In this document: in pieces, positions 1-64,000 of the stretch
Layout of the letters: the number at the start of each line of letters is the position of its first letter
Numbering within the stretch: the stretch's first letter is position 1
Origin: Hemiscyllium ocellatum
Lineage: Eukaryota
Length of the DNA stretch: 64,000 bases
Reading direction: 5' to 3'
NCBI RefSeq assembly: GCF_020745735.1
Contig: NC_083404.1
Span: 37,137,731 to 37,201,730, forward strand
Translations under genes and position numbers: made by a program
Notes under the pieces: model-generated
What the model saw: only the letters and a program-made list of their open reading frames with translations
The model's database searches: none
What the model was told of the DNA's origin: nothing

Positions 1-169
1 TTAAATATGTGAATATGGCATAGACTTTGGACCAGATAGTGCTGTACCTTTAAGACATTTGACTGTCATCACATATGACATTTCAGTATAAAGGTCCCAT
101 CTCACATTCAGTCATTGTTGTGTCATGGAGTAAGTGTAGCATATTCAGTCACCTCCATCTAGGTAACAA

Positions 170-300
170 ATAGATCTGAAGAAGTCATACTTGACTCTGA
201 ATGTTAACTTTGTTTCTTTCTCCACAGACGCTGACTCACCTGCTGAGGTTTCTCCATCATTCTGTTTCAAGTTTCCAGCACCTTCAGTATTTTGATTTTA
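170..300 (+). mobile_element. Penelope-type terminal-repeat relic with degenerate hammerhead core
   Basis: CTGAAGA-AGTCA-tact-TGACT-ctGAATGTT followed by the tctccacagacgctg..cctgctgag tail shared with other copies in the window. Confidence 0.55.
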
Positions 301-724
301 TATAGCTGCATAATGTACCCCAATAAGCACAGAACCCAGATTACGCATGGGTCTATGATACTGTCGTTGTGTGAAAAAGTGTTAATAAATTTCTAGACAT
401 CACCTGTCTCAACATGATTCAAAATCTTTGTGGACATTTTATGCAGACTCTAAAACATGAAAAACCACTAAACACTCCAAAAAGTATGAAACAAATTCAG
501 TCGAAATGAGGCTGGAAAAGAATGAAAGGTGACTGTGTGTTTACTTGTTACCTTTTGTTTGCACAATTTGTGGGACTGAGGTGGAAGTTTGAAAATGAAA
601 GGGGAGAGAGGGAGACACACACAGGTGCACCGTGGAACTACATGCTGCAGGCGACAACCCTCCCCTCCTTGATTTGTAGCCCCGCCCCTTCCGCTCGGGA
701 GGCAGGACTTCATCGGGTCACGTG

Positions 725-799
725 TGTGTTCCTCTCTAACTTGCCCCCGGAGCTGAGGGTCCCGGGTGGTGGTTCCGGTGTTGGGCGACGGATTCTCAG
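725..799 (+). other. STARD3NL: Probable non-coding exon 1 of STARD3NL (5' boundary unknown)
   Basis: Donor CAG|GTAAAT at 799/800 inside the CpG island; next acceptor at 3369/3370. TSS cannot be read from the sequence. Confidence 0.6.
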
Positions 800-820
800 G
801 TAAATCCGGGCGGCGGCCGG

Positions 821-888
821 GCTGGCTGGCTGGCTGGCTGGCTGGCTGTCGGTCGGTCGGTCGGCCGGCCGGTCGGCTGTCTGTCTGT
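821..888. repeat. Compound tetranucleotide microsatellite (GGCT)n-(GGTC)n-(GGCC)-(TGTC)n
   Basis: Read directly just downstream of the exon 1 donor. Confidence 0.85.
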
Positions 889-1322
889 GTCTGTGGGGGA
901 GTCGAGGCCAGGTCTGCAGATACTGGGCCTGGTTTCAGGGCTGTTCCCGGAGCCGGGCTGTCCCGTCCCGAGTCTCTGTGGCGGCTCCGGGAGGTGGAAA
1001 CTGAGTGAAATCTCATCCCGATCTGAAGCGGGTGTGAGTGACCCCGCCTCTCCGCCCGGGAGACCCTTCCTCCCCCTGGAGAGGCCCCAAGCCCTTTGGG
1101 CTCCCCAGGTTCACGTCCCAACTCCCCAAACCCACCCCCCCCCGCCCCCAAGTAAAAGTCTAATTCTTTCCTCCCCGCGTTATATTTGGAATTTACATCT
1201 CAGATACATTTGGCCACAATCATCCTGACAGGCCAGCTGGTGGAGTGACACAAACTCAGAACCCTCTGGAGTAGTAACTTCATTTGCACTCACTGAAATT
1301 ACCCCTTGTTTACAGTTAACCA

Positions 1323-1565
1323 TGGAATAGTCATAGTCACAGCATGGAAACAGACCCTTCGGTCCAACACGTCCATGCCGACCAGATATCTCAACCCAAT
1401 CCAGTCCCACCTGTCAGCACCTGGCCCATATCCCTCCAAACCCTTCCTATTCATATACCCATCCAAATGCCTTTTAAATGTTGCAATTGTGCCAGCCTCC
1501 ACCACTTCCTCTGGCAGCTCATTCCATACACGCACCACCCTCTGTGTGAAAAAGTTTGCCCCTTA
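1323..1565 (-). mobile_element. CR1 LINE 3' end
   Basis: Reverse-complement of CTATGACT tail, 3'UTR and RT C-terminus (ORF 1299-1538: VRVWNELPEEVVEAGTIATFKRHLD). Confidence 0.9.
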
Positions 1566-3410
1566 GGTGTTCAGATACTCACTTACCTTTGATATTCTGA
1601 CAGGGTCGGAGCAGTTGTTTAAACAGTGATAAGTTTATAAATAGATGTTGTCGCTCTCGTGTCTTGCTTGAACTTGTCACCAGTCTACTTGTTTTGACAA
1701 GTTCAGATAGGGTAAGCTAATTTTCCTCAGGGTGCCCTGATTCATATTGAAGCAGGTTTAGTAATAGATGGCACAGACAAAATGAAAATAATGTTTTGTA
1801 ATTTAGTTTTGTATTGCACAGAAACAGAGCCTATATCAGAGGTTTGCAAACAGCATTATTGATTTGATCAACATGAAGAAGAGCTGAGCTGGTTTTTTTG
1901 TTATTGTGTACACACCTTTATCAGCAGATGAGCTGAATTTAGTCAGGCACTTTGCTGCTTTATGTTCTTGTCACTGTCTCAATGCAACTTATTTGTCAAT
2001 CTTGATCCCTAATCAAACGTGTGAGGAGCCTCAAAGCACAGGGCAGTGAATGAACTGAGGTTACCTTCTCCAGCTGAGACTTTAGTCAAAGAGTCACCTC
2101 ACTTTACTTTCAGCCAATGTAAGGCACAAAAATGACCATTTGACTCAACTGTTCTGTGCAATTGTTTTAAAGTCTGAAATGAGAATCTGTTTGCCTGACT
2201 TAATCTCAACTCAATAACATGTTCTTTTTTTTTCGTGAATATATCTAGTTTTCTCTTAAATGCATCTGCAATATACTATTTACCTCACTACTTTTGATAG
2301 GAAGAATGAGGAGTGGCAATACAAACTAAGTGATACAATTTTAAAGGAGATGCAAAAAGACAAGGGATTGTTTGCACACAAATATTTGTTGAAAGCATGC
2401 CTGTTTAACACTGTAGTTATTACAGTATTTTGGGTGATGGGCTTCATAAAGTCCATTAAAAGACTGAGTACAAAAGTCAAGGAATTGTACTGAATCTATA
2501 TACAGGTAGAACATTAGTTTGATTCCAGTAGATATATTCAGTACAAATCCAATTTACGAGGGGCATGAATGCTTTGGAGGGGATAGAAAGAAATCTGTTA
2601 CAATGGACTCTGACGAGGAATTACTCGTATGTGGAAAGACTGAAGATGCTCACCACCTCCTCCCTTGAGTAGAAAAGGCATATTGTGGATGCTAGAAATC
2701 TGATATAAAAGCAGAGTGCTGGACATCTGGCAGCATCTGTGGAGAGAAAGACAACAATTAACAGCAAGCACTCGATTTGATAACAATATTCAAAGTCTTT
2801 GTTTTAAATATTCTAAATATAGAAACTTTGTAATGGCTGAAAAGTGAAAATCCTAAGGAGAGAAATTTGAAAAGGTTGGTAAAAGACCCTTAGAAAGAAC
2901 AAACTTATTGTGCAGTGAGCAGTTAGATTTAGAAAGGGTGGAAGAAACAGAGACTTCAAATGGAAACTGGATAAATGTTTGGAAAAGCAAGTTGCATTGA
3001 AAAAGTAGGGCTAACTGGTTTGTTCCTTCAAAGAGCCAATGCAGTCTTGATAGTCAAAATCACAATGCACAGAAGGAAGTTAATTCAGTGTTTCATACCA
3101 TGGTATGCACCTACCAGTTGACAGTTTGGGAGCTCACGGGAGCCACTCTCCTTGACCTGAGTAACCCTTCTTTTGGGCATCAGACATTCTGGTGGTTGGG
3201 GCTTAACACTGGGATGTGATAGTAGCAATTGGAGTTAGATTGAGAATGATAGTTATATTAATACAAGTTTCCTGGGCCTTACTCAAGGAAAGCAAACCAT
3301 ATGCTTTCTATTTTTACATTCTCCTGCTGTACTTCTTTGCTGAACACTCATATTTCTGTTCTTATACAGCTGCTCCTGGTGATGCTGAAGTTGCGGCAGA
3401 GCCGTGCAGG

Positions 3411-3629
3411 ATGAGCAGATTGCCGAATGTCCAGGAGGAAGCTCGAGCTGATCGTTTCAATTCCAGTGCTTCTCTTAGTACCACACATTCCATTCATACA
3501 TCTCAACTTGCAGCTAGATTAGAGCCTTACAGTGACAGGAAACCTATTTCTGATGTCAGGAGGACTTTCTGCTTATTTGTTACTTTTGACCTTTTATTTG
3601 TTGGTTTGCTGTGGATAATAGAATTAAAT
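3411..3629 (+). CDS. STARD3NL: STARD3NL coding exon (exon starts 3370, ATG 3411): MSRLPNVQEE...ISDVRRTFCLFVTFDLLFVGLLWIIELN
   Basis: Acceptor tatacag|3370; donor AAT|GTAAGT; ISDVRRTFCLFVTFDLLF is the MENTAL-domain signature of STARD3/STARD3NL; short N-terminus is STARD3NL-like. Confidence 0.96.
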
Positions 3630-6205
3630 GTAAGTATTAAACTTCTTTTTAATGTAGGCTTCTGCGATCAAGTTAATAGCTTTGTATATATCCCTGTGTA
3701 TATTCTGCAAATGACTTGTTGCCCCTGGTACCCTTTGACAACACATGCAGACTGGGTTAAGTTGATCAAATTGTTTGAAATGGAAGAAGTGTGATGAGAG
3801 GCTCAGATAGAGAATTGAGATGAGTTGGTGAGTTAACCATGCTGGGAATGGATGGATAGAGGCTTTGATAAAATATGGATAGCATGTGGTTAACAATTAT
3901 AACCATCCGTCAATGAGACTAACTACTTTTTTGGAGATCAAAGGACCAAATATTTTTTGTACTTTTTAAAATAGTTTTATTTTATTGCCATTGTGAGAGT
4001 CTCTCCTCTTAAGTCACTAAATGTAAGTTTGGCTGGTATCTCTGCACATTGCTAGTCACATGTTTAACAACTTAGCCACACTTAGGCAAAGTGTCACCTC
4101 ACTTTATGCACACTCTCGATCAGTGTAAGGCACAAAAGTTACCATTTGACTCGACTGGTCTATGCAAGAAGGCAGAGTCAAGGTTATTTGTGCACAAATC
4201 TTTGACGTAAGCATGACTGTTTAACAAAGCAGTTAATACAGTATTTTGAATAATGCACTTTATAAAGGACTGAGTACAAAATTCAGGAAAATGAACCGAG
4301 TCCATATCAAATACTAATTTGACGCCAATAGTTGCGTTGAATCCAAATCTAATTTAGGACGGGCATGAACACTTTGGAAGGGACACAGATTTATTAAAAT
4401 GGTTTCAGGGATGCGAAATTACAAGTACATGAAAACACTTGTTCTCCTTTTGAGCAGAGAATTGCTGATTTGTTCCTCAAAGTTTCTTTCTTGCTCCTTT
4501 AGTCCAGCTTTACTCATATTTTAAGTTCTGTTTGCCACTCTAAATTTTCACATCTGTTCCTTAGATAGCATTAGCGATGTTCTATTGGTTGGATGACCAG
4601 ATTACATACAATGCTGTCTTGAAGAGATCTGATTGTACCTTCTTTCCATAGTCAGAGCACATTCCAGTGTGTATTATTTAAACCTTCATTAGTTTCAATT
4701 TAAATAGTTAATTTAATAAAATTCTGGAATTGATAGTTAGCCTCAGTAGTGGTGACCATGAAACTATCATTGATTGTTGTAAAGACCAATCATCTCGTTC
4801 ACTAATGCCCTTTAGGAAAGGGAGTATGCCTGGTCTGGCATACATGACTTCAGATTCCCAACAATGTGGTTGACTCTAAACTACCTTCTGAAATAGCAGA
4901 GCAATTTGCTCTGTTCGAGAAGGCCTCTCGCTACCGCTAACTCGAGGGAAATTCAGGAGGGTCACAAAACTTTGATCTTGCCAGAGATCTGCATATTATG
5001 TGTTTTAAAAGACTTCTGATAGATAGCTTTCCTTGTGTGAACCTCATTTAAGCTTCCAGTATTGCTGTACACTCAGCTTTAACCGAAATATAATCTTTTA
5101 GTAATTCCCGAAGGCCTGCCTAAACTCTACTCAGCAGATGCCATATTACAAGCCCCTAGAAGTTTAAGTTTCCCATTCCTTGCACAACCAGCTAAGAACT
5201 AGTTTCCAGAATGATTGACTGCAGTGTTGATTTTTGCCAAAATAGATGCTACTAACCTTTAATTTCTTCCACGCTCCCAGTTTGCAATTGTCACATTTTG
5301 AGTTTACCCCAGAAAGAATTGTCCCAATATATTTGGCCCATTACCATTTCCTCTTCACACTATGTACTTTTCGGACATGTATGTTAAGGGAGTGGGTTTC
5401 ATGTGTTGGACTAGTGGGTGAAAATGTCGCAATATTCCAAAGAGAGAGACTCTGTCTCATGTTTTCCTAGTTCTTTTTTCTGAGGCTCTTGGATTTGCAG
5501 AACTGAAACTGATTATTTTGGTTTAGTTTAACTTAAGGTCAACTTAATGGGTTTTTGGCATTCATTCGCACTTAAACTGATCCCACTGGTTTGAGGACTG
5601 TAAATCATTCAGATCTGTTTTGAATAATATGACCATAATAATATAGACTCCTAGAACTTTCCAATGTGGTGAGTCCATTTGGCCTAACATGTCCAACTCT
5701 CTCTGATAGAGTTCCGCACCCTGACTATGCCCTCTTATTTATTTTTCGTGATATTAGCTAACTCCATACAAATACACCCAGAGTAACAAAAAGCCAATTC
5801 TTTTGGATGTTCATTGAGTTATTAGTTCTAGATTTCCACGGTAAATCAGTATTTTGAAGAGTTTCGGAATGGACCACCACACTTACACTGGCAGTGATCC
5901 CATGGGAAACGTGATTAATAACCGCAATGTATTGGAATATCACAAACTGTATTGATTCTTTTAGGATAGCTTGATAATTTTATTTTCTCATGGAATGTAA
6001 AGTCAGCATTTGGTGCCCAACTCTAATTGATGGTGATAATGAGGGCATTTCTTAGTGTTTACAAATTCATAGTGTTTAGTATATCTGATCCATCTTTAAC
6101 ATCTGAATAACTGCCAATATATATCTGGATGTTTGATTATTTAACTCCCAGTTTCAATAACCATTGCTAGCAAAATAATTCCACTTGTGTCTTTTTGTTT
6201 TCTAG

Positions 6206-6283
6206 GTAGATGGTGGCATAATTCATAGTTTAGAAAGTGAAGTCATTCACTATGACTTCCATAAATCTTACTTTGATATCTTC
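6206..6283 (+). CDS. STARD3NL: STARD3NL coding exon: VDGGIIHSLESEVIHYDFHKSYFDIF
   Basis: ttttctag| acceptor, TTC|GTGAGT donor, 78 nt phase 0-0, matches MENTAL segment VNGGIENTLEKEVMQYDYYSSYFDIF. Confidence 0.95.
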
Positions 6284-6369
6284 GTGAGTAGATTTTCTCT
6301 TGAAATTCTTACTTAATGTGGCTTTAAATACTTTGCAGTTTTTAATCTAATTCTCTTTGACCTTCCCAG

Positions 6370-6447
6370 TTACTGGCAGTATTCCGATTCCTTATGCTGG
6401 TTATTGCGTATGCTCTGTGTAGGTTAAACCACTGGTGGATGATTGCG
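6370..6447 (+). CDS. STARD3NL: STARD3NL coding exon: LLAVFRFLMLVIAYALCRLNHWWMIA
   Basis: ttcccag| acceptor, GCG|GTGAGT donor, 78 nt phase 0-0; LLAVFRF..RL.HWW.IA motif. Confidence 0.95.
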
Positions 6448-7049
6448 GTGAGTGCTATGACAATATTGTTCTTGCTCCCTTTCTTAAGACATTGAAAATC
6501 TACTAAATGTCAGACAGAAACTGCCCTTTTCTTGAATCCTGGGCAATCGATGCAGTGGAAAGAAGCCATTATCATATCCATTTAGGAAATGTGTAGAATA
6601 AAATTCTTGCAAATTGGCCAGCAGTTTGCTGTAACCAAAGTCTTCAAAAGGGACTTCTTCTTAATCCAGTGACTTGGCGATTTACGTTGAGTGATCTGTC
6701 AGCCTTTAATTTAAGTAGCTAATCTGGTGCACACAAAAAAAATTTACTTCAAATGTTGTTTCACTGTCCCACATACTTTTGAACAATGCAGAAACGGTGA
6801 CCCCTGTAAGGGCTGGACAGTGCAGATAAGGTGTTGGGTAGTGATGACTTAATTGCTATTGTGTGTGTCTGATCGAATGAATAATTTTGGATAAAGTATT
6901 ATCATTTTCAGGAGTGGGGCCACCACTCCAACTTTTAAAGAAGGTTAGATTAATCTTTCATCAGTACTGAGCAGTGAATTACAGAATCTATAATTTCTCC
7001 TCCTGTTACTGTAAATGCTTCTTGTCTTCACTGTTCTTCTCTTTCACAG

Positions 7050-7103
7050 ATTACAACAGCTGTCACCAGTGCCTTTCTAATTGTAAAAGTAATTGTTTCC
7101 AAG
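7050..7103 (+). CDS. STARD3NL: STARD3NL coding exon: ITTAVTSAFLIVKVIVSK
   Basis: ctttcacag| acceptor, AAG|GTATGT donor, 54 nt phase 0-0; matches LTTAVTSAFLLAKVILSK. Confidence 0.95.
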
Positions 7104-7279
7104 GTATGTACTGACTTTGCATCAAAATGCTGAATAAAATAGTCACTAAGGTGAGACTGACTGCCCTTGAACGTTAAAGTAGCATTTGACAGAGTATGAC
7201 ATCAAAGAAAAATAGCAAAAATGAAGTCAGCTGTGTTGGAATTGGGTGGAAAAACTCTTCACGTTTTGAACTAGTACAT

Positions 7280-9830
7280 AGTCCAAAAGAAGATGGTTGT
7301 GATTGTTAGCAGTCAGTCATCTTACTCCCAGGCCACCACTGCCAATGTTTATCAAGATAGTGTCCTAAGCCACCCATCATCAGCTATCTCAAAGATCTAC
7401 TCTGCAGTCAGAAGTGGGCATGTTTGTTAATGATTGTACCTTGTTCAACACCAGACCTCAGATACTGAAGCAGGCTGTCTTTTCAACAAGGACTAGGTAA
7501 CATTCAGAGCTGATGTACACATAAATGTTACTAATCACTCAGATAATGGCAATCTCAAACTTGAAAGAATCTGTGTCTCCCCTTGATTTAACTGATGTTA
7601 CCATCATGAATTTCTCACAATCAACAAACTGGCTAACCATTGACCAGAAACTGAACTTGACCATCCATTACAGTTGCAACAGCAGGTTAGAGTCTAGGAA
7701 TTCTACAGTGAGCACCTCAGCACCTGACTCCCAAAGTCTCCCACTATTTATAAGGCAGAATTCAAGAGTGAAGTGGACTGTTCTCCAGTTTCTTGGATGG
7801 GTGCAACTTCCAACATTCCCCTAACTCAGCATCACCAATGCACAATGCCAGCAGTGAGAACCATCTACAACGTTAATTCACCAAGATTCCTTTGACAGCG
7901 CCTTCCAAACTCGTGCCCTCTAGTACCTAGAAGGAATGGAGCCCTGGGCTTGCTTTTTGTTAATCATCAGGAGATGTGGGCCAGCATTTATTGCCTATCC
8001 CTGCTTGCCCTTGGAGGTGATGGTGAGCTGTTTTCATGAACCATTGTGTGCAGGTACACCCACAGTATGTTAGGGAAGGAGATCCAGGATTTTGACCCAA
8101 TGACAGTGTAAGAAAGGTGATGTAGTCCAAGTTATGAGAGGAACTTGGAAGCGTCGATATTCCCGTGCATTTGATGTCATGTCCTTTTAGATTAGATTAG
8201 ATTAGATTCCGTACAGTGTGGAAACAGGCCCTTCGGCCCAATCAGTCCACACTGACCCTCCGAAGAGTAACCAGCCCAGACCCATTTCCCTCTGTGAGCA
8301 ATTTACCATGGCCAATTCACCTGACCTGCACATCTTTGTGACTGTCGGAGGAAACCGACGCAGACAGTCGCCCGAGGCTGGAATTGAACTTGGGACCCTG
8401 GTGTTGTAGGCAGCAGTGCTAACCACTGAGCCATCATACTGCCCCTTAGATTGTAGTGGTAGGAGGTTTGGAAGGTGCTGTCTAAGGAACTTTAGCGAAT
8501 TTTTATAATACATATTGTAGATGGTACGCTCTACTGCCAGCGTGTGTTTGTGATGGAGAGATTGAATATTCATGTTGCTTTGTCATGGATGTTGTCAAGC
8601 TTTGGTGTGCATTGTTGCAACTGCACGCATTCAGACAATTAGGAAGAATTACATCACATTCTTAATTTGTGCCTTGTAAATGAAGAGCAGGCTGTGTGGG
8701 GTAGGTGACTTGTTGCAGGATTTCTAGCCTCTGTCCTGCTCTTGTAGCTATAGTATTTATATGGCAATTTTCTGGTTAATAGTAACCACCAGGATGTCAG
8801 CAGTGGAGGATTCAGCAGTGGTAATACCTTCAAATGTAATGGGGCAATGGATAGATTCTGACTTGAAGGATATGGTCATTGCTTGGCACTTCTGTAGGGT
8901 AAATGTTATTTGTCACCTATCAGTCCAAGCCTGGATATTGTCCAGGTCTTGCTGCATTTAGACGTAGACTGCGTCAGTGTCTGAGGAGTCATAAATGCTA
9001 CTGAATATTGTGCAGTCATTAGCCAGTGTTCCCATTTCTGACCCCTATGATGGGAAGAAGATCATCAATGAAGATGGTTAGCTCTTGGATACTATTCTGA
9101 GAAATGTCTGCACCTATGTCCTGAAACCAAAATGTTTAAACTCTTAGCAACTGCAACCATCTATCTCTTGGTGCGAAGTATGACTCCAATCAGCACAGAG
9201 TTTTGCCACAGTTCCCATTGACTAGTTTTGCTGGAGCTCCTTAATGGCACACTGTCAAATACAGCCATGATGCCTAGAGCCTGTAACTCTCACTTCACTC
9301 TGGAGTTCAGCTCTTTTGTCCATGTTTGAGTCAAAGCCATAATAAAGTCAGGAGCTAAGCAACCTAAGCAGAACTTTAAATTAAGTGTCAGTGAGTAAGT
9401 TATTGCCAAGTAACTGCTGATTAATAGCATTGTGAAAGATTCCTTTCATCATTTTTACAGATAAGTGAGTGTGAACTGATGGGGCAATAATTAACCAGGT
9501 TAAATTTGTTCTGCTTTTTATCTACTGGACATATACGCTGAGTGGATGCCAGTATTGTAATCATACTGTAACAGTGTGAAATGTTAAAATGAATGTGTAA
9601 ACATTCTGAAGCATTGTTTATGGAATATTGTAAGGGTCCTTCGAACACCACCATCTCGAGGCTCCTCTACAAACCACCCACTGTCCTGATTTGGGACAAT
9701 ATTGCTGTTCATTCACTGTCATGGTTCAGAATCCTAGAATTCACTTCCTCCTTGTACTGGGTATACCCAAGGATTGTAGCAGTTCAAGAATGCGGCTCAT
9801 GATCACTTTCTCAAGGGCAGTTAGACATGG
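7280..9830. mobile_element. Cluster of old LINE (CR1/L2-clade) fragments in both orientations with a nested SINE
   Basis: Degenerate RT-like and 3'UTR sequence repeated elsewhere in the window (21.6-24.7 kb, 25.3 kb, 31.4 kb); no intact ORF. Confidence 0.6.
8187..8445 (-). mobile_element. HE1-type tRNA-derived V-SINE
   Basis: (TTAGA)n tail and reverse-complement of the A/B-box head seen at 10592. Confidence 0.85.
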
Positions 9831-9947
9831 CAATAAATTGAGTTTAACCAGCAACATCCACATCTTGTGAAAGAATAAATCCATTAAAAACTGAGGTTTT
9901 CTTCCATCACTATCTTTAATTTGTCAATGGTTTTCATTTTAATTTAG

Positions 9948-10068
9948 CTCTTGGTCCAAGGTACTGCCTTTGCTTATTTACTGCCAATCATCTCCTTCAT
10001 ACTAGCCTGGATTGAGACTTGGTTCCTGGATTTTAAAGTGTTGCCACAAGAGGCAAAGGATGAAAACA
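9948..10068 (+). CDS. STARD3NL: STARD3NL coding exon: LLVQGTAFAYLLPIISFILAWIETWFLDFKVLPQEAKDEN
   Basis: aatttag| acceptor, A|GTAAGT donor (121 nt, phase 0-1); LPIISFILAWIETWFLDFKVLPQEA is the conserved MENTAL C-terminal segment. Confidence 0.96.
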
Positions 10069-10591
10069 GTAAGTACATCTACTGCTTCTTTGCGTTGTCT
10101 ATTCCCCACAGGCTGTCCTCAGATAATTATAGGCATGTGATACAGATGGTACACAATAATTTGATTTGTAACACCAAATTTTGCAATGAAGCCAGTTCAA
10201 GTCCTAATTTTATCCACAAGACATACAGCAGATATAGGCTATTCAATGAGATCATGACTGATCTGATAATCCTCAACTCCACTTCCCTGCCTCTTCCCCG
10301 TAACCCTTGATTTCTTTTCTATTTAAAATTCTGTCTCAGTCTTGAACACGGTTAACAACCCGGCTTCAACGACGCTCTTTGGTAAAGAATTCCAACAGAT
10401 TTGCTATCATTTGAGAGAAGAAGTTCCTCCTCATCTTTGTCTTCATGTGCGAATCCTTATTCTGAGATTATGCCATCTTGTTCTCGATAAGGGGAAACAA
10501 TCTTTCCGTATCTACCCTGCCAAAACCCCTAAAAGTGTTGCATGTTCAATAAAGTCGTCTCTCCTTCTTCTATTTTTATTCTTTTTAAGAA

Positions 10592-10903
10592 GGGCGGCAC
10601 GGTGGCACAGTGGTTAGCACTGCTGCCTCACGGCGCCAGGGACCTGGGTTCAATTCCCGCCTCAGGCAACTGACTGTGTGGAGTTTGCACGTTCTCCCCG
10701 TGTCTGCGTGGGTTTCCTCCGGGTGCTCCGGTTTCCTCCCACACTCCAAAGATGTGCGGGTCAGGTGAATTGGCCATGCTAAATTGCCCGTAGTGTTAGG
10801 TAAGGGATATATGTAGGGGTATGGGTGTGTTGCGCTTCGGCGGGTCGGTGTGGACTTGTTGGGCCGAAGGGCCTGTTTCCACACTGTAAGTAATCTAATC
10901 TAA
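10592..10903 (+). mobile_element. HE1-type tRNA-derived V-SINE, near full length
   Basis: Pol III A box TGGCACAGTGG (10603-10613), B box GGTTCAATTCC (10647-10657), V-SINE core, CR1-like tail gggccgaagggcctgtttcc and (TCTAA)n end; lies inside an older minus-strand CR1. Confidence 0.9.
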
Positions 10904-11590
10904 ATTCCATTGAGTAGAAACCTAACCTACTCAATGTCACATTTTAAGACAGTCCCTCTGTCATGGTGTCAGCTTTGTGAACCTTCTTTGCACTGCCTGT
11001 AATGCCAGAATATCTTTCCTTACATGAGGGAGCCAAAGCTGTTCAAAGTATTCCAATTGTGATTTAACCAGTACCTTGTATAGTTTTAGCAAAATCTCCC
11101 TCTTTTTACACACTGTTATCTTCTAAATAAAAGCCGACACTCCATTTGTCTTTCCTATTACTTGCTGAACATGGTGCTAATGTTTTGTGATTCGTAGACA
11201 AAAGATCCCAATCCCTTTATTCCATAGCTTTCTGCAGTCTTTCTTCATTTAAATAATCAACTTTTTTTTTCTTCCTTGCCTCACATTTTACCATATTCTA
11301 TGTGCCAAGTTTTGTCTACTCTGTTAATCTGTCTATTTCCTTCTACAGACACCCTCACTATTAGCCTTCTCAACTATTTTTGTGTCATCTGCAGATAGTT
11401 AATGTACTATCTTCATCCATGTAATCTGTATATATATATCGTAAGTAATTGTGGCCCCACCACTGATCTCTGTAGCACACCAGTAACTTTAGATTACTGT
11501 CCTGAAAATGGCCTCCTTACCCCAACACTCTCTCTCTTTTATTAGTTCGCTAATCACCTATTCATGCTAATATACTACCTAGAACACCAT

Positions 11591-14500
11591 GAGTCATAGA
11601 TCCCTTGAGATGTACAACACGGAAACAGACCCTTCAGTCCAACTCAGCTGGCCAGATATTCAAACCTAATCTAGTTCCATTTGGCCCATATCCCTCTGAA
11701 CCCTTCCTATTCACATACCCATCCAGATTCCCTTTAAATGTTTTAATTGTATCAGCCTCCAGCACTTCCTCTGGCAACTCATTCCATGCACACACACCAA
11801 CCTCTGCGTGAAAACGTTGCCCCTTTGGTACCTCTTAAATTTCTCACTCTTACCCTAAACCTATGCCCTCTAGTTCTGGCTCCTCCACCCCAGGGAAAAG
11901 ACCTTGTCCGTCTACCTTATCTTTGCCCCTCCATGATTTTTTTAAACCTCTTATAAGGTCATCCCTTAGTCTCCAGCACTCCAGGGAAAATGCCTTAGCC
12001 TATTCAGCCTCTCTCTGTGTAGCTCAAATCCTCCAATCCTGGCAACATCGTTGTGAATCTTTTCTGAACCCTTTCAAGTTTCACAACATCTTTCCGATAA
12101 GAGGGAGATAATAATTGCACATAATATTCCAACAGTGGCCTGACCAATGTCCTGTACAGCTGCAACATGACCTCCAAACTCCTGTACTCAATATTCTGAC
12201 CAATAAAGGAAAGCATATCAAACACCTTCACTATCCTATCTCCATGTGACTCCACTTTCAAGGAATTATTAACCTGTTCTCCACAGTCTCTTTGTTGAGC
12301 AACATTCTCTAGGACCTTAACATTAAGTGTATAAGTCCTGTCCTGATTTGCCTTTCCAAAATGCAGCACCTCACATTTATCTAAATTAAACTCCATCTGC
12401 CAATTGGTCCATCTGATCAAGATCCCATTGTACACTGAGGTATCCTTCTTTGCTGTCCGCTACACTTCCAATTTTGGTGTCATCTGCAAACTTACTAACT
12501 ATACCTCTTACGTGCACATCCAAATCATTTATATAAATGACAAAAAGCAGTGGACCCAGCATCGATCCTTGTGGCACACCACTGGTCACAGGCCTCCAGT
12601 CTGACAAAAGAGCCCTCCACCCTGCCCTCTCTTCTACGTTTGTGCCTGTTCTGTATCCAAATAGCTACTTCTACTTGTATTCCATGCGATCTAACCTTGC
12701 TAACAAGTCTTCCATGAGGGACCTTGTCAAATGACACCAAAATTGGAGGTGTAGTGGACAGCGAAGAGGGTTACCTCAGATTACAACAGGATCTTTACCA
12801 GATAGGCCAATGGGCTGGGAAGTTGCAGATGGAGTTTAATTCAGATAAATGCAAGGTGCTGTATTTTGGGAAAGCAAATCTTAGCAGGTCTTATACACTT
12901 AATGGTAAGGTCCTAGGGAGTGTTGCTGAACAAAGACCCCTTGAAGTGTAGGTTCATAGCTCCTTGAAAGTGGAGTTGCAGGTAGATAGGATAGTGAAGA
13001 AGGCATTTGGTATGTTTTCTTTTTAATTGGTCAGAGTATTGAGTACAGGAGTTGGGAGGTCATGTTGCGGCTGTACAGGACATTGGTTAGGCCACTGTTG
13101 GAATATTGCTTGCAATTCTTCCTTTTGGAAAGATGTTGTGAAACTTGAGAGGGTTCAGAAAAGATTTACAAGGATGTTGCCAGAGTTGGAGAATTTAAAC
13201 TATAGGGAGAGATTGAAAAGGCTGGGGCTCTTTTCCCCAGAGTGTCGGAGGCTGAGAGGTGACCTAATAGAGGTTTACAAGATTGAGGAGCATGTATAGG
13301 GTAAATAGATAAAGTCTTTTCCCTAGGGGCGGGGAGTCCAGAACTAGAGATCAGTTTAGGGTGAGAGGGGAAAGATATCGAATTGACACAGAGGGTGTTA
13401 AGTGTATGGAATGAGCTGCCAGAGGAAGTGGTGGAGGCTGGTACAATTGCAACATTTAAGAGGCACTTGGATGGGTATATGAATAAGAAGGGTTAGGAGG
13501 GATATGAGGCAGGTGCTGGCAGGTGGGACTAGATTGGGTTAGGATATCTGGTCAGCATGGATGGGTTGGACCAAAAGGTCTGTTTCCATGCTGTACATTT
13601 CTATGACTCTAAATACCTTAAAGTCTATATAGATCATGACCAATGCTTTGCCCTCATGAAACCTCTTCACCACTTCTTCAGAAAACTCAACCATGTTTGT
13701 GAGACATGATTTCCCTCGCACAAAGCCATGATGTCTATCCCTTATCAGTCCTTTCCATTCCAAATTCGGGTAGATCCTGTTCCTCGGAATTCCCTCCAAC
13801 AACTTGCCCACCACCAATATCAGGCTTACCTGTCTATAATTCCCTGCCTTTTCCTTACCACCTTTCTTAAATAGTGGCACCACGTTGGCCAACCTCCAGT
13901 TTTCAGCACCTAACCTGTGACTATTGATGATACAAATATCTCAGCAAGGGTACCAGCAATGACTTTCCTAGATTTCCACAAAGTTCTATTGTACACTTGA
14001 TCGTGTCCTGGGGATTTATGCACTTTTACGCACCATCACCTCTGTAATATGGACATTTTTCAAGATTTCACCATCTATTACCCCACATTCTATATCTTCT
14101 ATGTCCTTCTCCACAGTAAACACTGATGCAAAATACTCACTTTAGAATCTTCCCCCATCTCCTCTGGTTCCACACACAGGCTGTCTTGCTGATCGTTAAC
14201 GGGCCCTATTCTCTCCGTAGTTACCCTTTTTTTGTCCTTAATAAATTTATAACCTCCCTTTGGATTCTCCTTAATCCTATTTGCCAACAGTTATCTCATC
14301 TGCCGTTTTTTTGCTGATTTCCTTCTTAATTATACTCCTACTGCGTTTATATCCTTTTTAAGAATTAACTTAATCTCTGCTGTCTATACCAAGCACATGC
14401 TTCCTTTTTTGTTCTTAATCAAAACTTCAATTTATTTCAACATTCAGCTTTCCCTACCAGCCTTGCCTTTTCCCCTTACCTTATTAAGCAGCCTAACGTG
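11591..14500 (-). mobile_element. CR1 LINE (ORF2 RT to 3' tail), interrupted by a second CR1
   Basis: Minus ORFs: [52 protein letters not shown]; GAGTCATAG tail at 11591. Confidence 0.93.
12733..13610 (+). mobile_element. 5'-truncated CR1 nested in the opposite-strand CR1
   Basis: DTKIGGVVDSEEGY..KDVVKLERVQKRFTRMLP, ends ctatgactct; AAAT on both sides. Confidence 0.9.
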
Positions 14501-14819
14501 TTGCCGTATCAATGCCTTCTGAAAATCCAAACAAATTACGTCCACTGTATTCCCTATATCTATCCTGCTGTTACATCCTCAAAGAATTCTGGTAAATTTC
14601 AGTCCTGGTTTTCTCCTTCATGAATCAACAACATTCTAATCTTGTAAGATCATTTAAATCAATAATAGGTTTATTTATATATTGGATAGTATAATGCATG
14701 TCAGGTCTGTAAATTAAATTATAACTTCTAACTTGTTGCTTTGGCTTATAAACGCTAATAAATCATATACATTTTTTTTTCCAGCATCTGTAATACAAGT
14801 ATCATTCTTTTTATTCTAG

Positions 14820-14918
14820 GAGTCTTTGTGGTGTCTGATGTATCAGAGCATGCACCTCTTATTCTTCCTGGCCCCCTATCTGATGGACAGTTTTATTCTC
14901 CTCCTGAATCTGTTGCTG
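14820..14918 (+). CDS. STARD3NL: STARD3NL coding exon: (R)VFVVSDVSEHAPLILPGPLSDGQFYSPPESVA, includes the FFAT-type motif GQFYSPPES
   Basis: ttattctag| acceptor, G|GTGAGT donor, 99 nt phase 1-1; LSDGQFYSPPES is the VAP-binding (phospho-)FFAT region of STARD3/STARD3NL. Confidence 0.94.
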
Positions 14919-17900
14919 GTGAGTATCATAGATGTGCAATGGAAATTGTGGGGAAGTTTCAACCTGTACAGGCTCATAACTACCAATAATCATTAATGGA
15001 TTGTTAATGACTTTCCTAGATTTCCACAAAGTTCTATTGTACACTTGATCGTGTCCTGGGGATTTATGCACTTTTACGCACCATGGAATGTTAATTTGCA
15101 ACAGATTTGTGTTCATTGTGTGAAATGTACAATCATATTAAGAATATGGATGGTCTAATTAATTTCCACTTAAATATCTGATTGCTATCCTGACTGCAAA
15201 TCTGCATTAATTAACCGTTCATCGAAATTTCGGCTTAAAGGAAACCCATGAGATATTCAGGAAATGGCAGTTGTCCAGGACACTTCAGAAACTGAGTGGG
15301 CGTGTTATTCTATGGTCCCATCTACTCTTCTCATAATAGCAGTAGTCTCTTTTTTTCTCCCTGTGTGACATACATCATTCTTGAGAATTTGGACTTCCAA
15401 CTTATCCACTTCCCTGCACAATTTATTTCCACCCATAAACTGACTGCATGCTGTAATGCACGCTGTAGTCTGCGGAAAAAAATGTGGTTCTGAATCTAGT
15501 GCCTACTGGCACTGCATTCCCTTTCTTAGCACCTGTTATCATAGACAATTTAATCCTGCCTTAACACTTGGTGCAAGCCACTGAAACCCACCATCTCCTA
15601 GAACTAAATTCCTCCCATAGTCTTCCACCACTAACTAACTCAGCTGTCAGTGGTGGAATACAATGGGAGCAATTTCACTCCTCCAGATCTGCAGTGTCCC
15701 AACCATCTTCCACTTGCTGCATCCACATTGGTAGAAGAAAGTTCCTCTTCCAAGTGAAATTCTGTCTCACCTGCACCATCAATAAAACCTCTGATCCCTG
15801 GCCTCCTGAACTTTTTTCCATCTGTACTTCTGCTGCTTTTCACTTTCCACTTCCTCTTTCACAAAGTAGTATGACCACTCATCAAATATTTATTTTTGTG
15901 TTTTGTCTAATCATGTGTCTATGTAATCAGTTTTTATGGTAAAGATACAAATTAAATACAGATTATTGTTTTCCTAATGTATTATATATCATATTCCTAA
16001 GTGCTTCTGAAATTTAAGCATTCTTGCACGGAACGGGACCAGTCCTTCTGTAAGCAAGTTCTAAACAGTTAAGCATTGGTGGTACTAGAAGGTACTTGCC
16101 TTTCACTGGTGTAGGCGTCATCAATTTATCTTTGACTGTGAACCAAGAGTCATGCTGGCTAGAAGCACATGCAGAAAATCAAGTGTTAACATGCTCTCAT
16201 AAGAATTGTGTTGGTTCACTTGTTCACTAATAAGCTTATGATCCAGATGTTGGCAAAGGTTTTGTAACTTTTTTATAAATGCTGCAGTTTTTCCAGTTTG
16301 CTCTTATATTTGTTTTTTGCATGCTTAAAATAAGCTACAACCTATTCATATTCCTGAGTAAAATGCTGACTGAATAGTTATTGTTATTCCTCTCCAGAAT
16401 ATGCTTTCCGGCACCATAGGACAAAACTCAATTTTTGAATTGTATTGTGTTATGAGCAATTGCTGAGCATTTTTCAAACATGGTCTTCTGTTCTCTGGAC
16501 AGTCTTTTGAAGTGTAAATTCAGTTCTAACCAGTTCGGAAGAGGTTGAAGTGACGCTGATTCTCAGAAGTACATTTTTCTGAAGCACAAAGCAGCTGCTA
16601 ACCAATGACTATCCTGCAATGTAACCATGCTGATTGCTATTTTTAGGTTGGTTGATCAGGGTTGATGTGATCATTTTGCATTGAAGCTATCATGAGTGCT
16701 GATTTTTTTTTTTATTTTTGCTTTGGAAATAATTCAATTTTCTCCATAAACTAGGATGCATAACTTATTGTAGGTTAATGAGCCCAACATTCAATAGAAG
16801 ACCCCCTTTTTGTGGGCTGTGCCATTTCAGTTGCCAATTTTTTGAACAATGTGCAATACAGTAGGAGCACCATCTCTCCACCATATCCTCCCTTGTTCAG
16901 TTATTTTCATAAGGGTGGATTGAAACTTTTCTTTTGAGGGATTGATTCTCTGCTGCAGGGGCCTGTTTCCTAAATCTTTAGAGCCAACTCATGATCTTAA
17001 ACCGCAGTGAGTATTTCCTGCATTGTGTTAATTGCAGCTGTTTTGTCTGGGTTAAGTGTTGCAGGTGTGAGTTGTGGGAGTTTAACTGTTTTTAACCACA
17101 GAATAACTATCAATTCACTTATCTTGGGGGCTGTCCTTCAGAATCTGCTATAAATAAAAAAAATTCCAAAAATGTTTATCTTTAAGAGGAACTAAAATAT
17201 AATTGCACAGGCTAGCTGTAACTGAAAGGATTGTCCGTGTAGCATTTAAATATTCTGCTGAGTAATATTTGAATGTTTTAACATGTTTGTGCTGTGCAAC
17301 AAAATAAGTTAATGTGTTAAAAAGCCTTGCCAGGGGACAGTAAGACAACAGTTGGGGTAACCTTTGCAATTATAATAAATATACATTTACATTTATAAGA
17401 AAGATGTTGAGACAATGGATATGTGCAGGACAGATACACTGGACCACTGCCTACTGCAGGAAGTTAGAAATGTGAAAAAGATCTAAATTAGAATTGTTTG
17501 TGTTGAACCAAGATTGTAGCTGGCAGCATATGATGCAGCACAAAAAGAGGCTATTTGGCTAATTGAGCCTGTGCTAACTCTTCGATAGAGCTATCAAAAT
17601 AGTTCCCCTTTACCCTTTCCAGATAGCATCTAAAAATATTTCTTTTCAAATGTTTTTCCAATCTCTTTTTGAATATTACTGTTGCATCTGTGTCTACATC
17701 TTTCAGGCAGTTCATCTGGATCACAGCAACTTGATGTGTTTTAAATTTTAAAAATTCCTCATGTCATTTCAAGACTGTCCTATCTCCACAATCAATTGGA
17801 AGCATTTCTTCAGTTGTAGGGAGAGCAGCTGCATTATTGGTTTCTCTACCTATGCCCATCTCTCATACTAGTACCATTCTGGTCAACTTCTTCTGCATCC

Positions 17901-18399
17901 TTTCTAAGGCTTGACAACCTGAAGTGTGGTCCTTAAAATGTCTCAAAATACGTAGGACACTCTGTGCCATTTCAATTTGTCCTGCCTTATCAAAGGCTTA
18001 TTTATGTAAATACTCCAAGTCTCTGTATGTTCTCTAAAATTATATAACTTAGTTTATATCATTTCTTATTCTTCATACCTAGGTACATCACTGCACACTG
18101 AATTGTACCTGTTATACATTACCTATTTCACCAGCCTGAGACATGAAATTTGTTTCCAACTTCCTCATTGTTTATTACATTTCCAAGTTTCATATCATCA
18201 GCAAAATCTGAAGTTTTACCGTATATACCTGTGTCCAGGCCATCTTAGTATACTTTTTTTAAAAACAATTACTAGTCCCTGGGGGGTGCATATATGTTTC
18301 CTTGCAACTGAAAACCACCATTCAACGCTGCTTGATTCTTTTTGTCTCTTAGCCAACTTTGTATCGATGGTCGCTCAGTTGAAGCCCATGCACTTCGAT

Positions 18400-18800
18400 T
18401 AGAGTCATAGAGACATACAGTGTGGAACAGACCCTTCGGTCCAACTCATCCATGCCGACCAGATATCTTAAATTAGTCTAGTCCCATTTGCCAGCATTTG
18501 ACCAATATAAACCCTATGTATTCATGTACCCATCCAGATGCCTTTTAAATGTTGTAATTGTACCCATCTCCACCAGTTCCTCTGGAAGCTCAATCCATAC
18601 ACACATCACCCTCTGCCTCTTTCCCCTCTCACCTTTAAACCTACGCTGTCTAGTTTTTGACTCCCTACCCTGGGGAAAAGGCCCTGGTTATTCACTCTAT
18701 CCATGCCCCTCATGATTTTATAAACCTCAATCAGGTCACTCCTCAGTCTGTGATGCTCCAGGGAAAACAACCCTAGCCTATTCAACCTCTCCCTATAGCT
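18400..18800 (-). mobile_element. CR1 3' fragment
   Basis: gagtcatag tail plus RT C-terminal sequence, same family as 1323-1565. Confidence 0.85.
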
Positions 18801-19799
18801 TTTTTTCTAACAACTCTATTATATTGTCATCTATCCAGTGACTTTCTGAAAATCCATATACTCAATATAAGCTGCACCACCTTCATCAAATCTGTCTAGT
18901 TCAAACGTCTTGATGAAATTAATATATTTAGCAAATTGATTTCACTTCATATTTCCTGCATCTGTAGTTCTTTTGGGTGTTTTTTTAACCATTAGTTTCA
19001 TATTAGCTCATGTTTTCCAAATGGCAATTCATTTTATCTTGGGCCTTTAAGATTTTTGCACCATTTAATGTTAAGTTGGCTATCCTGGAGGTATAACAGT
19101 TTATCTGTCTCCTTTCTTGAGTTGAGGGGTTTTTTTTTAAACCTTCTGTGCCCTTTCAGAGCTCCCCTATTTAAGGATATTTGGAAGATTGTGCTTACTT
19201 CCTCCACAATTTACACTTTTGGTGACCTAGGGTTTACACCTATATGTGCCAGTTAATTGCTGTCAAACCTTTTAACTACCTCTCTTTATGTTACCCAATC
19301 CAATATTGCTCCTCATGTCTCCCTTGCTGCTACACTACAGCCATCATCACTAGAATACAGGCTATGGCCAATGTACTCAGCAGCTCCATAATATAACTCT
19401 CAAACCACCCATTATCTGCAAAACTATTCATGTATTTTCTTTGTCCTTTTCTTTTCAGTTTCCTCTGTACTTCCCATATTCACCTTGGTTCCCTATTAAA
19501 TTATGAACTGACATCCATTGATTTGGTTTTTTCATGTTTATTTAATTTTATTAAAGTTGTATTTAATTCGCTACCAAGGGAGCTCTAGCTTTCAGTGCCA
19601 TTCCACTCACTTTAATGGGAGAGTGTCTGTTTAACACAAAAGGAAAATTCTGCAGATGCTGGAAATCTGAAATAGTAATGAAAAAATGCTAGAAATACTC
19701 TGCAAGTTAGGCAACATCATGGAGAGAAACAGATTATGAGAAGAGAGGCAAAATTGATAGAAGCAGACTGTGTTTCCAGCTGTGAAGGCTGCGATCAAG

Positions 19800-20380
19800 C
19801 GTCATAGGGTCACAGGGAGGTAAAGCAGGGAAACAGATCCTTTGGTCCAACTTGTCCATGCTGACCAGATATCCTAGTCCCATTTATCAGCATTTGGCCC
19901 ATATCCTTCTAAACCCTTCCTATTCATATACCCTTCCAGATCTCTTTCAAATGTTGTAGTTGTACCAGCCTTCTCCACTCCCTCAGCCAGCTCATTCCAG
20001 ACACACACGACCTTTTGTGTGAAAAAGCTTCCCCTTAGGCCCCTTTTTAAATCTTTCGCCTCTCACCCTAAACCTTTTCCCTCTAGTTCTGGACTACCCC
20101 ACCCCAGGGAAAATACCTTGTCTATTAACTCTATCCATGCCCATCATGATTTTATAAACATCTGAAGTCATCCCTTAGCCTCTGCTACTCTAGGGAAAAC
20201 AGCCCCAGCCTCTTCAACCTCACGTCATGGCTCAAACCCTCCAACCCTGGCAACATCCTTGTAAATCTTTTCTGAACCCTTTTCAAGTTTCACAACATCT
20301 TTCCGATAGGAACGAGACCAAAATTGCACACGATATTCCAAAAGTGGCCAAACCAAAGTCCTACACAGCTGCAACATGAT
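19800..20380 (-). mobile_element. CR1 3' fragment
   Basis: Same 3'UTR/RT C-terminal sequence in reverse orientation. Confidence 0.85.
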
Positions 20381-20746
20381 ACAGTCCATTGATAAAAGAT
20401 TAAATTAAGAGATTTGGAAGGAGGAGAAATCCCTTGAAATTATAAGACTGTCAAATCACTTCTAACTGAAACAGAACCATACCAACTTCTTAAAATCGGT
20501 TAAGAGGTGTTTGAAGGAAAATAGCAAGACAAACATGGGATTTAAATGTAACACCTACAGAACAGATTAGACAGAATCACCCATTTGTGTTACAATGATG
20601 TGTTTGTATTCATTAATCATTTTCAGACTAGAAAACACCGTGAGTAGCATTGGCTGAACATGTATCTGCCTGCTTGTTGGCATAATTCACTTCCATTGTC
20701 TCTGAAGCACAGAGGTTGACCTTTATTGCTTCTGTTTAATTTGTAG

Positions 20747-20787
20747 ATTCTGATGAAGAAGACGATGCTGAGAATCCAAAACATTAA
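20747..20787 (+). CDS. STARD3NL: STARD3NL last coding exon: (D)SDEEDDAENPKH-stop; exon continues to donor at 20790/20791
   Basis: tttaatttgtag| acceptor, phase 1 fits previous exon, acidic tail, TAA 20785-20787 then CAG|GTGTGG. No START-domain exons seen downstream, so STARD3NL rather than STARD3. Spliced product 229 aa. Confidence 0.85.
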
Positions 20788-21349
20788 CAGGTGTGGAAAA
20801 TGGCAGAGCTGTTGATTCCTGTTTGCACTAATCAATCCAGACTTTTAACTGAAAATATTAACAGCTGCATGGTTTCAGTTAGGCAAAAACATAGAGGCTA
20901 TTGATAATTGCACTTCACTTCGATCTCTTTTCCCTGGCACGTGCATGCTCAATTTGGTCTCCACTGATCTTAGTAACATACAGCATTCTCCCTGTCCTCT
21001 GAAAAGTGTTATACTTAGAAACACAACCCAAAGGGTTCCAGATAACCAGCGTCATTGCTCATTGAGTAAGTGCAGATGGATTTTCCAGAATCAACCTGTA
21101 CCATTGGGATGGACTCCACCTGAACCAGGCTGGAACCTAGCGGATGATGAACTTAAGCCAGTAAATGAAGAGAAGGGGCTGAATGGGAACATTAGTAGAG
21201 ATAAATGGACAAAGATGAAGAGAGTAAAGAAATAATCAAAAGTTTTGCTTTAGATACCACAGGTAAATGAGGAAATAAAATGTAAAGTAATTTAAGCCAG
21301 AAGAGAAAAACAGAACTGAAACCAGAAGGGCAGCTAGCCTGTGCAGTCC

Positions 21350-24300
21350 AATAGGTTTATAAAACGTTGTAGAATATAGTAAACCCCTTAAGTGAATTCC
21401 AGGCCCAAGTTTAATTTGAAGAGTCTAACATGGTGGCTATTATAGATATATGACTGCAAGACATGGGGGAGTTGCTAGAGGCAATGTAAGTGGACCAGTA
21501 ATTTAGAATTGATTCACCTAGTACATGGGGGTCGAGAGTGTGGTACTGGAAAAGCACAGCAGGTCAGGCAGCATCCAACAAGAATCGCTGTTTTGAGCAT
21601 AAGCCGTATGTGGTTCAGATTTAACTACAGTAGCTAAGAGAGTTTAAGTTCATATAATAAATCTGGAATTACAAATTGATTGCATAATGACCATGAAAGC
21701 ATTGCCAATTATTGTAAAATCCTATCTGGTTCACAAAAGTTCTTTACAAAAATAAATCTGCTGTTGCTTGGTCTGCTCCACATTTGACTCCAGACACAGC
21801 AATATGGTCAAATCTTAAATTCCTTTTGAGGTAGGCTAGCAAACCACTGAGTTCTGCGAAGTTCTCCTTTCTAACAGCTGGCAACTTGTGCCAAAATTGG
21901 GAGAGCTGCCCTACGTACTAGTCAAGCAACAACCTGAATTGCAAAGTATGAATTATAACTTCTCAGCCATGACCACCACAATCCCTGGCTATGTTTCGTC
22001 AGACAGATGCACCAAAGGTAACGACACAGTGGTATAGTCAGGACAGAGTTGCTCTGGCAGTCTTTAACATTGACTGTAGATCTTTCCTTGAAATATCATG
22101 GTACTTAGTCAAGCTTGGGCAAGGAAACTCCTGCCTCCTAACAATTACCATGTTTCCATGTTGAACTCTGCTTGATGGAAGCACTGAGGCTGGTTAGGGC
22201 ACAGAATGTGGTCTGGGTGGAGGCTTTTGATGCCCATAGCCAAGAGTGGTTCAGCAGCAGTGAGCTGGTTGAGTTGTAAAGGACTGGGTCTGTGGTAGGT
22301 GGTGAAGGAACCAACAAGTTGGAAGAACATATCTCCTCTCACTCACCTCCATCTGCCTGCCACAGATGTAACTTTCTGTGATGGTATTGGTAAGAGAAGT
22401 CATCACTCAGTCTTTGTGGAAATGAAGTCCCATCTTCATATTTGAGGACAGTACTCTGCCACATGTGACACTAGCACTATGCTATATAGTTAGATTTCAA
22501 CAGATCTAGCAACTCAATCTGAATATCCAAGAGATGTTTTGGGCTATTAGTAGCAGCAGCAGAATTGTACTGCAAGATAGTCTGCCTACTATTTACCTCA
22601 GTGTACTATTGCTGATAAACCAGTAGATCAACCTTGATAGGAAGAAAAGTACTGATGGGGCATGCCAAGCACAAGACCGTACATGCCTAAAGTAAAGTGA
22701 CAGCCTGGGTAAACTGGAACATACACACACACACATACACTATTCAAGGGCCAAACAAGTGATGAACAAGGCTAAGTGATTCAATCAGCAGCATTTCAGA
22801 TATAAGCTTTGCAGTCCTGCCATCTCCAGTCATTACATTTATGATGCCAAGGTTTGCAAAGCTGTGGGCAAAGTGCTAGAAAATGAAATTAGAATAGTTA
22901 GATGGTGGTTTTTAACTGGCATGAACACAGTAGGCCAAAGGGCCTTTTTCCATCTTGCAGATCTCTATGATTCTATAAATAGTAGTGAGCAATTAAACAA
23001 TTTGGAGGAGGAAGCACCACAAATATCCCCATCATCAGTGACTGATGACACCATTCAGTTGATTGGAGTCATGCTCAGTACAAAGGGTGATGGATGTGGT
23101 TGTTGAAGGCCAATCTTTGTCAGCTCCAGGGCATCACTACAGGTGTTTCTCTTGATAATGTGTTATGCACAACCATCTTCAGCTACTTTATTAATCACCT
23201 TCCTGCCATCATAGGGTCTGAGTCTGATGCTCATGATAATTGCATAGTTTTCAGCACTGTTTGTGATAACTAAGGTACTGAAGCAGTCCTTGTCCACATG
23301 CAGCAAGACCTGGGCAATAACCAAGCTCGGGCTGATAAGTGATAAATAACATTTGCATCTCCACGCCAGGCAATTAGCATCTCAAGAAGAAAAACTCTAA
23401 CTCTTGCTAATGATATTCAATGGCTTTACCATCACTGAATCCTCCACTATCGTTATCCTGGGGTTACCGTTGACCAGGATCCAAATTTGACTAGCTATGT
23501 AGATCCTATGGCTACAAGAGAAGGACAGATGCTAGGAACCCTCCAGTGAGTAACTTGCCTTTCAAAATCTGTACATCACCTGCAGGGCACAAGTCAGGAA
23601 TCTAATTGAATGCTGTCAGATTAACTGCTTGAATGGCACTGTATCCACGAATATTCTCTCCCTCCACCTACGATGCACAGTAGTAGTAGTGTGTATCATT
23701 TACAAGATGCACTGTGGAAATTCACCATGGCTTCTTGGACAGCACCTTCGAAACCTATGACCACTACCAAAGCAAAGGCCAAGGGTAGCAGATGAATTCG
23801 TAGAACTTGTGTGTTTTCATACCTCTCCAAGCCACACTTAATCTTGATTTGGAAATATATCGATGTTCCTTCGCTGTCACTAAATCAAAACTCTGGAATT
23901 CCCTTCCTAACAGCATTGTGGGTTTACCTATACCAAATGGATTTCAACGGTTAGAGAAGACCATTCACTGCCAACGCCATCTCCCATTCAGCTAATGACA
24001 GGCTATAATTGCTGGCTGAGCCAACAAAGCCCATGGGACATGAATAAGTTTGTTTTTGATAAACCTCCAATCCTCCAGACTGACAGGGCATCGTGAGGAT
24101 TAATCTGGTTCATTGAAGAGTGCAAGTGGGCATGCTGAGAACACAAATTAATAATGAGGTGTCAATCTGTTGGCGTTACAATGCAGAGCTACTTGTATGC
24201 CAGACAGTGGAAGCAACATGCAACAGAGGACTAAGTGATCCCAGAACCCGCGGATTCAATCTAAACTTCTGCCAAGTCCATTTGGGAGTTGCCCAGGGCA

Positions 24301-24720
24301 TCAACCGAGAAGTGAAGTAGCTCACCCCCGACTCCCCGAAATGTAATCCCCATCTGCAAGGCACATGTTTAGAGCTGTGATGAAGTTCTCTCCCAATTGC
24401 CAATGTCATCCAGGAAAAAGCAACTTACTCAATTGTCAACCCATCCACCACCTTAAACGTTTGTTCCCTCCACCACCGATGCAGTGGCAGAAGTATATAC
24501 CATCTACAAGGTGCACTGCAATAACTTGCTGTAATAATAATTTTAATAGCACCCTACTGAGACTGCATCCTCTTCCAGCTAGAGATACAAAATAAACAGA
24601 TGTAATGGAACGTGACCACCTACAAGTTCCTCTCCAAACCTTGCAGCATCCTGACTTGGAACCATGTTTCTGCCTTCACCTTTGCTGAATCAAAATCCTG
24701 GAACTCCCTTCCTATCGGCA
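21350..24720. mobile_element. Mosaic of old LINE fragments in STARD3NL intron
   Basis: Degenerate endonuclease/RT-like and 3'UTR blocks shared with 7.3-9.8 kb; includes a Penelope-type fragment near 21530-21610. Confidence 0.55.
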
Positions 24721-25344
24721 TTGTGGATCAACGATTTCCCCCAATTATTTTTTTTCTGCTGTACAGATCTGTAAGGTCCATTGCCTCAGAAACCAAAGAA
24801 TCCCACAACAATGTATTGCACAGAACCTCTGAGCCTAAGTATAGCCATGCAATTTAGAGGGAACATAGCTGTTGATACGTATACAACATATTGACAGTAC
24901 TAGTTTAAGATGACAAATCACCACCACCTTCTCATGTGCATAGAAATCCACAAGAAAAAGCCAGTGAGCCACGACCCATGCGTGAATATGTTTCAAAACC
25001 ATGTCACAACTCGAACTATATATATCAGGTTACAAAATCTAAAGGAAAAGCAGGGAGAAGGAAAAGTTTTAACAATTACGGATTAAATCATTTCCAACAA
25101 GGGAGGATGTACCAAGAGGCAGACGGTGAAAATTTTATAGCGCAAACTAAAAATTAAAATTGATAACTGTAGTAGGTGTTGTGCATCGGGCCATAGTAGT
25201 AGCCGTTAAATAATTTGAATAAATGCTGGAATTAAACAAGATTTAACAAAGGCATATAAATTTTAATGTGCAGGGCCTAAACATGAATTTCAAACATTGG
25301 GATAAGTGGACTAACACGTATCACAAGGAATGAAATATATCTTT

Positions 25345-25660
25345 TTATTAATTCATTCATGGGATGAGGGCATTCCTGGCTGGGCCAGCATTTATTGCCC
25401 ATCCCTGGGGGCAGTTAGGAGTCAACCACATTGCTGTGGGTCTGGAGTCACATATAAGGCAGATCAGGTAAGGATGATAGTTTCCTTCCCTAAAGGGCAT
25501 TAGCGAATCAGCTGGGTTTTTCCCCAACAATTCTTTCATGGTTATTAGACTTTAATTCCAGATATTGATTGAATTCAAATTCCACTATCTGCTGTGCATC
25601 CCCAGAATAGTACCTGAGTTTCTGGATTAACAATCCGGCGGTAACACAACTAGGCCATTG
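25345..25660 (-). mobile_element. LINE 3'UTR-type interspersed repeat (also about 4725-4900 on +, 31440-31780)
   Basis: Shared cagcatttattgcccat..agagtcaaccacattgctgtgggtctggag block in several copies. Confidence 0.7.
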
Positions 25661-26699
25661 CCTCCCATCTGTGCTATAAAGAGCGCGTTAATAACTTAAG
25701 AGGGAAGCCACATACAACTAAAGGAAAAAAAGACAGGTTAACATTCGAAAGAGATCTGTTAGTTTTATTATATTCTCTCTGTTCTTGTGGAGAAGCTACC
25801 CATGATGCTGGATTCATCTCTCCAAAGTGGCCAGCTGCTGGACACCATTATAATTGTTTAATCCCTTGAAACTTCAGAACTACATCTAAACACAGTAATT
25901 GTGTTGCAATGGCATAGTTCTTGATTAAAAAAAACAGTGAATTTCCGTGTGACAGTTTCACACCTGGTGATTAAGCTGTTATAACCAGTTTAATCTATCA
26001 TAACAGCTCCTGGCATGAATCCCTGACACAAAGGCAACCCTATATTCAGGTTGTTGTGGTCCACAACTGACTTGAAATACTTTTATGTAGTAATCTTATG
26101 CTTCAGGTTCAAATGAAAACCAAATAAAATTTCATACATTCTTAATTTTAAGCAAATGTTGCAATAGCCTGTGTTTTAAGTTGACTCAGACAACTATGAT
26201 AAGTTAAATCCTTTTTATTATTGGAGAGCTTTGTACCTTAGGAACAGCAGCAAGTCCCTCAACTCATTATGCTTTTTCTGCCATTCAGCTAAATTGTGAT
26301 TTACCTGTTTACAAAACAAACTAGATTTATTCAGAATGAGTCTATTTCATTAATTTTAAATGATCCCAAACCCAGGCAGCAATGCTGGTGGACTGATAAG
26401 TTTAGTAAGTGGTTGCTTTTATTTATTGAGGAACGTTTCTGAGGCAGAACCATGAACAGGACCACATGGACTACTTTTCAGCTGTCACCTGAGACATGGA
26501 GTGATTTCCCCTTTGAATATTTAACATTGCAACTCGCACCAATTTACTTTATATCAGAACAAAGTAATTTTAAACTTCGGTATTCATTAGAAATACCAGT
26601 AGTTGTTTCCAAGGGTTCTTCTATTTATCATGTACTCCATTGTCTTTAGTCCTCCCAAAATACATTTTTCAGGATTAATTTCGATTTGCTGTTCTTCTG

Positions 26700-27780
26700 T
26701 CTATTTGACTAGTCCGTCTATATCATGCTGAAGTCTCGGGCTTTCCTCCTCACTATTTATCACACCATCAACGTTTGTGTCACCTGAGAACTTACTGATC
26801 AGACCTTCGAGATTCTGGATCATTAATATACACTACCAACAGCAAGGGACCTAGCACCAAACTCTGCACTGCACCACTTTACACAAGCTCCCTGTCACAA
26901 AAATGACCTTCAACTATCCCCTACCTCCCACCATTAATCCAGTGTTGGATCCAGTTTGCCAAGTTGCTGTGGATCTCATGGGCTTTTACTTTCTTTACAG
27001 TCTCCCATGCAAGATCTTGTCAGCAGCCTTACCAAAATCCATGTGTACAATATCCAGGCATAGCCCTCATCCATACCCCAATCACTCCTCTCAAAGGTTA
27101 ATCAAGCGTGCCAGCAGTGATCTTCTCCTCACAAAGCCATGCTGACAATCCTTGACTTCCAAGTGGAGATTAATTCTGTCGCTCAGAGTTTTTTTCCAAT
27201 GATTTCCCTACCACTGAGATTTGGACTCACTGGCCTATAGATCCATGAATATTAGTACCATATTAGTTGTCTTCCAGTCCTCTGGGACCCTTCTCTGTCC
27301 TGAGAGGATTTGAAAAGTAATGTCAGGACCCTAGCAATTTACTTCCTTGCCTCCTACAGCAGCGTGAAATTTATCTCATCCAGGCTTGAGGACTTTTCAA
27401 ATTAAAGGGCACTGATACTTCCCCTCCTAATTGTAATTTGCTCAAGTACATCACTGTCCTCTTCCTCTGTATCTACACCCTTCTCCTTTATCATGCATAC
27501 AGTAAAGTACTCATTTAAAACATCACTTATAAATTCTGGCTCCTCCCAGTTTACCACTTAAGTCCAAATGGGTCCCACTCTTTGCCTGGTTATATTCTTA
27601 CCCTAATATACTTATAAAATGCATTGGACTTTCCTATATTTTGTTGCCAGTGTTTTGTCATGCTCCTGCTTCAATTTCCTAACTTTTAATAACCTGTTGC
27701 GTGTTCAATACTCTTCTAGGGCATCTACTGTTTTAAGCCTTTTAAGCTTTTTTTTAATTTCCTTATCCAATCCTTTACAA
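26700..27780 (-). mobile_element. Old CR1 ORF2 fragment
   Basis: Reverse-complement RT motifs (cagcatggctttgtg, gtcagtgccc) with many stops. Confidence 0.7.
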
Positions 27781-28393
27781 TCCTTAATATCCAGGATTCT
27801 GTAGAATGTTAGCTCCCACTCCTCGCCATTTACAAGAACGTGTTGGCCCTGCACTGTCATTATTTCCTTTTAACAACAACTACTGTTCTGATGTAGATTT
27901 TCTCACAAACAGCTGCTTCCTGTCCATTTTGGCTTGATCCTTGTTCTTCTTGAATGCAACTCTCTTCCCACAATATCCCCCCCAAAAAAACTGCTGCATG
28001 TCTATTGTATTTTTCTATTTACTGATGTCTGTTGTAATTCTCTTTCTTCAGTTCTTATGAAAGGTCATAGACCTGAAATGTTAACTCCACAAATGCTGTC
28101 TAATCTACTGAGTATTTCTGCTTTTATTTCAGGTTTCCATCCCTTACAATATTTTGCTTTCTACTATGTTGCTATTACTTATAATTAAATTGTAATCTCA
28201 TCAGTATGTATTTAGCAAACGTTCCTATGACAGCTAAAATTGTCTTACTCTTTGCTTTTATATCCAAATTTAAGTGCAAATATCACCCATGCACTTTTGA
28301 CTGATTAGATCATTGGTTATTCATCCATGTTTTCAGCTGTGTAGATATTTATTGCAAGGAACTTGACTTATTTTCTCTTCACTTCACCCTTAG

Positions 28394-31250
28394 CATTCAC
28401 TAGATGGACACAGCTCGGGCTGAAAGGGATGGTGGAAACGTTTCTGAGAGAGGCTGAGCTGCGGAATTCCCCCAATACTCAAATTCCTTTTGGGGAAGAA
28501 CATGATGTAACTGGCGGTGGGAAATCTGTGATTCACTTTATGCTCAGAACACTCAGCTGTTGGAAGTTTATCACTTTACTGCCTTATGCCAGCTCTGAAG
28601 TGGCTTCAGGATCCTGCCATCGCTGAACTAATTTCAGTTCCAGAATCAGCTGCTGCACATTTGTCAAAATAGCTCATTTTAGGCTCCAATCCAGTCATTT
28701 TCAGTGCTTAGTAATTCTACTGTAATAACATTTGAAAATCACCAACGAGTGTGATTCATTTACCTGACTGATGTGATCAGTACTTTTCACTTTAAGCATT
28801 ATGTTGCACTAAAATTCTATATTATTTTGGTTAGGTCTTTCATTATTTTAAATGAAATAGACCAAATACAACAAACCGTTATAAATTATGAAGTGTTCCT
28901 GAACATTCGATTTTTATAGATTTATGCCTTACTTGCAAAGGGATGTATTTAAGATACGTGGAGGGAGAATTGCACAAGTTTGCAGATGATTGACTGTGCA
29001 GTGGTAATATTCCGAAGTATTGATGCACATCACAACTTGCAGTTGTTACTTTGTGTGACACAAGTTTATTGAAGGAAATTTTTAAAAATCATTTTTATTT
29101 AGCTGAAACTAGATATAAATTAGGCAAAATTGTTCATTTCATCTTTGATAATAAAACCAAGCAAAATATTTTGCAAAAAGTTAAGGGATGGTTTTCTTCT
29201 GCCATTAACTACTTGGCGAATGCAGAACATCCCAAAGTTCAGTGTAGGTGGCAGGATGCACTTTCTGTTGCGAATGACTGTTGGTTTATGTTAAGCAACA
29301 TGTTCCCATTTTAATACACTCTTCACACTGCAAGCTCTTATGATCTGGCACATGCTGTTGGATGAGAAGCATTAATGCAGATAGTCCAGTCCTTTAATAT
29401 GTGCACCCTTATGTTTTAAATATATTTCTTTCTAATAATGACAGTAGATTTATAATTTAATGCAATTAATCATTATAATCAATTTTGATTACCTAAAGAG
29501 CTGTGTAAATATTACATATGTACAATGAGGTATTAATACATTCATTTAAAAAATCCTCCTAGCATCCTCCAGCTGTGGATGACCTTCTCCCCAGCTTGTG
29601 CGCAAATGATATTGTATTTTCAGACTTTTATGCAACAAAGCGGCTTATTTGATTAAGACAAACTGACCCTGGGCATGTAGGAAGGCTGCCCCTGCTTCAT
29701 TTCCCTATCCTATAAGAACTTCCTCTGCTGACAGATGTCTTTACCTGTTCATTAACCCTTCCAAAGCCTCTCACCTTTTGGGTGTCAAAATGAAGTGAAG
29801 ATTAATATTTCTTGAGCCACCAGGTGGGTTGTGGATGAATTTTTGATCTGGAATAAATTAGACCCACCTCTACAGTTGAAGGAAGGTGAATCTCATTTAG
29901 CGTAAGCATGTTCTAAAGGTGTATATCATTTTCCTTTACTTATAAAAACAAGTCATATTGCATTGACAACACCCCTATCAATAGACAATCATGTATTCTT
30001 CTTTTAGTTGCACATAGTTTATACCTTCCCCCCCCCCCCCCCCCCCCCCCCCTCACCGAGACTAAATATCTGGGCATGAGGATATTCAAATATAATATCT
30101 AACCAGCTGTAGAAGATCCCAGATCATAGAGTCCCCACAGTATGGAAGCAGGCCATTCAGCCCATCCAGACCACATCAACCTTCTGAGGAGTATCTCACC
30201 CAGACCCACCCTCCTACCATTTGAGAAAATATTATAATAGCCTAAATTGGCTTGAATGGATATGTACATAATTTGGATTTAATCAACTGCTTTAATGTGT
30301 TTGATTGAACATCTCCAGCATAATTTATATAAATAGATATGTAAAACCCCAGGGTGCTATGAAAATAACTAATTTTCAGTAAAAGTAGCTAATGTTGTGA
30401 TATAAAGAAATCTGTTGTCACACTGAAATGATTATAATTGCTTACTGCATGTACCTGAGACTTGTGACTTGCATCTTATTCAGCTCGGTGTCTTCTCAGA
30501 GTTGGGTTGCTTCTGAATGCAACTCAAAGCAGGTGATAGACTTCATCCAGAACTTATACAAATGAAGTCTGGTCTTAATTAAAATTCCAATAACTGTTTT
30601 AGTTCTTTATTTGCACTACTTACTTCAAATTATTGGGAAAAAAATGCTTTAGTATATAAAGCAACGCTGAATTATTAAGAGCAGACTCCATATATAAATT
30701 CCTTAAATAATTCGATGTTCATCTTGTATAAACATCATGCATCCTTTTTATGGCTGCAGTCATGGATTGATTTGTATTCAGATTTTACTTAAGATTCAAT
30801 TTCCCTCTCAGGATTGATATTCCAAATGTTGCCCTTCATTCTCCTCCACTTATGTCTCTTCCATTGTTAGTGATTCTTCTGGAGTTTCCTGTCACTTGGC
30901 TTTACAAGGTCGAATCTGACTGCCTTTTAAAAACGCAACTCTATATGGGAGCAAGACTATGTGTTGCTGAAATAGACTGTTGCAGCATTGCATTCACATC
31001 AACCTCCCTGGCCAAACATTACACCGGGCATTTTGGGCTCTATGTATTCAAACTACTGATATTCAACACAGGAGATCATTAAGAGATGAAAGGAATCTAC
31101 AAATGCAAACTGAGGTAGCAGAATCAATTCAGCTCCTGCCTTTATGCTGGTGCATGTTATATTATGTCTGTAACTTTCAAGTCATGCCTTGTTTTATTAC
31201 ACTGAAATAAATGGATCAATTTATACATTAACTCATTTGCAATAAAAGTA
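28394..31250 (+). other. STARD3NL: Probable terminal (3'UTR) exon of STARD3NL
   Basis: Strong acceptor ttttctcttcacttcacccttag| at 28393/28394, about 2.85 kb of mostly repeat-free AT-rich DNA, AATAAA at 31206-31211 and 31241-31246 followed by T/GT-rich sequence. Inferred without transcript data. Confidence 0.55.
30028..30052. repeat. C25 homopolymer (G17 run also at 50181-50197)
   Basis: Read directly. Confidence 0.9.
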
Positions 31251-32101
31251 AATGGAGCAGTGGAATTAGAGGAAAAGTGTCTTTTGTTGCTTACTGATTT
31301 GTGATCCATTCTCTGCCTTTTTATCACCTTGTTTTAATCTATTGATTTTACTGTCCTGACAAAGTCATGTGTTTTAAACCCATCAAATAATTTTATTGTT
31401 TTGATTTCTAATTACCTAATTATTTTGAACGCCTTAATTTTTTTATATTCATTCACAGAATGAGGGCATCTCTGGCTAGATCAGCATTTATTGCCCATTT
31501 CTAATTGCCCAGAGAACAGTTAAGAGTCAACCACATTGCTGTGGGTCTGGAGGCATATGTAGGCCACACGAGGGTTAGGGTGGCAGTTTAATTCTGTAAA
31601 GGGCATTAGTGAACCACGTAGATTTATCAGACAATCAACAACTTATTCCTGGTCGTCATTGGACTCCTAATTTCAGAATTTTTTAAAAATTCAAATTTCA
31701 TAATCTGCTGTGTTGGATTCGAACCCAGAATATCACCCCAGTTTCTAGATTAACAATTCAGCAATAATACCATTCAGCCTTTGCCTCCCTGTTTATGTTT
31801 GTGGAATTGCTACATGTATTATGGTAGCCTCATTAATACATTTTTTTTCATTCATTTCAGAACAGGCCTAGTGGTCAGGAAAGGTCAAATTACCCAGAGA
31901 CAGGATTGTTGGTATTAAATGATCTACCAGAGACATTTAAAATCTGTTTCTGCAAAGCATTTAACAACCCTGCATCCAGTTTTGATGAAGAGCTCTAAGT
32001 TTCAAAGTTCAACTGTTAATCACATCAGTGTTGTTATACAGAATAATATTTGAATGCATCTTTCAAAATAATGTGTTTTTTAGTGTAACCCTTGACCTCA
32101 G

Positions 32102-32211
32102 GCGATGGCGGTCAGAGCATCTTTCGAGAACAACAATGAGGTCAGCTGCTTCGTCAAACTCACCATCACATACTGCCTGGTGGCGGTGGGAGGATCTGAG
32201 AACTTCTACGG
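32102..32211 (+). pseudogene. EIF6: EIF6 first coding exon fragment (ATG 32105: [35 protein letters not shown]) with flanking splice sites
   Basis: Translation matches the eIF6 N-terminus [36 protein letters not shown]; 107 coding nt then GTGAGC donor; no further EIF6 exons seen in window; substitutions at conserved positions (G>S, A>V, N>I, S>G). Confidence 0.93.
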
Positions 32212-32307
32212 GTGAGCACGGGGGGAGAGAGGGGCCCCGGGGTGGGGGAGGAGAAAGAGTAGCCCTGGTGTGGGCGTGTGAGTGGGGGAACAGGGGCCCC
32301 GGGTAAA

Positions 32308-35300
32308 GGTTGTTTTGCTTCCCTGGTGCCAGGATCAAGGATGTCTCAGAGAGGGTTTTCATGGGGGAGAGGGGCCAGCAAGAGGTCATTGTCCACATTG
32401 GAACCAATGACATTGGAAGGGGAATGGTTGAGATTCTGAAGGGAGATTACAGAGAGGCAGAAATTTAAAAAGGAGGTCCTTGAGAGTAGTATCTGGATTA
32501 TTCACGCAGCAATGAGCGAGTGAAGGCAGGAATAGGAGGATAGAGCAGATGAATGCATGGCTGAGGAGCTGGTGTATGGGAGAAGGATTCACATTTTGGA
32601 TCATTGGAGTCTCTTTTGGGGTAGAAGTGACCTGTACAACAAAGACGGATTGCACCTAAATTGGAAGGGGACTAATATACTGGCAGGGAGATTTACTATA
32701 GCTGCTCAGGAGGATTTAAACCTAGTAAGATGGGGGTGGGGGGGGGGGGGTACCCAGGGAGATAGTGAGGAAAGAGATCAATCTGAAACCGGTACAGTTG
32801 AGAACAGAAGCGAGTCAAACAGTCAGGGTAGGCAGGGACAAGGCAGGACTAGTAAATTAAGCTGCATTTATTTCAATGCAAGGGGCCTAACAGGGACAGC
32901 AGATGAACTCACAGCATGGTTAGGAACATGGGACTGGGATATCAAAGCAATTACAGAAACATGGCTCAGGGATGGGCAGGACTGGCAGCTTAATGTTCCA
33001 GGATACAAATGCTACAGGAAGGATAGAAAGGGAGGCAAGAGGGAGCGGGGGGTGGGTGGGGGGGGAGCATTTTTGGTAAGGGATAGCATTACAGCTGTGC
33101 TGAGGGAGGATATTCCTGAAAGTACATCCAGGGAAGTTATTTCGGTGGAACTGAGAAATAAGAAAGGGATGATCACCTTATTGGGCTTGTATTATAGACC
33201 CCCCTCATAGTCAGAGGGAAATTGAGAAACAAATTTATAAGGAGATCTCAGCTATCTGTAAGAATAATAAGGTGGTTATGGTAGGGGATTTTAACTTTGT
33301 AAACGTAGACTAGGAATGCCATAGTGTTAAGGGTTTAGATGGAGAGTAATGTACCTACTAGAGAAGGTGCAAAACATGACCTACTCTTGGGAAATAAGGC
33401 AGGGCAGGTGACAGTGGGGGAGCACTTTGGGGCCAGTGACCATAATTCTATTAGATTTAAAATAATGATGGAAAGGGATAGACCAGATCTGAAACTTGAA
33501 GTTCTAAATTGGAGAAAGGCCAATTTTGATGGTATTAGGCAAGAACTTTCAAAAGCTGATTGGGAGCAGATGTTCATAGGTAAAAGGACGGCTGGAAAAT
33601 TCGAAACCTTCAGAAATGGGATAACGAGAGTCCAGAGACAGTATATTTCTGTTAAGGTGAAAAGAAAAGCTGGTAGGTATAGGGAATGCTGGATGACTAA
33701 AGAAATTGAGGGTTTGATTAAGAAAAAGAAGGAAGCACGTGTAAGGTATAGACAGGATAGATCGCGTGAATACTTAGAAGAGTATAAATGAAGTAGGAGC
33801 ATACTTATGAGGGAAATCAGGAGGGCTAAAAGGAGACATGAGATAGATTTGGCAAATAGAGTTAAGGAGAATCGAAAGGGTTTTTACAAATAGGTTAAGG
33901 ACAAAAGGAGTAACTAGGCAGAGAATAGGGCCCCTCAAAGATCAGCAAGACGGCTTTGTGTGGAGCCATGGGAGATGGGGGAAGATACTAAATTAGTATT
34001 TTGCATCCATCTTTACTGTGGAAAAGGATATGGAAGATAGACTGTAGAGAAATAGATGGTGACATCTTGCAAAATGTCCATATTACAGAGAAGGAAGTGC
34101 TAGATGTCTTGAAACGGGTAAAGATGGATAAAACCCCAGGACCTGATCAGGTGTACCCTAGAACTCTGTGGGAAGCTAGAGAAGTGATTGCTGGGCCTCT
34201 TGCTGAGATATTTGTATCATTGATAGTCACAGGTGAGATGCCAGCAGACTAGAGGTTGACTAACATGGTACCACTGTTTAAGAGGGGTGGTCAGGACAAG
34301 CCAGGGAGCTATAGACCAGTGAGCCTGACATTGGTGGTGGACAAGTTGTTGGAGGGAATCCTGAGGGACAGGATGTATGTGTATTTGGAAAGGCAAGGAC
34401 TGATTAGGGATAGTTAACATGGCTTTGTGCGTGGAAAATTATGTCTCACAAACTTGATTGAGTTTTTTGAGGAAGTAACAAAGTGGATTGATGAGGGCAG
34501 ATTGGTTGATGTGACCAATATCAACTTAAGTAAGGCGTTCGACAAGGTTCCCCATGGGAGGCTGATTAGTAAAGTTAGCTCTCACGGAATACAGGGAAAA
34601 CTCGCCATTTGGATACAGAACTGGCAAAAAGGTAGAAGACAGAGGGTGGTGATGGAGGGTTATTTTTCAGACTGGAGACCTGTGACCAGTGGGTGCTGGG
34701 TCCTCTACGTTTTGTCATTTACATAAATGATTTGAATGTGAGCATAAGAATTCCGGTTGGTAAGCTTGCAGATGACACTAAAATTAGAGGTGTAGTGGAC
34801 AGCGAAGAGGGTTACCTCAGATTACAACAGCTTCTTGACCAGATGGGCCAATGGGCTGAGAAGTGGCAGATGGAGTTTAATTCAGAGAAATGCGAGGTAC
34901 TGCATTTTAGGAAAGCAAATCGTAGCAGGACTTATACATTTAATGGTAAGGTCCTAGGGAGTGTTGCTGAACAAAGAGACCTTGGAGTGCAGGTTCATAA
35001 CTCCTTGAAAGTGGGGTCACAGGGAGATAGGATAGTGAAGGAGGAATTTGGTATGCTTTCCTTTATTGAGTACAGGAGTTTGGAGGTCACGTTGCAACTG
35101 TACAGGTCATTGGTTAGGCCACTATATTGGAATATTGTGTGCAATTCTGGTCTCCTTCCTATCGGAAAGATGTTGTGAAACTTGAAAGGGTTCAGACAAG
35201 ATTTACAAGGATGTTGCCAGGGTTGGAGGATTTGAGCTGTAGGGAGAGGCTGAATGGGCTGGGGCTGTTTTCCCTGGAGCATTGGAGGCTGAGGGGTGAC

Positions 35301-35670
35301 CTTATAGAGGTTTACAAAATTGAGGAGCATGGATAGGGTAAATAGGCAAAGTCTTTTCCCTGGGATCGATGAATCCAGAACCAGAGGACATAGGTTTAGG
35401 GTGAGAGGGGTAAGATATAAAAGATACCTAAGGTGCAACGTTTTCACACAGAGGGTGGTACGTGTATGGAATGAGCTGCCAGAGGAAGTGGTGGAGACTG
35501 GTGCAATTGCAACATTTAAGAGGCATTTGGATGTGTATACGAATAGGAAGGGTTTGGAGGGATATGAGCCGGGTGCTGGCAGTTGGGACTAGATTGGGTT
35601 GGGATATCTGAGCGGCATGGATAGGTTGGACTGAAGGGTCTGTTTCCATGCTGTACATCTATATGACTCT
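32308..35670 (+). mobile_element. Long CR1 LINE: ORF1 esterase-like remnant, ORF2 APE endonuclease + RT, 3' tail; disrupted by stops and frameshifts
   Basis: ILDHWSLFWGRSDLYNKDGLHLN (ORF1), CIYFNARGL..AITETWL..GLYYRPP (APE), FDKVPHGRL, LADDTK (RT), ctatgactct end at 35670; 5' truncated within ORF1. Confidence 0.95.
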
Positions 35671-36623
35671 ATAACTTAACAATTTGAATTTGTTAAAAAT
35701 GTTCAGACTACTTTTATTTGGAAACTTCATTTCTAAAGTGAATGTATAATTTTAAGTTTAATCTGTATTTTTATATTATGTGGGTGAATAAGAGAAGGAC
35801 TTGACTTCATTTTTGAGTTCTTTGAGTGAAATTGTGGTATCTGGAGACCTGTTTGCATGCATTTAGATGAGCAATTTTTTAAAAAAGGAAAATCCCTTGA
35901 GATGATTAGTTCAGTGCTTTAGAAAAATAAGAGTAGAAAATAGGAGGGATAAAACTGGACTATTGCCTAGCAATAAATGAGGAGATGGAAATAGTTTTGC
36001 TTTTGGAAATGCAGAACTATTCAGAAGTACAGTAAGGGTGCAAGTTTCTGTTAGAGCAATCAGATCTTTGAAAGTAAGGGGGCTATTATCATTTTTTAAA
36101 GTAATTTCACAGAAAAAATGTCCTAATTAAATAGGTAAGGGAAAGCTCAAGAACCTGAAGGCTGTAAAAGAGGAATTTTAAAAACATGCGTTAAGAAATA
36201 TGTGTGATGCATTAGTTTGTTGAAGGGTCTCCTGAAAAGACATTTGCCAGACAGAAACCAACTAGACATGTTCTCTGAATAATAATCTTTAAAATGCAAG
36301 CAGTGACACTTCAATGCAGTTTCAGTACATGTAATGTTGAGGGCAATAGAATTGAACCTTTATTCTTTATATTTGTAACAAAACTTTTTTCAATTATATT
36401 CTTGTGTAGTGAAAAAAATAAGTGTTTTGTTCTTTGATTAAATGTATATTAACAACCCCATTGTGAATATGTTCAGTGACTGACCATCACAGTAAGTAAA
36501 TTGAAAACATAAATATATACAGCAGTATCTTCCCAGCCTTTGAAGGGCATAGCAATGTCAAGTCAGTTCAGAAAATATGGTAAGATTCACAACTTCAAAG
36601 GAAAAATAATCTATTCTGTGACT

Positions 36624-36936
36624 GGGGGAGGCATGGTGGCTCAGTGGTTAGCACTGCTGCCTCACAGCGCCAGGGACCCAGGTTCAATTCTGGCCTTGGG
36701 CAACTGTCTGTGTGGAGTTTGCACATTCTCCATGTGTCTGTATGGGTTTCCTCAGGGTGCTCTGGTTTTCTCCCACATTCCAAAGATGTGCAGGTCAGGT
36801 GAATTGGTTGTTCAAAATTGTCCAGAGTATTAGATACATTAGTCAGAAGAAAATGGACCTGGATGGGTTACTCTTTGGAGGGTTGGTGTGGATGTTTTGG
36901 GCCAAAAGGCCTGTTTCCACACTGAAGGGAATCTAA
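36624..36936 (+). mobile_element. HE1-type V-SINE
   Basis: A box TGGCTCAGTGG, B box GGTTCAATTC, same core and tail as 10592. Confidence 0.88.
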
Positions 36937-37859
36937 GTTTTGATTGACATGATGAGAATTTGCTCATGAGCAGTAAGAGGCCTATTTGCATGCCATTAGT
37001 AATCTTGCCTCATTGATTACACTTTCCTATTCTTCCAATTGTCAGAAACTAGACAGCAAGAATTCCTAGCATGAAAGAGCAGGTACTTTGAGGATCCAAT
37101 TCACTGCTTACCCTTCTGAGCCTCCATATTGATAGAAGGTACCTACAACATAGGTTAAAATCCATGGGCATTTAGTGCCCATACTTGCCCCCTTCCCATG
37201 AAGATTGGCATCAGAACAGACCAGCCTCATTATATTATCATGGCAAGCCTCTGATCCACCTATAATGCAATTCTCCACTTCAGTGTAGTTTTGGAGTGCA
37301 CTGACACCTTTCATTGTATTGGTGCTAAGGCTAGGTTTTGCTGCTACCAGGACAATGGCAGTCCTCTGAGTTCCAGTAATATGGAGTATTTCTTTCTCGT
37401 TCAGCTGCAGAGATAATGCAATGATGTGTTCACCAGCATGTGCTCCTGTTTCCAATGTAGCTTTAATCACTACCAAGGTATCAGTCTGAACTGCTGAAGG
37501 ATGCAGGGGGCTTTGCCAATGCATCCTCTGGGGCATCTGTTACTTCTTCCTCAAAGGCAGAGGAGATAATGCTTTATGGAGCTGTTTTCTTGAGGGCAGA
37601 GATTGTACAGCTGACACTGGAATCTGCATTAGATAAAAGAGGAAATCAGTTGCAGATAAGGATTGGGATTCAGGCACATTAAGAGTATATGGGATGAATA
37701 CAATAGGAAAACAGCATAGCAGTTGACAGCAAATCTAATTTATTTGCTGGAACATGGAGATTTCAGTATCACCACAAGAGTCGTCTCTTGCAAAGGCTGG
37801 GATTCTCTCCTCTTGGGTGAAGAGATGGAAGTCAGGCATCCCTTCCCCTATAAAAAGAA

Positions 37860-38005
37860 AACAACTGCAGATGCTGGAAAAACACCGAACAGGCCAGAGA
37901 ATGAAGTGGAACTGAAGAAGGGTCACTGGACCTGAAACATTGACTCTGCTTGCTCTCCACAGATGCTACCAGATCTGCTGAGTTTCTCTAATAATTCTGT
38001 TTTGT
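37860..38005 (+). mobile_element. Penelope-type terminal-repeat relic with hammerhead-like core
   Basis: CTGAAGA-A-GGGTC-actg-GACCT-GAAAC-ATT at 37912-37941 followed by the shared tctccacagatgct tail. Confidence 0.65.
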
Positions 38006-38359
38006 ACTCCATCACTTCTCTAGGCTCTTTCTGTCTGTTTCTGAGTCATTTTTGCCGAGAATGAGGCAAAAGGAGGGATTGTGTGAGTTGAAAATAGCTT
38101 GCACTAGTGTGCGGGGGAAAGTAGTGAGGTATCCTGAGTGAGTTAGTAGGCAGTATGGAGGTCATCTAAAATCGAGAGTGCATGTATGTGTATAGCAGGT
38201 GAGGGGGACGGAGGATGTGGGAGGACACAGGGAGATGATGGAGGCAGTTAAGAGTGAATGAAGGAAGATATTGAATGCAATATGAGAGGACCAGGAGTGG
38301 ATTGAGTGGAAGGTAGCAGAGAGAAGATAGTGGCATGTGGCCTCATGGAGCCCAGAATG

Positions 38360-38960
38360 TCATAGAGTTATTGAGATGTTCAGCACAGAAATAGACCCTT
38401 CGGTCCAACTCGTCAATGCCAACCAGATGTCCTAACCTAGTCTCGTGCAATTTGCCAGCACTTGACCCATATCCCTCTAAACCCATCCCATTCTTATACC
38501 CAACTACAGAGGAACCTCGATTATCCAAATACCAATTATCCGAATATGGGATTATCCGAAGGGGATCTCAAGGTTCTGATAGAATCATGTCAAAGAGCTG
38601 TGGGTGGGGGTGGACGGGGGAAGTGCGGTGTTGGGAGCAGGCGGGGGCGGGGTGGGGGCATACCCAGATGGGCTTGGGGGCAGGCAGGGGGTGGGGGTGG
38701 GCACGGAGAGGGTTTGGGAGCAGGTTGGGGATGGGGACGGATGAGGTTGTGGGGGTGCGGGCAGGGGCTCATGCGCGATGTGCTGCTGCCTAGTCTCCCG
38801 AATGGAGAACAGACTTCACAGAAAACTCCAAGCCCCAGAGGAAATCAATTAACTGAATAATCAATTATCCGAACGCAATAGTGCCCACCCATCTGTTTGG
38901 AATAATCGAGCTTCCTCTGTAAATGCCTTTTAAATGCTGTAATTGAACCAGCCTCTACCA
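38360..38960 (-). mobile_element. CR1 3' fragment hosting a MITE
   Basis: CR1 3'UTR text is continuous across the MITE (atacccaac|ta..ta|aatgcc). Confidence 0.8.
38507..38919. mobile_element. Tc1/mariner (pogo/Tigger-like) MITE, 413 bp
   Basis: 20-bp TIRs CAGAGGAACCTCGATTATCC and reverse-complement CAGAGGAAGCTCGATTATTC (18/20), TA at both ends (38505-6, 38920-1), subterminal ATTATCCGAA repeats. Confidence 0.88.
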
Positions 38961-39069
38961 CTTCCCCTGGCAACTCATGGCATACATGCACCACCATCTG
39001 AGTGGATTTAACATATATGAGTTGGACCAGAAAGTCTGGTTCCATGCTGTACACATCTATGATTCGGTG

Positions 39070-40295
39070 AATCTAAGTGACAAAGAAGACAGAGTGGTGG
39101 ATGTTGTCTATATGGACTTCAGTAATGCATTCAACATGGTTCTGCATAGTACACTGATTAGCAAAGTTAGAACACGTGGAACACAGGGAGAACTAGCCAT
39201 TTTATTACAAACTTTGATGGTTTGATGGTAGGAGACCGAGCATGTTTGTTAAGGGTTGTTTTTCAGACTGTAGGCTTGTGACTAGCAGGCTGCCAAGGAT
39301 TGGTGCTGGGTCCAACACTTTTTGTCATTTATAAAAATGGTTTTAATGTGAATATAACATGTATGCTTAGGAAGTTTGCAAATGACACCAAAATTGGAGA
39401 TGTAGTGAACAGCAAAGAAGGTTACCCCAGAGTACAATGGGACCTTGATCAGATTGGCAAATGGATTAAGGAGTGGCTGATGGAGTTGAATTTAGATAAA
39501 TGTGAGACACTGCATTTTGGTAAGGCAAATCAGGGCAGGACTTGTACATTTTACGGTAATGTCCTGAGGAATGTTACTGAGCAAAGAAACTTTGGAGTGC
39601 AGGTTTGCAGTACCTTGAAAGTGGAGTTGCACGTAGACAGGGTGGAGAAGACATTTGAATACTTGCCTTATTGGTCAGTGCATTGAGTATAGGAGTTGGG
39701 CGGTCATGCTGCAGCTTTGCAGATTGTTGGTTAGGCCACTTTTGAAATACTGCATTCAATTCTGGTCTTCCTGCTATAGGAAAGATGTTATGAAACTTAG
39801 AAGGGTACAGAAAATATTACAAGAAATTTGACAGGGTTGGAGAGTTTGAGCTGTAGGGAGAGGCTGAACAGGCACGGGCTATTTTCCCTGCAGCATCAGA
39901 GGCTGAGGGGGGGGGTCTTATAGAGGTTTATAAAATTATGAGAGGCATGGATAGGGTGAACAGCCAAGGTCTTTTCCCCAGAGTGGGGGAGTCCAAAACT
40001 TGAGCACATAGGTTTAAGATGAGAGGGGAGAGATCTGAAAGTGACCCAAGGAGCAACTTTTCGCACAGAGGGTGGTACTTGTACAAAATGAGATGCCAGA
40101 GGGAGTGGTGGCGACTGGTACAATAACAACATTTAAAAGGCATCTGGATGGGTATATGAATAAGAAGGGTTGAGAGGGATAAGGGCCAAGTGCTGGCAAA
40201 TGGGACTAGATTAATTTAGGCTATCTGGTCGACATGGACAAGTTAGACCGAAGGGTCTGATTCTGTTCTGTATATCTCTATGACTATATGACTCT
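39070..40295 (+). mobile_element. CR1 RT to 3' tail
   Basis: VLGPTLFVIY..FANDTKIG; ctatgactatatgactct end. Confidence 0.9.
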
Positions 40296-40559
40296 GCAAT
40301 GGAAAAGGAAGTGATCATTTTGTAGAATCTGATGATGTTGAGTGCGTCATTCCAAAACCACAGCAAACAACGAATTGTTCCCTCTGGTGATGAAACATTG
40401 ACAGTACATATTGAGTTTCTCACCAACAAAATGGGTGTTACATTAAATCTGGTAAACACTGCCACATAATTCCACACAACAAAAAAAATCTCAAAAGCAT
40501 TTGGAAACTTTAACAAAATAGGAGTTCCAAGGCAGTCACAGGAGTTTATAAAAAAAAGA

Positions 40560-42267
40560 TGAAAACACAGCCTTTGTGTGGAGCCACAGAAAATGGGGGA
40601 GATACTAAATGAATATCTTGCATCAGTATTTACTGTGGAAAAGGATATGGAAGATGTAGGGAAATAGATGGTGACATCTTGCAAAATGTCCAGATTACAG
40701 AGGAGGAAGTGCTGGATGTCTTGAAATGGTTACGGGTGGATAAATCCCCAGGAACTGATCAGATATACCCGAGAACTCTGTGGGAAGCTAGAGAAGTGAT
40801 TGCTGGGCCTCTTGCTGAGATATTTGTATCATCGATAGTCACAGGTGAGGTGCCGGAAGACTGGAGGTTGGCAAAAGTGGTGCCACTGTTTAATAAGGCC
40901 GGTAAAGACAAGCCAGGGAACTATAGACTGGTGAGCCTGACCTCGGTGGTGGGCAAGTTGTTGGAGGGAATCCTGAGGGACAGGATGTACATGTATTTAG
41001 AAAGGCAAAGACTGATTTGGGAAAGTCAACATGGCTATGTACGTGGGAAATCATGTCTCACAAACTTGATTGAGTTTTTTGAAGAAGTAACAAAGAAGAT
41101 TGATGAGGGCAGAGCAGTGGATGTGATCGAGATGGACATCAGTGAGACGTTCGACAAGGTTCCCCATGGGAGACTGATTAGCAAGGTTAGATCTCATGGA
41201 ATACAGGTAGAACTAGCCATTTGGATACAGAACTGGAAGATAGAGGGTGATGGTGGAGGGTTGTTTTTCAGACTGGAGGCCTGTGACCAGTGGAGTGCCA
41301 AAAGGATCAGTGCTGGGCCCTCTACTTTTTGTCATTTACATAAATGATTTGGATGCGAGCATAAGAGGTACAGTTAATAAGTTTGCAGATGACACCAAAA
41401 TTGAAGGTGTAGTGGACAGCGAAGAGATTACAACAGGATCCGGACCAGATGGGCCAATGGGCTGAGAAGTGGCTGATGGAGTTTAATTCAGATAAATGCA
41501 AGGCGCTGCATTTTGAGAAAGCAAATCTTAGCAGGATTTATATACTTAATGGAAAGGTCCTAGAGAGTGTTGCTGAACAAAGAGACCTTGGAGTGCAGGT
41601 TCATAGCTCCTTGAATGTGGAGTCACAGGTAGATAGGATAATGAAGAAGGCATTCGGTATGCTTTCCTTTATTGGTCAGAGTATTGAGTGCAGGAGTTAG
41701 GAGGTCATGTTGCAGCTGTACTGGACATTGGTTAGGCCACTGTTGGAATATTGCATGCAATTTTGGTTTCCTTCCTATCGTAAAGATGTTGTGAAACTTG
41801 AAAGGGTTCAGAAAAGATTTACAAGGATATTGCCCGGGTTGGAGGATTTAAGCTACAGGGAGAGGCTGAACAGCTTGGAGCTGAGGGATGACCTTATAGA
41901 GGTTTACAAAATTATGAGGAGCATGGATAGGATAAATAGACAAAGTCTTTTCCCTGGAGTTGGGGAGTCCAGAACTAGAGGGCATAGTTTTAGGGTGAGA
42001 GGGGAAAGATATAAAAGAGACCTTCTGTGCAACGTTTTCACACAGAGGGTGGTACGTGTATGGAATGAGCTGCCAGAGGATGTGGTGGAGGCTGGTGCAA
42101 TTGCAACATTTAAAAGACAATTGGATGGGTATATGAATAGGAAGAGTTTGGTGGGATATGGGCCAGGTGCTGGTAGGTGGGAACAGATTGGGTTGGATAT
42201 CTGGTCGGCATGGATGGGTTGGACCAAAGGGTCTGTTTCCATGCTGTACATCTCTATGACTCTATGA
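40560..42267 (+). mobile_element. CR1 RT to 3' tail, comparatively well preserved
   Basis: ORFs 40679-41347 and 41707-42267 give the RT domain and C-terminus; ctatgactctatga tail. Confidence 0.93.
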
Positions 42268-43098
42268 CATAACATGAAAAGATATTCAACACGAATGGTC
42301 AAAAGCTTTAAAGGTTTTTGATAACAAGACTTAAAGTAATGTGGCATCTTTCAGAACAAGTCAAAATGTCAAAGTATTTAGAACAACCACAGAGCAATGT
42401 AGCAGAGAAGAATCACATTCAGCTCATCATATATCATAGTCAACAAAATACTTTCTGAAACATAGTAATTCAGCATATGTGACAACTAACTCGATAAGTC
42501 AAACAAATTGCTCAAATAGCAATATCTGAATGACCAGATAATCCTATAGTTTTCAGTAAGGAATAGATATTGTCCAGGAAAAGACTTCTGTTAAAATTAT
42601 GCCATGGATCCCATACATCCATTGGAATGGGCAGACAGATCTTCATCTTCACAAGACAGCACCTCCAACAGTGTAGGATTTCCTTAGTACGACATTGGAA
42701 AAATCAGTCCAGTCTTTTGTGCTCAATTCCTGAATCTCACAATCTACAAAGGCAAGAGTGCTACCAACTGAACCACAACTGAACCACATCTGACATTAGA
42801 TTTATGGAGAATCTTGAAGTGTCTGGGGACTCTTAGAAAAATTAAGATTCAAGAAGCTAAAGGCACAACCGCTGATAATGAAGCAAGGAGAATAAACTTG
42901 GGAAAATAGCCGCCAAAATTAAAGGAGTGCAAATAATTTTGGAGGGTTATAGGGCGTTCCACAGTCACAGATGGATATACGAATAGAGGAATTTTGAAAC
43001 AGTGAGAATTTGAATTGAAGTATTGCTTAATCAAGAATTAATGCAAGCCAGTAAGCACTGGGCGAATGGAAGAATGGAAGTGGCTGCTGGTTAGGACA

Positions 43099-43413
43099 TA
43101 GATTAGATTAGATTACTTACAGTGTGGAAACAGGCCCTTCAGCCCAACAAGTCCACACCGACCCGCCGAAGCGCAACCCACCTATATCCTAGATTTACCC
43201 CTTACCTTACACTACAGGCAATTGAGCATGACCAATTCACCTGACTCGCACATTTTTGGACCGTGGGAGGAAACCGGAGCACCCGGAGGAAACCCACGCA
43301 GACACAGGGAGAACGTGCAAACTCCACACAGTCAGTCGCCTGAGTTGGGAAATGAACCCGGGTCTCAGGCGCTGTGAGACAGCAGTGCTAACCACTGTGC
43401 CACCGTGCCGCCC
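43099..43413 (-). mobile_element. HE1-type V-SINE, near full length
   Basis: Reverse-complement of the 10592 copy including GGGCGGCACGGTGGCACAGTGG head. Confidence 0.9.
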
Positions 43414-43444
43414 ACAAGGCTGCAGACATTGATTGATTGATTGA

Positions 43445-43730
43445 CTAAATGATTGTCATGTGTAGCAAAGTACAGTGAAAAACTTTGTTTATGAGCAGTA
43501 CAGGCTGGTCATAGTAAGCAAGGATGTACAGAGGGCACACCACCTTCTGTAGTTTCTTAAAGTCCTGGGCAGAGCAGTTGCCATACTGGGCCATTATGCA
43601 CCTGGACAGAATGCTTTCAATAGTGTATCTGTAGATGTTGTTGAGGGTCCTTATGGACATGCCAAAATTTCCTGACCCAGCTGAAGAAGAGGAGATGTTG
43701 TTGTGCCTTCTTGACCATCACATCTACTTC
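43445..43730 (-). mobile_element. Rex1/Babar-like LINE 3' fragment (related tail about 47760-48005 on +)
   Basis: TIESILSRCIMAQYGNCSAQDFKKLQKVV resembles the Rex1/Babar RT C-terminal motif; ttcaagaacagcttcttcccc at 47.8 kb. Confidence 0.6.
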
Positions 43731-44149
43731 AAGTTTACAGAGAGTAAGCCACTGAAGCGGCCAGGAATGCAATAAAAAATCGTATCTGGAGGTAACTAAG
43801 GAATGGGTGAAGGTTTCAGTAACAAATGAGCTAATGCAGGGGAAGAGTTGGACAACTTAACAGTGGAGGTTTTGATTTGCATGATGCTGTGAATATGAAG
43901 AGCTCAGGTCAGGATAAAGGTGTGAGACATGTGCAGCCTCAGATATTTGCCAAGCAGAGGCATGGAAATGGAAAAGCGGAGGTAGTTTATTGTAGAGACT
44001 AATGACAATGGGCTCAGTCTGTTCAAAACTAAATTGGAGGAAATTTTTCTTAATCCAATATTGCATGTTGGAGAAGCGGTGTGGCAATTTAGTGACAGTG
44101 GAGGAATCACAAGATGTGATGATGTACTAGAGTATGGAGTTGTAGCTGA

Positions 44150-46140
44150 CACAAACTGATATTATAACCAGGGAAATAGTGAGGAAAGAGATCAATCTGA
44201 GATTGGTACAGTTGGGAAAAGGAGCAAGTCAAACACTCAGGGCAGGCAGGAGCAAAGCAGAAAGCAAGGTAGGACTGATAAATTAAACTGTATTTATTTC
44301 CATGCAAGAAGCGTAACGGGGATGGCAGATGAACTCAGGGTAGATTAGGAACATGGGATTGGGATATCATAGCAATTACAGAAATATGGCTCATGGATGG
44401 ACAGGACTGGCAGTTCAATTTTCCAGTATACAAATACTACAGGAAGGATAGAAAGGGAGACAAGAGAGGAAGGGGTGCGGCGTTTTTGATAAGGGATAAC
44501 ATTACTGCTGTACTGAGGAAGAAATACATCCAAGGAAGTTATTTGGGTGGAACTGAGAAATAAGAAAGGGATGATCACCTTATTGGGATTGTATTATAGA
44601 CCTCCTAATAGTCAGCGCAAAATTGAGAAACATATTTGTAAGGAGATTTCAGTTATTTGGAAGAATAATATGGTGTTTATAATAGGGGATTTTCATTTTC
44701 CAAACATAGACTGGGACTGCCATAGTATTAAAGGTTTAGATGGAGAGGAATTTGTTAAGTTTGTACAAGAAAATTTTCTGATTCAGTATGTAGATGTACC
44801 TACTAGAGAACTAGTAGGACTACTTCTTGACCTACTTTTGGGAAATTAAGCAGAGCCGGTGACTGGGGTGTCATTTGGGGGGTATTTTGAGATGAATGAC
44901 CATAATTCTAATTGTTTTAAAGTAGTCATGGAAAAGGATCAAAATGTTAAAGGAAGGCTAATTTTGACAGTATTGAGCAAGGACTTTCAAAAGCTGATTG
45001 GCGGCAGATGTTCACAGTTAAAGGGATGGTTGGAAAATGGGAAGCTTTCAAAAATGAGATAACAAGAGTTCAGAGACACAATATTACTTGTGAAAGAAAA
45101 GGTTGGTAGGTGTAGGGAATGCTGGATGACTAGAGAAATTGAGGTTTTGGTTAAGAAAAAGAAGGAAGCATATGTCAGGTATAGCCAGGATAATTCAAAT
45201 GGATCCTTAGAAGAGTATAAAGGCAGTAGGAGTATACTTAAGTGGGAAATCAGGAGGCCAAAAAGGGGGCAGAGTTAAGGAGAATCCAAAGGGATCCAAA
45301 CACACGTCATGTTGACCACCCCTAATCAGTCCTTGCCTTTCCAAACGCATGTAAATTCTGTCCATCAGAATCCCCTCCAACAACTTACTCACCATTGATA
45401 TCAGATTCACCAATCTACAGTTCGCTGGCTTTTCCTTATCAACTTTCTTAAATAATGGCACCACATTAACCAATCTACAGTCTTCTGGTGCCTTGCCCAT
45501 AGCTATCGATGATACAAATATCTCAGAAAGGAGCCCAACAATCTTTACCTAGCTTCCCACAAAGTTCTGGTGTATACCAGATCAGGCCCCAGGAATGTAC
45601 CCACCATTATGTGTTTTAAGATGTGCAGCACCTCCTGCTCTGCAACATAAACATTTTCAAGATATCACTATTTATTTCCCCAAGTTCTCTAGCTTCCACA
45701 TCCTTCTCCATGTAAACATGGATGCGAAATACTCATTTAGTATCTCACCTAACTCCTGCACTTCTACCCATAGGCAGCCTTATTGATCTTTAAGGGACTC
45801 TATTCGCTCCCTAGTTACTCTTTTCTCCTTAACATATTTGTAGAATATATTAAGAATCTTTTTCAATTCTTCATGACTATCACACATCACCTTTTTGCCC
45901 TCTTGATTTCCATCTTGAATATGCTCCATTTACCTTATACTTGTCAGGGATTCACTTGATCACTGTTGTCTATACTTAACATATACATCCTTCTTTTCCT
46001 TGACTATAGCCTGAATTTCTGTCATCATCCAATATTCCCTACACCCACTAGCCTTGCCTTTTGCACTAATAGGAACATACTATCTCTAAACTGTCATTAT
46101 CACATTTTTTAAGGCCTCCCACTTTCTACTGGTCCCATTA
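44150..46140. mobile_element. Two CR1 ORF2 fragments tail-to-tail (APE on + 44150-45290; pre-RT/RT on - 45295-46140)
   Basis: ELRNKKGMITLLGLYYRPPNS on +; VNVVPLFKK..LLEGIL on -. Confidence 0.85.
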
Positions 46141-46399
46141 CCTGTGAACCAATAACAGTTCATCAATTTGGGAGATATTCTTATCTGAAGATAGTCTTGA
46201 AAGCAACCCCTCTGTAGTATCTCTTAACAAAATTGCACAATAATCACTACGAAGAAAGTTATTTGGTGCATTTTAATGTAACCATTTTAAATCCTCTTTA
46301 TTGTAGTATCAAACAGCAGGTTTAGAGAATGAAAGTAATGATGATTAGAATTAGATAGATTGGGTTGAAAAGCAGTCAGAATTACGATATGATGTCACA

Positions 46400-47450
46400 T
46401 GGAGAAGCAATAATTAGTTCTGCTCAATAGGAATGTAATTTCGCAAATTAAATTCTGAAATTAGAAATCTATACCAAACATCTCTCTGTTACTATGTGGA
46501 AAGTACATGTAAAAACCCCTCCATCTTTAACTGAGAGTTTCAGTTCAATTACTGATTAGCTTACTTATCTTTATACTGGTGACAGTGAAAAACATGATAC
46601 AAAGAGAGAAGTTAATATTCTAGGGGAGAAAATGAAGGAGTTAGAGTTTGTGTTCATGATAGAACCTTGGAATCATTTGTTAGATCACTTCTACAAATCT
46701 AACAATGCCCTGCAGAATAGCAGGGATAACACTCAGTGCATGTGCAAAGCTTTACATATCACTGTCTCACTCTTTGAAAGAAACTCCCAAAAGTTTTGAA
46801 GAATTTTAACTCAAAACAAAAGAAGATCTTTTTTCTATGTAAACTACATGCGTGATTAAAAGGGAAAGAATGTGAAAAAAGAAAGGTGATGGTGATGCAC
46901 TTAATGTTGATGAAATGCTCTCATCAAGAATCAAGTTTTGAATTAAATCCTTTCTGCCTAAGGATGGATTTACCAGAAACTAACTTGAACAAAACAGCAA
47001 TTGCATGAAAATGTTGCAAACAGTTTTTCAGAAGTGCAAAATGTCTGATGAAAAATATCTTTGTGATATTAATATTAATTTTCTTGGAGAACAAAAAAAA
47101 ACACCTTTCCTTCAAAGAAAGCTTTTCAGGTAAAAAAAAATATATACTGCCAGGGCCTGTAGAAGTCATCTTCTGAGATAGAATTCAGTTGGTTATCCCT
47201 GATGGAGAAGCAATACTGTGGCTCTTTTTTCAGGAGAGTTACTGAGGAGAAAGGTGATCAGCTCAGCTGAGAAACGTCAAGCATGAGTTGCAGCCAACAA
47301 TGGTATAAGGAAAGTTGTCTGCACAAAGCATTATGTGCATAAGAAGAGATAAATGTCATAGCTTATCAGTTGAAGACATCATCAGATAAATTTCTAATTG
47401 AAAATATGAAAGGAGAGTATTTTAACACTTTTGCAGGTTGTTTTGTTGCA
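46400..47450 (+). mobile_element. Degenerate hAT transposase relic
   Basis: Hand translation about 46580-46800 gives HDTKREVNILGEKMKELEFVFMIEPWNHLLDHFYKSNNALQ, then LSSRIKF*IKSFLP near 46920, resembling hAT (ZMYM1-like) transposase middle region; many stops; TIRs not identified. Confidence 0.6.
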
Positions 47451-50400
47451 CCCATTTTGTAAGTACTAATCTGTGTTATTGTTCTTGTGTTGCTGCAGGT
47501 TAAATGATGTCAGAGATGCTAATTAAGAAAACATAAAGTACTTTCATTTGAAGGTATTTCATAATGCCAATTGGCTTATTGCAAGATGCACATTTTATTA
47601 GATTTTAGTTGTTATTGCATCTTCACCTATGTATATATGCAAAAAGCTTTGACGTTTCTATTTTCATTGTCCTTTCAATGAGAATGATACACTTTTTGAT
47701 AATGTTATAAGCCTCTTAAGTTTGGCATTGCTGATGGCCTCAGCATGTCTTAATCCAACCCTAACAAGGACAGGCAGCTAGATTTGAACACATGTACGAA
47801 CAGATTCAAGAACAGCTTCTTCCCCACTATTTTTGAATGGAGCTCTTAAATGATAATGTTAACCTCTTGCTCTCTGTACCTTCTCTGCAGTTGTAACCCT
47901 ACATTTTGCACTCTGTTCTGTTACCCTGATGCACGTTGTATAGTATGATCTACCTGTAGAGCACACAAAACAACAGTTTTCACTGAATTTTGGTACATAT
48001 GACAACACTAAAACAACAAACAACCAATAAGTTTGGAAATGACCATTGCCTGGTAAGTGTGCAGGCAGCAACCTAAATTTGTTGGGTTGGCCAAATGAGA
48101 AAAGGTCAATCAGTCAGATGGTGACTTCATGCTTTTTGTGTTCTCTGAATGAATAATATCCACTTATGAGTTTATTTACATGATTTATTGCATTTTTTCA
48201 TTTTAAAAAGACTTATTCCATTATGATATAATTATAAATGATTAATAACATTTAAATATTTACTGACTTTGTTAATTCCCACTTGTTATTTCCTCCTGGT
48301 AAATGCTGAAGCAACATAATTACTTAATATTCCTGCCTTTGTTTCAGAAAAATATTTGCTGGCAGCCATTCTATTTCCCAATATTGTTATATTAATAGAT
48401 TATTTTAAAAGATAATATTGCTTCCACCTGTATTTGCTTGCATAGTTTTTAAAAGATGATGTAAGAGAGTACTGGAGGCAACAAAGAAGACCGCATTAAA
48501 TGAGATACTGACGTAAAATGTGTTACAGTTCTGGAGCCGACTGAACAGAATAAAGATGACCAGAACTTCATTGGTTGTTCGAATTACTAGTCTCAATGCT
48601 AGAAACTTCACTGATTCAACAGTTAGTTAATATAATTTCCTGTTTTCTCAACTGCAGGATGTTTGTCTGAGAACAGGAAGTTGGGAGAATGCTCTGAACA
48701 GAACACAACCATAAAATATTTATTCTGTAGAATGTTTAAGAGAACGGTGTAAAATGTGTTCATATTTTTGCTTACAACTCTGAACATTGTGTCAAATGTT
48801 CTATTTTACCTCACCTCTCTTTTAAAATGTATTTATCCAATTTATTTTTTAGAAATTTACTGTTGAATCTGTTCCTACCACCTTTTCAGACGGCGTTTCC
48901 CACATCATCACTCATTATGTAAAAATAAAACTGTTCATCTCCCTTTGGTATTTTACCAATTGCTTTAAATTTGTTTTCTGGCCATCTGACACCAAGTAGT
49001 TTCTCCTGATTTACTGTATCAAAACTCATCATTGTTTGCACTTTTGCAATAAATCTCCCCTTTAAACTGTACCGCTGTGAGGAGTTGCTGCCTGACCGGC
49101 TGTGCTTTTCCAGCACCACTCTAATCTAGACTCTGATTTCCAGCATCTGCAGCCCTCACTTTTGCCTGCTGTGCAGAGAACAATTCCAACGCTTCCGAGC
49201 TCTCGTGAGGGCATAAATAAAAGCTGTCATCCCACCACCTCCCCACCCCCATTGTAATCTAATCCAGCAAATCTTATCCATGTCCTCTCCATAGTCTTGT
49301 CTATTTTCTAAACGTTAGTGCCCAAAATCGAATACAATACACGAGCTGAAACCAACTGATGCTGTATAAATGTTCATCTCGAATTCTGTAACGTTATACT
49401 CAATATTTATATTTATGTGGGGGACATAACCTAGAACCTTCAATGTACAGTATATACTTTGCATCAGTGCTCTAGGTGCTTTAAACATCAGTTTTGCACC
49501 TCATTGCCCGTGGCGCAATGAAGAAATAATCACATTTTCAGGGACAGTTGTCTCAGTGGAAGCAATTGTCGCCGGTAGTTGTAACTCGGCATTCAGTCAA
49601 GTCTATTAAAACAGTTATTTAACTTGTGTTAGAAATTGCGTAAAACTCATCTACAAAACGTGTGTTATTTTTGGCCTTAAAATGAATAGTTTGACGGCTT
49701 TGTGCTGCATTCTAGTTGGGCCATTTGTCTCAACAATTTAGAAAATACGATCATTTTTCTTAAGATTCGGATTGTTTAAAATGCAAACTGTATTTAGAGA
49801 AGGAAAAAATAGATTAAATAGCAGAGAACATAAGGGAGGTGAGGAGAGGGTAATCCGCCCTGGCTTTACATAAAATTTTCAGAATTACAGCGTGGGAGCT
49901 GTCGAGGTTAAAAAACAAAACCTCCAAAACTCCAGATGTCGAGAGTCGTTCACTCTCTTTAACAGATGTGGTTAGTGTGACCGAGAATCCGTCCGTTAGT
50001 TATGCGGAGAAGGAGCTTAGCTTCTTTCTATAGTTTGAACAAATCAGCCGTTCAAATCCGTTCCTTAACTGCCAAGGTGAGGTTTCAGGGACAACGAACC
50101 ATTTCTGACATTGGTGAAGTTAGAGCTGTTTTTATTTTAAAGTCTCGCAGGACACCATTGTGGAGGGAGTGTGTGTGTGTGGGGGGGGGGGGGGGGGATG
50201 GAAAGAGTGACTGTGAACTTTGAAAAGTAAAGTTTGACGTTTTTTCACTGAGTTCGTTGAAAAGTTCCCGTAACCAGTCAGACATGAATAATACAGACAA
50301 CCGGAGACAGGGGCCAGTAATATTGTCGGGGATACAATACCGATGTCACATCCCGAACTGGGAGAGGGTATTCCAGTCATTAAAGTTTTTTAATTCATTT

Positions 50401-52559
50401 GGAATGTTACTGAACGATGTGAACATGGAACTTGGGAGGAGGAGTGGCTATTTGCCTTCAAGTCTGCTCTACCATTGTAACAGACCATGGCTGGTGTGGT
50501 TGTGGTCTCGGATCCACTCTCCCATCTGCTCCTTCTTTACCTTCGACTCCCCGGTCCAACAAAAATCTAACTCAGCTTTTCACTAATAGATGAGAATTCC
50601 GTGGACTAACAACTCTCTGAGAGAGAAAAAAAAATTGCTCGGTATCTCTGTCTTAAAAGGAAGCTCTTTTATTAAACTGTGCTCCTTAGTTCTAGTTACC
50701 CCAACTAGAGGAATCCTACTATCCAATTTCTCTCTCCAACTTAATTCGTTTCAGTAAGATATTCATTATTGTAATTCCAAGTGGTAAAAAGCTGATTTAT
50801 CTTCAGCTTTTCTTAACTAAATATACTCCATCTCAGGTATAAACCTTCTTCGAACTGCTGCGAGTGTGTATATATACAAATTAAAGTAAAATTAAAACTT
50901 AGCACAGTAGGCCAGATATTTTGTTCATCAAAGACCTGTACAGCAATAGGAAACCTCCCCCCGTTATATTCCAGTTTGCTTTCCAAAAAAATCACTTTGT
51001 TTTCCTAATCACTTATTGTACCCGCATACTAACATTTACTGAGGCATCGATCAGGATTCTGAGCTCTCTGCTCTGCAGAATCCTGCAATCACTTTCCATG
51101 TGAATAATTTGTCACTTTTCTCCATTTCCTGCCAAAGTGAACAAGATCACAATTTCCCACTTTTTTTTTGCTTCATCTGTAAATTGTTTTAGCAAATCAC
51201 GTAATGAATGTAAATGAATTTGCAGACTCTTTATCTCCTCAATAATTTAGTTTTCTATTAACATTAGTGCCATCAAATAATTTATCTTCCACATATTTGA
51301 TCCATTCATCCAAGTTATTAATATAGATTGGAAATAGTTGAAGCCTCAGCCCTGACCCTGTCAATATACTAAATGCAGCTTGCCAACCCCCCAAAAATGA
51401 CCCATTTGTCCCTACTCTCCGTTTTCAATCTTTTATCCAACGCCTTGTTTCTCCCGAGATTTGACTAGATACTTGTTAAATAGTGACTGTAATCTAATCT
51501 CCATTCTACTTACATAGAATTTGAGGGCAAAAAAAACAACAAAAGTTCAGAGAGGTGAAGTCTGCTGAAACTCGAGGCTTCATGTACGAAAAGCAGTCTC
51601 TGCTTGAATCAGCTGTCAATATTTACACGGGTGTGGTACAAGACAGATTCTAAGAGTTCTACATGTTTTATATCAGCAATTTTGTAAGTTGTAATTTAAG
51701 TGCAGATTAACGGAGTTTTATTTCTAGATCTTTTGCTACAGGTTATAGAAAAGAAAATGTTTGTTTAATCTTTAATTCAACACCTTAACTGTTTAAATAT
51801 GATACATGATAAATGCGCCTTTAATTGTACTTGAATATGGGGAAATTAAAGTCTATCACCCCGATAGGTTGCTGGGTTAATGCGATGTCCAAATTTGAAC
51901 AATTTTGTTTTTAAAAAATACAAAAACTGCAAGGTACAAAACGCGAATAACTCGCGAGCATTGCTAGCTGATATTTCTGATGAAAGTCTGCGAAGTTCAG
52001 TGAATTAGGTTCGCGTTGAAACGCAGGATGTAATTTACAGGGGAAAAAATCAGCAAGAAATTGAGCCAGAAACGATTCGACTCACGTCAGTCAGTGTCTC
52101 TTTCATTCACATGAATTTTTGTGTATCGGTAATTTACTCCTTCTTATGTGTACGGATGAATCGCATTTGCCACAAAATGATGGTCATATTTGACAAGTGT
52201 TCATTTTACAAAGAGATCCCAATTAAAAGCTGCGTTCACAGTGAACAGTGAATGGATTTAAGTGATTAATTATTTTGACAGTCAATGAAGACCAACCTGG
52301 CTGTTACTGAACTGGCATTAAACCCGCTAACAAAAAATCGCTAAATATAAAAAAAACTCCAACTTGTCTGAAGCGTTTAAAATAAATGCAGTTACATTGA
52401 TAATCAACTCCAAGCGCTTGTTCTAACTTAGTGTGATTAATGCTTCTTTATGATTCAACGTAAGGCGATGTTGGAACTGCCTCAGCATGGCCAGACAAAG
52501 AGAAGTGATCGGACTGTTATTTTCCTTGACGATAACACAGTCCGAGGCTCCTGTCCACT

Positions 52560-52790
52560 TATCACAGAATCCCTACAGTGTGAAAAGAGGTCATTCGGCC
52601 CGTCTTGTCCGCATTTGCCACGGCTAATCCACCTAACCTGCACACTAGGGACAACCTAGCACGGCCAATCCACTGTAACCCACACATTTTTGGATTGCGG
52701 GAGGAAATTGGAGCACACGGCGGAAACCCACGCGTCAAATCTGGCGTTGTGAGCCAGCGTTGCTAACTACTGACAACACGGTGCCTCCTA
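52560..52790 (-). mobile_element. Diverged HE1-type SINE (another about 57600-57870)
   Basis: ccctacagtgtg..cttcggccc tail and V-SINE core, reverse orientation, internal deletions. Confidence 0.7.
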
Positions 52791-53584
52791 AAGTTTAGGG
52801 CAGAGGACGGATTCTGGATAAAACCGTAGAGGGAGGCGGCCAGAGTGAACATTTCTACCGGTCGTTGAGAAATGGCTTTTGTCGAGCATGGATCTGGAAT
52901 GTTACTATCATGTTCAGGATAGTTGGTAAAGGGACTGAGTTTACATGAACAGTGCGAGTTACCGACTTACAAATAGTTGGCGTTCCGACCGCTTAATCCT
53001 TTATTCCCCTTGAGGAGAGCACACCTCTCGAACAATATACATAACATTCCCGTTAGTTTGCTGACCTTTCCACTTGTAACGGTTCTGAGTATATGATGTG
53101 GAGGAACTGGTGCTGGACTGGGGTGGACAAAGTTAAAAAGTTACAGTGTTATGCAATTGAAATGATACATTGAACAAACCTCGATTGCTGTTATCTTTTA
53201 GAATGGTTTGCAAGTTTTGCTTTATTAATATGTAAATCTGAGTTTATTCAATATATCATTTCAGTTGCATGACATTGTAATCTTTTGTTTTAAATTCTGT
53301 ATCTTATGGCCCTGCTCCACAGCCAACTGATGAAGGAGTAGCACTCAGAAAGCTAGTATTTCCTATTAAACCTGCTGGACTATAACCTGGTGTTGTGTGA
53401 TTTTTAGCTTCGTTCTGAATATATTCAGGAGAGGTAATATTTTTGTCAACAAAATTCATTGCATTACAAGTTTCAGAAAAATGTATGAAACTGACAAAAT
53501 CAACAACTTTTAATATGTATATTATATATATTGCATATGAAATCACAGAATTGTCTGTGAAGTAAAGTTGAACATCAGCAAGCT

Positions 53585-55950
53585 AAGATGTCATAGAGTC
53601 ATTGAGATGTACAGCATGGAAACAGATCCTTCAGTCCAACTGGTCCATGCCGACCAGATATCCCGACCTAATCCAGTCCCACCTGCCAGCACCCAGCCCA
53701 TATCCCGCCAAACCCTACCTATTCATATACTCATCCAGATGCCTTTTAAATGTTACAACTGTACCAGCCTCTACCACTTCCTCTAGCAGCTTATTCCATA
53801 CACATACCACCCTCGGCTTGAAAAGGTTGCCCCTTAGGACTATTTTATATCTTACTCCTCTCATCCTAAACCTATGCCCTCTAGTTCTGGACACCCCCAT
53901 CCCAGGGAAAAGACTTTGTCTATTTATCCTAGCCATGTCCCTCATGATTTTATAAACCTCTGTGTTTTGTAATTAGCCATAGACATCTCTCACAAGTGAA
54001 GAGAAAAATGTATAGCTTGAGGACATTACTCAACAAAAGTGACAGGCAGGCAGACCTCCGCGTTCTGCTACAGCCAGCAAGGAGATCAACAATTCACTAT
54101 TGGGGTCACTTTGCGTCACATTTTCCAACACAACACACTGACCACTCTGCCCTGCTGTCAATACGTTGTACTGCTGAGACCGTAAAACTGACGCCACGTT
54201 ACATCTGGAATATGGTCATTATTGGCTTCAAAAAAAACTTCCCAGACTCTTTTTCCTTTACGGGCATTTATTAGCCAACCTTAATTGCCCTTGCGAATAT
54301 TCTGTAAAATTAAAGATGGCGTCAGTGCTACTGAATCTTGTCAGCAATTTCATTACCAAAATGCACCTAAAATCCTTGACTATAGAGAGAGCTAAAGAGA
54401 TGTTAGCCGTTCAAAATTATCGTTGATTATTGTAATTGTAGATATTTGATGCGTTTGTCTTAATTTTCGAAAACTCATTAGATTTTGGGAAGATTCCTTT
54501 ACATTGGTAAATAACAATTATAACTCCTTTATTCGAAAGGGGACAGGAAGCTAAAGGCCAATTAACTTAACATCTGTAATAGGGAAAACATTAGAAGTTA
54601 TTATTAAAGATTTGGATAAGTTCAAATAATCAGACAGAACCACATGGTTTTGCCGAAGAGATCAAATTTAAATAATTTATTGGAGTTCTTTGAAGAAGTA
54701 ACTCGTGCTGTAGATAAAGGTGTTCTCGTGGATATATTACACTTAGCTTTTCAGAAGGCATTCGGTGCCGATTAATCATGTCGTCATACAGATGTACAGC
54801 ACGGAAGCAGACCCTTCAGTCAAACTCATCCATGCCGACCAGATATCTTAAATAATTCCAGTTCCGTTTCCCAGCATTTGGCCCATATCCCTCTAAACTC
54901 TTCCTATTCATATATCCATCCAGATGCCTTTTAAATGCTGTAATTGCACCAGCCTCCACCACTTCCTCTGGCAGCTCATTCTATATGCGCCACTTTGTGA
55001 AAAGGTTGCCCTTGGGTCCCTTTTAGATCTTTCCCTCTCACCTTAAACTTATGGCCTTTAGTTTTTGACTCACACTCAGAGAAAAGACCTTGTCTATTTA
55101 CCCTCATGGTTTTACAAACCTCTATAAGGTCACCCCTCAGCCTCCGAAGCTCCAGGGAAAATAGCCCCAGCCCATTCAGCCTGTCCCGATAGCTCAAACC
55201 CTCCAACCCTGGCAACATCCTTGCGAATCTTTTCTGAGCCCTTTCAAGTTTCACAACTACCTTCCTATAGCAGGGAGACCAGAATTGCGTGCAGTTTTCC
55301 AAAAGTGGCCTTACACTTTAAAACGCCACTTAGCCGTTAGCTCTCCCCCACCGATTCCTCCAAGGTTAGCTGTGAATTTAGGGATTTTTGAAAATAAAAA
55401 CTCATGGTGATGGGGTTAAGATACTGGCATGGTATAACATTCGTTAGCTAACAGGAGGCAAAAAATAGGAATGAATAGATCTTTTTCTGGCTGGCAGGTT
55501 GTCACCACAGGACGGTGTTGGGGTCTCAATTTTTTTAATCTATATAAATGATTCAGATAAGGAATCAAAGGTATGGGAGCTAAATTTGCTGATGACAAGG
55601 CTGAAAGTTAGGTTTGGAAGTGAGTCGTATAAAGAAGACATATGGAGCCTACAAAAAGATATAGGTAGGTTAATGAGTGGGCAAGGATTTAGCAAATAGT
55701 ATATAATGTGAGAAAGTATAAACTTGTCCATTTTGACACAAATAAGGCAAAGTTATTACATTACCTAATCAGTGAGAGTTTGAAGAGCTCTGATATGCAG
55801 AGACATCTGGGTCTTCTAGTGTATGAATCACCGAAGGTTAGTGTGCAGATCCAGCAATTAATCAGGAAAGCTAACAAATTATGATTTATTGCGAGGCAAA
55901 TAGATTGCAAGAGTAATAAGGTTAAGCTTCAGTTTTACAGGGCATGAGTG
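53585..55950. mobile_element. CR1 fragments: 3' ends on - (53585-53960, 54780-55310), older RT pieces on + (54440-54770, 55400-55950)
   Basis: RDMARINRQSLFPG..VWNKLLEEVVEAG; QFWSPCYRKVVVKLER; KFADD-like motifs. Confidence 0.8.
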
Positions 55951-56289
55951 AACCACGCCGTTTTTTTTTAACAATGAACTCAAAGCTTCATGATCTCTGT
56001 TTCTGATTTTATTGCCAATTATCATCTTAAATTAAACTTCCCTAAATTCTTAGTCTAGGTTTCTGCATTACTGACGCTGAATTAATATCCATAACGAATT
56101 AAGACACTAATGTTGTTTCCTTAATATCAGATGTTAATGGTATAAGTTAAGACTTTGCAGGAGTCAACTGGGATACTTTGAGTAGGATTTGGCATTTTTG
56201 CTGCATTTTCAGGTGATACCCTTTAGAACATATATGACTAAATTGGTGATTACTGCCTCGTTGAGAGCAAAACAGGGGAAATAATCAAA

Positions 56290-56698
56290 TGAGTTTGAAA
56301 TATATTTTATTGTCAAATTTGCAAAATTGTGAAGTAAAATTACAAAATGAACTTATAACTGAAGACAACAATTTTGTTGTAGCGAAAGATTCGCAAAGTG
56401 CAGCATTTGAAACATCAAACAATACTTCTGGAAACCATCACATTAACTTGATTAACAAGAATGCGTCATCCACACAAAAGGCTTTGCTCGTTATTCACAC
56501 ACACAAGCTTGAAAATAACCCCCATCACCACCCCACCCCCACCCCAACCCCACCCCCCCCCCCATCCCCCGGCCCCCAACCCCTCCCCCGCCCCGGATAT
56601 ATTTACATGACAGTTGTAAGCTGATCATACTGACAGTTAAAGTACAACTTCTGGGTGTAAACAGGAAATCGGAGCATAAGCCAAATAGAGATCTGTTA
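56290..56698 (-). other. TRGC: TRGC 3'UTR with AATAAA (minus strand 56311-56306)
   Basis: TTTATT on plus at 56306-56311, about 390 nt past the stop; cleavage site approximate. Confidence 0.65.
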
Positions 56699-56865
56699 TC
56701 AAATTTTGAAATGGGAGGTGGTCGATACCGGATTAAGTGGCTTCTTCACGTCACGGTCCTCCACTTTGTACAAGATGAACGAGATAATCCCACAATAGAC
56801 CACGCTCTTCATCAGCAGCAGCGTGTATGTAAAAGACGCCAACTGCAATGAACTCAAAGGCCATT
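56699..56865 (-). CDS. TRGC: TCR gamma constant TM/cytoplasmic exon: (E)WPLSSLQLASFTYTLLLMKSVVYCGIISFILYKVEDRDVKKPLNPVSTTSHFKI-stop
   Basis: Minus-strand acceptor ttcttattttttcag|; YxLLLxKSVVY motif with TM lysine closely resembles human TRGC YLLLLLKSVVY; TGA at 56701-56699. Confidence 0.93.
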
Positions 56866-59800
56866 CTGAAAAAATAAGAAACACAAAATACGGCATTTAT
56901 GCACAATGCGGTTCTGTAATAACGGAGACCATGCTAAATTGAAGTGTAATCATTTGAGAAAAGTGACTAATGGGCAATGAACTCCGTTTGTAAACTACAG
57001 CGGGTGAAAAACATGTATCTGCTAGATTTGGCAAAGTACTTTGATAATTAAGTAAGATTTCCGTTGCTCGTAATTCGGTTGAGTAATTATTTGTCAAAAC
57101 TCCGTATTTAAAATGGATTGTCAGATCCAGTCTTAAGCATTTCACTCACGAAACCATGGAAAAAGCTACTTCCGGTGGATTTAGAATTGATAAATGAATT
57201 GTCCTTTCCAGTTTTGTTAGATTGCTTTAAACCAGAGAACAATCACATCTAAACAGGGACAAAACATTACATTGTGCAGCAGGAGGTTCTCACCGGGAAA
57301 GACCAAAAGCTGTTCAATGTTGGGAAATAGCCAAATGGAACCTCAAACACTTGCAATAGGTAGAAAAATCCCGAGCTCCGCGAAGGTGGTACTGGCGTTT
57401 CTAAATCTAAATCCATTTGGCCCAACTGCTCCACATCTGTGTTTATGCTCCCAAACCCTAGCTTCGACTCAGCTCAAAATATCCCTCTTTTTTCGCGCAC
57501 ATGGTTTATCTGTATCGATACCAGTCCCCTAGTCGGTACCCTTCAGTTCACTCCCTTTACCTTTTAACTACCCTCTCGATAATTTAGTTTGAGTTTTTTT
57601 TTTACTGACTTTAGAATCCCTACAGTGTTCGGTCCAACAAGTCCACACCGACCCTCCGAAGGGAAACTCACTCAGACTCATTCGCCTACACTATATTTGC
57701 CCCGGACTAATGCATCTAACCTACACATTTCTGAACACAATGGGCAATTTAGCATGGAGCCTAACCTGCACATCTTTGGATTGTAGGAGGAAACAGACAC
57801 AAACACGGGGACAATGTCGCCCAAGGCTGGAACTGAACTGTGAGGCAGCCGTGCTAATCACTGAGCCAATAGTACTTTCTAGTTTTGTTCCTATCTAGTT
57901 TTGTTTCATCTATCTGTAAAATAATTTTATAATCTTATAATGACATATATTTGTTTGTGCCTTAACTCTCCCTTACAGAAAAGTTAAGCAGGCTGTTTAT
58001 TTTTCTCGGTTAGGTGTAACTTTTCTGTTCTGGTAGCCTAGAAAATCAGTTTCGCTTCTTTTCTAGTGCGTCTTTAAAAGTTATAATTTAGAGAATAGCA
58101 CCGTTCATTGTCAGCCCAAATGGAGTCAAATGAGGCTTCTCCACGCATACATGAAACTTTTCTCCTATCCAATCGTATTCTTCTGGAAGAAAATTCCAGT
58201 TTTTCTGTGTAAGTTTACTAATCCCCACAATCACGTTTGGTGACTTGTGTATCTGGATTCCAGCTCACCCTGTTTCTCTGGACTATTTGCAAATGTACTT
58301 TCAGGGATTATGTTGTCTCATTATTCTTCCTACCAAATCGTAGTATCGAACACTTATAGAGATGAAAGCACAATTCTTAAAAGCATGCTCATTCTACGGA
58401 TTCGTGAATGTCTTCCTGTAATTAATCACGACGTTCCTGTCTTTATACTACACTCCCTCACCATCAAGTTGACATCTTGAAATGTTGGAATTATTCTTCC
58501 AATTCGTGAGTCCAAATCATCTGTGTCAATGCTGAACAAAAATGTCCCTAGCACAAGTCCTATTCAAACATTTTCCCAGCAATTTTTTTCCAGTCTGATT
58601 AGCCACTTTTAAGGCTTCCTTTTTGGAGGCACCTAGCTCTCTGACCCCACACATTCAACATACATGAGTCGGAAATCTAAATGTACCGTATTACCCTTGT
58701 CTGCTGGTCCTGCTACTTCAAGTCGATCACAACCTCCTTTACTGAAATCTGTACCGGCTAATCGTTTTTATTATCTAGGTTTTTAAACGAATTTTTTTTT
58801 GGTAAAGATATCCGGTTATCTATTTGAAAGGCTGTAACCAACAGAACTTTGGACCAAAACTGGAATTAAGTGGAAGTAACTGGGAGGGAGCTGATGCAGG
58901 CACAATGGACTATAAACTTTCTATTTCCAGGTTTCTACATTTCCATTATTTCTTTTTTGAGTGACATCGATCATATATTTCCCAAAGACTTGTTTGATTT
59001 CCAGTTTTTATATTTTCGAAAGAGCATTCATTGCCGATCTCTCTTTCATAGTAATGTCGCTATTTTCTAAAAATCTGTAAGACGCCGCTCCTAGTTTTTC
59101 CCTGACTTCTTATAAAAGGCGCAAACGCAACCTATCTGTATCCGAAACCATTTGAATTTAGACTCTTTGAGTCCTACGGCATGTAGACAGGCCATTTGGC
59201 CCAAACTGGTCCATGTCGATCAAAATGTCGACCTGCGCAAACCCCATTTTCCTGCATTTGGCCCATATCCTTCTAATCCTTTCCTATCCAAGTATTTATT
59301 CAAATGCCTTTTAAACATTGTTAGTAAATTTTTTTAAATCTCAAGATGTTCCAACTAATCATTCGAAATATGACACCGAGCCCAGTAAGGATCTCTTAGT
59401 TAATGAGCAAAATCTTGGACATATGTTTTAACGAACTAGCAGTAGGAGACGGGAATGGCAGATGTGTATGTTCTCAAAGTTTGATTAGTCAGTCAATTAC
59501 CGCTCCTTTTCTATTTGTAAATGCTTGCACATTTTTTTCGAACTCTAATCTTAATGGCATGTACACCATGTTAATTTCCCTGGGTGAAGGACGTATTTAA
59601 TATTTCTGTCATATTTATTTAATATTTGGTGTCATTCCTGAAATATCTCTGCATCTCTTAGTGGTCCTGCAACTATCCCGATTGTTTCCCTTTTCTATTT
59701 TAACGCTATAGAATCTATCTATCCATCTATATATATAAAATACGTACATACATATATGTACGCATTAGCATTCCTTGATCAGTTAATCTCATATTGTCTC

Positions 59801-60350
59801 TTTTTGACATGTATTTGAACACAGTTTTCATTAATTTGATTTCTTTCTTATCTTCGTGGTCTGTTATTACTGTCTAATTTGTGATTTTTCAGTGGAATCT
59901 ATTTGTCTTGGGGTCTATTCATCATTCTTTTGAATGTTTCCCATTACTGTTCTAGCTCTTCCTTAGTCAGTACTGTTTTCCCCCAGTTTATTTTCCTTAG
60001 TTCCATTCTCATCCTTCTGAGACCACCTTTACCCATGTATTACTTTGCTCACTTTATTTGTTTCTCTAAACCCTTTTCTGGCCGAGCAGTCCGACAGTGA
60101 GAGATGGGCTGGGTTTGGTATGGGTGAGACCCCAGTAAGGACAACAGACTGTCTTCCCTGAACAACAATACTGGATTAGTTGTGTCTTTCTAACAAGGTA
60201 AGAGCGTTTCTGCACGTTGTGCGGGTGTCGACCCACCGACCAACCGAGACACCGAGCCCAGTTTCACGGCCTGGCCTCCGAGTTAATTGCCTGAACACTG
60301 GAAGCCTCTCCTAGACTTGGCAAACCGGTTCGTGCAATCACAGGAATTAC

Positions 60351-60425
60351 CTTTAGTCTCCGTTGCTGTTTGGTTCTGAGTACTCGGCGAACACGTCTGG
60401 TCTGCAGCATTATTTTTTACATTAG
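60351..60425 (-). CDS. TRGC: TCR gamma connecting-peptide exon: (A)NVKNNAADQTCSPSTQNQTATETK
   Basis: Minus-strand acceptor gtttttctttttcccacccgtag|, donor AAG|GTAATT, 75 nt phase 1-1, open frame, one Cys (interchain disulfide position), S/T-rich with NQT sequon. Confidence 0.8.
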
Positions 60426-61546
60426 CTACGGGTGGGAAAAAGAAAAACGACACATTTTAGAAGCCATTCGAGAATCCAGCGATGCAGAGGCTGGCGAGAG
60501 GGGGGTGGAAACATGAATTAGTCTATCCATTTGGAGATAATCTGTTATGGCACTGAGTAAGCGAAGCATACTTGCGGGGAGTTAGTAATCTCTGAGCCAA
60601 AGGAGTTCGGTTTGGCAAGGAATTAAAAAGTGTTAAAGAAAGAATTTTCTGCCGTTAAAACAGTGGGTGTAACACATTAGCTTTTTCTTTCAATGAACGT
60701 TTCACTTCTCAGTCCCCACTGGAGGATCAGCATTGCACTGTAACCTGGACTGATACCGTGAATTCAATACTGATCATGTTGCTCCGGTTTCATACACTTT
60801 TTTTTAGGTTTGATGCACAGACCTTTATTCGTCTTTCGGTGTTGTATTGAAAACTGCCACTTATGCTCCATTCCTTTCCCTCCGGAATTGCAGCGGATCT
60901 CCCGGCCAGGTTCCGCGGGCGCTCGGGACAACCCCGCTGGCTTTGAAAAGTTTACTCCCCCCGCCACCTCCCCCCCATTCTCGTGACAATTTATCAAATT
61001 TACAGATTCCAGAACTGATCGTTCAGAATCCGGAGTACTACGCAAGCAGGGAGTTGGGCACAGGGAGAATATTATATTGAAATAAAAGTTACGTTTCCAA
61101 CACAAATGCTGGGAAGATTTTTCATCCCCTGTCAGAAGCTGTGCTAAATCGGCCCTTGCTAGAACAACCTTGGTACTTACCGACCTCAAGTACAGAACCT
61201 GATCTCTAACAGACATTGAACAGAAAATCGCAAGATTCCATTTGCAATCACTCCTGTTAAGTTATTTAAGTAACACCAAAACTGCATTGGAGTTAATAAG
61301 CTTCTGAGAAAGCTTGTCTAAAGGGCAGGGGGAATTCAATCTGATTGAACCTTCGGTATAACTTTTCTATGTGATTAAAAGCTGGACTATGACTCTACTG
61401 AACGTTATTTTTTAAAATAAAATACACTAATTTAAAATGAAAGTGTAAAATCGAACATTTCAGTCAGATGAGAGTTGATGCAAAATAATTCCTGAACCCG
61501 CTTGTACTAAGAAGTAGAAGCTAAGAGGAGACAATGGAAACAGTAC

Positions 61547-61867
61547 CGGAAATGGAGTGCTTGCTAATCGTGGCTTTGTTTGGAGTTGCTTCATGCTCCG
61601 CGCTGCAGTGAATGCTGCTCGAGTCCCATTCAAACTTAGTGATTTTCAGGCGACTGATCACTGAGTAATTGCCGTCTTCTTGTTTTTCCACTGAGTCAGT
61701 TGACACTTTGTCTTCGAGTGCGCTGTTTTCCCCGATAGACCATTGAACCCGAATGACATTGGGAAAGAAGTCAGTCAGGAGACAGACGATGGTCGCTTTT
61801 TTATCTCTCTCCAGTTCCGTGTTGTTAGGAGGGAAGATTTGTATTTTTGGTGGCTGAGCAGTTGTTT
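61547..61867 (-). CDS. TRGC: TCR gamma constant Ig (C1-set) exon: (E)TTAQPPKIQIFPP...IVCLLTDFFPNVIRVQW...IHCSAEHE...HSIS
   Basis: Acceptor ttttttttgtttgaatcag|, donor G|GTACTG, 321 nt phase 1-1; C1-set Cys-Trp-Cys spacing; CLLxxFFPxVIxxxW typical of Cgamma; position next to STARD3NL fits TRG. Confidence 0.95.
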
Positions 61868-61985
61868 CTGATTCAAACAAAAAAAAGAGAAATGTCTGTA
61901 AACTTCTCAGTTAAGGACAAACATAAGTTTGCAACACACACATGTGGGTGGAGTGAAAAGGAGAAATAGCTTCCAGTATGAGGCA

Positions 61986-62189
61986 GCGCTGAAAATGTGT
62001 TGCTAGAAAAGCGCAGCAGGTCAGGCAGCATCTAAGGAGCAGGAGAATCGACGTTTCGGCCATGATTCCTGAAGAAGGGCTCATGCTCGAAACGACGATT
62101 CTCCTGCTCCTTGGGTGCTGCCTGACCTGCTGCGCTTTTCCAGCAACACATTTTCAGCTCTGATCTCCAGCATCTGCAGTCCTCACTTT
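61986..62189. mobile_element. 204-bp palindromic Penelope-type insertion with hammerhead-like core, flanked by 15-bp TSD TTCCAGTATGAGGCA
   Basis: 71-nt arms 61988-62058 and 62088-62158 are reverse complements (4 mismatches); TSD 61971-61985 and 62190-62204; CTGAAGA..GAAAC core at the apex. Confidence 0.85.
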
Positions 62190-62239
62190 TTCCAGTATGA
62201 GGCAACCATGGGAGCATTCGTAAACCAATTGTGCAAAGA

Positions 62240-62620
62240 ACCAGCGACCATAAGTGTGCAACCATAAGGCCATAAGATTTAAGAATAGGAGTAGACAGTT
62301 CGAGCCCTCCAGCCTGCTGATCCGACATTTCTAACGTCCATTTTCCTGCCCATTACCTGCCTTTGATTCCCCTACTGATGAAGAATCTGTCTATCTTTTG
62401 TATCCGCAAGGAATCTGCCCAACACAGCTCTTCGCGGCAAACAGTTGGAAAAACTCACAACACTTAGAGAGGAAATTCCCCCTCATCCCAGTCTTAAATT
62501 GGGGCTATGCCCTCTGATCCAAAACTCTCCCATGAGGAAAAACGTCCCCTCAGCATTTACCCTGCCAAGACCCTAAAGAATCCTAAGTGCTTCAATGAGA
62601 TCATCTCTCATTGTTCTGAA
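62240..62620 (-). mobile_element. Older CR1 3' fragment in the J-C intron
   Basis: ccataagatttaagaataggagtagac..cccctcatcccagtcttaaat is a CR1 3'UTR in reverse. Confidence 0.65.
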
Positions 62621-63586
62621 CTCCCAACATGTTTAGCCTTTGTTCAAAGTTATACTTTGAACAAAGGCTGTGATCTGGAATGCGCTGACTGTAACATCTG
62701 TGGAAACTAATTCAATTTTTGAAAAGTAGGAATAGATAAAGTTATGACGAGTGAGCAAAGGAGACCCGCCAACTGGATAGAAGTGGTGCGTGTATGATAG
62801 ACCTAATACCTTCCTTCTCTAATCTATCATCCTGTAATTTTACCCGCGCCCCTTCCCAATTGACTTAACACTTATGCTTCCCTGGCCGCTTTCTTTGTTG
62901 AAAGATACGAAGTTGCCCCTTTCCTTTCTTTAAGAATTTCCTCGAACCAACGGTAATTAAGTTAAAGTGATCAACGCATGATAAGCAACTTTTAAAAGTG
63001 CGTCGACCCGCCGTAATATTGAAGCTGAACATGAATTAAATGCAGGTCTTTCCTCATTTTGGCTGATCGGCAATGAACGGCCCACCTTCCCGGCCTTTTG
63101 AGAGGCCCACCTTCCCGGCCTTTTGAGGCTCGGGTCCACCACGTCGCCTCTCAGTCCCTCTCACCTGCGCGGGCAGACCTACACCGGACAGCTCGCCTCC
63201 CCTTCCCACAGTCCTCCCCCGTCCTGACCTATCAAGTTACCCTCGCTTTATTCCAGAAATCAATTACTGCTCCGATGTCATAGACATCCACTAGCCCCTA
63301 AAGTGCAGATTTATGTACATTCTAAACAGTTTGGGACCTTAGTCATGTTCTTAACGCTGCTCCAAAATAACGTACCTTCAATCTGAAAGTCGAAATTTTG
63401 TAAGGAGTATATATAAATTCATATAGGCAAAATATGGTGCATGTTCGAATCTCAAACGAACACAGAGAATGGAGGAGAAACTCAGCGTGCTTTGTGTATC
63501 ATAAATTCACTGCTTATTCCTTTATGTTGGACTTTGCCCATAGAGGCGACACTTGTGTGAGAGCAGTGAACGATTCGAACGGGAAA

Positions 63587-63668
63587 AAATGAGGTCTGCA
63601 GATGCTGGAGATCACAGCTGCAAATGTGTTGCTGGTCAAAGCACAGCAGGTTAGGCAGCATCTTTTTT
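63587..63668 (-). mobile_element. 82-bp Penelope-type terminal fragment with 15-bp TSD GATTCGAACGGGAAA
   Basis: TSD 63572-63586 and 63669-63683; insert is homologous to the 61986-62189 arm and its tail. Confidence 0.85.
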
Positions 63669-63986
63669 GATTCGAACGGGAAACTAAGTTCCTCGTTCAT
63701 CTTCGGGTCCCACTGTATCTCCCCAGTTTCTAGAGTTCCATTCCCAACAAATTAACAAATTCCCAACAACCTGTCGCCACTAAACGTCCCTTTTCGTGCC
63801 TCCCTGAAGCAGAATGTGAACTATTCCCGTGTATGATTAAATTGCTAGATTTGAAGACTCACAGGGACTCACAGTTCAGTCCCAGCACCGAAAACGGAAG
63901 ATTTTTAAAAATCAGTTTGCACAAATTGCAGGGTGTATAGCTGCAAGGGAACATGACCCCGGGATGAGCAACAAAATCAAACTCAC

Positions 63987-64000
63987 CCGTTACAATGAGC
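63987..64000 (-). CDS. TRGJ: 3' end of a TCR gamma J segment (..LIVT + phase-1 donor); rest lies beyond the window
   Basis: Minus strand G CTC ATT GTA ACG G|GTGAGT; LIVT is the canonical J terminus and the G joins AA of the C exon to give E. Only 14 nt visible; no FGxG or RSS in view. Confidence 0.75.

What the first reader, a model, noticed from the sequence alone, without database searches (positions are those of the whole stretch)
32085..32340. EIF6 exon with intron sequence fused to the 5' end of a CR1 LINE (gene-fragment capture)
Seen: pyrimidine tract + cctcag|GCG ATG, 107 coding nt of the eIF6 N-terminus, a GTGAGC donor, about 95 bp of GC/G-rich intron-like DNA, then directly the ORF1 remnant of a 3.4-kb same-strand CR1 (tgcttccctggtgccaggatcaaggatg). 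No other EIF6 exons seen; four conserved residues are changed. Known: processed pseudogenes lack introns; CR1 RT is considered specific for its own 3' tail, and chimeric retrocopies by template switching are described mainly for L1. Inference: either CR1 RT switched onto unspliced EIF6 pre-mRNA, or a CR1 sitting in the EIF6 intron was mobilised with upstream host sequence (5' transduction). If multi-copy, it is a LINE subfamily carrying a host exon. Both splice sites look intact and lie about 0.85 kb past the inferred STARD3NL polyA on the same strand, so read-through splicing is possible.
Basis: partly seen in the sequence, partly recalled or inferred. Interest (0 to 1): 0.8.

Follow-up and report, generated by a model that had tools for sequence, protein, structure and literature searches.

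The report
Stray EIF6 exon joined to CR1
A single, decaying copy of the first coding exon of the translation factor gene EIF6, still carrying a piece of its intron, sits directly against the broken front end of a shark CR1 jumping gene; it is probably a by-product of one CR1 copying event and shows no sign of function.

Summary
Window 32102-32211 (+) is a copy of the first coding exon of EIF6: 36 codons, 30/36 identical to stingray eIF6, ending at the conserved exon boundary with a GT donor. Then come 95 bp of 70%-GC low-copy DNA, then a 5'-truncated, frameshifted CR1-like LINE (32307-35675, +).

- No other EIF6 exon lies in the 64 kb.
- Contigs from a second individual bridge both junctions, so it is not a misjoin.
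- At most one other locus in the genome matches the exon. That contig carries the conserved Gly14 and Asn21 and is presumably the real EIF6. The "LINE subfamily carrying a host exon" reading is refuted.
- Two related species (about 5% diverged) have the exon at the same site. One also shows the CR1 tail at its site. The insertion is therefore old, and the exon copy drifts neutrally.
- The "intact" AG acceptor is a CpG-to-CpA change private to this species.
- No RNA data were available.

Origin in one CR1 reverse-transcription event is the best reading, at about 0.6. Read-through of an intronic CR1 versus template switching stays unresolved, because the parental gene could not be fetched.

The scan holds two unchecked notes of similar CR1/pre-mRNA chimeras elsewhere in this genome.

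The parts
32048..32055 (.). Candidate upstream target-site duplication, ATTTGAAT. The partner is at 35682-35689.
   Evidence: It is the only exact match of 8 nt or more between the two flanks. Shuffle p = 0.11, and the downstream copy lies 6 nt past the CR1 tail. The evidence is weak and inconclusive.
32056..32101 (+). AT-rich stretch before the exon, with a T-run and two candidate acceptors: ttttttag ending at 32083, and cag ending at 32101. It could be EIF6 upstream intron/5'UTR or local flank; the boundary is not fixed.
   Evidence: Read. GC is 35%, like the flank. Species B and C have G at 32087 and 32100, so the AG at 32100-01 is private to species A. A second contig in species C also covers 32087-32166.
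32102..32211 (+). Copy of the first coding exon of EIF6. ATG at 32105, 36 codons, ending in phase 2 (TAC GG|gt).
   Evidence: Exon changes between species A, B and C (32135, 32144, 32153, 32166) are all non-synonymous, which indicates neutral decay.
32212..32306 (+). Intron-like G-rich DNA starting with the GTGAGC donor. It contains AGGGGCCCCGGG twice (32230-41 and 32292-303).
   Evidence: 70.5% GC, 52 G in 95 nt. Low-copy depth, so it is not part of the CR1 family. No similarity to any CR1 copy on either strand of the window.
32307..35675 (+). 5'-truncated, decayed CR1-like LINE.
- ORF1 esterase remnant: 32307-32760.
- APE endonuclease: about 32869-33123.
- RT: about 34427-35175.
- 3' hairpin: 35612-35653.
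- Octamer-type tail: ...CTATATGACTCTATAAC.
   Evidence: Pfam hits: OSK/SGNH-like at profile 51-91/202, so the domain start is missing; Exo_endo_phos 1.8e-6; RVT_1 4e-6. Frames run 0,1,0,2,2,2,1,0,1, which means at least 5 frameshifts and 2 stops. Hairpin -26.2 kcal/mol, z -2.46. Family tail (TCTATGAC)n and no poly(A). Unique contigs end at 32336-32340, so the high-copy repeat starts near 32307-32311.
35682..35689 (.). Candidate downstream target-site duplication, ATTTGAAT.
   Evidence: see the upstream partner.

Best explanation
This is a fixed, low-copy, non-functional chimeric retro-insertion. One CR1-driven reverse-transcription event laid down 3.4 kb of CR1 sequence. It then continued, in the same sense, into unspliced EIF6 RNA: 95 nt of the intron after the first coding exon, the exon itself, and perhaps 20-45 nt before it. 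The cDNA was then joined to the chromosome in the STARD3NL-TCR gamma intergenic region.

This happened before three related species split, and the copy has decayed neutrally since.

My favoured route takes about 55% of this explanation. The template was an EIF6 pre-mRNA that already held a 5'-truncated sense CR1 about 95 nt into that intron. CR1 proteins acting in trans primed on the embedded CR1 3' hairpin and tail, and read through the old CR1 into host sequence (a 5'-transduction-like event).

The other route takes about 45%. The reverse transcriptase was copying an active CR1 RNA and jumped to an EIF6 nascent transcript.

Shown:
- the anatomy
- low copy number
- presence in three species
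- neutral drift
- real junctions

Inferred:
- that the G-rich DNA is EIF6 intron
- that exon and CR1 arrived together
- which route was used
For: - The EIF6 exon ends exactly at the conserved exon boundary with a GT donor, followed by non-CR1, low-copy, 70%-GC DNA. The source was therefore unspliced.
- The foreign GC-rich block abuts the CR1 truncation point with no AT-rich flank between, and has the same orientation as the CR1.
- The whole block (exon, intron-like DNA and CR1) sits between AT-rich flanks of 30-34% GC, and the CR1 3' end is a normal family terminus.
- No other EIF6 exon lies within the 64 kb.
- The exon differs at only two listed positions from the second (parental-type) contig of the same individual. 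It is present, contiguous with the upstream flank, in species B and C. The CR1 tail plus downstream flank is present in species C. The two parts are therefore of compatible age.
- Most CR1 contigs are 90-99% like this copy.
- Stingray EIF6 genes span 67-75 kb for 245 codons, so huge TE-filled introns make an intronic sense CR1 plausible.
- L1 makes the same kind of first-exon/LINE chimeras (PMC13174262).
- Two unchecked notes of similar CR1/pre-mRNA chimeras exist in this genome.
Against: - The parental EIF6 locus was not seen, so neither the identity of the G-rich DNA as EIF6 intron nor the presence of a CR1 in that intron is shown.
- The target-site duplication is only an 8-mer (p 0.11), offset 6 nt from the tail.
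- No empty site was available, because all three species carry the insertion.
- In the source individual no second contig was laid on 32087-32100. Parental similarity upstream of the ATG is therefore supported only by a second contig in species C.
- The contig of species B has 48 unaligned letters after 32208, so the exon-to-CR1 link is directly shown only in species A.
- CR1 reverse transcriptase is held to be template-specific (PMC5470649), although that concerns 3' end recognition.
Confidence: 0.6

Rival explanations
1. Two unrelated events, or a DNA-level capture. A roughly 200-250 bp piece of EIF6 genomic DNA was pasted here as filler during double-strand-break repair, or as a micro-duplication. 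The CR1 either inserted next to it independently, or the filler was captured by end-joining while the CR1 5' end was being sealed. No EIF6 RNA was reverse-transcribed.
For: - There is no convincing target-site duplication around the whole unit.
- The upstream boundary of the EIF6-derived part is undefined.
- Unspliced sequence on both sides of the exon is what a DNA copy would give.
- CR1 insertions are so common here (ten copies in this 64 kb) that chance neighbours are expected.
Against: - The GC-rich block ends exactly at the CR1 truncation point.
- It is in the same orientation as the CR1.
- It does not resume after the CR1 3' end, where GC drops to 30%.
- Both parts are already present in the related species.
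Confidence: 0.3
2. A LINE subfamily that carries a host exon. The EIF6 exon would be part of a CR1 master copy and would have spread to many loci.
For: None found.
Against: - At exon positions only 1-2 contigs lie at 80% likeness or more in each of four runs.
- Summed depth is 8-120 there, against 2e5-2e7 on the CR1 body.
- No second copy exists in the window.
- No chimeric eIF6-CR1 protein stood out among the 150 best representatives.
Confidence: 0.02
3. The fragment is used. It would be spliced into read-through STARD3NL transcripts, or serve as a small ORF or exon of a new transcript.
For: - It lies on the same strand as STARD3NL (exons at about 9948-10070 and 14880-14930).
- AATAAA signals lie at 31206 and 31241.
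- It has a good GTGAGC donor, and an AG in species A.
Against: - The AG at 32100-01 is absent from species B and C.
- All between-species changes in the exon are non-synonymous, including the conserved Gly14 and Asn21.
- The exon length, 110 or 128 nt, is not a multiple of three.
- No RNA run holds the stretch, though this is weak negative evidence.
Confidence: 0.04
4. An assembly misjoin between the real EIF6 locus and a CR1.
For: The repeat-rich context makes misjoins conceivable.
Against: - Error-free contigs from a different individual bridge flank to exon (31533-32133) and exon through intron into the CR1 (32104-32340).
- Orthologous contigs in two other species join the flank to the exon.
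Confidence: 0.01

Closest known systems
L1 5' transductions and mRNA/LINE-1 chimeric insertions (PMC13174262)
   Same: A host gene's 5' exon lies in sense orientation, fused upstream of LINE sequence and inserted elsewhere as one unit. Proposed routes include transcription of an intronic LINE from the host promoter.
   Different: - Those are L1 elements, poly(A)-primed, usually full-length and flanked by clear 12-15 bp duplications, and the exon is usually spliced to the LINE.
- Here the LINE is CR1-like and 5'-truncated.
- The exon keeps unspliced intron sequence after it, and possibly before it.
- No clear duplication is seen.
Template-switch chimeras such as U6/L1 (PMC4476161)
   Same: A cellular RNA copy is joined to the 5' end of a truncated LINE, in the same orientation. 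That paper also reports a possible U6/CR1-like chimera in turkey and U6/SINE chimeras in platypus and lizard.
   Different: The partners there are abundant small RNAs copied to their 5' end. Here the partner would be an internal piece of a nascent pre-mRNA. The turkey CR1 case was left unresolved.
Processed pseudogenes (retrocopies)
   Same: A dead, dispersed copy of part of a housekeeping gene.
   Different: There are no spliced exon junctions and no poly(A), only one exon is present, and intron sequence is retained. The defining features are not met.
CR1-type (stringent) LINE mobilisation of RNAs that share its 3' tail, as for SINEs (PMC5470649 for CR1 specificity)
   Same: Under the favoured route, any RNA with a CR1 3' hairpin and tail, such as a pre-mRNA with an intronic CR1, is a legitimate template in trans.
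   Different: SINEs are short dedicated RNAs. Here the passenger would be host pre-mRNA lying upstream of a dead CR1. This was not shown directly.

Membership tests
eIF6 (Pfam PF01912) coding sequence | Significant similarity to the eIF6 N-terminus | tested here: met
   phmmer E down to 2e-17 against eIF6 proteins. 30/36 identities to stingray eIF6 residues 1-36. The 36-aa piece alone is too short for the Pfam cut-off.
eIF6 (Pfam PF01912) coding sequence | A complete gene: the remaining exons nearby | tested here: not met
   tblastn with five full-length eIF6 proteins finds only 32105-32227 in the 64 kb.
Processed pseudogene | Intron loss and a poly(A) tail | tested here: not met
   Similarity ends at the exon boundary with a GT donor and intron-like DNA. 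There is no downstream exon and no poly(A).
CR1-like LINE (CR1/L2 group) | ORF2 with an APE endonuclease and a reverse transcriptase | tested here: met
   Exo_endo_phos 1.8e-6; RVT_1 4e-6 and 8e-4.
CR1-like LINE (CR1/L2 group) | ORF1 with an esterase (SGNH-type) domain | tested here: met
   VHIGTNDIG motif and a weak OSK/SGNH-like hit (E 0.005, below the cut-off) to profile 51-91 of 202. The domain is present but cut at its start.
CR1-like LINE (CR1/L2 group) | A 3' stem-loop followed by a short microsatellite tail, with no poly(A) | tested here: met
   Hairpin at 35612-35653, -26.2 kcal/mol, z -2.46. Tail (TCTATGAC)n shared by the other copies in the window.
CR1-like LINE (CR1/L2 group) | Placement inside the CR1 clade, rather than L2 or Rex1, on a reverse-transcriptase tree | not tested
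   No tree was built. 'CR1' is used here in the broad sense.
LINE 5' transduction / chimeric LINE insertion | One target-site duplication flanking host part plus LINE | tested here: inconclusive
   Only ATTTGAAT (8 nt), shuffle p 0.11, offset 6 nt from the tail.
LINE 5' transduction / chimeric LINE insertion | The source locus shows the host sequence directly upstream of the same LINE (transduction) or without it (template switch) | not testable with these tools
The exon ORFs are not in the protein collection.
LINE 5' transduction / chimeric LINE insertion | Host part and LINE part are of the same age | tested here: inconclusive
   Both are present at the orthologous site in related species. 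The divergence of the CR1 from its master copy could not be measured.

The most novel reading that the evidence does not exclude
In this shark lineage, CR1 machinery regularly reverse-transcribes host pre-mRNA, either through intronic CR1 tails or by template jumps. This locus and the two other unchecked notes (GPR139-like and CPSF3) would then be members of a recurrent class of intron-containing, CR1-linked gene-fragment retrocopies. That would be a route of exon shuffling in a genome whose dominant LINE is thought unable to make retrocopies.
Probability: 0.25. Interest if true: 0.65.

Novelty: new variant of a known kind. Interest (0 to 1): 0.35.

Why it matters
CR1-type LINEs dominate shark, reptile and bird genomes. 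Because they recognise their own 3' end, they are cited as the reason those genomes have few retrocopies.

A host exon with its intron fused to a CR1 5' end shows, if it arose in one event, that CR1 reverse transcription can still carry host gene pieces to new places. It would bypass the 3'-end rule by riding on an intronic CR1 tail or by template jumping.

One old, dead copy changes little by itself. Its value is as a worked example and a search image for a genome-wide count.

Tried and rejected
1. Other copies in the window: exact or 3-mismatch search and blastn at word size 7 found only the locus itself. No other CR1 copy in the window reaches 5' of position 32751, so no family consensus exists for the junction.
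2. Parental EIF6 DNA could not be fetched.
   - The stingray gene is found, but no DNA is served because the files are too large.
   - The 36-aa exon ORF and three variants deduced from reads are not in the protein collection.
   - The 116-aa antisense ORF spanning exon, intron and CR1 had no relatives.
   - An exact 38-mer scan of metagenome contigs found nothing.
3. The single read-laying run included the CR1, so its joint and loose-end tables were flooded by CR1 contigs. The parental contig's extent and any low-copy flank repeats could not be read. A stretch with the CR1 body left out would have been better.
4. RNA evidence: no run on record as RNA holds the stretch. This is not evidence of silence.
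5. tRNA search in the upstream high-copy repeat: none found.
6. Considered and rejected:
   - The G-rich DNA as CR1 5'UTR/ORF1 sequence. Rejected because its depth is low-copy.
   - A twin-priming inversion. Rejected because there is no reverse-strand similarity to the CR1.
   - An old EIF6 paralogue relic. Rejected because there are only two listed differences from the parental-type contig, and no other exons.
Full report
**What is there**

- AT-rich DNA of 30-35% GC ends in ...gtgttttttagtgtaacccttgacctcag.
- GCG ATG follows at 32102-32107.
- The 107 coding nt at 32105-32211 translate to [36 protein letters not shown].
- GTGAGC follows at 32212, then 95 bp of very G-rich DNA (32212-32306; 70.5% GC, 52 G).
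- From 32307 the frame reads RLFCFPGARIKDVSERVFMGERGQQEVIVHIGTNDIG. This is the middle of the esterase-type ORF1 of a CR1-like LINE.

**The eIF6 match is real**

- phmmer against 1.84 billion representatives gave 424 hits. The listed ones are eIF6 N-termini, with E down to 2e-17.
- BLASTP to stingray eIF6 gives 30/36 identities over residues 1-36, E 8e-21.
- Many database ORFs that read genomic DNA through this exon leave the spliced protein right after ENFY. The window's similarity therefore ends at the conserved exon boundary, next to a GT.
- tblastn with five full-length eIF6 proteins finds nothing else in the 64 kb.
- The neighbourhood is STARD3NL, with exons on the + strand at about 9948-10070 and 14880-14930, followed by a TCR gamma locus according to other notes. 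This is not where EIF6 lives.

**The LINE**

- Pfam finds a weak OSK/SGNH-like match covering profile positions 51-91 of 202. The start of the ORF1 domain is therefore missing.
- Pfam also finds Exo_endo_phos (1.8e-6) and RVT_1 (4e-6).
- The ORF pieces change frame at least five times and are broken by at least two stops.
- The 3' end has a hairpin at 35612-35653 (-26.2 kcal/mol, z -2.46).
- The tail is ...CTATATGACTCTATAAC. It matches the family tail (TCTATGAC)n seen in nine other truncated copies in the window, and there is no poly(A).
- I call it CR1-like in the broad sense, because no RT tree was made.

**Copy number, reality and age**

All of this comes, with runs chosen.

- Contigs from another individual of the same species (X1) match without a single difference. 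They bridge flank to exon (31533-32133) and exon through the G-rich DNA into the CR1 (32104-32340). The junctions are therefore not an assembly artefact.
- The unique contigs stop at 32336-32340, which places the start of high-copy sequence near 32307-32311.
- On the exon, each run has only one or two contigs at 80% likeness or more, with summed depth 8-120. The CR1 body has 2e5 to 2e7. The exon and the G-rich DNA are therefore low-copy, and there is no exon-carrying CR1 subfamily.
- In the source individual, a second contig over the exon has G at 32144 and A at 32166. These restore the conserved Gly14 and Asn21, so it is presumably the real EIF6. It shows no other listed difference over the part laid.
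- Two related species (B and C, about 5% diverged in the flanks) have contigs that run from the upstream flank into the exon: B covers 31921-32208 and C covers 31537-32215.
- Species C also has a contig that starts in the CR1 tail (35650) and continues through the downstream flank. The exon is therefore older than the split of all three species, and the CR1 is at least older than the A/C split.
- Between the species the exon differs at 32135, 32144, 32153 and 32166. All four changes are non-synonymous, as expected for neutral drift.
- Species B and C have G at 32100. The T-run plus AG ending at 32083 is the better candidate for the original acceptor.
- Gly36 is the cartilaginous-fish residue, and Val17 shows no difference in any contig. 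Only two of the 'four changed conserved residues' are real decay.

**How it arose**

The evidence favours one event.

- The GC-rich foreign block abuts the CR1 truncation point with nothing between.
- It has the CR1's orientation.
- It does not resume after the CR1 tail.
- Both parts are already present in the sister species.
- The fragment is of unspliced type, so the template was pre-mRNA or DNA, not mRNA.

Two RNA routes fit.

- Route (a): an EIF6 pre-mRNA with a dead sense CR1 95 nt into the intron was used in trans via the CR1 3' hairpin and tail. Reverse transcription ran through the CR1 into intron and exon.
- Route (b): a jump from an active CR1 RNA to an EIF6 nascent transcript.

Stingray EIF6 genes span 67-75 kb, so large TE-filled introns are the rule. 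This makes route (a) easy. L1 is known to do both (PMC13174262, PMC4476161). CR1 specificity (PMC5470649) concerns the 3' end and forbids neither route.

I give the single-event reading 0.6, split about 55:45 between (a) and (b).

A DNA-level capture or chance adjacency gets 0.3, for three reasons.

- The only target-site duplication candidate is an 8-mer (ATTTGAAT, 32048-55 and 35682-89; shuffle p 0.11; 6 nt beyond the tail).
- No empty site was available.
- The parental locus could not be fetched.

**Function**

Nothing suggests any.

- No RNA run holds the stretch, though that is weak evidence.
- The acceptor is species-specific.
- The coding changes hit conserved residues.
- The exon length is not a multiple of three.

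**Context from the scan**

Two unchecked first-stage notes in the same genome describe similar CR1/pre-mRNA chimeras: a GPR139-like case and CPSF3 exon 17. I did not test them. They raise the possibility of a recurrent process, which is the most novel reading left open.

**Verdict**

- The chimeric-origin reading is plausible but unproven.
- The multi-copy reading is refuted.
- The splicing potential was overstated.

This is a CR1 version of a phenomenon well known for L1. It is old and inert, and of moderate interest mainly as a search image.

Noticed in passing
window 31368-31900: A very high-copy short repeat lies just upstream. Summed contig depth is 1e3-1e6 in all three species. It contains a tRNA-like 'gttggattcgaaccc' motif, but ARAGORN calls no tRNA. 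It is probably a SINE.
   Followed up: partly
The last exon and the poly(A) site themselves were not verified.
   Followed up: partly
window 1339-1568, 11592-14478, 18400-20379, 39090-46149, 53590-55314: At least nine other truncated copies of related CR1-like elements lie on both strands, 73-90% identical to this one. They share the 3' hairpin and the (TCTATGAC)n tail.
   Followed up: partly
window about 31921-31924: Two contigs of species B each carry 25-53 unaligned letters at this point. This suggests an insertion in B, or a deletion in this species, about 180 bp upstream of the exon (records 25 and 26).
   Followed up: no
window 32208 onward, species B contig: The orthologous contig of species B has 48 further letters after 32208 that did not align to the G-rich DNA at 80% likeness. 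The cause could be G-run length changes or a real difference (record 26).
   Followed up: no
window 32040-32060 and 35784-35967: Extra contigs, 2-7 times single-copy depth, cover short parts of both flanks in all runs. If they belong to one older low-copy repeat, its other copies would give the exact insertion boundaries.
   Followed up: no
stingray EIF6 loci: EIF6 spans 67.5 and 74.8 kb in two stingray assemblies for a 245-residue protein, far larger than expected for this small housekeeping gene.
   Followed up: no
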